Origin: Octopus sinensis
Lineage: Eukaryota
DNA: 64,000 nt
Assembly: GCF_006345805.1 (NCBI RefSeq)
Contig: NW_021832998.1
Coordinates: 1 to 64,000, forward strand
Direction of reading: 5' to 3'
Part shown: one piece after another, positions 1-64,000 of the stretch
How positions within the stretch are numbered: the first letter of the stretch is position 1
Layout of the letters: each line of letters opens with the position of its first letter
Program-made: the position numbers and the translations under genes
The notes under the pieces: model-generated
What the model was told of the DNA's origin: nothing
Seen by the model: only the letters and a program-made list of their open reading frames with translations
The model's database searches: none

Positions 1-466
1 TTTAAAATACCTTCAAAACTGCCATCTGCAAAGCAAACATCTTGCAAATTCTTTCCTCTCCTGAAATTCATTTGGTCTTTTTGACCCAGAAACAGAAGAT
101 TATCCACCATCTTTGTAGAATTCTCCTATGCTTTTAATTTCCAATGAAGATGGCACTGTAAGCAGTGCTCACATTTGTGCTGGAAACATTTGCACTTGCT
201 GTCACTTTTTTTTTACAGCTCTGTAATTCACACTCCTTGCAATTACTCATCGAAAACTTCCTCTTTTCAGTCAAATATCATATGTGTTCAGCATTGTCCT
301 ACCTACAATATATAACTTTCTCAACTTGACTGGGTACACTGTGTCTCATTCTCACTCTCTCTCTCTCTACATACATACATACATACAAACATACATGTGT
401 ACATACATACATATATACATACACACATGTGAGTCCACTGCCCTAACCACTGGGCCATTGCACCTC

Positions 467-508
<42 letters not shown>

Positions 509-553
509 TCATCATCATTTAATGTCCGTTTATATGCTAGCATGGGTTGGACG

Positions 554-590
<37 letters not shown>

Positions 591-749
591 GGAAAGTTTA
601 CGAAAATAAACAAAAGACGAAGGCAGGTGGAGTATAAACAAACAAATGTATTAGTATAGCGCTCAGGAATAGAAAAAGTCTTTTATATATACATATTGTT
701 ACAATATCATAAATCAGAAGAGCATACCTATAAAATATAGAGTAGTTGT

Positions 750-998
750 TTATCTTTGTATGTGTAATGTAATAGTTTAGAAAAAAAAAACCCATTGGTT
801 TCATATCTAGTGTGAACTAGACACCTCTTCAATTTTTCTAAATGATAACCAAGGAATATTTCCTGAACTATCACTGGTGTTCTTGTATTTAAAAAAAAAA
901 ACATTCTTTGCAGAGGGCAGTTATTGTTTAGAAAAACTGAAGAGATGACGAGTTCACGCTAGATATGAAACCAATAGTTTTTTCCCTAAACTATTATG

Positions 999-1005
<7 letters not shown>
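750..1005. mobile_element. Penelope-like inverted-repeat remnant with two hammerhead motifs (duplicate at about 15570-15805)
   Basis: Arms of about 85 bp (about 760-850 and 920-1005) are reverse complements, and each contains a CTGAAGA/TTGAAGA..GAAA hammerhead core. Confidence 0.6.
926..991 (+). ncRNA. Degenerate minimal type-I hammerhead ribozyme motif (second copy at 15725-15790)
   Basis: Stem I GTTTAG-AAAAA / TTTTT-cc-CTAAAC, core CTGAAGA 937-943, GAAA 967-970. Stem II is better preserved in the minus-strand copy at 776-842 (GTGTCTAG/CTAGATAT). Confidence 0.5.
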
Positions 1006-1050
<45 letters not shown>

Positions 1051-1437
1051 TTATATACTAGCTGTTGGACCTGGCATTGCTTGTGTTTACCGTGTTGAAG
1101 TTAAGCCCACCTCTAACCTTGTATTGAATAACCATTTCCTCAGAGACTATTCTATTGATGTTGTTGAAATTTTATATGTGAAAATATGCAAAAGCTGCAG
1201 GAAAAAATAACATAGTTATGGGAATTTCCACTCAAACACCTGATTGAGCTCAGAGAAATCGATGCCACCTGAGCATTTGTGAGTTTTTGAAAAATTCTGG
1301 CCTCATTTGAACTTCAGGGCATGTGATTTACCTATGTGCCAAAAATCATTAAAATCGGTTGGATGGTGTGGGAGGAGTTAGAGTAACTCCAAACACACAG
1401 ACAGACAGACAGACTCCATTACATATTTATGTGTGTG

Positions 1438-1487
<50 letters not shown>

Positions 1488-1676
1488 TATATATATATCA
1501 TCATCGTTTAATGTCCGTTTTCCATGTTGGCATGGGTTGGACGGTTCAACTGGGGTTTAGGAAGCCAGGAGGCTGCACCAGACTCCAATCTGATCTGGCT
1601 ATGTTTCTACAGCTGGATGCCTTTCCTAATGCCAACCATTCCAGAGGGGACTAGCAATATATATATATATATGTAT

Positions 1677-1984
1677 AACCGTGATCACCGTGACCGACCG
1701 GGCTATCAGATGTTGCTACCCATCGCTGGTCACAATGCGCTTCGCATTGTTTTAGCCTTCAAATGACGCCACCCCGCTGGCTAAGCGAGGAGGCCAACAG
1801 AAGAAAGTGTGAGAGAAAGTTGCGGCGAAAGAGTACAGCAGAGATCGCCACGACCCCCTGTTGGAGCCTCGTGGAGCTTTTAGGTGTTTTCGCTCAATAA
1901 AAACTCACAACATCCGGTCTGGGAATCGAAACTGCGATCCTACAACCGCGAGTCCGCTGCCCTAACCACTGGGCCATTGCGCCT

Positions 1985-1986
<2 letters not shown>
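1677..1986 (-). mobile_element. tRNA-derived SINE, family D (also 8920-9075 +, 9544-9831 -, 16471-16780 -, 23921-24095 +, 24505-24791 -, 29679-29984 -)
   Basis: Head GGAGGCGCAATGGCCCAGTGGTTAGGGCAG (A box) and TTTCGATTCCC (B box); about 310-bp conserved body in several copies. Confidence 0.85.
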
Positions 1987-2070
<84 letters not shown>

Positions 2071-2189
2071 ATCCTATATACTGACTCACTCTGACTATAT
2101 GCACTGTCTTATCCAGTCTATACACCCTGTATCTTATCCTCTTCTCTATATACGCTATTTGATATTTCTCTTTTTGTTTTTATTTCTAG

Positions 2190-2636
2190 GCAGAACCAAA
2201 ACCCCGCCTTCCTTCTAGTGATGTGAAACAACTTGGCGAAACTTTTGCATCTTGGTTTTATAAATTGTTTAACTCAGGAACTGAATCTGGTTTGAAAGAT
2301 TAGTTTTGGCCCCGATGTTCCTTACATTTACTGTTGATATCTGAAGGGATAGATGAAGAAAGGACAGAGGGTGCTGATCTGGTCGCATGTAGACTAAAAA
2401 GATTAGTGAGCAAAGAGAACTTGCATTTCAATGCCAACATCACCGGTGGTGGTGTTACGAGTCAAGGTGAGAGTTTTGGTATTGTGTGTGTTCTGGTTCG
2501 CGGTACGGTTCACAAAGGGGATCATGTCTTGGGACTTTTCGAACAGAAGTTTGATTTGCTCAGGGATCCTTTGTCAGCAAACAACTGGAAGATAGCGCAT
2601 GTTTCACTAAAAGTTTGTGGCAAAGAGTGCCATTAG
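2190..2636 (+). pseudogene. C3orf38: C3orf38-like terminal exon (copy 0; upstream exons lie before the window), in-frame TAG at 2301-2303
   Basis: Acceptor tttctag|GCA. Translation AEPKPRLPSSDVKQLGETFASWFYKLFNS..LKD*FWP..VRGTVHKGDHVLGLFEQKFDLLRDPLSANNWKIAHVSLKV matches the C3orf38 C-terminal motifs as recalled (LGEEFCHWFF, HFW, GTVH..LGIFEQ.FGL.R.P...N.WKI). Confidence 0.85.
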
Positions 2637-2989
2637 ACAACCAAGTTTCTGAGATTCTTCTGGACATGTAGAAAAAACACCAAAAAACAAAAGCAAAAAT
2701 CATTTTGTTTATGACCAAAATTGATATTATATGCAAGGAAATTATACCATATTAAAATTATCCATTGAGACTTCTAATAAATGCTTCATTGAACATCAAA
2801 CTAAATGTTTTCTGCTTTTCACATTTTCTTCTATTTCATCATCATCTTCATCATCATCATCATCATCATTTAGGCATTTACTTTTCCATGCTTGGATGGG
2901 TGACACAGAATTTGTTGAAGCAGATCAAAAATCAATGGAAATTGCAGTTGTGATACCAGTGCTGGTGGCACGTAAAAGATCCATCCGAA

Positions 2990-3262
2990 TGTGGCCGCTG
3001 CCAGCTCCGCCTTGACTGGCCTCCGTGCCGGTGGCACGTAAAAAGCACCAACCGATCATGGCCACTGCCAGCCTCCCCTGGCACGTAAAAAGCACCCACT
3101 ACACTCACGGAGTGGTTGGCGTTAGGAAGGGCATCCAGCTGTAGAAACACTGCCAGATCAGACTGGAGCCTGGTGGGTGCAGCCTCCCAGCTTCCCGACC
3201 CCGGTCGAACCGTCCAACCCGTGTTAGCATGGAAAATGGACGTTAAACGATGATGATGATGA
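2990..3262 (+). mobile_element. Retroposon family E 3' part with internal GGTGGCACGTAAAAAGCACC repeats and (ATG)n tail (also about 6860-7215 -, 12780-12935 -, 13480-13885 +, and array duplicates)
   Basis: Recurrent 3' end GGTTGGCGTTAGGAAGGGCATCCAGCTGTAGAAAC...GGACGTTAAACGATGATGATG. Confidence 0.75.
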
Positions 3263-3561
3263 GATACCTTTCCTGTTATTCACACTCACTCACCTGTTTC
3301 CAATAGAGATAATTTTTCCTCATTTCCAGATATATTTTCATGTATGTTTTGGCATGCTTTTTACAACTGGATGTCCATGTGGCTGTCCCTCTCGACATGT
3401 AGCATAAAGTGAACTCTTTCTTTACCACAGTTCTACTCAATCAAAGGGACTTTTTCCTTGTCTTCCAAGTTACTTGGAAACTTCACCAGTGATGGTACTA
3501 TGAAAAAAAAAAAATAAAAAACAAGTATCCTGTACCTTCCGTAAAGTCGGAAAGAATATCC

Positions 3562-4232
3562 GGGGCTAATGCAGCTTTGCACCTCTCTTTGAAAAATACA
3601 TTTTTTTGAAAAGTTTTTTTTGCAGATTCCTACGTTAGATGTTAGAGATTATGAATATGAAAAAAAAAAAAAAAAAAAAATTCAACTCCCCTCCAACCCC
3701 CACCCTGAAATTTAGAACTTTTTCGAAATATTTTTTCCGCTGTGTTTTAGATGATGGAGATTCCAGATATGCAAGAAACCAAGTTTTCTAAATTTTAAAT
3801 TCAATATATAGATAGGTGTATAAAGAGATAGACCTGAATGTCTTCCTGGGGCTAAAAACAACAGCAACACAGTCTTCTATAAGAGCGTCACCTTTAGTTG
3901 ACAACCCACCTCTCCTTGAAAAATGCACTTTTAAAAAAAAAAAAATTTTCTGATTCTTACGTTTTAGATATTGTAGATTACAAACGAATATGCAAAAAAA
4001 GAAATTTTCAAAATTTTACCCCCACCTAAAAATTTTGATTTTGTTTACTTTAAAGAGATCATAGTGAACTGACTAACATATGCAAATCGTAATTAAATCG
4101 AAATTAAATCCACACGAAAAAAATTTTTTTTTTGTATATTTGTAATCTCCGACATGTAAAACAGGAATCTGAAAAATATCTTTTCGAAAAAAATGCATTT
4201 TTCGAGGAGAGGTGCGAAACTGCATTAGTCCC
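3562..4232. mobile_element. Non-autonomous DNA transposon with long TIRs and 8-bp TSD (copies 18344-19015, 31620-32265)
   Basis: TIRs GGGGCTAATGCAGCTTTGCACCTCTC.. / ..GAGAGGTGCGAAACTGCATTAGTCCC, over 50 bp and imperfect. Exact TSD GAATATCC at 3554-3561 and 4233-4240. Superfamily not assigned (hAT, P and Merlin all give 8 bp). Confidence 0.85.
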
Positions 4233-5391
4233 GAATATCCAGCCACAGAAATCATACCAAAGCAGGCATTGGAGTGGGATGCTGTCAAACTGTTTCAACC
4301 CATCTAGCATAGAAGACAAACATTAAATGGTTATGATGATAATGACAACGACAACGATGATTCAACACACACACACACAATAGGCTTCATACAGTTTCTG
4401 TCTTCCAGATTGACTTAAATTACTCTTGGTTAATGCTGGAATACTGTTGGAGACACTTGCTTAAAATACTGTGCAGTAGAACTGAACCTATTTCTTTACT
4501 GCCCACAAGGGGCTAAAATCGACCCCAGTGCGTAACTGGTACTTAATTTATCGACCCCGAAAGGATGAAAGGCAAAGTCGACCTCGGCAAAATTTGAACT
4601 CAGAACGCAACGGCAGACGAAATACAGCTGAGCATTTCGTCCGGCGTGCTAACAATTCTGCCAGCTCACCTCCTTAGTAGAACCGAACCTGAGACCATCT
4701 GGTTGAGAAGTTAATTTCTTAATAGCGTCGCCACGTCTAAACACCGAGAACAGGTGAATCCAAGCAAGATTGTGGATGGAACTAACTTTTCCCGACAGAG
4801 TCTCATATTCTTTTATGCTTCTGTTCGTTTCAGTATCAAATCTGATACATATTCTATCAGTTTCTTTTTTGCCAAACTGCTAAGTCATGGAAATGTAGAG
4901 AAACTCACGCTGGTTGAGTCAAAAATATATATATATATATATATCAACCATTTTATGCTGCCACCGTCGTCATCATCATCATCATCATCATTTTAATGTC
5001 TTCTTTTCCTTGCTTGCATGGATCAGACGGAATTTATTGAGGAAGATTTTCTAAGTCACATGTTGTTCCTGTCATCAACCTTCATTTATTTTCAAGCAAG
5101 GTAGTATTTCCCGACGGCCTGATATGTTTTTGTGGAGGCTGTGTGGTAAGAAGCTTGCTTCCAAACCACACGGTTCCGGGGTCAGTCCCACTGCGTGGCA
5201 CCTCGGGCAAGTGTCTTCTACTATAGCTGTGAGTGGATTTGGTAGACGAAAACTGAAAGAAGCCCGTCGTGTATGTATGTATATATATATATATATATAT
5301 AGGGAGAGTTCACGAAAAAAACAAAAGACGAAGACAGGTGGTGTAGAAAACAAACAGATGTATTAGTATAACGCTCAGGAATAGAAAAAGT

Positions 5392-5427
5392 CTTTTACGT
5401 TTCAAGCCTATGCTCTTCTACAGAAAG
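5392..5427 (-). ncRNA. Variant minimal hammerhead motif with CUGUAGA core (copies 20312-20347; related CUGUUGA copy 48741-48775)
   Basis: Minus strand reads CTTT CTGTAGA A GAGC atag GCTT GAAA C GTA AAAG: stem I CTTT/AAAG, stem II GAGC/GCTT, non-consensus U at core position 6. Confidence 0.45.
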
Positions 5428-6231
5428 GGACTCAGAAAAAAAATGTGTAGTGGCCACCGATCTATCACGGAGATTATATATATATGTATATATTTGTGCG
5501 TCTGTGTTTGTCTCCCACCATCGCGTGACAACCGACGTTGGTGTGTTTACATTCCCGTAGCTTAGCTGTTGGGCAAAAGAGACCGATAGAATAAGTACCA
5601 GGCTTACAAAGAATAAGTCGTGGGGTCGATTCCTTCGACTAAAAGGCGGTGCTCCAGCATGGCCGCAGTCAAATGACTGAAACAGGTAAAAGAAAAGCAA
5701 AAGAACAATGTATGAAGCCGAGACAGATGTACTAACATCACGTCATGCAACAAGCTTCTGCTGATAAATATCTAAGGGAAATAATTCAATATTAATATGC
5801 AATTAGTTATGTCCCTTACAAAATCCTTTTTCGATTTCCGTTTATTCTTTTTAGTCGTGGCATCTCAATGCTCAAATGTACTTTATTTTATCGACCAGGA
5901 AAGGACGAACGGTAAAGTCGATTCAGCGGAATTTGAACTTAGAAGATAGAGAGCCAGAAGATATTCCAGCAAGGTGCCACTGCAAGGCACGTACCAGCTC
6001 GTCTTCAAACTTGTAATAATGGTTTCTGATATAGACACATACGCGACTGTTTTGAGGAGAGGGCAGGTGATATAATCGATCTCAGTATCGATCAGGAAGG
6101 AACTAAATATAAATTCGATCTCGGCGGGATTTGAACTTAGAACGTTAAGAATCAGAACAAATACTGCAAAGTTACTGTTATCCAAAAGGCACGTTTCCAC
6201 ATGCATCTATTGTGTTATATTCACTTCTAAG

Positions 6232-6470
6232 ACGAGCTGGCAGAAAGGTTAGCACGCCGGGCGAAATGCGTAGCCGTATTTCGTCTGTCTTTACGTTCTG
6301 AGTTCAAATTCCGCCGAGGTCGACTTTGCCTTTCATCCTTTCGGGGTCGATTAAATAAGTACCAGTTACGCACTGGGGTCGATGTAATCGACTTAATCCG
6401 TTTGTCTGTCCTTGTTTGTCCTCTCTGTGTTTAGCCACTTGTGGGTAGTAAAGAAATAGGTATTTATAAA
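6232..6470 (+). mobile_element. tRNA-derived SINE, family A (more than 25 full or partial copies in the window on both strands)
   Basis: A box GGCGAGCTGGCAG, B box GAGTTCAAATTCC, conserved core GCCGAGGTCGACTTTGCCTTTCATCCTTTCGGGGTCGAT. Confidence 0.9.
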
Positions 6471-7745
6471 TAACTCCGCCATCTCGGCATCAACTTCAAA
6501 CTTTTAATAATAATAATGGACAGAAAGCTGCGAGTTGGCAGAACCGTAAGCACGCCAGGCGAAATGCGTAGCCGTATATCGTCTGCCGTTACGTTCTGAG
6601 TTCAAATTCCGCCGAGGTCGACTTTGCCTTTCATCCTCCTTCGGAGTGGATTAAATAAGTACCAGTTACGCACACTGGTAGATATAATCGACTTAATCCG
6701 TTTGTCTGTCCTTGTTTCTCCCCTTGTGTGCGCGTGACGGGCTTCTTTTAGTTTCCGTCTACCAAATCCCACTTTGGTCGGCCTGAGCCTGTAGTAGAAG
6801 ATACTTGCTCAAGGTGCCACGCAAAGTGAAACTGAACTCAGAATCAAGCATCTCACCACATCATCATCATCATTTAACGTCCGTTTTCCATGCTGGTATG
6901 GGTTGGATGGTTTGACTGAGGACTGGAAAACCAGGAGGCCGCACAAGGCTCCAATCCGATCTGGCAATGTTTCTACAGCTGGATGCCCTTCCTAACACCA
7001 ACCATTCCGATATTGTAGTGGGTGCTTTTTACGTGCCACCGACACAGGAGCTAGTCAGGCGGCACTAGCATCGGTCACGTTCGGATGGTACTTTTGACGT
7101 GTCACTGGCACAGGAGCAAGTCGGAGTGGGGTACTGGCATCGACGACGTTCGGATGGTGCGTTTTACGTGACAGCGGCACGGGGAGCCAGTCTCGCGGCA
7201 CTGACAACGACCCACGCATGAATACTTACAATTTCCATTTTTGATTTCGAAATTGTTTCAAACACAACACGAAGGAAGAAGAATTATATGGATGCAACGG
7301 CCAATCTGCAGTTTCGTTAATAAAGAGCAGCGAGCGAAACATTGCCATTATTAATTCGTGATCAGCAAAAAAAGCAGAATTAACTTTAAATAGAAACACC
7401 TGTTTACCATATTTTTTGTGTAGATACATAGTGAAAGGGCAAATTTACTGTTGTGTTCATCCGGAGATAGTCTCTCATATGCACTCGCTGTGTTAGTAAG
7501 CACAATATATATATATTTCTTTACTACCCACCAGGGGGCTAAACACAGAGAGGACAAACAAGGACAGACAAAGGGATTAAGTCGATTACATCGACCCCAG
7601 TGCGTAACTGGTACTTAATTTATCGACCCCGATAGAATAAGTACTGGGCTTACAAAGAATAAGTCCCGAGGTCGATTTGCTCGACTAAGGCGGTGCTCCA
7701 GCATGGTCGCAGTCAAATGACTGAGACAAGTAAAAAAAATATATA

Positions 7746-8143
7746 TCTCTATATATAAAAGAGAGGTTGTGTGTCTGTCTCCTACGATTTAGATTCCTAA
7801 CTACTCCCACATTTTGCGGTGCAGTTTAACCAAATCCGGGTATCTTATAGTCGTGATTCATATCGAGCCCTTCTGGGTATTAGCGCGCGGCTACGATGAG
7901 TCTACGATTTAAAAAATAATTTACCATCATTTTTTCCCGTTTTAATCCATCTTTTCGCTATTATATAAGGGAAGTAACTCTCTAAAAATGTCTACGATGA
8001 GTCAACGATTTAAAAAAAAATTTACCATAATTTTTTTTCCATTTTTAGTGCATTTTTTTGCTACTTTTTGGCTATAAATCTCTAAAAATGCTTATATAGT
8101 TATTTCCCTTACAAACCCGAGCAACGCCGGGCGATACTGCACG
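7746..8143 (+). mobile_element. Non-autonomous Helitron (duplicate 22747-23143)
   Basis: 5' TC start and subterminal hairpin CCCGAGCAACGCCGGG; terminal CTAG is mutated to CACG. Same family as 37420 and 49439. Confidence 0.7.
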
Positions 8144-8599
8144 TAAGCGAAAGCAGGATATTGCCGTCGCTCGTCTCTGTCTGTCTGTTCTCAAAATCAC
8201 TGAAAAACGACAGAATGGATTTTCGTCAAATTTAGCAGAAATGCTCATTGGGTGAGTGGCTCGAATTCATTGTTTTGGCTTGAATTTTTTCAAAATTGGC
8301 GGACAAGTGAATCAAAATGTTTTTTTCCCGACCTTTGTCACAAATACATAAATGATAAGCAGGGGAAATAACTCTTGATGTAATTTTGTTGAAAAATGAA
8401 TTCGTCTGAGAATATATTAAGTGAAATTATATTTTATTTTGTCCTTGTGTGAGCGTCGGGTATGCATCGCCCCTCCAATGCCTTTTTGTTCGTTCCTTTT
8501 TATATCCCCTTGGAGCATTCAGGGAGGGTTAGTATCTTGTGAGTGGGGCTAGTCGCTAGTATGGACCCCATACTGTTGACACATCAAATAGCTGGAACA

Positions 8600-9480
8600 A
8601 TCTCAGACAAGGACACTGCACGGGATGATGGGCATTTGCTGGAAGGACAGTGTGACGAATCAAGAAGTACTGAGTCAATGTTGCTGAAGGCTCAGCGACG
8701 CTGGACTGGCCATGTCATCAGAATGACTGACAACCGTGTTACCCAGGCAGCTGTTGTGTGTTGAGCTCATGCAGGGCTCATGCAAAATGAGGAAAACCTA
8801 AACCGAGGTACAAAGACACTTTGAAAAGTAACCTCAAATGGAGAAGCATTGGAGCAGATGAGCTTGAGGCCTCTGCTGTCGACAGATCAGTCTCTCATCT
8901 CATGAGCAGCAGCTGCCGTGGAGGCACAATGGCCCAATGGTTAGGGCAGCGGACTCGCGGTTTCGATTCCCAGACTAAGCGTTGTGTGTGTTTATTGAGC
9001 GAAAATACGTAAAGCTCCACGAGGCTCTGGAAGGGGGTGGTGGTGACCCCTGTTGTACTCTTTCGCCACAACTTTCTCCCTGTTTCTTGTCCCCGACTTC
9101 CTACGCAACCGCTGAGCCTGGATGTGCATTCATCCATCCGTCAATGCTCTCGGTGTCGGGGGTTAACCTGCTTTCTCTTCTGCGGGTCTTACGAATAGCA
9201 AAGGACCACGTTTCGGACTTCTCCCATCTTGCGAGCTCTGGGACGAAGACCGTTCGCTCAACTGCAACAGCAGCAGCTGCCTTTGAAGAGGATCGGTAAC
9301 AGAATCTTGATGCTGCAAGAAAACGACATCACAGGGCAGTATCTGCCTCAATCAAGTCAACAGACTATTGCTGTGACATCCGTGGGCGCCAGTGTGCCTC
9401 CAGATTTGTACTGCAGGGTCATGACCACTCTCATTGCTGAGAACACAGACTTTGTCATCATCAGGCACTGATGGACTACC
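8600..9480 (+). mobile_element. RTE-clade LINE 3' remnant interrupted by a family-D SINE head (duplicate about 23600-24440)
   Basis: Translations LLKAQRRWTGHVIRMTDNR, PRYKDTLKSNLKW and AAAFEEDR..YCCDIRGRQCASRFVLQGH match the RTE post-RT region and C-terminal zinc-finger-like motif. Confidence 0.8.
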
Positions 9481-9830
9481 TATTATATGTATATGTGTGT
9501 ATGTGTATATATATATATTATGTGTGTGTGTGTATATATATATATCACCGTGACCGACCAGGCTATCAGATGTTGCTACACATCGCTGGTCACAATGCGC
9601 TTCGCATTGTTTTAGCCTTCAAATGACGCCACCCTGCTGGCTAAGCGAGCAGGCCAACAGAAGAAAGAGTGAGAGAAAGTTGTGGCGAAAGAGTACAGCA
9701 GGGTTCGCCACCACCCCCTGCCGGAACCTCGTGGGGCTTTAGGTATTTTCGCTCAATAAACACTCACAATGCCCCGTCTGGGAATCGAAACCGCGATCCT
9801 GCTGCCCTAACCACTGGGCCATTGCGCCTC

Positions 9831-9862
<32 letters not shown>

Positions 9863-9869
9863 CATACAT

Positions 9870-10372
9870 GCGTAACTGGTATTTATTTAATCGACCCCGA
9901 AAGGATGAAAGGCAAAGTCGACCTCGGCGGAATTTGAACTCAGAACGTAACGGCAGACGAAATACCTATTTCTTTTACTACCCACAAGGGGCTAAACAAA
10001 GAGGGGACAAACAAGGACAGACAAACGGATTCAGTCGATTACATCGACCCCAGTGCGTAACTGGTACTTAATTTTTCGACCCCGAATGGATGAAAGGCAA
10101 AGTCCACCTCGGCGGAATTTGAACTCAGAACGTAACGGCAGACGAAATACTTATTTCTTTACTACCCACAAGGGGCTAAACACAGAGCGGACAAACACGG
10201 ACAGACAAACGGATTCAGTCGATTACATCGACCCCAGTGCGTAACTTGTACTTATTTAATCGACCCTGAAAGGATGAAAAGCAAAGTTGAACTCGGCGGT
10301 ATTTGAACTCAGGACGTAGTGGTAGACGAAATAGCGCTAAGCATTTCGCCCGGTGCGCTAACGATTCTGCCA
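9870..10372 (-). mobile_element. Family-A SINE concatemer (about 3 units)
   Basis: An approximately 190-bp unit repeated head-to-tail through a conserved TATTTCGTCTG junction. Confidence 0.85.
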
Positions 10373-10417
10373 CTCCTCCTGCCTTTGGTCCGAGATGTTT
10401 TCTTCAACCTAAACGAT

Positions 10418-10495
10418 GCCACCTGGTGGCTAACGCAATCTTAAATCTTGAGTTACCTCCACTTACCAACCATTTTCTTGGAAATATTTCCGGGT
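10418..10495. promoter_or_regulatory. Putative proximal promoter: CTCF-like palindrome GCCACCTGGTGGC (10418-10430) and ETS-like ATTTCCGGGT (10486-10495)
   Basis: Motif match only, 60-140 bp upstream of the ATG. Both are present upstream of copy 2 (GTCACCTGGTGGC at 25193-25205, ETS motif unchanged). Confidence 0.3.
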
Positions 10496-10555
10496 GTATT
10501 TGCTTTCACTTTGGATTGTTGCCGTTTCTCAGTTGAAGGAATTCAAAGACCAGCA

Positions 10556-10679
10556 ATGAATTTCACAGAAGCGGAGAAAAAAGATTGCTGTAATCTACTA
10601 AACCAATTAGATGACGAAGTCATTCTGTCGCTGACGAACACAGTCACCGGGAGATCCATCCAGGTCTCCAGTCGAAAAA
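10556..10679 (+). CDS. C3orf38: C3orf38-like copy 1, coding exon 1 (MNFTEAEKKDCCNLLNQLDDEVILSLTNTVTGRSIQVSSRK)
   Basis: ATG at 10556; donor A|GTAAAA at 10680 (phase 1) is compatible with the exon-2 acceptor. Resembles the C3orf38 N-terminus (GCRNLL..DTVT). Confidence 0.8.
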
Positions 10680-10962
10680 GTAAAAGAAGATTCTCTTTAT
10701 TTACATTTTACTTCCAAAACTCTCAGGCTTCGTCTTATCTTGTCTTATCGTCAGAGGATCAGGGACCTGGGGGAAATAATGATAATAATTATAATAATAA
10801 TAATAATTATTATTATTGCACTCTAAACGTTTTATTTATTGGAAGTTAAATTGTATTTCCGGTTATAGAGTGGCGAATGGGTTCGAATCCGTTGAGCGCT
10901 TAATCGGTCTCCAATGACCGAGTGTTGTATATATAGTGTGTGTGCGTGTATATATATTATAT

Positions 10963-11016
<54 letters not shown>

Positions 11017-11110
11017 TACCATGTGTACTTCGTAAACACCAGTCGTTTTTTTTTCTCCATCTCTTGTTGCCCACTTTGGGATCTTTCTTTCCTCTCTCTT
11101 CCTTCTTTAT

Positions 11111-11145
11111 GTTTCCGACGACGAGCTCCGCTCGAAACGTCATAC
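11111..11145 (+). ncRNA. Degenerate hammerhead motif in a Penelope-like fragment
   Basis: GTTT CCGACGA C GAGC tcc GCTC GAAA C GTC ATAC; core U4>C and one stem-I mismatch. Confidence 0.35.
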
Positions 11146-11315
11146 CTTCATGCTTCCATTTTTCCTGAGCGCCTATATTAATATAATACTGTAATTGTTC
11201 CACGTGTTGTTGTTTTTCTGTTTTCCCGTTGGATTAAAATTATACATATATATATATACATATATATATAATATTATATATACACATATATATATATACA
11301 TATATATACATATAT

Positions 11316-11619
11316 AATAATATTAATTAGAGACAAAACCACTATTTTGCAAAACAAACAAGGAAAGACTTAATCAATACATAAAATTTTAAAAAAGTAA
11401 AAAAAAACGCCACTACAATTGTTTCATGTCTTCTAATGACAATCTTCATAAATTGAAACTGATTTGAAAATCGGAAATCCACCTGAAGATTGTCATTTGA
11501 AGACATGAAACAATTGTAGTGGCGGCTTTTTTTACTTTTTATTAAAATTTTATGTATTGATTAAGTCTTTCCTTGTTTGTTTTGCAAAATAGTGGTTTTG
11601 TCTTTAATTAATATTATAT
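11316..11619. mobile_element. Penelope-like inverted repeat (arms about 133 bp, 35-nt spacer), present only in unit 1
   Basis: 11316-11448 is the near-perfect reverse complement of 11484-11619. Absent from the matching intron at about 25740-25860. Confidence 0.75.
11479..11522 (+). ncRNA. Minimal type-I hammerhead ribozyme motif
   Basis: CCAC CTGAAGA T TGTC atttgaa GACA T GAAA CAATTG TA GTGG: stem I CCAC/GTGG, palindromic stem III ACAATTGT, GUA cleavage triplet. Confidence 0.65.
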
Positions 11620-11697
11620 AATATTTTACTATAAAATTGGATTTAATCCTAAATCTGATTTTTCCCTGTAATTTTGGATTTATTCCCTAATATTTAT

Positions 11698-11781
<84 letters not shown>

Positions 11782-13122
11782 TAGATATATATATACATAG
11801 ATATATATATATATAAGTGAATGCGTGTGCGTGTTGCTTGTAAGGTATTGGCGAAAAACTACGGTTATACAGAATTTGTTTATGTCATTTATGAAGCAGC
11901 CGTTTGGATGATTGATAACATATTTCTTTCGTTATTTTATCGCATCTGTCCACCTTTCTTTCGTTATTTTACCGCATTTTTTGCCCCCAACAAATTCCTA
12001 TATAATCAAAACCTACATTGTCTGAAGCATAACCGAGCTTTCGTTTTGGCATAGGCGAAGAAACAAAGCCGATATGGGAATTTTTCGAAACTCCGCTCCC
12101 CTCTGTTCGGAAAACTTTTTCCCAAACAAATTCCGATATAATCGGAATCTACACCGTATTAAGAATATATGTAGAGAGTTTTATTAAAAAATATCCATTC
12201 TTCTGAAAGTTACGAGGAAACAAATTGCAGGGGGCACACTTGTGTAGGAATGCCTACAAAGTGTGTGGAGTTGCCGTCGGAGATTTGGCTGTTATTTCTA
12301 GCATGTGAAAGCCTGTTTAATGCGCAGAGTGTAACGAAAGGGTTTAAAAACATCCGTACATTCGCGACAGGTTACTGTGTTTTTTTTTTTTTTTTTTGAA
12401 ATAATTGAAATTAAAAATAAATTCTGCTGTTTCGTTTTAACTCGCAAAGTTGTCAACTGTTTTGTTCTTCAATTTCCATGAAAATCTTTTATTTATTTAC
12501 TTTCGTTTTAAAGTGAAGAGAGGAGGGTGCGGTGGGGGTCGGGGAAATTAAGTTTTGAAAGGCAAATTTATTTACAAATTCGTAATCTCCGTAGCTGAAA
12601 ATGTGGGTTTCTGTAAAAAAAAAACAAGTGGGGTGTGGCCAAGCGTGAATGCCTTACACTAACTGCTAGGCTATGCATCCTATAATATATGGCATGGAAT
12701 TTATGTGGAAAAATATATTGGTTTCAATTTTTCCATTGTATGTATCCACCAAATTTTCATTCCTGCCTCTGTACATCATCATCATCATCGTTTAACGTCC
12801 GTTTCCCATGCTCGCACGGGTTGGAATGTTCGACCGGGGTCTGGTAAGCCATGGAGGCTGCACCAGGCTCCAGTCTGATTTGGCAGTGTTTCTACTACTG
12901 GATGCCCTTCCTAACGCCAACCACTCCGAGAGTGTAGTCATTTGCACATTAGACTTTTACGCCTTTACCATACAGCTTTACAGTCCTTACTCAAATACAA
13001 GAGCCTGCATATGGTCATTTAACCCACTAGATGTAACAGCTAAATCTCCCTCAAATTACATCCTACTTTCTTGACAAAGTTTGACACATTGGATTATGTT
13101 GTCCCAGATATGCAGTAGTTAA

Positions 13123-13342
13123 CCCTTTCGTTACCATATTTATTTTGAGATGCTCTGCATTTCTTTCAATTGTTTTAAATATAACAAAGAATTTAGTAAA
13201 ATACTTAGTTATCATTCAGCTAGTGTTAGGGACATAAATTGCGACTAAGGTTTGGTGGAAGATTTTAATTCAAAACTTATGCAAACAAGACATTTGTACT
13301 ACAGAACCAGAGCTGGTTTCAGCCGGGTTGGTAACAAAAGGG
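13123..13342. mobile_element. piggyBac-type MITE (duplicate 27234-27454)
   Basis: TIRs CCCTTTCGTTACCA / TGGTAACAAAAGGG, flanked by TTAA at 13119-13122 and 13343-13346. Confidence 0.8.
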
Positions 13343-14047
13343 TTAAGCTAAGTTTAGGATGGTCATGATGAGCACTTTTGATTGTTATCTACTGAATTGA
13401 GTCTGGTATGAATCTAACCAACATTACTTACATGACCTTCACCCATGGACTCTGCTGCCAGTTGAGGCAAGTGAAATCGAGGTCAAAATCAAACTCGGTG
13501 ACTGGCATCCGTTGCTAGTGGAGCGCTAAGAGTACCATTCGAGTGTGATCGTTACCGTGTCGTCTTACTAACACTTGTGCTAGTGGCATTTGAAACATTT
13601 GAGCAAAGGTGTCACCAGTGCCGCTGGACTGGCTCCTGTGCAGGTGGCACATAAAAAGCACCATTTGGGCGTGGCCGTTGCCAGTACCACCAAACTGGCC
13701 CCCGTGCCGGTGGCACGTAAAAGCACCCACTACACTCTCGGAGTGGTTGGCGTCAAGAAGGGCATCCAGCTGTAGAAACTCTGCCAGATCAAGATGGAGT
13801 CTGGTGCAGCCATCTGGTTCTCCAGACCTCAGTCAAATCGTCCAACCCGTGCTAGCATGGAAAGCGGACATTAAATGATGATGAAACCCTTTGTTGTCTA
13901 AGATATAACAATTTCAGGTTCCTTTCTACTCTCAGATATAAGAATTTATTCATTATCTATACTGGTAACAAAAAATAAAGAATGAATACGAACAATTTTT
14001 CTGTAATTAACGCAAATGTGATTTATTTATTTTTGTTTCCATTGCAG

Positions 14048-14271
14048 AAGCTATTGATGCCATCCTCTCGTTTTCTATGTCAGCGAGAGAACTTTTGAAC
14101 CGAAAGAAAATCACACGAGATTACCTGAAGCAGTATCTTCTCAGTCAAAAAGTTTCAGTGTCTGGTAATTCAACAAAACAGGATTTAATTTCTCGAATTT
14201 TAGAATATTGGTCTGGAGAAAGGATTTCTTATCCTGCAGTCCAATCCCCACCCAGGGAGCAAACCCATTTG
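14048..14271 (+). CDS. C3orf38: C3orf38-like copy 1, exon 2 (AIDAILSFSMSARELLNRKKITRDYLKQYLLSQ...EYWSGE...QTHL)
   Basis: Pyrimidine tract plus ttgcag|AA acceptor (phase 1); TTG|GTAATT donor (phase 0). Matches the recalled [26 protein letters not shown]..YW segment. Confidence 0.85.
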
Positions 14272-15273
14272 GTAATTTTCTGACCTTTTCTTTTTTAAAC
14301 TTTTCTCTAACTTTGGATGAAGATCAGCAATTTTCAGGAGAGGGCTAAGTCAATTACATTAACCCCAGCGCTCCATTGGTAATTATTTTATTGACCTTGT
14401 GAGGCAAAGTTAGCCTCAGTGGCTTAGCATTTTGTCTGGTACATTGACAGTTCCATCAGCTCTCTATCTTCCTTCTTTTTTAAATGATTGACTGTCAGCT
14501 ACCTAATCAAGACATCCTACCTCCTAAACTCTACGAGATACTTCAATTCATCAAACTATTTATGAGTTCCCCCAGAGTTTTGCAAGCTGTCCCTGGCACT
14601 AGATCCGTTTCACCCTTGATCCATCTAAGACAGCTAAGCACATGACTTTAATGTGTTTCTTTTACATCCCATACACAACAAAACTACATAACAGCCCCAA
14701 TTTTCCAGGTGCTCCACACACAGGTGTGATATTACCTGTACTAGTGAACAGCAATACCTAGAGGAAAGTCCTGACTGTCACCAACTGGATGGTATTTACC
14801 CAGTTTTAAAATACCTTCAAAACTGCCATCTGCAAAGCAAACATCTTGCAAATTCTTTCCTCTCCTGAAATTCATTTGGTCTTTTTGACCCAGAAACAGA
14901 AGATTATCCACCATCTTTGTAGAATTCTCCTATGCTTTTAATTTCCAATGAAGATGGCACTGTAAGCAGTGCTCACATTTGTGCAGGAAACATTTGCACT
15001 TGCTGTCACTTTTTTTTTACAGCTCTGTAATTCACACTCCTTGCAATTACTCATCGAAAACTTCCTCTTTTCAGTCAAATATCATGTGTTCAGCATTGTC
15101 CTACCTACAATATATAACTTTCTCAACTTGACTGGGTACACTGTGTCTCATTCTCACTCTCTCTCTCTCTACATACATACATACATACAAACATACATGT
15201 GTACATACATACATATATACATACACACATGTGAGTCCACTGCCCTAACCACTGGGCCATTGCACCTCCCATA

Positions 15274-15307
<34 letters not shown>

Positions 15308-15354
15308 CATCATCATCATTTAATGTCCGTTTATATGCTAGCATGGGTTGGACG

Positions 15355-15393
<39 letters not shown>

Positions 15394-15797
15394 GAAAGTT
15401 TACGAAAATAAACAAAAGACGAAGGCAGGTGGAGTATAAACAAACAAATGTATTAGTATAGCGCTCAGGAATAGAAAAAGTCTTTTATATATACATATTG
15501 TTACAATATCATAAATCAGAAGATACCTATAAAATATAGAGTAGTTGTTTATTTTTGTATATGTAATGTAATAGTTTAGAAAAAAAAAACCCATTGGTTT
15601 CATATCTAGTGTGAACTAGACACCTCTTCAATTTTTCTAAATGATAACCAAGGAATATTTCCTGAACTATCACTGGTGTTCTTGTATTTAAAAAAAAAAA
15701 CATTCTTTGCAGAGGGCAGTTATTGTTTAGAAAAACTGAAGAGATGACGAGTTCACGCTAGATATGAAACCAATAGTTTTTTCCCTAAACTATTATG

Positions 15798-15843
<46 letters not shown>

Positions 15844-16233
15844 TTATATACTAGCTGTTGGACCTGGCATTGCTTGTGTTTACCGTGTTGAAGTTAAGCC
15901 CACCTCTAACCTTGTATTGAATAACCATTTCCTCAGAGACTATTCTATTGATGTTGTTGAAATTTTATATGTAAAAATATGCAAAAGCTCCAGGAAAAAA
16001 TAACATAGTTATGTGAATTTCCACTCAAACACCTGATTGAGCTCAGAGAAATCGATGCCACCTGAGCATTTGTGAGTTTTTGAAAAATTCTGGCCTCATT
16101 TGAACTTCAGGGCATGTGATTTACCTATGTGCCGAAAATCATTAAAATCGGTTGGATGGTGTGGGAGGGGTTAGAGTAACTCCAAACACACAGACAGACA
16201 GACAGACTCCATTACATATTTATGTGTGTGTGA

Positions 16234-16264
<31 letters not shown>

Positions 16265-16800
16265 GATACACACACACACATATACATATCATTATCATCG
16301 TTTAACATCCGTTTTCCATGTTGGCATGGGTTGGACGGTTCAACTGGGGTTTAGGAAGCCAGGAGGCTGCACCGGACTCCAATCTGATCTGGCTATGTTT
16401 CTACAGCTGGATGCCTTTCCTAATGCCAACCATTCCAGAGGGGACTAGCAATATATATATATATATGTATAACCGTGATCACCGTGACCGACCGGGCTAT
16501 CAGATGTTGCTACCCATCGCTGGTCACAATGCGCTTCGCATTGTTTTAGCCTTCAAATGACGCCACCCCGCTGGCTAAGCGAGGAGGCCAACAGAAGAAA
16601 GTGTGAGAGAAAGTTGCGGCGAAAGAGTACAGCAGAGATCGCCACCACCCCCTGTTGGAGCCTCGTGGAGCTTTTAGGTGTTTTCGCTCAATAAACACTC
16701 ACAACGTCCGGTCTGGGAATCGAAACTGCGATCCTACAACCGCGAGTCCGCTGCCCTAACCACTGGGCCATTGCGCCTCCACACACACACACACACACAC

Positions 16801-16852
<52 letters not shown>

Positions 16853-16971
16853 ATCCTATATACTGACTCACTCTGACTATATGCACTGTCTTATCCAGTC
16901 TATACACCCTGTATCTTATCCTCTTCTCTATATACGCTATTTGATATTTCTCTTTTTGTTTTTATTTCTAG

Positions 16972-17418
16972 GCAGAACCAAAACCCCGCCTTCCTTCTAG
17001 TGATGTGAAACAACTTGGCGAAACTTTTGCATCTTGGTTTTATAAATTGTTTAACTCAGGAACTGAATCTGGTTTGAAAGATTAGTTTTGGCCCCGATGT
17101 TCCTTACATTTACTGTTGATATCTGAAGGGATAGACGAAGAAAGGACAGAGGGTGCTGATCTGGTCGCATGTAGACTAAAAAGATTAGTGAGCAAAGAGA
17201 ACTTGCATTTCAATGCCAACATCACCGGTGGTGGTGTTACGAGTCAAGGTGAGAGTTTTGGTATTGTGTGTGTTCTGGTTCGCGGTACGGTTCACAAAGG
17301 GGATCATGTCTTGGGACTTTTCGAACAGAAGTTTGATTTGCTCAGGGATCCTTCGTCAGCAAACAACTGGAAGATAGCGCATGTTTCACTAAAAGTTTGT
17401 GGCAAAGAGTGCCATTAG
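16972..17418 (+). pseudogene. C3orf38: C3orf38-like copy 1, exon 3 with in-frame TAG at 17083-17085 (153-aa product if terminated there, 264 aa if read through)
   Basis: Same acceptor and frame as 2190-2636, with only two substitutions seen between them. Phase 0 fits the exon-2 donor. Confidence 0.85.
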
Positions 17419-19171
17419 ACAACCAAGTTTCTGAGATTCTTCTGGACATGTAGAAAAAACACCAAAAAACAAAAGCAAAAATCATTTTGTTTATGACTAA
17501 AATTGATATTATATGCAAGGAAATTATTCCATATTAAAATTATCCATTGAGACTTCTAATAAATGCTTCATTGAACATCAAACTAAATGTTTTCTGCTTT
17601 TCACATTTTCTTCTATTTCATCATCATCTTCATCATCATCATCATCATCATTTAGGCATTTACTTTTCCATGCTTGGATGGGTGACACAGAATTTGTTGA
17701 AGCAGATCAAAAATCAATGGAAATTGCAGTTGTGATACCAGTGCTGGTGGCACGTAAAAGATCCATCCGAACGTGGCCGCTGCCAGCTCCGCCTTGACTG
17801 GCCTCCGTGCCGGTGGCACGTAAAAAGCACCAACCGATCATGGCCACTGCCAGCCTCCCCTGGCACGTAAAAAGCACCCACTACACTCACGGAGTGGTTG
17901 GCGTTAGGAAGGGCATCCAGCTGTAGAAACACTGCCAGATCAGACTGGAGCCTGGTGGGTGCAGCCTCCCAGCTTCCCGACCCCGGTCGAACCGTCCAAC
18001 CCGTGTTAGCATGGAAAATGGACGTTAAACGATGATGATGATGAGATACCTTTCCTGTTATTCACACTCACTCACCTGTTTCCAATAGAGATAATTTTTC
18101 CTCATTTCCAGATATATTTTCATGTATGTTTTGGCATGCTTTTTACAACTGGATGTCCATGTGGCTGTCCCTCTCGACATGTAGCATAAAGTGAACTCTT
18201 TCTTTACCACAGTTCTACTCAATCAAAGGGACTTTTTCCTTGTCTTCCAAGTTACTTGGAAACTTCACCAGTGATGGTACTATGAAAAAAAAAAAATAAA
18301 AAACAAGTATCCTGTACCTTCCGTAAAGTCGGAAAGAATATCCGGGGCTAATGCAGCTTTGCACCTCTCTTTGAAAAATACATTTTTTTGAAAAGTTTTT
18401 TTTGCAGATTCCTACGTTAGATGTTAGAGATTATGAATATGAAAAAAAAAAAAAAAAAATTCAACTCCCCTCCAACCCCCACCCTGAAATTTAGAACTTT
18501 TTCGAAATATTTTTTCCGCTGTGTTTTAGATGATGGAGATTCCAGATATGCAAGAAACCAAGTTTTCTAAATTTTAAATTCAATATGCATATAGATAGGT
18601 GTATAAAGAGATAGACCTGAATGTCTTCCTGGGGCTAAAAACAACAGCAACACAGTCTTCTATAAGAGCGTCACCTTTAGTTGACAACCCACCTCTCCTT
18701 GAAAAATGCACTTTTAAAAAAAAAAAAATTTTCTGATTCTTACGTTTTAGATATTGTAGATTACAAACGAATATGCAAAAAAAGAAATTTTCAAAATTTT
18801 ACCCCCACCTAAAAATTTTGATTTTGTTTACTTTAAAGAGATCATAGTGAACTGACTAACATATGCAAATCGTAATTAAATCGAAATTAAATCCACACGA
18901 AAAAAATTTTTTTTTTGTATATTTGTAATCTCCGACATGTAAAACAGGAATCTGAAAAATATCTTTTCGAAAAAAATGCATTTTTCGAGGAGAGGTGCGA
19001 AACTGCATTAGTCCCGAATATCCAGCCACAGAAATCATACCAAAGCAGGCATTGGAGTGGGATGCTGTCCTCCAGCTCTTCTTTGGATCCTGTCAGACTG
19101 TTTCAACCCATCTAGCATAGAAGACAAACATTAAATGGTTATGATGATAATGACAACGACGACGATGATTC

Positions 19172-19203
<32 letters not shown>

Positions 19204-20156
19204 AGGCTTCATACAGTTTCTGTCTTCCAGATTGACTTAAATTACTCTTGGTTAATGCTGGAATACTGTTGGAGACACTTGCTTAAAATACTGTGCAGTG
19301 GAACTGAACCTATTTCTTTACTGCCCACAAGGGGCTAAACACAGAGGAGACAAACAAGGACAGACAAACGGATTAAGTCGATTATATCGACCCCAGTGTG
19401 TAACTGGTACTTAATTTATCGACCCCGAAAGGATGAAAGGCAAAGTCGACCTCGGCAAAATTTGAACTCAGACAAAATAACGGCAGACAAAATACAGCTA
19501 AGCACTTCGTCCGGCGTGCTAACGATTCTGCCAGCTCACCACCTTTGTGGAACCGAACCTGAGACCATCTGGTTGAGAAGTTAATTTCTTAATAGCGTCG
19601 CCACGTCTAAACACCGAGAACAGGTGAATCCAAGCAAGATTGTGGATGGAACTAACTTTTCCCGACAGAGTCTCATATTCTTTTATGCTTCTGTTCGTTT
19701 TATGCTTCTGTTCGTTTCAGTATCAAATCTGATACATATTCTATCAGTTTCTTTTTTGCCAAACTGCTAAGTCATGGAAATGTAGAGAAACTCACGCTGG
19801 TTGAGTCAAAAATATATATATATATATATCAACCATTTTATGCTGCCACCGTCGTCATCATCATCATCATCATCATTTTAATGTCTTCTTTTCCTTGCTT
19901 GCATGGATCAGACGGAATTTATTGAGGAAGATTTTCTAAGTCACATGTTGTTCCTGTCATCAACCTTCATTTATTTTCAAGCAAGGTAGTATTTCCCGAC
20001 GGCCTGATATGTTTTTGTGGAGGCTGTGTGGTAAGAAGCTTGCTTCGAAACCACACGGTTCCGGGGTCAGTCCCACTGCGTGGCACCTCGGGCAAGTGTC
20101 TTCTACTATAGCTGTGAGTGGATTTGGTAGACGAAAACTGAAAGAAGCCCGTCGTG

Positions 20157-20221
<65 letters not shown>

Positions 20222-23200
20222 AGAGTTTATGAGAAAAACAAAAGAAGACGAAGACAGGTGGTGTACAAAACAAACATATGTATTAGTATAACGCTCAGGA
20301 ATAGAAAAAGTCTTTTACGTTTCAAGCCTATGCTCTTCTACAGAAAGGGACTCAGAAAAAAATGTGTAGTGGCCACCGATCTATCACGGCGATTATATAT
20401 ATATGTATATATTTGTGTGTCTGTGTTTGTCTCCCACCATCGCGTGACAACCGACGTTGGTGTGTTTACATTCCCGTGGCTTAGCTGTTGGGCAAAAGAG
20501 ACCGATAGAATAAGTACCAGGCTTACAAAGAATAAGTCGTGGGGTCGATTCCTTCGACTAAAAGGCGGTGCTCCAGCATGGCCGCAGTCAAATGACTGAA
20601 ACAGGTAAAAGAAAAGCAAAAGAACAATGTATGAAGCCGAGACAGATGTACTAACATCACGTCATGCAACAAGCTTCTGCTGATAAATATCTAAGGGAAA
20701 TAATTCAATATTAATATGCAATTAGTTATGTCCCTTACAAAATCCTTTTTCGATTTTCCGCTTATTCTTTCTAGTCGTGGCATCTCAATGCTCAAATGTA
20801 CTTTATTTTATCGACCAGGAATGGACGAACGGTAAAGTCGATTCAGCGGAATTTGAACTTAGAAGATATAGAGAGCCAGAAGATATTCCAGCAAGGTGCC
20901 ACTGCAAGGCACGTACCAGCTCGTCTTCCAACTTGTAATAATGGTTTCTGATATAGACACATACGCGACTGTTTTGAGGAGAGGGCAGGTGATATTAATC
21001 GATCTCAGTATTTGTCTGGTCCCATATTTTATCGATCAGGAAGGAACTAAATATAAATTCGATCTCGGCGGGATTTGAACTTAGAACGTTAAGAATCAGA
21101 ACAAATACTGCAAAGTTACTGTTATCCAAAAGGCACGATTTCCACATGCATCTATTGTGTTATATTTACTTCTAAGACGAGCTGGCAGAAAGGTTAGCAC
21201 GCCGGGCAAAATTCTTAGCGGTATTTCGTCTGTCTTTACGTTCTGAGTTCAAATTCCGCCGAGGTCGACTTTGCCTTTCATCCTTTCGGGGTCGATTAAA
21301 TAAGTACCAGTTACGCACTGGGGTCGATGTAATCGACTTAATCCGTTTGTCTGTCCTTGTTTGTCCTCTCTGTGTTTAGCCACTTGTGGGTAGTAAAGAA
21401 ATAGGTATTTATAAATAACTCCGCCATCTCGGCATCAACTTCAAACTTTTAATAATAATAATGGACAGAAGGCGGCGCGTTGGCAGAACCGTTAGCACGC
21501 CAGGCGAAATGCGTAGCCGTATATCGTCTGCCGTTACGTTCTGAGTTCAAATTCCGCCGAGGTCGACTTTGCCTTTCATCCTTCGGAGTGGATTAAATAA
21601 GTACCAGTTACGCACTGGGGTCGATATAATCGACTTAATCCGTTTGTCTGTCCTTGTTTCTCCCCTTTGTGTGCGCGTGACGGGCTTCTTTTAGTTTCCG
21701 TCTACCAAATCCCACTTTGGTCGGCCTGAGCCTGTAGTAGAAGATACTTGCTCAAGGTGCCACGCAAAGTGAAACTGAACTCAGAATCAAGCATCTCACC
21801 ACATCATCATCATCATTTAACGTCCGTTTTCCATGCTGGTATGGGTTGGATGGTTTGACTGAGGACTGGAAAACCAGGAGGCCGCACAAGGCTCCAATCT
21901 GATCTGGCAATGTTTCTACAGCTGGATGCCCTTCCTAACACCAACCATTCCGATATTGTAGTGGGTGCTTTTTACGTGCCACCGACACAGGAGCTAGTCA
22001 GGCGGCACTAGCATCGGTCACGTTCGGATGGTACTTTTGACGTGTCACTGGCACAGGAGCAAGTCGGAGTGGGGTACTGGCATCGACGACGTTCGGATGG
22101 TGCGTTTTACATGATAGCGGCACGGGGAGCCAGTCTCGCGGCACTGACAACGACCCACGCATGAATGGTGTTTATTGCGTGTCACCAGCACGGGAGCCAG
22201 TCAGGCGGCACTGGCATCAGCTATACTTACAATTTCCATTTTTGATTTCGAAATTGTTTCAAACACAACACGAAGGAAGAAGAATTATATGGATGCAACG
22301 GCCAATCTGCAGTTTCGTTAATAAAGAGCAGCGAGCGAAACATTGCCATTATTAATTCGTGATCAGCAAAAAAAGCAGAATTAACTTTAAACAGAAACAC
22401 CTGTTTACAATATTTTTTGTGTAGATACATAGTGAAAGGGCAAATTTACTGTTGTGTTCATCCGGAGATAGTCTCTCATATGCACTCGCTGTGTTAGTAA
22501 GCACAATATATATATATTTCTTTACTACCCACCAGGGGGCTAAACACAGAGAGGACAAACAAGGAGAGACAAAGGGACTAAGTCGATTACATCGACCCCA
22601 GTGCGCAACTGGTACTTAATTTATCGACCCCAATAGAATAAGTACTGGGCTTACAAAGAATAAGTCCCGAGGTCGATTTGCTCGACTAAGGCGGTGCTCC
22701 AGCATGGTCGCAGTCAAATGACTGAAACAAGTAAAAAAAAAAAATATCTTTATATATAAAAGAGAGGTTGTGTGTCTGTCTCCTACGATTTAGTTTCCTA
22801 ACTACTCCCACATTTTGCGGTGCAGTTTAACCAAATCCGGGTATCTTATAGTCGTGATTCATATCGAGCCCTTCTGGGTATTAGCGCGCGGCTACAATGG
22901 GTCTACGATTAAAAAAAAAAATTACCATCATTATTTCCCGTTTTAATCCATTTTTTCGCTATTATATAAGGGAAGTAACTCTTTAAAAATGTCTACGATG
23001 AGTCAACGATTTAAAAAAAAAATTACCATAATTTTTTTTCCATTTTTAATGCATTTTTTGCTACTTTTTGGCTATAAATCTCTAAAAATGCTTATATAGT
23101 TATTTCCCTTAGAAACCCGAGCAACGCCGGGCGATACTGCACGTAAGCGAAAGCAGGATATTGCAGTCGCTCGTCTCTGTCTGTCTGTTCTCAAAATTAC

Positions 23201-25331
23201 TGAAAAACGACAGAATGGATTTTCGTCAAATTTAGCAGAAATGCTCATTGGGTGAGTGGCTCGAATTCATTGTTTTGGCTTGAATATTTTCAAAATTGGC
23301 GGACAAGTGAATCAAAATGTTTTTTCCCCGACCTTTGTCAGAAATACATAAATGATAAGCAGGGGAAATAACTCTTGATGTAATTTTGTTGAAAAATGAA
23401 TTCGGCTGAGAATATATTAAATGAAATGATATTTTATTTTGTCCTTGTGTGAGCGTCGGGTATGCATCGCCCCTCCAATGCCTTTTTGTTCGTTCCTTTT
23501 TATATCCCCTTGGAGCATTCAGGGAGGGTTAGTATCTTGTGGGTGGGGCTAGTCGCTAGTATGGACCCCATACTGTTGACACATCAAATAGCTGGAACAA
23601 TCTCAGACAAGGACACTGCACGGGATGATGGGCATTTGCTGGAAGGACAGTGTGACGAATCAAGAAGTACTGAGTCAATGTTGCTGAAGGCTCAGTGACG
23701 CTGGACTGGCCATGTCATCAGAATGACTGACAACCGTGTCACCCAGGCAGCTGTTGTGTGTTGAGCTCATGCAGGGCTCATGCAAAATGAGGATGCCCTA
23801 AACCGAGGTACAAAGACACTTTGAAAAGTAACCTCAAATGGAGAAGCATTTTGAGCAGATGAACTTGAAGCCTCTGCTGTCGACAGATCAGTCTCTCATC
23901 TCATGAGCAGCAGCTGCCGTGGAGGCACAATGGCCCAATGGTTAGGGCAGCGGACTCGTGGTCGGAGGATCGCGGTTTCGATTCCCAGACCAGGCGTTGT
24001 GTGTGTTTATAGAGCGAAAATACGTAAACCTCCACGAGGCTCTGGAAGGGGGTGGTGGGGACCCCTGTTGTACTCTTTCGCCACAACTTTCTCTCACTCT
24101 TTCTTCCTGTTTATTGTCCCCGACTTCCTACGCAACCGCTGAGCCTGGATTCGCATTCATCCATCTGTCGATGCTCTCGGTGTCGGGGTTTGCGAGCTCT
24201 GGGACGAAGACCGTTCGCTCAACTGCAACAGCAGCAGCTGCCTTTGAAGAGGATCGGTAACAGAATCTTGATGCTGCAAGAAAAGGACATCACAGGGCAG
24301 TATCTGCCTCAATCAAGTCAACAGACTATTGCTGTGACATCCGTGGGCGCCAGTGTGCCTCCAGATTTGTACTGCAGGGTCATGTGCACTCTCATTGCTG
24401 ACAACACAGATTTTGTCATCATCAGGCACTGATGGACTACCTATTATATGTATATGTGCGTATGTGTATATATATATATGTGTGTGTGTGTATATATATA
24501 TATATCACCGTGACCGACCAGGCTATCAGATGTTGCTACACATCGCTGGTCACAATGCGCTTCGCATTGTTTTAGCCTTCAAATGACGCCACCCTGCTGG
24601 CTAAGCGAGCAGGCCAACAGAAGAAAGAGTGAGAGAAAGTTGTGGCGAAAGAGTACAGCAGGGATCGCCACCACCCCCTGCCGGAACCTCGTGGGGCTTT
24701 AGGTAGTTTCGCTCAATAAACACTCACAATGCCCGGTCTGGGAATCGAAACCGCGATCCTGCTGCCCTAACCACTGGGCCATTGCGCCTCCACACACACA
24801 CACACATATATATATATATACATACATGCCTAACTGGTATTTATTTAATCGACCCCGAAAGGATGAAAGGCAAAGTCGACCTCGGCGGAATTTGAACTCA
24901 GAACGTAACGGCAGACGAAATACCTATTTCTTTTACTACCCACAAGGGGCTAAACATAGAGGGGACAAACAAGGACAGACAAACGGATTCAGTCGATTAC
25001 ATCGACTCCAGTGCGTAACTGGTACTTATTTAATCGACCCCGAAAGGATGAAAGGCAAAGTCGACCTCGGCGGAATTTGAACTCGGAACGTATTGGCAGA
25101 CGAAATACCGCTCAGCATTTCGTCCGGTGCGCTAACGATTCTGCCAGTTCCTCCTGCCTTCGGCCCTTGATGTTTTCTCCAACCTAAACGATGTCACCTG
25201 GTGGCTAACGCAATCTTGCATCTCGAGTTACCCCCCCTTACCAACCAGCTTCTTGGAAGTATTTCCGGGTGTATTTGGTTTCACTTTGAAAATATTGTCT
25301 TTTCTCAGTTGAAGGAATTCAAAGACCAGCA

Positions 25332-25458
25332 ATGAGTTTCACAGAAGCGGAGAAGAAAGGTTGCCGTAATCTACTAAACCAATTGTATTACAAAGACATT
25401 CTGTCACTGGTAGATACAGTCACCAGGAGATTCATCGAAGATAAAAGAAGTCGAGAAG
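25332..25458 (+). CDS. C3orf38: C3orf38-like copy 2, coding exon 1 (MSFTEAEKKGCRNLLNQLYYKDILSLVDTVTRRFIEDKRSRE)
   Basis: ATG at 25332; donor G|GTAAAA at 25459 (phase 1), second in-phase donor at 25480. GCRNLL and DTVT motifs are intact. Confidence 0.8.
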
Positions 25459-25743
25459 GTAAAAGAAGAAGACAAAAAGGTAAAAGGAGGAGATTCTCTT
25501 TATTTACATTTTACTTCCCAAACTCTCAGACTTCGTCTTATCTTGTCTTATCGTCGGAGGATCAGAGACCCGGGGGAATTATGATAATAATAATAATAAT
25601 AATTATTATTATTATTGCACTCTAAACGTTTTATTTATTGGAAGTTAAATTATATTTCCGGTTATAGAGTGGCGAATGGGTTCGAATCCGTTGAGCGCTT
25701 AATCAGACTCCAATGACCGAGGGTTGTATATATATGTGTGTGC

Positions 25744-25813
<70 letters not shown>

Positions 25814-25833
25814 CAAGTCTGTTGTTGACTTGA

Positions 25834-25867
<34 letters not shown>

Positions 25868-28155
25868 AGTGAATGTGTGTGCTTGTTGCTTGTAAGGTAT
25901 TGGCGAAAAACTACGTTATACAGAATTTGTTTATGTCATTTATGAAGCAGCCGTTTGGATGTTTGATAACATATTTCTTTCGTTATTTTAATCGCATCTG
26001 TCCACCTTTCTTTCGTTATTTTACCGCATTTTTTGCCCCCAACAAATTCCTATATAAACAAAACCTACATTGTCTGAAGCATAAGCGATATTTCGTTTTG
26101 GCATAGGCGAAGAAACAACGCCGATATGGGAATTCTTCGAAACTCCGCTCCCCTCTGTTCGGAAAACTTTTTCCCCAAACAAATTCCGATATAATCGGAA
26201 TCTACACCGTATTAAGAATATATGTAGAGAATTTTATTAAAAAATATCCATTCTTCTGAAAGTTACGAGGAAATAAATTGCAGGGGGCACACTTGTGTAG
26301 GAATGCCTACAAAGTGCGTGGAGTTGCCGTCGGAGATTTGGCTGTTATTTCTAGCATGTGAAAGCCTGTTTAATGCGCAGAGTGTAAAACCCTGACGCAT
26401 GTGCAATAAACGAAAGGGTTTAAAAACATCCGTACATTCGCGAGGGGCTACTGTGTTTTTTTTTGTTTTTTTTTTGTTGAAATAATGGAAATTAAAAATA
26501 AATTCTACTGTTTCGTTTTAACTCGCAAAGTTGTCAACGAACTGTTATCCGGATCCACTGTTTTGTTCTTCAATTTCCATGAAAATCTTTTATTTATTTA
26601 CTTTCGTTTTAAAGTGAAAGAGAGGAAGGTGGGGTGGGGGTGGGGAAATTAAGTTTTGAAATAGAAAAATTTATTTACAAATTCGTAATCTCCGTAGCTG
26701 AAAATGTGGGTTTCTGTAAAAAAAAAACAAGTGGGGTGTGGCCAAGCGTGAATGCCTTACACTAACTGCTAGGCTATGCATCCTATAATATATGGCATGG
26801 AATTTATGTGGAAAAATATATTGGTTTCAATTTTTCCATTGTATGTATCCACCAAATTTTCATTCCTGCCTCTGTACATCATCATTATCATCATCGTTTA
26901 ACGTCCGTTTCCCATGCTCGCACGCACGGGTTGGAATGTTCGACCGGGGGTCTGGTAAGCCATGGAGGCTGCACCAGGCTCCAGTCTGATTTGGCAGTGT
27001 TTCTACTACTGGATGCCCTTCCTAACGCCAACCACTCCGAGAGTGTAGTCATTTGCACATTAGACTTTTACGCCTTTACCATACAGCTTTACAGTCCTTA
27101 CTCAAATACAAGAGCCTGCATATGGTCATTTAACCCACTAGATGTAACAGCTAAATCTCCCTCAAATTACATCCTACTTTCTTGACAAAGTTTGACACAT
27201 TGGATTATGTTGTCCCAGATATGCAGTAGTTAACCCTTTCGTTACCATATTTATTTGAGATGCTCTGCATTTCTTTCAATTGTTTTAAATATAACAAAAG
27301 AATTTAGTAAAATAACTTAGTTATCATTCAGCTAGTGTTAGGGACATAAATTGCGACTAAGGTTTGGTGGAAGATTTTAATTCAAAACTTATGCAAACAA
27401 GACATTTGTACTACAGAACCAGAGCTGGTTTCAGCCGGGTTGGTAACAAAAGGGTTAAGCTAAGTTTAGGATGGTCATGATGAGCACTTTTGATTGTTAT
27501 CTACTGAATTGAGTCTGGTATGAATCTAACCAACATTACTTACATGACCTTCACCCATGGACTCTGCTGCCAGTTGAGGCAAGTGAAATCAAGGTTGAAA
27601 TCAAACTCTGGCATCCGTTGCTAGTGAAACGCTAAGAGTACCATTCGAGTGTGATCGTTACCGTGTCGTCTTACTAACACTTGTGCTAGTGGCATTTGAA
27701 ACATTTGAGCAAAGGCGTCACCAGTGCCGCTGAACTGGTTCCTGTGCAGGTGGCACATAAAAAGCACCATTTGGGTGTGGCCGTTGCCAGTACCACCAAA
27801 CTGGCCCCCGTGCCGGTGGCACGTAAAAGCACCCACTACACTCTCGGAGTGGTTGGCGTCAAGAAGGGCATCTAGCTATAGAAACTCTGCCAGATCAAGA
27901 TGGGAGTCTGGTGCAGCCATCTGGTTCTCCAGACCTCAGTCAAATCGTCCAACCCGTGCTAGCATGGAGAGCGGACATTAAATAATGATGATGATGATGA
28001 TGATGATGATGAAACCCTTTGTTGTCTAAGATATAACAATTTCAGGTTCCTTTCTACGTCTCACTGGAAAGGAAGAAAATAATATAAATGAATAACAGAA
28101 CAATTTTTCTGTAATTAACGCAAATGTGATTTATTTATTTTTGTTTCCATTGCAG

Positions 28156-28379
28156 AAGCTATTGATGCCATCCTCTCGTTTTCTATGTCAGCGAGTGAAC
28201 TTTTGAGCCGACAGAAAATCACACGAGATTACCTGAAGAAGTATCTTTTCAGTCAAAAAGTTTCAGTGTCTGGTAGTTCAACAAAACAGGATTTAATTTC
28301 TCGAATTTTAGAATATTGGTCTGGAGAAAGGATTTCTTATCCTGCAGTCCAATCCCCACCCAGGGAGCAAACCCATTTG
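28156..28379 (+). CDS. C3orf38: C3orf38-like copy 2, exon 2
   Basis: Same splice sites and 224-nt length as 14048-14271; 6 substitutions. Confidence 0.85.
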
Positions 28380-29395
28380 GTAATTTTCTGACCTTTTCTT
28401 TTTTAAACTTTTCTCTAACTTTGGATGAAGATCAGCAATTTTCAGGAGAGGGCTAAGTCAATTACATTAACCCCAGTGCTCCATTGGTAATTATTTTATT
28501 GACCTTGTGAGGCAAAGTTAGCCTCAGTGGCTTAGCATTTTGTCTGGTACATTGACAGTTCCATCAGCTCTCTATCTTCCTTCTTCATTAAATGATTGAC
28601 TGTCAGCTACCTAATCAAGACATCCTACCTCCTAAACTCTACGAGATACTTCAATTCATCAAACTATTTATGAGTTCCCCCAGAGTTTTGCAAGCTGTCC
28701 CTGGCACTAGATCCGTTTCACCCTTGATCCATCTAAGACAGCTAAGCACATGACTTTAATGTGTTTCTTTTACATCCCATACACAACAAAACTACATAAC
28801 AGCCCCAAACTTCCAGGTGCTCCACACACAGGTGTGATATTACCTGTACTAGTGAACAGCAATACCTAGAGGAAAGTCCTGACTGTCACCAACTGGATGG
28901 TATTTACCCAGTTTTAAAATACCTTCAAAACTGCCATCTGCAAAGCAAACATCTTGCAAATTCTTTCCTCTCCTGAAATTCATTTGGTCTTTTTGACCCA
29001 GAAACAGAAGATTATCCACCATCTTTGTAGAATTCTCCTATGCTTTTAATTTCCAATGAAGATGGCACTGTAAGCAGTGCTCACATTTGTGCTGGAAACA
29101 TTTGCACTTGCTGTCACTTTTTTTTTACAGCTCTGTAATTCACACTCCTTGCAATTACTCATCGAAAACTTCCTCTTTTCAGTCAAATAGGTCAATATCA
29201 TATGTGTTCAGCATTGTCCTACCTACAATATATAACTTTCTCAACTTGACTGGGTACACTGTGTCTCATTCTCACTCTCTCTCTACATACATACATACAT
29301 ACAAACATACATGTGTACATACATACATATATAATACACACATGTGAGTCCACTGCCCTAACCACTGGGCCATTGCGCCTCCCTCCCATATATAA

Positions 29396-29429
<34 letters not shown>

Positions 29430-30005
29430 CATCATCATCATTTTAATGTCCGTTTATATGCTAGCATGGGTTGTGGACGGGTATATATATATATATATAT
29501 AATATATATAATATATATATATATATATATAAAGGGAAAGTTTACGAAAATAAACAAAAGACGAAGGCAGGTGGAGTATAAACAAACAAATGTATTAGTA
29601 TAGCGCTCAGGAATAGAAAATGCCTTTCCTAATGCCAACCATCCAGAGGGGACTAGCAATATATATATATATATGTATAACCGTGATCACCGTGACCGAC
29701 CGGGCTATCAGATGTGCTACCCATCGCTGGTCACAATGCGCTTCGCATTGTTTTAGCTTCAAATGACGCCACCCCGCTGGCTAAGCGAGGAGGCCAACAG
29801 GAGAAAGTGTAGAGAAAGTTGCGGCGAAAGAGTACAGCAGAGATCGCCACCAACCCCTGTTGGAGCCTCGTGGAGCTTTTAGGTGTTTTCGCTCAATAAA
29901 ACTCACAACATCCGGTCTGGGAATCGAAACTGCGATCCTACAACCGCGAGTCCGCTGCCCTAACCACTGGGCCATTGCGCCTCCACACACACACACACAC
30001 ATATG

Positions 30006-30106
<101 letters not shown>

Positions 30107-30108
30107 TA

Positions 30109-30148
<40 letters not shown>

Positions 30149-30266
30149 ATCCTATATACTGACTCACTCTGACTATATGCACTGTCTTATCCAGTCTATA
30201 CACCCTGTATCTTATCCTCTTCTCTATATACGCTATTTGATATTCTCTTTTTGTTTTTATTTCTAG

Positions 30267-30705
30267 GCAGAACCAAAACCCTGCCTTCCTTCTAGTGATG
30301 TGAAACAACTTGGCGAAACTTTGCATCTTGGTTTTATAATTGTTTACTCAGGAACTGAATGGTTTGAAAGATTAGTTTTGGCCCCGATGTTCCTTACATT
30401 ACTGTTGATATCTGAAGGGATAGAGAAAAGAAAGGACAGAGGGTGCTGATCTGGTCGCATGTAGACTAAAAAGATTAGTGAGCAAAGAGAACTTGCATTT
30501 CAATGCCAAAATCACCGGTGGTGGTGTTACGAGTCAAGTTGAGTTTTGGTATTGTGTGTGTTCTGGTTCGCGGTACGGTTCACAAAGGGGATCATGTCTT
30601 GGGACTTTTCGAACAGAAGTTTGATTTGCTCAGGGATCCTTCGTCAGCAAACAACTAGAAGAAGCGCATGTTTCACTAAAAGTTTGTGGCAAAGAGTGCC
30701 ATTAG
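30267..30705 (+). pseudogene. C3orf38: C3orf38-like copy 2, exon 3: shared TAG (30373-30375), several small deletions, extra TGG>TAG (30656-30658)
   Basis: Direct alignment to 16972-17418. The frameshifts may partly be consensus errors (see findings). Confidence 0.75.
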
Positions 30706-33700
30706 ACAACCAAGTTTCTGAGATTCTTCTGGACATGTAGAAAAAAAACACAAAAAACAAAAGCAAAAATCATTTTGTTTATGACTAAAATTGATATTAT
30801 ATGCAAGGAAATTATTCCATATTAAAATTATCCATTGAGACTTCTAATAAATGCTTCATTGAACATCAAACTAAATGTTTTCTGCTTTTCACATTTTCTT
30901 CTATTTCATCATCATCATCATCATCATTTTGGCATTTACTTTTCCATGCTTGGATGGGTGACACAGAATTTGTTGAAGCAGATCAAAAATCAATGGAAAT
31001 TGCAGTTGTGATACCAGTGCTGGTGGCACGTAAAAGATCCATCCGAACGTGGCCGCTGCCAGCGCCGCCTTGACTGGCCTCCGTGCTGGTGGCACGTAAA
31101 AAGCACCAACCGATCATGGCCACTGCCAGCCTCCCCTGGCACGTAAAAAGCACCCACTACACTCACGGAGTGGTTGGCGTTAGGAAGGGCATCCAGCTGT
31201 AGAAACACTGCCAGATCAGACTGGAGCCTGGTGGGTGCAGCCTCCCAGCTTCCCGACCCCGGTCGAACCGTCCAACCAGTGCTAGCATGGAAAATGGACG
31301 TTAAACGATGATGATGATGAGATACCTTTCCTGTCATTTACACTCACTCACCTGTTTCCAATAGAGATAATTTTTCCTCATTTCCAGATATATTTTCATG
31401 TATGTTTTGGCATGCTTTTTACAACTGGATGTCCATGTGGCTGTCCCTCTCGACATGTAGCATAAAGTGAACTCTTTCTTTACCACAGTTGAACTCAATC
31501 AAAGGGACTTTTTCCTTGTCTTCCAAGTTACTTGGAAACTTCACCAGTGATGGTACTATGAAAAAAAAAAAATAAAAAACAAGTATCCTGAACCTTCTGT
31601 AAAGTCAGAAAGAATATCCGGGGCTAATGCAGCTTTGCACCTCTCTTTGAAAAATGCATTTTTTTGAAAAGTTTTTTTTGCAGATTCCTACGTTAGATGT
31701 TAGAGATTATGAATATGAAAAAAAAAAAAAAAAATTCAACTCCCCTCCAACCCCCACCATGAAATTTAGAACTTTTTCGAAATATTTTTTCCGCTGTGTT
31801 TTAGATGATGGAGATTCCAGATATGCAAGAAACCAAGTTTTCTAAAGTTTAAATTCAATATATAGATAGGTGTATAAAGAGATAGACCTGAATGTCTTCC
31901 TGCGGCTAAAAACAACAGCAACACAGTCTTCTATAAGAGCGTCACCTTTAGTTGACAACCCACCTCTCCTTGAAAAATTTTTCTGACTCTTACGTTTTAG
32001 ATATTGTAGATTACAAACGAATATGCAAAAAAAGAAATTTTCAAAATTTTACCCCCACCTAAAAATTTTGATTTTGTTTACTTTAAAGAGATCATAGTGA
32101 ACTGACTAACATATGCAAATCGTAATTAAATCGAAATTAAATCCACACGAAAAAAATTTTTTTTTTGTATATTTGTAATCTCCGACATGTAAAACAGGAA
32201 TCTGAAAAATATCTTTTCGAAAAAAATGCATTTTTCGAGGAGAGGTGCGAAACTGCATTAGTCCCGAATATCCAGCCACAGAAATGCTGCAAAGTATTTT
32301 TTTTTCCCCAATGCCCTAATAACTCCGCCATCTCGGCAACAACTTCAAACTTTTAATAATAATAATAATAATAATAATGGACAGAAGGCGGCGAGTTGGC
32401 AGAACCGTTAGCACGCCGGGCGAAATGCGTAGCCGTATTTCGTCTGCCGCTCCGTTCTGAGTTCAAATTCCGCTAAGGTCGACTTTGCCTTTCATCCTTT
32501 CGGGGTCGATAAATTAAGTACCAGTTACGCACTGGGGTCAATGTAATCGACTTAATCCGTTTGTTTAGCCTCCTCTACGTTTAGCCCCTTGTGGGTAGTA
32601 AAGAAACAGAAATACGTATTTCGTCTGCCGTTACGTTCTGAGTTCAAATTCCGCCGAGGTCGACTTTGCCTTTCATCCTTTCGGAGTGGATTAAATAAGT
32701 ACCAGTTACGCACTGGGGTCGATGTAATCGACTTAACCCGTTTGTCTGTCCTTGTTTCTCCCCTTTGTGTGCGCGTGACGGGCTTCTTTTAGTTTCCGTC
32801 TACCAAATTCCACTTTGGTCGGCCTGAGCCTATAGTAGAAGATACTTGCTCAAGGTGCCACGCTAAGTGAAACTGAACTCAGAATCAAGCATCTCACCAC
32901 ACCATCATCATCATCATCATCAACATCATTTAACGTCCGTTTTCCATGCTGGTATGGGTTGGATGGTTTGACTGAAGACTGGAAAACCAGGAGGCCGCAC
33001 CAGGCTCCAATCTGATCTGGCAATGTTTCTACAGCTGGATGCCCTTCCTAACACCAACCATTCCGATATTGTAGTGGGTGCTTTTTACGTGCCACCGACA
33101 CAGGAGCCAGTCAGGCGGCACTAGCATCGGTCACGTTCGGATGGTACTTTTGACGTGTCACTGGCACAGGAGCAAGTCGGGGTGGGGTACTGGCATCGAT
33201 GACGTTCGGATGGAGTGTTTTACGTGCCAGCAGCACGGGGAGCCAGTCTCGCGGCAGTGACAACGACCCACGCATGAATGTTGTTTATTGCGTGTCACCA
33301 GCACGGGAGCCAGTCAGGCGGAACTGGCATCGCCAATCTGCAGTTTAGTTAAGAAAGAGCAGCGAGCGAAACATTGCCATTATTAATTCGTGATCAGCAA
33401 AAAAAGCAGAATTAACTTTAAATAGAAACACCTGTTTACCATATTTTTTGTGTAGATACATAGTGAAAGGGCAAATTTACTGTTGTGTTCATCCGGAGAT
33501 AGTCTCTCATACGCACTCGCTGTGTCAGTAAGCACAAAATACATATATTTCTTTACTACCCACAGAGAGGACAAACAAGGACAGACAAAGGGACTAAGTC
33601 GATTACATCGACCCCAGTGCGCAACTGGTACTTAATTTATCGACCCCGAAAGGATGAAAGGCAAAGTCGACCTCGGCGGAATTTGAACTCAGAACGTTAC

Positions 33701-34326
33701 GGCAGACGAAATACGGCCACGCATTTCGCCCGGCGTGCTAACGTTTCTGCACAAAATATATATATTAATAGTGACCAGTGGCGTTGAGAGGGGAGGCTGG
33801 TATGCATGGGTGACTGCTGGTCTTCCATAAAGAACCTTGCCCAGACCTATGCCTCGGAGGGTAACTTTCTAAGTGCGATCCCATGGTCATTCATGACCGA
33901 AGCGTTCACAATAGTCACCAGTTTCGCCTTAGTTTTTGGTTGGTATCGAGTACATGCTACTGAGAAAGCCCATCAAGGCATAAATTCGCCCGAAACAATC
34001 TCATTGGCGACTGCTAGGTGATCTCAGCTGGCTACTGATATATTTTGTATTTTTTAGACACAGTACGTCCACAAAATATATTATCTCTGGACGAACGTAT
34101 TAGGTATTGATTTCAAAATTTGGCACAAGGCCAGTAAGTTCGGAGAAGGCCGTAAGATCATCACGCTTGTCCCAGCAGTCAACTGGTACTTATTTAATCG
34201 GCCTCGAAAGGCAAAGTCGACCTTGGCGGAATTTGAACTCATAACGTAAAGACGGTTGAAGTGCTGCCAAGCATTTTGTCCGGCGTGGTAACTATTCTGC
34301 TAGCTCACCGCCTTAGAAATAATCAT

Positions 34327-34400
34327 TGGCCAGCAAGGGGCTCGAACCCATGACATTCGCATTATTAGTACGACGCTCTAATCAACTGAGCTAAGCGATC
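34327..34400 (-). tRNA. tRNA-Ile(AAT), degenerate, probably a pseudogene
   Basis: Minus strand GATCGCTTAGCTCAGTTGATTAGAGCGTCGTACTAATAATGCGAATGTCATGGGTTCGAGCCCCTTGCTGGCCA. D and anticodon arms are intact; two acceptor-stem mismatches and one T-stem mismatch. Confidence 0.7.
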
Positions 34401-35489
34401 ATTAAATATAACACAACATAGCAGACTACAGCTCGCGGGACTCTGTGTATGGTAAACCAAAGAAAAATTACCTTGAGGTCTCTCTCTTTTTTTTCTTTTT
34501 GTATTGGAAGTGCTGGTCACCTGAGGATGAATCATATCGCATATGTCTCGCTCTCAAAAGAGATTTCTCATTCTTGAAGTAGCAGTTTCCACGTTGGAAG
34601 AATAGTTTTGCTTTTTTATGAAGACTGCAGAGTTATTTCCCTTGAAAACGATACCAGAGTTACCTCCCCTGTAAATTAATCGGATTTTTCTGTATATTTT
34701 CGATAAGTGGACAGGAAATACGACTAACCGTCTTTTGTTATCAAAATTAATGCAGCCCAAAGTCTTTGTTTGCGTAATGTCTATTTCTTTATTGCCCACA
34801 AGGGGCTAAACATAGAGGGGACAAACAAGGACAGACAAAGGGATTAAGTCGATTACATCGACCCCAGTGCGTAACTGGTACTTAATTTATCGACCCCGAA
34901 ATGATGAAAGGCAAAGTCGACCTCGGCGGAACTTGAACTCAGAACGTAACGGCAGACGAAATACTGCTAAGCATTTCGCCCGGCGTGCTATCGATTCTGC
35001 CAGCTCACCGCCTTTTATTTGCGTAATATCATCAGTCGGTTACTGTTATCCAAAAGACACGATTTCCACATGTATCTACTGTGCTATATTTACTTCTAAG
35101 GCGAGCTGGCAGAAACATTAGCACGCCGGGCGAAATGCGCAGCCGTATTTTGTCTACCGTTACGTTCTGAGTTCAAATTCCGCCGAGGTCGACTTTGCCT
35201 TTCATCCTTTCGGGATCGATAAATTAAGTACCAGTTGAACTCTGGGGTCGATGTAATCGACTTAATCCGTTTGTCTGTCCTTGTTTGTCCGCTCTGTGTT
35301 TAGCCCCTTGTGGGTAGTAAAGAAATAGGTATCTCGTCTGCCGCTACGCTCTGATTTCAAATTCCGCCGAGGCCGACTTTGCCTTTCATCCTTTCGGGGT
35401 CGATTAAATAAGTACCAGTTACGCACTGGGGGTCGATATTATCGACATTATGATAACACATCCAATCAGTTAAAATCAGAAGCCACGAG

Positions 35490-35636
35490 AGCCACTGCCT
35501 GGTACTACATTTATTATTATAATCACTATTATTATTATTATAATCATTCTTCTTCTTCTTCTTCTTCTTCTTATTATTATTATTATTGTTATTGTTATTA
35601 TTATTATTGTTGTTGTTATTGCTGCTGCTGCTGCTG

Positions 35637-35684
<48 letters not shown>

Positions 35685-35890
35685 TTACTACTAGCACCAC
35701 CACCACTTACACCTCCAGGATGACGAATATCACCATCGGAAATACGGTAACCACCACCACCGCCATCACCACCATCGCCATCACCACCTCCTCTATCACC
35801 GTCAGCATCATCCCCACCACCACCACCACCACCACCACCACTACTGCCAATACTACCAGCACCCCCAACCCACCGCCACCCCACTACCAA
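35490..35890. repeat. Compound trinucleotide microsatellite (TTA, TTC, CTG, CTA, CCA)
   Basis: Directly visible runs; source of spurious low-complexity ORFs. Confidence 0.95.
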
Positions 35891-36254
35891 CGTGTCCAAC
35901 GGAAAACGCCTCTCTAATAATGCCGAGCGTTTTACGGGTGAGTGGTTTTAATCTGCATCGCATCAATCAATCTAATTTCCGTCTGGCCTACACAGATTGA
36001 TATCAATTTATCGTAATAATCCTTTCCACTATAGACAGCAAGGCCTGAAAGTTTTGGCGAAAGGAATTCGTCGATTACATCGACTCCAGTGCTCAACTGG
36101 GACTTATTTGATCTACCCTGGGAAGGATGAAAAGCGAAGTCGACCTCGGCGAAATTTGAACTCAGAAAGTAAAGACAGACGCAAATGCCATTAAACGTTT
36201 TGCCCGACGTCTTAACGATTCTGCCAGATCATCGCCTTAATACTAATGATAATG

Positions 36255-36286
<32 letters not shown>

Positions 36287-36362
36287 GGTGACGATGAGGA
36301 TGATGATGAGGATGTCATTTATTTTCCACAAGGGCGAAGGATGCGGGAGATAATACAAAGGC

Positions 36363-36396
<34 letters not shown>

Positions 36397-36583
36397 TGAT
36401 GATGATGATGATGATGATGATAATAATAATTTATCTCTGTATTGCCCACAAGGGGCTAAACATAGAGGGGACAAACAAGGACAGACAAAGGGATTAAGTC
36501 GATTACATCGACCCCAGTGTGAAACTGGTACTTTATTTATCGACCCCGAAAGGATGAAAGGCAAAGTCGACCTCGGCGGAATT

Positions 36584-36614
<31 letters not shown>

Positions 36615-37419
36615 CTTCATTTATGAGCCACTGAAGGTTCATATAAAAGGATCGGGGCGGTACAGTATGGGACAATACAATATAAATGGAGTGGGGTAAT
36701 GATGATGATGATGATGATGGTCGTAGTAGTAGTAGTGGTGGCGTCAATTTCTCATTAAAACTTATAAACAAAGAAAGAAAGAAAGAAACAAAGTAGGAGA
36801 CGAGGCTTTCAGATTATTATTGGGAATCGTTTCCAGACAGAGGTGGATTAAGTCAAATTGATTTGGATTAGTATTAAACTGGATAAAGTACAAATAGCTG
36901 ACTTGTTAGTGAGGTTGGACAGTAGATACAAGTGGGTCGTGAATTTCTATCCATTTACATTGACATTGAGCTTCTACTTTTCAATCATTGGACTACGGCC
37001 ATGCTGGGGCCTCGCTTTGAAGTATTTTTTTGTTTTAGTCGAAGGGTATCATAGTCGAATAGACCAGGCTCGTATCAGTACTTTTTTTCTTTTTTAAGTC
37101 TTGGACTTATTTCATCAGGGTCTCTTTTGCCGATCCCGCTAAGTTACGATGAGATAAACAAACCAGCACCGGTTGTCAAGCGGTAGGGTGCGGACAAACA
37201 TAGAGACACAAAGAAAAATGCACGCACACACACATATAAACACGCACACATATGCATACACATACGTACATATGTACATACATGCATACATCGATAAGGA
37301 GTCAAAATTATGATGATGTTTGGCTGACAACTGATGATGGACGAACATATTCACGTCCTTTGTTTTTTGCTGTTTTCCGAAAGTTCTTTCGTTGTCTTTC
37401 CGTGTAGCATTTTAATATA

Positions 37420-37722
37420 TCTATATATATAAAACTGAAGTTGTGTGGTGTCTGTCTCCTACGATTTAGATTCCTAACTACTCCCACATTTTGCGGTGCA
37501 GTGTAACCAAAAGCGGGTATCTTATAGTCGTGATTCATATCGAGCCCTTCTGTGTATTAGCGTGCGTCTACGATGAGTCTACGATTTAAAAAAAAAGTTT
37601 ACCATCATTTTTTCCATTTTTAATGCATTTTTTTGCTATTATATAAGGGAAGTAACTGTCTAAAAAATGCTTATATAGTTATTTCCCTTACAAAGCCGAG
37701 CAACGCCGGGCGATACTGCTAG
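37420..37722 (+). mobile_element. Non-autonomous Helitron
   Basis: A|TC...hairpin GCCGAGCAACGCCGGG...CTAG|T: canonical termini, AT target site, no TSD. Confidence 0.85.
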
Positions 37723-37774
37723 TAATATAATATAATATAATATAATATAATATAATATATATATATATTATATT

Positions 37775-37825
<51 letters not shown>

Positions 37826-37826
<1 letters not shown>

Positions 37827-38153
37827 GGTGCATAGCTCAGTGGTTAGAGCATCAAGCTTACAATCGGGAGGTTGTGAGTTCGATTCCCGGACCGGGCTGC
37901 GTGTTGTGTTCTTGATCAAGACACTTTATTTCTCGTTGTTCCAGTTCACTCAACTGTAGAAATGAATTGCGATGTCACTGGTGCGAAGCTGTATCGACCT
38001 TTGCCTTCCCCCTTGGATAACATCAGTGGCATGGAGAAGGGAGGCTGATATGCATAGGTGACTGCTGGTCTTCCATAAACAACCTTGCCCAGATTTGTAT
38101 CTTGGAGGGTAACTTTCTAGGTGCAATCCCATGGTCATTCATGACGGAAGGGG
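37826..38153 (+). mobile_element. tRNA-derived SINE family F (related pieces at 33775-33905 + and about 40070-40340 -)
   Basis: Head GGTGCATAGCTCAGTGGTTAGAGC, B box GAGTTCGATTCCC, shared body GGTGACTGCTGGTCTTCCATAA..CCCATGGTCATTCATGAC. Confidence 0.75.
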
Positions 38154-38909
38154 ATTCTACTCTCTTTGATAGGTCTTGTTTTGTTCCTTCTGAGTCCTAG
38201 AGTAGCTAGCTACTTGAGTGGGGGAACCGGTTTAGTCGCCGAACATCCATGTAGTGCTGGTTTACATGGTACCAGTAAAAAGTTTCATCAGCCTGTGATA
38301 GGATCGCTGACCTGACATCATCTCATGGACGTGCAGTGTTTAAGAACACGATGATATATCAGGAGGAAACGAAAATCGTCCCGGCAGTAACTAGTCAGAA
38401 TGCTTGATGCATTTGGGCCTCCTTGTCGATGGTGTGAACTCACAGAGAGCTTCATGCTTAGACGAGATTTGTCACTAAACATTCTCTGATACTGCGACTG
38501 CACACCGATGAGTCGTAAATAAAAATCCATTGAAAGAACAACGGATTAAGTTCCGTTGGGTCGTCAATTTAAACCCATTGCAAAGATATTAGGGGCTATA
38601 TTGATGGACAGTGCTGAATTTTGAACTTCAATACAGTTTTCATCTGAATAAAATCAAAATATCATTTGGCCAAGATGATAGTCTGTCGTACCGAACCCGA
38701 CATCTCACGTTTCTGATGCTTCTTCTGAACCATTCGATCACTCTGCGCCAATAAAAGATAAAACTAACCACGAAAGTATGGTGAGAGTAAATGGATCCTT
38801 CGTTTTTTGTAGTTGTTGTTGTTGTTGTCATGATGAAGGCTCCAGTTGATTGACCAATAACACTATCAACTTGCATTGTAGCGTAGTGAAAATGGTTGGA
38901 GATTCAAGG

Positions 38910-39480
38910 CGTCGAGCTGGCAGAAACGTTAGCGCACCGGGCGAAATGCTTAACGGTGTTTCTTCCACCGCTACGTTCTGAGTTCAAATTCCGCCGAGGT
39001 CGACTTTGCCTTTCAACCTTTCAGGGTCGATTAAATAAGTACCAGTTACGCACTGGGGTCGATATAATCGTCTTAATCCGTTTGTCTGTCCTTGTTTGTC
39101 CTCTCTGTGTTTAGCCCCTTGTGGGTAGTAAAGAAATAGAAATAGGTATTCTGTCTTTCTTTACGTTCTGAGTTCAAATTCCGCCGAGGTCGACTTTACC
39201 TTTCATCCTTTTGGGGTCGATTAAATAAGAACCAGTTACGCACTGGGGTCGATATAATCGACTTAATCCGTTTGTCTGTCCTTAGTGTTTAGCCCTTTGT
39301 GGGTAGTAAAGAAGTAGGTATTTCGTTTGCCACTGCGTTCTGCGTTCAAATTCCGTCGAGGTCGACTTTGTCTTTCATCCTTTCGGGGTCGATAAATTAA
39401 GTACCAGTTGCGTACTAGGGTCGATCTAATCGACTGGTCCCCTCCCCAAAGATTTCGGGCCTTGTACCTAGAGTAGAAAA
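38910..39480 (+). mobile_element. Family-A SINE concatemer (3 units, last with the alternative tail)
   Basis: Head-to-tail repeats; the final unit ends TGGTCCCCTCCCCAAAGATTTCGGGCCTTGTACCTAGAGTAG. Confidence 0.85.
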
Positions 39481-39660
39481 AAAAATGATTGGAGATTCCA
39501 TCACCACCACCACCACCACCACCACCATCACCCAACCTCATCACCATAACTACCACTATCACTACTGTAACCCCCTCTCCGACACACTATCATCACCAAG
39601 ATCCCTGCCACCACGGTCACCTCCACCATCTTTAACACCACCACCACTATCACCAGCACT

Positions 39661-39698
<38 letters not shown>

Positions 39699-40679
39699 AA
39701 GTCTGAAGATCGATCTCACCCCGATCCACTTTGGTCACCATGACCTTTTAATTTCCATTATTGCACTATGTTTTAGTAATATGATGCTAATATGATGTTC
39801 AAGGTCGATTAATATATACAGAGTATATATATAGGTTACTTTACTCCATACATAATCTGTTGCTGAATAGAAAGTCAGTTTTATTATACAAAACCCCCAG
39901 AGCGTTGGAGTGGTACAAACACCCGGATTAAACGGCGGATTAAAAGTCTAATAAGTATTTAATTTCATTCTTCTGTGTTCTACGTTCGAATCGTGCTAGG
40001 GTCTATCTTGCTACCACACGTCGTCTCTTTAAAGCCGAAAAAATATATACTCTGCCAGAAGAGACCCCCACCCCTTTCGATCACAAAGACCATGGGATTG
40101 TACCGAGAAAGTTCCCTTCCGAGACGCAAGTTCGGACAAGGTTGCTTATGGAAGACCAGCAGTCACCCATGCAGACCAGTTTTCTCCCGTTCCACGGCAC
40201 CGATGTGGTCCAAGGCAAAGGCCGAAACAGCTTGGCACCAGTGCCATCGCAATTCATTTTTTTACAGAGACGTGAAACAAAGTGTTTTGTTCAAGAGCAC
40301 AACACACAGCCCTGTTCGGGAATCGAACTCACAACATCACGAATTGTATATAATAAGTACAGGTATACTTCAACTTACGTCGGTGTTTGGTTCCATGACA
40401 TACGATTGAACTCGAAAAACAACGTCATACGAAAAAAAAAAGAATAAAAACATAAACAAACAATAGACAGATGCCGGAACAGCAACAAAAAACTGAGGCC
40501 TCTGACAGAAATTTGGGAAACCTAAGAATTAAGGAAGCTATCCTCATGGACAAACTGGGGCCCCAAATTAACAACAGGCTGGGGTTTAGCAATCAATATA
40601 TTATTTAGCCCCATCTGAATGCGTGTAAGTTCATTTCTGATAACATGCTCAATTATATATATATATATATATATATATC

Positions 40680-40710
<31 letters not shown>

Positions 40711-40726
40711 GATATATATATATATA

Positions 40727-41057
40727 TCTAGACAAGATATTGTGATAGCCTGGGCTTCAGAGGCCCACAGCTCTTCAATATCCTCCCGAAGAACCTGAGG
40801 GACCTGCATGGTGTAGATGCGGATGTCTTTAAAGTAGGACTGGATGTCTTCCTGTCAGGTGTCCCGGATGAACCAACTTCACGGCAGGAGGTGCAGGAGG
40901 GCAATGAGGGCACTGCATCGAACTCTATCTCTCATGCATCAGATGGCGTTTGCTAAAAAGCATCCGTGAGGTAAAATCGTGTAGCAAACCAATGGCGGTG
41001 CCCCAGCATGGCCACAGCTATTAGCTGAAACTGGAAAAATCAAAAATCAAAAATCAA

Positions 41058-41058
<1 letters not shown>
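40727..41058 (+). mobile_element. CR1-clade LINE 3' end with 3'UTR and (AAAAATC)n tail
   Basis: Translation RYCDSLGFRGPQLFNILPKNLRDLHGVDADVFKVGLDVFLSGVPDEP is a typical CR1 ORF2 C-terminus. Confidence 0.75.
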
Positions 41059-41152
<94 letters not shown>

Positions 41153-41161
41153 ATATACATA

Positions 41162-41223
<62 letters not shown>

Positions 41224-41408
41224 CCACAACACACATAATATATATATGTGTGTATATAATATATATAATATATATAGATATAATATATCTATATATTATA
41301 TATCTATAATATATACACACATATATCTATATATATATGTATATATATATATATATTATATATATATCTATAGCCACCTATATATATATAATATATATAT
41401 ATGTATAT

Positions 41409-41500
<92 letters not shown>

Positions 41501-41985
41501 CACATACATATATAAAAAGAAACTGCGCGTACATATCTTAGAAGCAGCGCTACGGATGTACCAATACACACGAGATTGAGACATGGCCGCCCTCACGCAC
41601 TTCTCATGAGGAATTCCAGAAGGAGCTTCGTGAGACTACTGCAGAGACACTTCCGGAAAAAAAAAAAGAAGTCAGTAACCGTTGGAAAACCGATCATAGC
41701 AGTGACTCGATCAATTCCTAGCGATGTCTGAAGAAGGATTTTTATATTCCGAAATATTATATCAGACTATGAATAATTAAATTCTAACAGTTATTATAGT
41801 CTACTCCGCATTGTTGTACCATTCAAGACACGTGACATTTCACAAACAGCTTCTTTTAATTACCGTCTTGTGCATATTTCCACACATATTTTATTCGATT
41901 TTTTAGGCGTGTTTTAAAAATCTTTTCTTTTAAATATGTTCGTTGAAACCGACATAAAGTCGGATAAATCCATTAATGATAAAAT

Positions 41986-42300
41986 GATAAAATAACTTAG
42001 CGGTTCACCAAAGAAGATCGATAAAATAACTTAGCGGTTCGCCAAAGAAGATCGATAGAATAACCTAGTGGTTTAACAAACTAGATCGATAAAATAACTT
42101 AGCGCTTCGCCAAACGAGATCGATAAAATTACTTAGCGTTTCGCCAAAGAAGATCGGTAAAATAACGTAGCAGTTCGCCAAAGGAGGTCGATAGAATAAC
42201 CTAGTGGTTCGACAAACCAGATCGATAAAATAACTTAGCGGTTCGCCAAACAAATCGATAAAATAACTTAGTGGTTCGCCAGAGAACATCGGTAAAATAA
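41986..42300 (+). repeat. 34-bp minisatellite, about 9 units (GATAAAATAACTTAGCGGTTCGCCAAAGAAGATC)
   Basis: Contiguous tandem units without spacers. Confidence 0.9.
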
Positions 42301-43343
42301 AATGAAGAACAACAAAACAGTAATATGCAATTGAAAAGACGTAACTCGAAACGACGTAAGTTGAGTTATGCGTGTATTTAGTTTCATTTCTCTATATTTT
42401 TTTTGTTCTGATCGTATCAGGGTTTATTTTGCTTCGAAAAACGTATCATCTACCCACCATATTATATTGGTTCGGGTTCACTCAACTGTAACCTTTCCAC
42501 CCCCACCCACCGTTGCCTATACTCATAAAATGTCTAACCATATGCCAATTCAAAGAGACTATAATTATACACGCAATCACGCTATGTCAAAAGATCAGAG
42601 ACCCGTTGCCATTTCTTGCTATACACACTGAGAACACGTGCCGAGCATGACGCCGCTTCCTGTACACGATCGCTGTTATTATTCGCGAGCAATTGACGTG
42701 GCCTGATGCAGATATGGTCACTTGAACACGATGCGAGCCGTTGAACGCGTGTTATAGACATTACACATGATAGCTTGTCTTAGTCAGCCAACTTCCATCC
42801 TTATTTATTTATATATTTATTTATTTCTGTTTTCTGCCCTTGTCTGTAGCTTTCCGTTGTTATGTGTAAGCGTAATTCCACAGTAGGTCCTTGCCCAAAT
42901 GCAGAAGTTTGCTTGTCACGTAGTTGAGATCAACTTAAACAAGTAGACAGATGTCATGGTGTCGAGAGATCTGTCAAATATTTCTAAACAGCATTTGACA
43001 GGAAATACGAAAACATTACAATGGAAAAAAATCATTCAAATTTAGCAGCTCGGTAGCTGTCCCTTATGAAAAGGGGGGAAAAAAAAAAAAGAAAAATTGT
43101 TAGTGTCATCACCCTAAGGATTGTTTCAAGTTTCGGCACAAGACGGGCAATTTCAGGGAATTGGGGAAGAGTAGATAAGCCGTGTTCGGCCGGGACTTGT
43201 TTTATCGACCCCCGAAAGGATGAAAGGCAAAGTAGACCTCGACATAACATTTTAGGGTAAATACCCAAACGCCGAGGATGCTGCTGTAACCCATTCTCCA
43301 AATGCAGGAGTCGGGTCTCTCACCGGGTGGTGAAGCAGTTCTG

Positions 43344-43530
43344 TATTTTATCAATCTCCTTTGGCGAAATGCTAAGTTATTTTATCGATGTCCGTTGGCG
43401 AACCGCTAGGTTTTCTTATCGATCTCCTTTGGCGAACTGCTAAGTTTTTTAATCGATCCGATTTTGCGAACCGCTAGATTATTTTATCGCTCCCCGTGAC
43501 GAACCGCTAGGTTATTTGAACGATCTCCTT
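43344..43530 (-). repeat. Same 34-bp minisatellite in inverted orientation, about 5 units
   Basis: Reverse complement of the 41986-42300 unit. Confidence 0.85.
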
Positions 43531-44076
43531 CCACCGCGACAACAAGAGCTTCTCAGTGCCACCTGCCAATGTAGGTGACAAAACCCCAAACACACCGCCA
43601 GCTTTGTTGAGTAAGATGTTGCGACCCTGGGCCGGATGTTTCTACCATTTTCAATGCTCGTTTTTGTTGCACCACTCATCCTCTCTCTTAAGGCACATGT
43701 AATGGCTTGCTTTCTCAGCGGCGTTTTGTTCGACGCTCTAACAATTTTCCAAGCTCGCTGCCTTCCATGTCTCAAGAATAAAATTCTGTTAATTTTTCGC
43801 CAATGGCTGTTGGAGTTAAGAAATCTGCTTTTAAACAATGTGACTTTGCGTTCGGTTCTGCTACCTGGTACCTTGGGCAATCTTCTTTGAGAATAGAACT
43901 GGGCAAACTAAGAATAAAATTCTATTGATTTGTTTCCTCCTAATGGTTGAAAGGTGAAGAAGCTTTCTTTGAAATCATATGGCTTTGGGTTCAAGTCCAC
44001 TTTGGGGAAGTACCCTCTTCTATAGAACCGGACCGACCAATGCCTTGTGAGGTTGAAGGAAACTGCAGAAGACCAT

Positions 44077-44110
<34 letters not shown>

Positions 44111-44393
44111 CACATGCACATGTACGTATTTATGTATGTGTGTGTATGTATGTATGTGTTTGTGCGTGTGCATGTGTGTATGCATGAACATGTACGTATA
44201 TACGTATATGTGCGCGCGTGTGTGTGTATGTATTTATCCACACACATGTATGTATGTATGTATGTATGCATGTGTGTGTGCGTGCGCTTGTGCGTTTCTG
44301 CTTGCCGCTTATTATTGGTCTTCAAGTTACACCACGTGACAACCGGGGTTTTTGTTTGTTTGTCAACGTTCTCACAACTAAACAGTTCAGCAA

Positions 44394-44459
<66 letters not shown>

Positions 44460-44460
<1 letters not shown>

Positions 44461-44995
44461 GCCCTGATGCAGTACCAGGCAGTGGCTCTCATGGCTTCTG
44501 ATCTTAACTGATTGGAAGTGTTATCATGTACATTGTTTTGTCTTGGTATAAAAGATGGGCTACAGCAAATATTCTGCTCAATACCACAGATTTGCTTGTC
44601 AGTTGTTTGACCATAACCAGTTGAGTATGTCCCTTAGTGGCTGACGATATGTGCATATCTGATCACGAGCAGAAGTAGCGGGGGAGCATCATAGCCATGT
44701 GTTGAGAGGGATTCTTTGGAGTTTGAATAATTCACCTCTGGAAACATGGGTGTTTCATTCAACATCCTTAAACAACCCTTATTCAAGGACCTTTTGAGCG
44801 GAATGGGCTACTCAACCTGAAGAAAATTCTAACTGGGCCCCACCTGCAAGGTCATGTGCTGTTTATCTTGATATGAGATCACCATGTCGTGCACATATGG
44901 TGTACCCTTATCAGACGTGTAGTCATGATGGGTATATTGGGCTTCGTATATTTTACCCCAGTGTCACTTTGATGGCATGAACTGCTCTCTCACTC
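44460..44995. mobile_element. Unclassified repeat of about 540 bp embedded in (TAA)n (second copy 54132-54682; terminal fragment about 35450-35510, opposite strand)
   Basis: Two highly similar copies 10 kb apart, each with TAA tracts on both sides. No ORF, tRNA head or TIR seen. Confidence 0.75.
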
Positions 44996-45052
<57 letters not shown>

Positions 45053-45063
45053 GATAATAATAA

Positions 45064-45138
<75 letters not shown>

Positions 45139-45149
45139 TGATGATGATG

Positions 45150-45207
<58 letters not shown>

Positions 45208-46172
45208 CAACAACAATAACGATAATAATAATAATGATAATAAAGATAATAATCAGGGAGACACGCTCTCTCCATTCTTTTTCGGCTTGGCATTGATGCC
45301 TTTAACTGACATACTAAACAGAACTGGATGTGGCTACAAATGTTACGACAAAATAATCAACCATTTCTTGTATATGGATAATCTAAAACTCTGTTGCAAA
45401 TGACAAACAGCTCTCTCCTTTTTCTTTCACTCTTCGCCTTTTCCTTCAATTAATCACGTGAAAGCGTTACAGGCGGGCTAAGCAAGGAAGGAAAAAGCCT
45501 AGTTAAAAAAAAAAATTACACATGTCATACACCACAACCTTTCCCTCCATCCCATTCCTCCAATCCCTCACCCTCAACTAATCACGTGGAAGCGTTACGG
45601 GTGGGCTAAGTAACGGAGTAACAAGCAGAATTATTATAAGATTACTTCATTTATTTTTTTATTTTTGTGGGGGTCTGTCACAGTATTGTTTGCACACTTC
45701 ATAATCCGTATTATTTATGCTTCAAAATTGAATTGAAAAGAGGCATTTCTCTCTGTATAAAACTGAGCACAAATACTCTGATGTCGTTAAAAAAATAAAC
45801 CAATGCATCACTTCCATGAAAAGTAATCTATTTTTCAATATATTCGTCCATTTTGTTTTGTTCTTTTTTTCCGCCGCCTTTTCTTCACTATTATTTCAAC
45901 GATGTTAATAGATATTTTCTAGGGTGCTGTGAAGAAGCGACCTCTATCTCAAATGAACTCAGTTCAACGTCCTTACACACTTATTATATTACATAACATT
46001 CACCATTTATGCCAATCGTTATTGGTTTCTTCTTGTTGATATTTCAATGAAGGTAAATTGATATTTTTCAGCGTTATGCAATGGCGATAACTGTCATTAT
46101 TCAAACTGATATTGCTTCCAATGATATCATCATCGTCGTCGTCGTTGTTGTTGTTATTATTATTATTATTAT

Positions 46173-47280
46173 GAAGGCGGCGAGCTGGCTGAAACGTTAG
46201 GACGCCGGGCGAAATGCTTAGCGGTATTTCACCTGCCATTACGTTCTGAGTTCGAATTCCGCCGAGGTCGACTTTGCCTTTCATCCTTTCGGGGTCGATT
46301 AAATAAGTACCAGTTATGCACTGGGGTTGATATAATCGACTTAATCCCTTTGTCCTTGTTTGTCCCTCTGTGTTTAGCCCCTTGTGGGTAGTATAGAAAT
46401 AGGTATTTCGTCTGCCGTTACGTTCTGAGTTCAAATTCCGCCGAGGTCATCTTTGCCTTTCATCCTTTCTGGGTCGATAAATTAAGTATTTAATTTATAA
46501 TCGACTTAATCCCTTTATCTCTCCTTGTTTATCCCCTCTATGTTTAGCCCCTTGTGGGCAATAAAGAAATAAAAAATATACTGTTTGAATAAGAGATAGG
46601 ATGGTCACAGCTGGAATGTCGTTGATCAGAGTTAGGAGTTGTTGATCATTGACTGACCAAGACCATGCTGCAGCAGCAATAATAACAACAATGACGGTAA
46701 CGCTGACGCTGACGCTGATGACGACTACGACGGTAGTAACGACTCTGAAATTACTTCTGCTTGATGGCAAGCGACCGCTTTGCCTTTCATTCTCTCGGGG
46801 TCGACTAAATAAGTACCAGTTACGTACTGGGGTCGATATAATCGACTTAATCCGTTTGTCTGTCCTTGTTTGTCCCCTCTGTGTGTATCCCCTTGTGGGC
46901 AGTAAAGAAATAGGTATTTCGTCTGAGTTCGAATTCCGCCGAGGTCAACTTTGCCTTTCATCCTTTCGGGGTCGATAAATTAAGTACCAGTTGCGTACTG
47001 GGGTCGATATAACCGACCGGCCCCTTCCCCTAAAATTTCGGGGCTTGTGCCTAGATTAGAAAAGAATATAAGGCGGCGAGCTGGCAGAAACTTTAGCACA
47101 CCGGGCGAAATGCTTAGCGGTATTTCGTCTGTCTTTACGTTCTGAGTTCAAATTCCGCCGAGGTCGACTTTACCTTTCATATTTTTGGGGTCGATAAATC
47201 AAGTACCAGTTGCGTACTTGGGTCGATCTAATCTACTGGCCCCCCTCGCCCCAAATTTCGGGTCTTGTGCCTAGAGTAGA
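46173..47280 (+). mobile_element. Cluster of family-A SINEs and concatemers
   Basis: At least five cores in tandem or nested arrangement. Confidence 0.85.
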
Positions 47281-47623
47281 CAAGATATTTACTGATGAAA
47301 AACAACTGGAAACACGTGGTGTTTTAATTCGGCAAGGGAATCGATATAAAATTCAATCAAGGAAAATAGTGAAGAGAGGAAACTTTAAATTGATTAAGAA
47401 GCAGTGATAAGAAAATTAGATAATGTATAGACTTGGAAATGCTTTATTAATGAGCTGTAAAGAATAGAATACAAACTCGAATGAAAAGTGTTTGGAAAGG
47501 AATACTATGAAGGTGCGTAGTCTAGATCGGGGTTTCGATTCCAATACCGGCAAACACTTCATTTCACGTTCTTTCAATTCATCAACTGTAATAAAAAGGA
47601 ATTTAAAGAAAATACTTAACGAA

Positions 47624-47782
<159 letters not shown>

Positions 47783-48554
47783 TATATGTGTGTGTATGTG
47801 TGTGTGCTTTGTCCACAGTAAGTATTTATAATTTCTGCGACTCCACGGTCTGTTTTTCCTTTTTCTCTCTCTCCCTCTATAATCCGCTTTATTTTCCGTT
47901 TCTCCTTTTCATTCTTTGCTATCCCCGTCTTTCTTCGACTCCCTACTATCTTTCGTTTCTTCTCCTTTCTCCACATTCCCTTTGTTTCTTTCGTCCATCC
48001 TCTCTCTTGTCCTCCTTCATCTCTGCATGTTTGCTCACTCGTGACTACAGGCCATTTCTCTCCCCTCTGTCTTTTCTGGACGCGACGTCCATCTAGTTGG
48101 ACGTCATTTCTCTCACCTCCTGACATTTTTTCTCTTCTACTATTTTCTTCTCTTCTATTTATTTTATATCCTTTCAAAATTTCTCTCAGGCATTCAATGA
48201 TTGTCTTCGTCGATTGTTTATTTCCTGTACGTCTACTCTGTTGCTGTTTGTTCGTTCGAAGCCCTAACTCTCCACAAATTTTATATTTTAAAAATCCATG
48301 GACGCTGCTGTATTAAAATGCCTTCCTTTCTTGTTTTTGAAAGCTCGAAATAGGAAGTAATAAACAGTCGACAACTGAGGAGGAGTTTGACTTCTTTTGC
48401 TATTTTCTCCCCAACTTGTCTCTCGTTATCTGTTTACGTATTTTTCACTCGTTGATTGATGACCTGCTCTTATTGTGTATTTTTTGGTATTTTGTCCTGT
48501 ACACTTAACTTTCGTATGTTCACGTGTTTTCCACTCGGTTGTGATGTCCTGTAC

Positions 48555-48656
<102 letters not shown>

Positions 48657-49438
48657 AAATTTATAGAAAAACAAAAGACGAAGACAGATGTATAAACAAC
48701 AAGCAAGTGTATTAGTTTGACGCTCGGAAAATGAAGAAGTCTTTTACGTTCGAGCCTACGCTCTTCAACAGAAAGGAATAAGGAAAAATAAACAGAGATA
48801 GAAAGCTTGAAAAAGAACATAGATTTGAGCGGTCTAGCATGGCGAAAATGTATGTATATATAAATATATATACACACATACACTTACACACACATATGCA
48901 CGACAGGCTTCTTTTAGTTTCCGTCAACCAAATCCGCTCACAATTTTTATTTTCGGCTCGGGGTTTTAGTAGAAGACACTTGCCGAAGGAGCGGCGCGGT
49001 GGGACTGATCTCAAGACCTCATGGTTGGGAAACATGCTTCTTACTACAAAACCACACCTAAAAACAAAAACAAAAAACCCCCAGAAAAAATCAAGACAGT
49101 TGAACAAAACGAGCTCTTGTTCCTCCCACGCACACCTGTAGTTTAACAGAAACAGGTAAAGCACAATGGCCTCTCCTTGTTCAACGTATGGATCCAAGAA
49201 ATAGCGAGGACAAAGATCAAATATTCCTTCAAACTGAAAATGGCTGGAGGTGGAGGGCGGGTGTAGGTGGGGTACGAGAGCGGAGGGTTGGGTCAGTTGC
49301 TCATTATTAAATCTCTGTAGCAACCTGGACAGGTGATCAGGACAAAGGTATAGGGAGGAGACGTGTAGTCACGAGGGAAGGTGTCACGATGAACTTACCA
49401 GTTCTGGTGAACTTCCACTAATTTCTTTTTATGTTCTA

Positions 49439-49839
49439 CTAGCAGTATCGCCCGGCGTTGCTCGGGTTTGTAAGGGAAATAACTATATAAGCATTTTTAG
49501 AGATGTAAAGTATAATAGCCATCTCAATATGGCTAACCACAAAGCGTGGGGGGGGGGGTTACTGTAGCTTTTTACGTTCTGAGATTTAATAATAAATTTT
49601 TAGAGAGTTACTTCCCTTATATAATAGCAAAAAATGCATTAAAAATGGGAAAAAATGATGGTAAATTTTTTTTAAAAATCGTAGACTCATCGTAGACGCG
49701 CGCTAATACCCAGAAGGGCTCGATATGAATCACGACTATAAGATACCCGGTTTTGGTTAAACTGCACCGCAAAATGTGGAAGTAGTTAGGAATCTAAATC
49801 GTAGGAGACAGACACAAACTTCACTTTTATATATAAAGA
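49439..49839 (-). mobile_element. Non-autonomous Helitron
   Basis: On the minus strand A|TC...CCCGAGCAACGCCGGG...CTAG|T. Confidence 0.85.
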
Positions 49840-50136
49840 TTTCCTGGTCCCGGATGGCATTTGCCATTGTTGTTTGTATTTTGTTTGCTTGTTTTCGGTG
49901 TAGTTGTTCTCAAAGATTTTCTTTGAGAGAGAGAAGGAGAGAGAGAGAGGTAGGGAGAGAGAGAGAGAGAGAGAAGGGGGGGACAATGTCTCTATTTCTT
50001 GTTAACATTTTGTCGAAGACAAACCGACGAAATGTATAAAAAGTAAACTTTTCTGCTGAGACTAAGTGAAAGAATTAAGATAAATTTGTCGCCTTTCATT
50101 ATAAGGACCCCCACATACAAACACACACGCAAATAT

Positions 50137-50167
<31 letters not shown>

Positions 50168-50284
50168 CACATACAGACACAGACATATACACACGCACAC
50201 GCACACAGACATACATACACAGAAATCGAGCTTGTTAAGCACATACCAAAGCTTGCACCGATGTTCCTTTATTCTTTTACTCTC

Positions 50285-50668
50285 TTCTATCTGTTTCAGT
50301 CATTTTGACTGCGGCCATGCTGGAGCACCACCTTTTCGTCGAGCAAATCGACTTATTCTTTGTAAGCCTAGTACTTATTCTATTGCTCTCTTTTTGGCGA
50401 ACCGCTAAGTTACGGTGACATAAACGCACCTGCATCGGACGTCAAGCGATATTGGGGTTGTGGGGGGACAAACACACACACATACATATATATATATATA
50501 CATATATGCGACGGGCTTCCTTCAGTTTCCGCCCACCAAATCCACTCACAAGGCTTTGGTCGACCCGAGGCTATAGTAGAAGACACTTGCCCAAGGTGCT
50601 ACGCAGTGGGACTGAACCCGGAACCATGTGGTTGGTAAGCAAGCTACTTACCACACAGCCACTGTTGC
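50285..50668 (-). mobile_element. tRNA-derived SINE family C (other copies about 5135-5700 +, 20020-20615 +, 56108-56605 +, 58752-59146 +, 63835-63960 -)
   Basis: Head GCAGGAGTGGCTGTGTGGTAAG, B-box-like GGGTTCAGTCCC, internal (TA)/(TG) microsatellite, tail GGCGGTGCTCCAGCATGGCCGCAGTCAAATGACTGAAAC. Confidence 0.85.
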
Positions 50669-51246
50669 ACCTATAATGGCTAAAACTAAAATGAGTGTGA
50701 GTGACATAATTTATGGAGGCTATGTGAGGAAGGGTGGAGATTACTACAAGACAAAACGGTAGATTCCGTTAGGAAACATATACACACATACATAAGAACG
50801 AATTGTTAGGCTTAAGACCTATTGTTTTTCTATTGCAGCTCATGTGATTAATGCTGTCAACTTCAAAGAAAGAAGCTTTGACCAAAGTGGTTCATTTATT
50901 AATTAATGTATTTTTAAAACAGGCAGTTTAAGGGTTTTACGTTTTAAATCCGTTTGAAGCCCGTTCAACATTATCTACAGGGTTATCGCCCTTAAGAAAT
51001 GCTGCGTAGTTTTATTTCTCTCGATAACCTTAACAACAATAACACCAATAAATAATAAAACCGTAGCAAAAACACCACCAATAAACAACGATAAGGATAA
51101 TAATAACAGTGATAACAACAACAACAACAACAACAACAATAATAATAATGATAATAATAACAAAGATAATAATAATAATAACAATAATAATAATAATAAT
51201 AATGATAATAACAATGATAATAATAATAATGATAATAATAACAATG

Positions 51247-51277
<31 letters not shown>

Positions 51278-51393
51278 TAATAATAATAATAATAATGATA
51301 ATAATGATAATAATGATAATAATAATAATGATAATAATAACAATGATAATATTAATAACGATAATAATAACAATGATAATAATAATGATGATG

Positions 51394-51454
<61 letters not shown>

Positions 51455-51456
<2 letters not shown>

Positions 51457-52790
51457 GGAAACGGGTGTAGCTTCCCCATGGGCTGATTAATGATACATCT
51501 AGTGATGGTGTCATAATAAACACACTGGTATTTGCAAAACCTGATAATTGCTACACCATATGAGTGACAATGAAAGAAACAAAATATTGTGAATAACGGT
51601 GGTAATGAAACTGAAGCCAATGATGGTGACAGTGTTACACCCGGAAGGCTTAGAGATTCTGGTCCGGTTCCAGCCTGTCGATATCCAGAAAGGGACCACC
51701 ACACACGGTGTAGATGGAATAAGCAAATTAATGCTGTGGTCATGAAGTGTTACTACCTGAGCAGCCCGGTAGATGAAAATAGTGATCAAATTAGGGGTTA
51801 TCGACAACGTATGTATGACCATAGGATAGAAAAGGGATTGTTTCAACTCACGGAACAGAGACTGTGATAAAGCTAGAGCAATATGAAAAAAATTATTGGT
51901 TCACAGAAGTAGAGCTCGAAGCTATCAAAAGACGGATCATGGAAAATAGCAGCAGTGATAACAATGAAAATACAGTTCTTACTAATAAGAGTAATCTCAT
52001 AGCACAGGAAAGGAGCAGTGGTAGATTACTTAATGAGAGACATATAAATGATCTAAAAGAAGACAATAAAACTAATGGGGATATTTGGGGGGGGGGGAAA
52101 TTGTCGATTAGATCGACCTCAGTACTTGACTGGTTCTTAATTTATCGACTCCGAAAGCATGAAAGGTAAAGTCGACCTCGGCGAAATTTGAACTCAGAAC
52201 GTAAAGACGGACGAAATACCTATTTCTTTACTACCCACAAGGGGCTAAACACAGAGAGGACAGATTAAGTCGATTATATCGACCCCAGTGCGTAACTGGT
52301 ACTTATTTAATCGACCCCGAAAGGATGAAAGACAAAGTCAACCTCGGCGGAATTTGAACTCAGAACGTAAAGACGGACGAACTACCGCCAAGCAGTTCGC
52401 CCGGCCTGCTAACGTTTCTGCCAGCTCGTCGCAATACTTGGTAATATCTATGATTAGGTAGGAGGCAAAGAGCTGCAGAAGATAGAAAAAATACAAGTTA
52501 CTAAAAGAAGTTGCAAAAATGTGGGCAATGTGGGGTAGCTGTCATCTCTGCAGTTGTAGGCAGATTGGGAGGGCTCACGTTTGAGAAATATGCGGGAGAG
52601 ATTGGAATTGACATGGAAATAGAACATGCTCAAAGAACTGCTCTACTGGGGGCAGTGAGGATTTTGAGATTGGTACTGGGCATCGTAGAAAGGGCCCCCG
52701 TGCGGTCTTTGACAAGAGGTTATTGTCCGTTCTAAGAGAATTAACCGGAGCAAGCAAGATCGAAAGCTCTCAGAAGATAAACAATAATAA
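51455..52790 (+). mobile_element. Internally deleted R4/Dong-clade non-LTR retrotransposon, interrupted by a SINE (about 52100-52430)
   Basis: N-terminal motif RWNKQINAVVMKCYY..GYRQRMY..GLFQLTEQRL*DKARAI*KNYWFTEVELEAIKRRI and C-terminal EIGIDMEIEHAQRTALLGAVRILRLVL; TAA-rich tracts on both sides. Confidence 0.7.
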
Positions 52791-53435
52791 CAACAATAAC
52801 AATAGTGATAATAATAATGATGATGATGATGATAATGGTAATGATGATGATGATGATGATGTCGAAGATGATGACGAAGATGATGACGAAGATGATGACG
52901 ATGATGATAACAATGTAGAAGTTGAAATGAAACTAGAGCAGCATCTCCAAATATGACTGCGATGTATATATATATATTTGAGGTGAATGGTAATGACCCA
53001 AATTCGTATTTGCACACACACACACACACACATATGGAGAGAGGGAGAGAGGGAGGAGGGAGAAAGTGTGAAGTTACATAAGGAACCAAGAGTAAAGCAG
53101 AAGAAATACATTCCTTTCGACTGCTTGAACATGTTAAAACAAATAGCTGGGCAGACATTGATTCAGTTGGGGAAGGTGAGATTTGTTATCGTTCCTCAGT
53201 AAGCAGAAAGAAGGCATTCGATAAAACCTTTGTTATTATTGCTTTGAATGCAATTTTTTTGATTCACATGCAATGAAATGAGAACGTTATCCCATGTCAA
53301 TAACATGTAGAGAAATGTGAAGAGAAGTAAGAAAAAAATAAGATGAGCAAAAATACAAAAGAAAGTAATAAAATTTAAGCCAAAAAGGAAGCATTCTGAA
53401 AATATGTTATTAAAAAGGTGTGAGGTTGTTCGCCT

Positions 53436-53765
53436 ATGATGTGCGTATGTATGTATGTATGTATGTATGTATGTATGTATGTATGTATGCATGTATGTAT
53501 GTATGTATGTATGCATGTATGTATGTATGTATGTATGTGTGTATGTATTATGTATGTATGTATGTATGCATGTATGTATGTACGTATGTATGAATGTATG
53601 TATGTATGTATGTATATATGTGTGTATGTATGTATGTGTGTATGTATGTATGTATGTGTGTGTATGTATGTGTATGTATGTATGTGTGTATGTATGCATT
53701 GTGTGTATGTATGTATGTATATATGTGTGTATGTATGTATGTGTGTGTGTATGTATGTATGTATG
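53436..53765. repeat. (TATG)n microsatellite, about 330 bp
   Basis: Directly visible. Confidence 0.97.
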
Positions 53766-53906
53766 TACCAGTTACGCACTGGGGTCGATACAATCGACTT
53801 AATCCCTTTGTCTGTCCTAGTTTGTCCTCTCTGTGTTTAGCCCCTTGTGGGTAGTAAAGAAATAGGTATTTCGTCCGTCTTTGTTGTTATCATCATATTT
53901 GTTGTT

Positions 53907-53952
53907 AACACAACGTTTCGGCTGATATACCCTCCATCCTTCATCAGGTGTC
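53907..53952 (-). ncRNA. Minimal hammerhead motif (same family as 55442-55487), one stem-II mismatch
   Basis: Minus strand GACAC CTGATGA A GGATG gagggtatat CAGCC GAAA C GTT GTGTT. Confidence 0.55.
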
Positions 53953-54002
53953 TTGAGGAAATTTCGAACCTGGGTTCTCATTCCTAAGGTATTTTGCGAT
54001 GT

Positions 54003-54131
<129 letters not shown>

Positions 54132-54705
54132 TTGCCCTGATGCAGTACCAGGCAGTGGCTCTCATGGCTTCTGATCTTAACTGATTTGAAGTGTTATCAT
54201 GTACATTGTTTGTCTTGGTATAAAAGATGGGCTACAGCAAATATTCTGCTCAATACCACAGATTTGCTTGTCAGTTGTTTGACCCTAACCAGTTGAGCAT
54301 GTCCCTTAGTGGCTGACGATATGTGCATCTCTGATCACGAGCAGAAGTAGTGAGGGAGCATCATAGCCATGTGTTGAGAGGGATTCTTTGGGGTTTGAAT
54401 AGTTCACCTCTGGAAACATGGGTGTTTCATTCACATCCTTAAACAACCCTTATTCAAGGACCTTTTGAGCGGGATGGGCTACTCAACCTGAAGAAAATTC
54501 TAACTGGGCCCCACCTGCAAGGTCATGTGCTGTTTATCTTGATATGAGATCACCATGTCGCGCACATATGGTTGTGATGCATGTGCCTGTTGTACCTTTA
54601 TCAGAGGGTAGTCATGATGGGTTATTGGGCTTCGTATATTTTACCCCAGTGTTCACTTTGATGGCATGAACTGCTCTCTCACTAATAATAATAATAATAA
54701 TAATA

Positions 54706-55255
54706 GCCAACATTATGGAATAACAACAGAAAAAAGATGGTATAGACACACACCAGAAAAGGTCACAGAAAACGAGAAAGCAACCATAATCTGGGATATG
54801 CCGATACACACAGATAGAGAAATTAAGACCAACAGACCAGATATAGTTGTCAGAGATCATGAAGAAAAAAATGCTTTCTAATTGATGTATCAATACCAGC
54901 AGATGACAACGTGTCTCTAAAAGAAATGGAGAAACTTTCAAAATACAAAGATCTGGAAATAGAGGTAACCAGAATGTGGAATCTAAAAACAGAAACAATT
55001 CCTATCATAGTAGGTGCATTAGGCATGATAAAAAATATTCAGACAAATACATACACAAAAACACCAGGACTTACAAAACACATATAACATACAGAAAATT
55101 GCACTACTAGGCACTGCATACATCCTACGCAGAACACTTTCCATACAATAACCATCAGAGCATCACAACAAATCACAGCACATACCCAAGGCACACAGAG
55201 CTGCGCTCGGTAGTGTGAAATGAAGCACGCTATAAAAAATAAAACTACGGAATAA
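54706..55255 (+). mobile_element. 5'-truncated R4/Dong-clade element: restriction-like endonuclease domain plus 3'UTR
   Basis: HYGITTEKRWYRHTPEKVTENEKATIIWDMPIHTDREIKTNRPDIVV, then (frameshift in an A-run) CFLIDVSIPADDNVSLKEMEKLSKYKDL..IVGALG..IQKIALLGTAYILRRTLSIQ*. This is the PD..D..K restriction-like endonuclease signature. (TAA)n on both flanks. Confidence 0.85.
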
Positions 55256-55283
55256 AATAATAACAATAATAATAATAATAATA

Positions 55284-55321
<38 letters not shown>

Positions 55322-55441
55322 TAACAATAATATAATAATAATAATAATAATAATACGAATAATAATAACGATGATAATAATAATAATAATAACATAGAAA
55401 AATAACTTAGGAATGAGAACCCAGGTTCGAAATTTCCTCAA

Positions 55442-55487
55442 GACACCTGATGAAGGCTGGAGGGTGTATCAGCCGAAACGTTGTGTT
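55442..55487 (+). ncRNA. Minimal type-I hammerhead ribozyme motif in a Penelope-like terminal fragment (about 55391-55535)
   Basis: GACAC CTGATGA A GGCTG gagggtgtat CAGCC GAAA C GTT GTGTT: intact core, 5-bp stems I and II, palindromic AACGTT in place of stem III. Confidence 0.7.
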
Positions 55488-55587
55488 AACAACAAACAAG
55501 ATGAGGACAAATATCCGTCAAATGTAAATAATATAAATAACCAACAAATATATTTATTATATAACTGTCTTATCATTATGGCCCACG

Positions 55588-55677
<90 letters not shown>

Positions 55678-56253
55678 ACGCACGCGCAGTGTTGTGTGTC
55701 TGATGCAATTTTCTTGCGGCATCTGCTGCCTAGCTTAGATCTCTTGAGTATTCATTAGCATATTTAACATGACTGTGATACAGGACTGTGTTCTTTACAT
55801 GTCTAACGCATGAATTTTCTTCTTTACGACCGTGGTAATCATTTCGAGCATCTGTTGATGACTAAACTGGAGCATTTCAAAGCGAGCGAGCGAGCGAGAG
55901 AAATTTCTTGTCAGCTGAACAACCTAACTTAGTGCCAACGTTAAGATAGGAACTCCTAACCTTCACCTTCGACCCACAATTTAAACAGGTATCAGCGTTC
56001 TTCTGATATTCATTTAATTTGATGCCACTCTCTCTCGAACCATTAAAGACGCTCTTCTGAATTTTCTTGCTGAACAAATAGCACAAATGATTCCTTTTTT
56101 CATAGGCGCAGGCGTGGCTGTGTGGTAAGAAGCTTGCTTCCCAATCACATGATTTCCAGGTTCAGTCCTACTGCGTGGCACCTGAAGTAGGTGTCTTCTA
56201 CGATCAAAGCTTTGTGAGTGAATTTGGTAGGCGGAAACTGAAAGAAGCCCGTC

Positions 56254-56305
<52 letters not shown>

Positions 56306-57025
56306 GTATATTATATATAATATATGTATATATATTATATGATATATGTATTATATATGTGGTGTGTAGGTGTGTGTTTGCGTGTATCTTTGTGTCTGTG
56401 TTTGTCCTCCCATCATCGCTTGACAACCGATGTTGGTGTACTTTCGCTTACGTAACGTAGCGTTTCGGCAAGAAAAACCGATAGAATAAGTACTAGGTTT
56501 ACAAAGAATAGGTTCTGGGGTTGATTTTTTTCGACTAAAAACCCCTTTAAGGCGGTGCTCCGGTATAATCGCAGTCAAATGGCTGAAACAAATAAAAGAA
56601 TAAAACAATAGTACTGGAGATAGGTTCACCCCTTCCATCAAATGGTCATTTCTTGTACAGGTTCGTGGTGTGCCATGCCGCAGATGTCCAAGTGATTGAG
56701 GAGCAACGGGAAATGAAGTGTTTTGCTCAAGAACACATCGCATTGCCCTGCCTAGGAATAGAACACACGATCTGCCGATCATGAGTGCAACAACCCCTAC
56801 CACTAGGTCTTATATATATACATATATATATATATATATAAATTCTATAATTATGAGCATAATTATAATTAGGGTTCAGCAAAATTTGCTTCACCACATA
56901 CCGAAATTTAGAAATAGCAGTTAAAATACTATTCTACTGCCATAAGCTATCTCACAGACAGCAATACTCTACAACTCACCGCAGGTAAAGAGAAAAAAAA
57001 TAACGAATACACTCGGCTTTGATTA

Positions 57026-57110
57026 ACTGTATACGCGTTTCGAGGTTAAAGAGATGTAAAAAAGATGTAAAATCATATTTCTACTCACTTATTCCCTTCA
57101 TCAGTACAGT
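57026..57110 (-). ncRNA. Type-I hammerhead motif with long stem-II insert
   Basis: Minus strand ACTGTA CTGATGA A GGG..(about 48 nt)..CCTC GAAA CGC GTA TACAGT: perfect 6-bp stem I, palindromic ACGCGT stem III. Confidence 0.6.
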
Positions 57111-57576
57111 ATTTCAAATTTTAAATTTTATTATTGATAATATATATATATATATATACAAAAGAAGGTTTGAAAATGCAATTTAAAAGATGTTTATTTA
57201 CTTTACCGGTTTCACTCTTTGGAAAAAGATTGTCAAAAGTAACATGTAGAAGTTTGGTTGCGTTAATTATTGGTTGTTGCAAATTGCTACATTACATATA
57301 TATATACAGTCTTTGGTAACAGGGACATGTGAAGGACATAAAAAAGTTCAACAAGTTCCTATAATATTGGGCACAAAAAATTACTACATAAATAATCGTT
57401 CTCAAGGACATGCTTAAGATAGTTTCCAGAAGGAATTGATATTGGTATTGTATCTGTATATTCAAACATGCACAGAATATTGGTTGACACAGAGTACTAT
57501 AATCCATATAAATATACAGTCTTTGGTGACAAGAGTATGTTGAGAATATAAAAAAGTTTAACAAGCTCACTGAATG

Positions 57577-57611
<35 letters not shown>

Positions 57612-57612
<1 letters not shown>

Positions 57613-57818
57613 AATTTAAATAATCAGAAAATGGAGAAAATTTTTGATCAACAAACAAACAAATTGAATCACATTGGTAGATTGTGTTTTTTAATACAAA
57701 ACGTGACATAACATAATATATGTCATGTTTTGTATTAAAAATACAATCAAACGATGTGGTTAAATTTATTTGTTGGTTGATCAAAAATTTTCCCTCTATT
57801 TTCTGATTATTTAAATTT
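57612..57818. repeat. Foldback of about 207 nt (arms about 100 bp, 8-nt loop)
   Basis: 57612-57710 pairs with 57719-57818 with scattered mismatches. Confidence 0.85.
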
Positions 57819-57882
57819 CTTTCCTTATAAACTTTTGTTTATTCTATTGTTTCCTGTTCCCTATGAGGATATTATTATTATT

Positions 57883-57960
57883 GTTCAGGTCTCTGCCTGG
57901 AATCGAACTCGGAATCTTAGGGTTAGTAGCCCGCGCTCTTAACCATTACGCCATATGCCC
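57883..57960 (-). mobile_element. Short tRNA-like element directly followed by an (AAT)n tail
   Basis: GGGCATATGGCGTAATGGTTAAGAGCGCGGGCTACTAACCCTAAGATTCCGAGTTCGATTCCAGG has A and B boxes but no closing acceptor stem. Confidence 0.55.
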
Positions 57961-59261
57961 ACGATCATATGTCCTGAAAATTAACAATAATAATAATAAT
58001 AACATCGAACAATGTCTTAGGAATGAGAACCCAGGTTCGAAATTTCCCCAAGATTTTATTCTCGTTTGATATTGATGATAATATATTCATAGAAAAATTT
58101 TTTATGTTTTATTTATAACATTTCGAAAAACACTTTCGTTTTTATTCTTTTGTGTTTTAACACTTTTATACACCTTTATAATAATTGTAATGTTTTGACC
58201 CAGAAAATAGCTTCTAGATAAAATTTCACTTTCATGAAGCTCTGGAAAACACCTACAAAATAACTCACCTGAGTTATATCTTTATAATATCATAAGATCT
58301 TTAGTAATATTTTCTCCTGTTTGACCTGGAAACACCAACAAAACACTTTCAGTTTCATGTGGTTCAGGGAATCAATAAGTGTCGACCACTCTTATTATTT
58401 TTATTGTACATTTTCATCAGATTGGAAGCAACGATCTTATTAAATAAGACTCTAATAAATTTGAATACATCTGTCCTCGTTTATCGATGATCTATTTATA
58501 GCTGATCTGGGATAACCCGGTACACTCAATTTTTGAACCATGCTACATTTATCAAGAACTGATCTGTGATAACACGGGTTAGTAATGAGTCAAAGGTTCG
58601 TTGTCATAACATCTGTGGTTATCATTTTTTAAAATCATTTACTGATATCATATTATTAAATTTTACTCTAAAATATTTTTCCAAACATCAAACAATATCA
58701 TTATGTGTATTTAAAAACTGCTTGGCGATGTTATTCGAGTAAGTTATAGATGCAGGAGTGGCTGTGTGGTAAGTAGCTTGCTAACCAACCACATGGTTCT
58801 GGGTTCAGTCCCACTGCGTGGCATCTTGGGCAAGTGTCTTCTGCTATAGCCCCGGGCCGACCAATGCCTTGTGAGTGGATTTGGTAGACGGAAACTGAAA
58901 GTAGCCTGTCGTATATATGTATTTATATATATGTATGTGTGTGTGTGTTTGTGTGTCTGTGTTTGTCTCCCTAGCATTGCTTGACAACCGATGCTGGTGT
59001 CCCCGTCACTTAGCGGTTCGGCAAAAGAGACCGATAGAATAAGTACTGGGCTTACAAAAAAGAGTAAGGCCCGGGGTCGATTTGCTCGACTAAAAAGGCG
59101 GTGCTCCAGCATGGCAGCAGTCAAATGACTGAAACAAGTAAAAGAGTATGCAACTCGGGGTTTCAAAACAAAACCTATTTCCCCACAGCTCTATTATTCA
59201 CTTATTACCGATTCATTTAACACGGTGCTTTATTTTTGAACCAAACACCCGTGATAAACGA

Positions 59262-59321
<60 letters not shown>

Positions 59322-59619
59322 TGAATTCAATTAGTTGAAGGCTTTTATGCATCAAAATATTCATACATTAGAGGCGTGCCTTGCATATTTATATTAATTT
59401 TGTTTATAGTAACTTCGAAATTTCACTAAGCATCTTATTAACATTGTTTCTAAACCATTAAGCTAATTAATAATTCTTTCTCCTAATCACAGATGTCGTT
59501 TCAGTTAGCAAAATTAGAGAAGTGGGAGATTCTGCAAGTAGAAGTCGTTTCTGGTATTCTCGAACCTTATCTCTCATCTCGAGAGGCAGAGATAATTTTA
59601 GCATATCAAGAATTTTTTT

Positions 59620-60785
59620 CTCATTATCCCGGCGTAGTGGAACTCTTTCGTTTGAGACTCCAAGAAAATTCCTACAGCGTCTATGACGTCATTGTCACTG
59701 GCAAAATGGCGACCAGCCAGGGCTTTTTCCATTTTGGGGAATAGATGAAAGTCAGAGGGGGATAAGTCTGGCGAATAAGGCGGATGGGGAACAAGTTCGT
59801 ATCCACAATCACGAATTGTTGCCATGGCAACCACTGAGGTGTGGGCTGGAGCATTGTCGTGATGAAAAAGGTGAGCGGTCCCGGCTTTTGTTCTTTGATT
59901 GCTTCTCGGAAGCGTTTCGGTAGCTGAGAATAATACAGCCCTCTCAGGGTGTGACCCATTTCAAGATTATCGATCAGCAAGACACCTTGAGAATCCCCAA
60001 AAAACTGACGTCATGACCTTGCCAGCTGAAGGAATGACCCTGACCTTCTTTGTGGATAGGAGAATATGTGTGCTTCTACTGTTTTGATTGTTCTTTGGTT
60101 TCAGGCTGGTAGTGATGAACCCAACTTTCGTCCATAGTAATGAAACGAGCAAGGAAATTCTCTTCATCGGCTTCAAACAGTTCCAGTTTGCTCGTGGACA
60201 AAGTGCACCTGGTGCGTTTCCGTTCAGGAGTCAAACGGCGAGGGACCCACCTTGCAGAAACCTTTGAGAACCCAAGTTCTTTTGTCACAATGTTCTCTGC
60301 TCTTTCGGTTGATATGCCAAGTCTCTCGGCTATCTGACGTCATGATATTCGACGATCTTGCATTATCATGCCAAGATCAAGGTCAAGGTTATCCTTGGTG
60401 GTTGCAGCTGGAGGTCTCCATGGTCCGGGATCATCTTCCACACTCTCCCTGCCACGCTGGAATTCATTTACCCAGCGTTTAACTGTTGCATTTGAAAGAG
60501 CATTGTCTGTTAAGTTTCCCACCATATCTTCATGGATTTCTGATGGAGTCATGCCTTTCAAATGAAGGTACTTTATAACAGCACGATACTCAGTTTTTTC
60601 CATTTTCCTTGTAACCTCGACACTTGTTTATTCAAAAATCTGCAAAAAAAAAAAAAAAAAAAAATATCAGAATCATGAAAATGAGCAAGAATACTCCGAA
60701 AAGACTGTACTTACCAGAAAAAATTGTTTCAGCTACCTAGCAGCCCAGTTTCTAGGTTAGGCTCAAAACGTTTCATACACCCCTC

Positions 60786-60786
<1 letters not shown>
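59620..60786 (-). mobile_element. Mariner (DD34D) transposon, transposase pseudogene (ATG at 60603), 3' end missing
   Basis: HTH-like MEKTEYRAVIKYLHLKG, WVPRRL, DESW, HDNAP and YSPDLSPSD motifs, with stops and frameshifts. 5' TIR CGAGGGGTGTATGAAACGTTTTGAGCC at about 60759-60786. Confidence 0.92.
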
Positions 60787-60819
<33 letters not shown>

Positions 60820-61225
60820 TACAGAATCGTTAACACGTCGGGTAAAATGCGTCTATCGTTACATTGAGTTTAAATTGCGCCAAGCTCGACTTTACCTTTC
60901 ATACTTTTGGGTCAATAAATAAGTACCACTTAAGTACGCAGTGGGGTCGATGTAATCGAATAGATCCGTCCGCCAAAATTTCAGGCTTCGTGCCTATAGT
61001 GGAAAGGAATATATGCAAGATAGATAAAGCGGCGAGCTGGCATAACCGTTAACACAGGCATTTCACCTGTCTTTACGTTCTGAGTTCAAATTCAGCCGAG
61101 GTCGACTTTGCCTTTCATCCTTTCTGGGGTCGATAAATTAAGTACCATTTACATACTGGGGTCAATCTAATCGACTGGAGCCCTTCCCCAAAATTTCGGG
61201 CCTTGTGCCGAGAGTAGAAAAGAAT
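60820..61225 (+). mobile_element. Two tandem family-A SINEs (alternative tail)
   Basis: Two cores, each ending ..AAAATTTC(A/G)GG..GTGCC..AGT(G/A)GAAA. Confidence 0.8.
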
Positions 61226-61365
61226 ATATACTAAATAGACTAGGATATCTGTCTTAAGCTGTTTCACTTCCTTTTTTCTTTTCAGCAATGCACAGAGAAC
61301 GACATCAACGGTGAAACTTTTGCGGTATTAAACACGGTGAATATCCTTTTGACCTGAACAAGAAT

Positions 61366-61396
<31 letters not shown>

Positions 61397-61758
61397 GAAA
61401 ACGATAGAATGACATCTTTTCGGCACGACAAGCCATGGATGGCTGTCAAACAACCAGAGACATGTAAAACAAAACAAATAATCTACATACACACACACAC
61501 ACACACATGTATACACACATGCATATATATATGTATGCACACACACACAAACATACACACGCATACATACATGCATACACACACACATATATATATGCAC
61601 ACAGAAACACACGCACAAAGGCGCGCGCACACACGCATGCACACAACAACAACAACAGCAACTAATAAACTTTCACGAATGAAAGCAAGAACACAACGTG
61701 TTTTTATTATTATATATTATTAGTAGTAGTAGTACTCTCTTCTTGTGGTATGTACATC

Positions 61759-61794
<36 letters not shown>

Positions 61795-61869
61795 ATATAT
61801 ATATTATATAATAGTATATATATATAAATATATAAAATCATTATAAATAATACACACACACACACACAC

Positions 61870-61912
<43 letters not shown>

Positions 61913-62984
61913 GCCCACATGCTTACTCATACATTATATATGTTTGTGTGTGTGTATTTAGCTGTACACATTTTCAGCGGTAATTGCATCAGAAATGTCA
62001 TAAATACCTGTCGTTGATTTACTGCTGAATGTATAAGAAACTGCGCACTACCTGCATCAGGTGAAGGTGTTTACAAACGTTATTTGATCTGCCAGAACTG
62101 AGAGAGAAAAAAAATGTATATACTAAAAAAAAAAAATACAACAACAGCAAAAAAACCCTTGGAAAGTATAATAGATGATGCAATCAAGTTATTTCGAAGT
62201 GAAAAGTTTAATTATATTTTATAGATTAGTAGTATAGGGTCATAGAATGGCCCCAGAGAATAATGGTTAAGATCCTTTAAATCTAGCTCAGTACACGAGT
62301 CTTATGTCTTATATTAGTCAATGATTATAAGGAAGACATAGAGAATAGTGGGAATCGAATTTGTTAACTCAGTCTCCAGTGCATGACTGGTACTACATTG
62401 TCAGTGAAAGGACATAGAGAAGGAGAACTGGAACCTGTTAAGTATATCCCAAGTACGTGACTACTGCCTGTTATGTCAGATATTAATACATTGTCCTGGA
62501 CATGACTTTAAGCTACATTCAGTATTGGAGTAGTGGGGTCCCAATTCGGGAGTTCGAGGGTTTTGAGGAGGGTGGAGCTACCTCTTAGCCACTATTGTTT
62601 CAGGTTTCCTCTGGCCCCGAGTTGTAGCCCTTGTCAAGGCTCCAACTATGGGTTAATTAGCATGTAATTCCTGTGTCCTCGAGAGTTTGCCTTAAGAAGA
62701 AAGCCATTCACAGATATTCTAACGAGCGCAGAGCAGGTGAGGCCCTTCAGCTCTTTAACTATCCGTCGGATATCCTATTTTTAATGGAACAACCACACAC
62801 TTCCATCGTTTCATGTGCTCACTCCATGCTGCCTTCTCATAGTACCGTCAATCTGAAAGGTAACTTTTTTCGTCAGATAAGGCCCTAACGTCAGGGCGTG
62901 GCAAACTCTCGAGGACACAGGAATTTTCCTCAAATCTACTTGCACCTTTGCAGTCATTAGTAACATGTTAACTGTTTGATACCG

Positions 62985-63310
62985 TATTTTCCGGTATACA
63001 AATCAAATTTTTCAGACTAAAATCCACAGCCAAAGAATAAAATAGGGGTCAACTTATACACCAAAACGACTTTGGAAGACCAGACAAACCGTGTGAAATG
63101 CAACAGAATTTGGAAAGATTGTGACGACATTTGAATGTTTACTCAAAACGTTTACACTGCGTACCAAGTCGATTTGTATACCAGAAAATACAGTATGGGC
63201 CTTCTTTTGTTCATGCTCCTGTGTTCTTGTTATACACTCTTCTTGGTGCATCTTGGTGTCAATTCTCATTGCACTGGCTCTGTTGCTGCATAGCTGTTTC
63301 AGCGTATCCA
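62985..63310. mobile_element. Possible pogo/Tc2-like DNA transposon remnant
   Basis: Terminus TACCGTATTTTCCGGTATA. The minus-strand peptide IDTKMHQEECITRTQEHEQKKAHTV weakly resembles the DDE_1 region preceding the catalytic domain. Confidence 0.3.
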
Positions 63311-63362
63311 CGCAAAAGACACTCGATACTTGGTTATGACGCCATGTTTAACCTGCAAGGAG

Positions 63363-63688
63363 TGAGGGCGCGTGGCTTAGTGGTTAGGGCATTCGGCTCA
63401 TGATCGTAAGGTTGTGAGTTCGATTCCCGGCGACGCGTTGTGTCCTTGAGCAAGACACTTTATTTCCACGTTGCTGCTCCAGTCCACTCAGTGGCAAAAT
63501 GAGTTGTACTTGTATTTTCAAGAGTCAGCCTTGTCACTCTCTCTGTGTCACGCTGATTATCCCCAGAACTACGTTAAGGGTACACGTGTCTGTGGAATGC
63601 TCAGCCATTGCACGTTAATTCACGAGCAAGCTGTTTTCCGTTGATCGTATCAGCTGGGACCCTCGTCGTCGTAACCGGCGGAGTCTTT
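63363..63688 (+). mobile_element. tRNA-derived SINE with CORE-like central segment (related decayed copy about 56640-56805 -)
   Basis: Head GGCGCGTGGCTTAGTGGTTAGGGC, B box GAGTTCGATTCCC, then TGTGTCCTTGAGCAAGACACTTTA. Confidence 0.75.
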
Positions 63689-64000
63689 AAACCTGCAAGG
63701 ATGACTTATTTTCTGTTATAACATGCTTCAACGGCGCATAACCTCTACACTGATGATAATCAGTAGAACCACATAAAATTCACGTCTAATATTGACCAGA
63801 GATAAAAGTACATTATATATATATATTCTTTTATTCTTTTATTTGTTTCAGTCATTTGACTGCGGCTATGCTGCTGGAGCACCGCCTTTAGTCGAACAAA
63901 TCGACCCCAGGACTTATTGTTTGTAAGCTTAGTACATGTTCTATCGGTCACTTTTGCGAAACGCTATACATGTGTACACACACACACACACACATACACA

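What the first reader, a model, noticed from the sequence alone, without database searches (positions are those of the whole stretch)
10300..10700. Island of divergence over promoter and exon 1 in otherwise near-identical units; exon-2 changes are all non-synonymous
Seen, counted by eye against 25090-25480: about 22 substitutions plus a 3-nt indel in the 124-nt exon 1, mostly amino-acid changing, and roughly 12% divergence in the 250 bp upstream. Exon 2 has 6 differences, all non-synonymous (R/S, N/S, K/Q, Q/K, L/F, N/S). Exon 3 differs at only 2 of 447 nt between copies 0 and 1. Inference: concerted evolution homogenises the unit while the 5' regulatory and N-terminal block escapes or is diversified, the pattern of a variable-N-terminus gene family. 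The alternative is a conversion tract from an older paralog.
Basis: partly seen in the sequence, partly recalled or inferred. Interest (0 to 1): 0.72.

Follow-up and report, generated by a model that had tools for sequence, protein, structure and literature searches.

The report
Old-paralog patch in octopus gene array
The divergent patch is real, but it is best read as an old sequence lineage left or copied into one unit of a recombining tandem array of truncated octopus C3orf38-like genes, with no sign of selection for a variable protein end.

Summary
The window is Octopus sinensis contig VCDQ01002170.1. It carries about 2.3 tandem units of 14.1-14.8 kb, each with a three-exon C3orf38-like gene (Pfam DUF4518). 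Units 0 and 1 differ by 2.1% overall. Across 10233-10790 they differ by 12.4%: exon 1 has 26 of 124 nt plus a 3-nt indel, and the 250 bp upstream differ by 11.2%. The maximum 400-column count is 58; no permutation exceeded 24.

Exon 1 has dN/dS of about 0.65. The six exon-2 changes are all non-synonymous, but that is unremarkable (P=0.21), and exon 2 is not above background (P=0.17).

Against five other copies and O. bimaculoides, gene B is the odd one out in the island. It lies 11-13% from every copy and branches deepest. The relative-rate test is not significant (21 vs 13). Gene B shares short blocks of variants with different paralogs, and PHI gives P<0.0005. Part of the "divergence" is structural: a 184-bp repeat-unit deletion and a 21-nt tandem duplication at the splice donor.

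All three exon 3 copies in the window carry an in-frame TAG (Gln154 to stop). Gene B's exon 3 is also frameshifted in this assembly.

Verdict: an ordinary gene-conversion mosaic in a decaying array.

The parts
1..14804 (+). Tandem unit 0 of the array. It carries the orphan exon 3 of the upstream gene and exons 1-2 of gene A.
   Evidence: Self-BLAST and MAFFT against unit 1.
14805..28912 (+). Tandem unit 1. It carries exon 3 of gene A and exons 1-2 of gene B. It is the positional ortholog of the last full unit in O. vulgaris.
28913..33331 (+). Partial unit 2, carrying exon 3 of gene B. The array ends at about 33331, and the unique flank from 33778 matches the O. vulgaris flank.
10233..10790 (+). 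Divergence island 1 in unit 0 coordinates, equivalent to 25007-25589 in unit 1. It has 67 of 539 substitutions (12.4%) and gene B is the odd copy.
10556..10679 (+). Gene A exon 1 (124 nt, phase 1). It encodes MNFTEAEKKDCCNLLNQLDDEVILSLTNTVTGRSIQVSSRK and belongs to XP_029655866.1.
14048..14271 (+). Gene A exon 2 (224 nt), the SAP-like segment. It has 5 gene-A-private non-synonymous changes between 14088 and 14168.
16972..17418 (+). Gene A exon 3 (447 nt), with the premature in-frame TAG at 17083-17085.
25332..25458 (+). Gene B exon 1 (127 nt). It encodes MSFTEAEKKGCRNLLNQLYYKDILSLVDTVTRRFIEDKRSRE and belongs to XP_036355197.1.
28156..28379 (+). Gene B exon 2. It is 98.7% identical to exon 2 of the O. 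vulgaris last unit.
30267..30705 (+). Gene B exon 3. It has the same TAG plus 7 small frameshifting indels and an extra TAG. The indels may be assembly errors.
2190..2636 (+). Orphan exon 3 of the gene whose exons 1-2 lie off the contig start. Its TAG is at 2301-2303.
9869..10333 (+). A 184-bp SINE-like tandem repeat with 2.5 copies here and 1.5 copies at 24827-25108 in unit 1. Gene B's last copy is a copy-2/copy-3 hybrid, so the left 100 nt of the island compares non-equivalent repeat copies.
25445..25493 (+). A 21-nt tandem duplication (2.3 copies) across the gene B exon 1 3' end and splice donor. It accounts for the 3-nt indel, the cluster of differences at 10661-10669, and the 24 extra nt after the donor.
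10949..11815 (+). (TA)n-bounded segment of intron 1 present in unit 0 and in O. vulgaris. About 750 bp of it are missing from unit 1 (25747-25867). It forms the right-hand structural boundary of the island.
13930..14168 (+). Divergence island 2, where gene A is the odd copy. It is a 60-nt complex replacement in intron 1 (13930-13989) followed by the 5 private exon-2 changes.

Best explanation
The window holds the distal part of a young tandem array of C3orf38-like (DUF4518: SAP-like plus NTF2-like) genes in Octopus sinensis. The units exchange sequence by interlocus gene conversion and unequal crossing-over. Each unit is therefore a mosaic of segments of very different ages: about 0%, about 2%, and about 12%.

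The island over the 5' flank and exon 1 is one such segment. Unit 1 (gene B) carries a tract from a deep paralog lineage. That tract was either retained there while its surroundings were overwritten, or copied in from an unsampled unit. In either case one conversion event since the split from O. vulgaris is needed.

The tract lies between two repeat-mediated rearrangements, a 184-bp repeat-unit deletion and a deletion of about 750 bp bounded by (TA)n. It was further altered by a 21-nt tandem duplication at the splice donor.

The amino-acid changes are what unconstrained sequence gives. The genes are truncated by a shared nonsense codon. Gene A and gene B encode at most the first 148 and 134 of 271 domain positions, and they evolve at roughly neutral dN/dS.

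Shown: the island, the mosaic, the odd-copy assignment, the structural events, the stop codon, and the dN/dS values. Inferred: gene conversion as the mechanism, the age of the B lineage, and the role of the flanking heterologies in limiting exchange.
For: Identity and context:
- O. sinensis XP_029655866.1 and XP_036355197.1 are encoded on this 68,675-bp contig.
- DUF4518 hits have E=5e-29 and 2e-28.
- An intact 274-aa paralog sits on chromosome CM016870.1, next to a 100-N gap.

Size of the island:
- 12.4% against a 1.66% background.

Which copy is odd:
- Gene B is 11.2-13.2% from sinA, sin1, vulL1, vulL2a and vulL2b across the island.
- Gene A is 3.1-3.5% from vulL2b and vulL1.
- In the three-way comparison there are 41 unit-1-odd sites against 8 unit-0-odd sites in 10320-10719.

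Age of the B lineage:
- With O. bimaculoides as outgroup there are 21 B-derived and 13 A-derived changes (P=0.23). Gene B is 26.3% from O. bimaculoides and gene A is 23.9%.
- Neighbour-joining places gene B outside all other copies (62% bootstrap) and joins gene A with vulL2b (99%).

Mosaicism:
- Gene B shares 10 informative sites with sin1 and vulL2a, 5 with vulL2a alone, and 4 with vulL2b alone.
- 33% of site pairs in the island are incompatible.
- PHI P<0.0005 over 8460-11370.

Homogenisation:
- Units 0 and 1 are 0% apart over 3073-4294, 4697-5107 and 12686-13085.
- Unit 1 equals its O. vulgaris positional ortholog to within 0.2-1% in other segments.

No sign of selection:
- Exon 1 has pS 0.27 and pN 0.18.
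- Exons 1 and 2 together have 7 synonymous changes of 31, against a 22.7% neutral expectation (P=1.0).

Structural components and truncation:
- Structural events.
- TAG and frameshifts.
Against: - No donor carrying the B-type tract was found. About 25-35 of gene B's island variants are private to it.
- Inside exon 1 the changes are lopsided: 14 B-derived against 5 A-derived.
- They are concentrated in the 3' half, 22 of 71 nt against 4 of 53 nt. Exon 1 is more diverged than its non-coding flanks (21% vs 9.5%, P=0.002; P=0.07 after removing the duplicated part). Some lineage-specific acceleration or complex mutation in gene B is therefore likely in addition.
- Bootstrap for the deep position of gene B is only 62%.
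- Only two exon 1 copies exist on this contig, and only six in total were available.
- Identical stretches could be partly produced by assembly polishing.
Confidence: 0.65

Rival explanations
1. Diversifying selection keeps the promoter and the N-terminal exon different between paralogs while the rest of the unit is homogenised. This is the variable-N-terminus family the reader proposed.
For: - Exon 1 is the most divergent exon among all paralog pairs, at 3-22%, and peaks above its flanks.
- Exon 2 of gene A has 5 private changes, all non-synonymous.
- Exon 3 between gene A and the intact paralog has 24 non-synonymous changes against 2 synonymous (one-sided P=0.047, uncorrected).
- The ortholog pair sin1 and vulL2a keeps its exon 1 at only 1.6% divergence.
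Against: - Exon 1 dN/dS is 0.45-0.99 in all paralog pairs that have synonymous changes, and 0.3-0.46 against O. bimaculoides.
- Synonymous divergence in exon 1 is itself 27%.
- The non-coding 5' flank and intron are 7.5-11% diverged.
- Both genes are truncated by a TAG, and the family here has only a handful of members.
Confidence: 0.1
2. The island arose in place. Gene B is a dead copy that suffered a burst of local mutation, through error-prone break repair, slippage or multi-nucleotide events, with no old lineage involved.
For: - Many gene-B-private changes are tightly clustered, with 17 in 10609-10669.
- There is a 21-nt tandem duplication at the donor, and repeat-mediated deletions lie on both sides.
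- A patch of 15 small indels lies elsewhere in the same copy.
Against: - 13 of 34 polarised differences are derived on the A side.
- Gene B keeps states shared with O. bimaculoides and with sin1, vulL2a and vulL2b in separate blocks.
- The mutation spectrum is mixed, with no strand-coordinated pattern.
Confidence: 0.12
3. Assembly artefact. The unplaced contig is a chimera or a mis-polished collapse of several units, or the two 'units' mix haplotypes. Both the identical stretches and the islands would then be partly technical.
For: - The contig is unplaced, and the chromosome has a 100-N gap at the matching position.
- A patch of about 1 kb has 15 one-to-two-bp indels, mostly homopolymer deletions, which looks like unpolished long-read sequence.
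Against: - The independent O. vulgaris assembly shows the same kind of mosaic, for example vulL1 and vulL2b at 0.0% over about 700 bp.
- It also carries gene-B-type variants in short blocks.
- The differences in the island are substitutions, not indels.
Confidence: 0.08

Closest known systems
C3orf38 / DUF4518 (Pfam PF15008) family
   Same: The exon 1-2 product matches profile positions 2-98 (E=5e-29) and the exon 3 product matches positions 164-269 (E=2e-28). The intact O. sinensis paralog XP_029643593.1 covers positions 3-268 of 271 (E=1.5e-72).
   Different: Genes A and B stop at profile positions 148 and 134 because of a CAG-to-TAG change, plus frameshifts in gene B. They are tandemly multiplied in O. 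sinensis and O. vulgaris, whereas the 27-kb O. bimaculoides locus fetched shows one copy.
Tandem gene arrays evolving by interlocus gene conversion (concerted evolution with mosaic tracts), as reviewed in PMC3924818
   Same: There are head-to-tail units, patches of identity between paralogs that differ from the ortholog, phylogenetic incompatibility, and short blocks shared between different paralogs.
   Different: No donor for the gene B tract was identified, so direction and tract ends are inferred. The array members appear non-functional or truncated.
   Same: Exon 1 and its 5' flank are the most divergent part of the unit, and each paralog has its own exon 1 sequence.
   Different: There is no excess of non-synonymous change. 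Synonymous and non-coding sites are equally diverged, there are few copies, and the reading frames are truncated.

Membership tests
DUF4518 / C3orf38 (PF15008) | A Pfam profile match above the gathering score of 27 bits. | tested here: met
   101.7 and 99.8 bits for the two parts of gene A. P0001 scores 132.1 bits and P0007 scores 101.7 bits.
DUF4518 / C3orf38 (PF15008) | A full-length domain of about 270 profile positions in one reading frame. | tested here: not met
   Gene A ends at profile position 148 of 271 and gene B at 134 of 271, because of the in-frame TAG at 17083-17085 and the frameshifts. The intact relatives P0008 and P0006 cover positions 2-269.
DUF4518 / C3orf38 (PF15008) | A SAP-type helix-extended-helix motif in the exon 2 product. 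| tested here: inconclusive
   The SAP profile PF02037 scores 17.9-18.5 bits, below its 23.9-bit cut-off.
Tandem array under concerted evolution by gene conversion | Head-to-tail repeated units each carrying the gene. | tested here: met
   The units are 14.8 kb and 14.1 kb, followed by a partial third unit.
Tandem array under concerted evolution by gene conversion | Segments where paralogs within a species are more alike than positional orthologs. | tested here: met
   Units 0 and 1 are 0-0.8% apart over 2267-4294, where both are 1.5-8.8% from O. vulgaris. The reverse pattern is seen elsewhere.
Tandem array under concerted evolution by gene conversion | A statistical signal of recombination among the copies. 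| tested here: met
   PHI-type permutation gives P<0.0005, and 3302 of 12720 site pairs fail the four-gamete test.
Tandem array under concerted evolution by gene conversion | An identified donor copy for the divergent tract. | not testable with these tools
   Two O. vulgaris units (OX597825.1, about 6,065,287-6,084,341) and the O. sinensis units in the assembly gap could not be fetched.
Variable-N-terminus family under diversifying selection | dN/dS above 1 in the variable exon. | tested here: not met
   The Nei-Gojobori ratio is 0.68 for gene A against gene B, 0.45-0.99 for the other paralog pairs that have synonymous changes, and 0.32-0.46 against O. bimaculoides.
Variable-N-terminus family under diversifying selection | Intact, translatable paralogs. 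| tested here: not met
   A premature TAG is present in all three exon 3 copies of the window.
Variable-N-terminus family under diversifying selection | Paralog-specific expression. | not testable with these tools
   No transcript data were available.

The most novel reading that the evidence does not exclude
The truncated copies are not dead. Each unit keeps its own promoter-plus-exon-1 cassette, protected from homogenisation. The shared UAG, an ideal ADAR triplet, would be recoded to UGG (Trp) by cephalopod A-to-I editing. The array would then yield either SAP-only or full-length proteins with unit-specific N-termini. The excess of non-synonymous change in exons 2-3 would then reflect adaptive divergence rather than decay.
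Probability: 0.06. Interest if true: 0.65.

Novelty: new member of a known kind. Interest (0 to 1): 0.25.

Why it matters
The case shows how a striking "island of divergence with only amino-acid changes" can arise without selection. The ingredients are an old tract inside a recombining array, repeat-register shifts, a small tandem duplication, and relaxed constraint after a nonsense mutation.

It also places an unplaced O. sinensis contig next to an assembly gap on chromosome CM016870.1. It flags two annotated "C3orf38 homolog" models as truncated copies.

Beyond that it is an ordinary example of mosaic paralog evolution. It would matter more only if the truncated copies proved to be expressed and recoded.

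Tried and rejected
- **Positive selection.** Nei-Gojobori counts per exon for all 21 pairs of seven copies were never significantly above 1. Exon 1 was consistently below 1.
- **Hypermutation in gene B.** The relative-rate test against O. bimaculoides was not significant overall, and the spectrum was mixed.
- **A donor inside the window or the fetched loci.** BLAST of all exons and of the island found only the known copies, none closer than 11% to gene B.
- **Fetching the missing O. vulgaris units.** The 624-aa fused gene model that spans them is not in the protein collection, so its locus could not be requested.
- **Fetching sequence upstream of the window.** The contig starts at window position 1.
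- **"All three islands sit on exons".** I dropped this. A wider scan showed the small-indel patch in unit 2 covers about 1 kb and is not confined to exon 3.
- **PHI within the island alone.** Not significant (P=0.24) because incompatibility is already saturated there.
- **tRNA scan of the SINE-like repeats.** It found nothing.
- **Literature searches.** They found no cephalopod-specific work on C3orf38 or on this array.

Full report
**What the window is**

A protein search with the spliced product of the three exons returned Octopus sinensis XP_029655866.1 (153 aa, 99% identical) and XP_036355197.1 (177 aa). Both lie on one 68,675-bp contig. A look-up showed that the contig is VCDQ01002170.1 and that window coordinates equal contig coordinates.

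Self-comparison shows a tandem array:
- unit 0 is 1-14804;
- unit 1 is 14805-28912;
- a partial unit 2 is 28913-33331, after which unique sequence follows.

Each unit carries a three-exon gene whose product matches Pfam DUF4518, the C3orf38 family. Exons 1-2 give E=5e-29 and exon 3 gives E=2e-28. There is also a sub-threshold SAP motif in exon 2.

| Gene | Exon 1 | Exon 2 | Exon 3 |
|---|---|---|---|
| Gene A | 10556-10679 | 14048-14271 | 16972-17418 |
| Gene B | 25332-25458 | 28156-28379 | 30267-30705 |
| Upstream gene | off the contig | off the contig | 2190-2636 |

These models rest.

**The observation**

Units 0 and 1 differ by 2.1% in substitutions overall. Counts by segment are below:

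| Segment | Differences | Comment |
|---|---|---|
| Finding range 10300-10700 | 55/401 (13.7%) | binomial P=1e-32 |
| Exon 1 | 26/124 plus a 3-nt indel | reader said about 22 |
| 250 bp upstream | 28/250 (11.2%) | reader said about 12% |
| Start of intron 1 | 7.5% | |
| Exon 3 (2190-2636 vs 16972-17418) | 2/447 | |

The densest 400-column window has 58 differences, against a permutation maximum of 24.

Three qualifications apply:
- The units are a patchwork of 0% to 4%, not uniformly near-identical.
- Exon 2 at 2.7% is not above background (P=0.17).

**Relatives used**

I fetched four loci:
- the last O. vulgaris unit, vulL1, in L001;
- the first O. vulgaris unit, vulL2a, and the start of the second, vulL2b, in L002;
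- the O. bimaculoides gene in L003, with one copy in the 27 kb fetched;
- an intact 274-aa O. sinensis paralog, sin1, on chromosome CM016870.1 in L004.

The unique flank after the array in the window (33778 onward) matches the flank after the last O. vulgaris unit. Gene B is therefore the positional ortholog of vulL1. In the O. sinensis chromosome the first unit is followed by a 100-N gap. The sequence after the gap matches none of the fetched loci. The window contig probably belongs in that gap.

**Which copy is odd, and how old is the difference**

Across the island (10311-10800), distances are as follows:
- gene A is 3.1% from vulL2b and 3.5% from vulL1;
- gene B is 11.2-13.2% from every copy, including its positional ortholog and sin1.

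In a three-way comparison of unit 0, unit 1 and the O. vulgaris unit, 41 sites in 10320-10719 are odd in unit 1 and 8 are odd in unit 0.

With O. bimaculoides as outgroup, 21 differences are derived in gene B and 13 in gene A (P=0.23). Gene B is 26.3% from the outgroup and gene A is 23.9%. A neighbour-joining tree puts gene B outside all other copies (62% bootstrap) and joins gene A with vulL2b (99%).

Orthologous divergence between the two species is 0.2-1.0% in undisturbed segments. The island is more than ten times older than the speciation. It is about half the distance to O. bimaculoides.

**Mosaic signal**

Gene B's variants are shared in separate short blocks:
- 10 informative sites with sin1 plus vulL2a;
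- 5 with vulL2a alone (10392-10393, 10443-10444, 10753);
- 4 with vulL2b alone (10514-10524).

A third of site pairs in the island fail the four-gamete test. Over 8460-11370 a PHI-type permutation gives P<0.0005.

Elsewhere, units 0 and 1 are identical over 3073-4294, 4697-5107 and 12686-13085 while differing from O. vulgaris. In other segments unit 1 equals O. vulgaris and unit 0 is odd. This is the expected footprint of repeated interlocus gene conversion. The general properties of such tracts are reviewed in PMC3924818.

B-type variants occur in O. vulgaris copies. The B lineage therefore predates the species split.

**Structural contributions to the "divergence"**

- Upstream of exon 1 lies a 184-bp SINE-like tandem repeat, with 2.5 copies in unit 0 and 1.5 in unit 1. 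Gene B's last copy has the states of copies 1/2 for its first 98 nt or so, and only then joins the unique 3' part. The left 100 nt of the island therefore compare non-equivalent repeat copies after an unequal exchange.
- At the 3' end of gene B's exon 1, a 21-nt unit containing the splice-donor motif is present 2.3 times (25445-25493). This explains the 3-nt indel, seven differences within 10661-10669, and 24 extra nt after the donor.
- To the right, about 750 bp between (TA)n tracts are missing from unit 1.

The island is thus bracketed by heterologies. These are known to limit heteroduplex extension. Their role here is my inference.

**Selection**

For exon 1, gene A against gene B gives 7.3 synonymous and 17.7 non-synonymous differences: pS 0.27, pN 0.18, ratio 0.68. 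Across all seven copies the ratio is 0.45-0.99 between paralogs that have synonymous changes, and 0.32-0.46 against O. bimaculoides.

For exon 2, six of six non-synonymous changes has P=0.21 under neutrality. Exons 1 and 2 together have 7 synonymous changes of 31, equal to the neutral expectation.

Exon 1 is more diverged than its flanks (21% vs 9.5%, P=0.002). After removing the duplicated 3' end this becomes P=0.07. The changes sit in the 3' half of the exon, 22 of 71 nt. Within the exon the B lineage has 14 derived changes against 5. Some extra change in gene B is therefore likely, but it affects synonymous sites as well.

Synonymous divergence from O. bimaculoides is higher in exon 1 than in exon 2 (P=0.014). 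This points to a regional rate or constraint difference, not to protein-level selection.

**State of the genes**

All three exon 3 copies in the window, and the last O. vulgaris unit, have TAG where sin1, vulL2a and another O. vulgaris copy have CAG (Gln). The annotated products therefore cover only 148 and 134 of the 271 profile positions. The intact paralog covers positions 3-268.

Downstream of the TAG the frame stays open in gene A. It differs from sin1 by 16 non-synonymous and 2 synonymous changes. Across the whole exon the counts are 24 against 2 (one-sided P=0.047, uncorrected). By my reading of the sequences printed, many of these fall at residues that sin1 shares with O. bimaculoides. 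This fits loss of constraint.

Gene B's exon 3 has seven small frameshifting indels and a second TAG. These belong to a patch of about 1 kb with 15 one-to-two-bp indels, mostly homopolymer deletions. The next 1.9 kb have only one. They may therefore be assembly errors.

**The second island**

At 13930-14168, gene A is the odd copy, with 22 unit-0-odd sites and 0 unit-1-odd sites. The island consists of a 60-nt complex replacement in the intron plus five private non-synonymous changes in exon 2.

Three of gene A's states match Argonauta or O. bimaculoides residues: N and K in "LLNRKK", and N in "GNS". This is a weak hint that this too is an old variant. Its positional ortholog in O. vulgaris lies in the stretch I could not fetch.

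**Conclusion**

The island is real and highly non-random. The best account is a deep-lineage tract in a gene-conversion mosaic, sharpened by repeat-mediated rearrangements and a local duplication, in copies that are truncated and evolve about neutrally.

Whether the tract was retained or imported cannot be decided without the missing units. The reading of a selected variable N-terminus is not supported. Its own refutation criterion, dN/dS at or below 1 with grouping to an old paralog, is largely met.

**Comparison with what is known**

The genes are members of DUF4518/C3orf38 by profile score but fail the full-length criterion. The array behaves like known tandem families under interlocus conversion.

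Literature searches found nothing on C3orf38 in cephalopods or on this array. The genes themselves are already annotated in NCBI.

Noticed in passing
window 17083-17085, 2301-2303, and about 30375 within gene B exon 3; L001 exon 3 at 15413-15859: A shared in-frame TAG (CAG to TAG, Gln154 to stop) is present in every exon 3 of the window and in the last O. vulgaris unit. In gene A, the orphan exon 3 and the O. vulgaris copy, the 110 codons after it remain open; in gene B's exon 3 they do not (see the indel patch below). UAG is a favoured ADAR context, and editing could not be tested here.
   Followed up: partly
window about 29640-30750 (unit 1 equivalents 16433-17462): A patch of about 1 kb has 15 unit-2-private 1-2-bp indels, mostly homopolymer deletions, and only 9 substitutions. 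The next 1.9 kb have one such indel. This is either unpolished assembly or a mutagenic repair tract. It causes the gene B exon 3 frameshifts.
   Followed up: partly
window 13930-13989 vs 28058-28097: A 60-nt intronic segment in gene A replaces an unrelated 40-nt segment that is shared by gene B and two O. vulgaris copies. It is a complex replacement 60 nt upstream of exon 2.
   Followed up: partly
window 10418-10430: A 13-nt palindrome, GCCACCTGGTGGC, lies 138 nt upstream of the start codon inside a block conserved to O. bimaculoides. Gene B carries a C-to-T change in it at the position equivalent to 10419. It may be a promoter element.
   Followed up: no
L004 22610-22709 (O. sinensis CM016870.1): A 100-N assembly gap lies directly after the first, intact unit of the array. 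The window contig starts mid-unit and ends in the downstream flank, so it probably fills this gap.
   Followed up: partly
L001 1566-2007 (O. vulgaris): The exon 3 of the second-to-last O. vulgaris unit is about 10% diverged from all the others and keeps CAG. That lineage is absent from the O. sinensis window. Its unsampled exons 1-2 are candidate sources for the islands.
   Followed up: no
window 59601-60010 (- strand): A decayed mariner/Tc1-type transposase remnant. It scores DDE_3 E=1e-4 and Transposase_1 E=1.3e-4, both below the Pfam cut-offs.
   Followed up: partly
window 38914-39412 and 46174-46571 (- strand), and 9869-10375: Dispersed copies of the same SINE-like element that forms the 184-bp tandem repeat upstream of exon 1 (84-87% identical). 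ARAGORN finds no tRNA-like gene in the window.
   Followed up: partly
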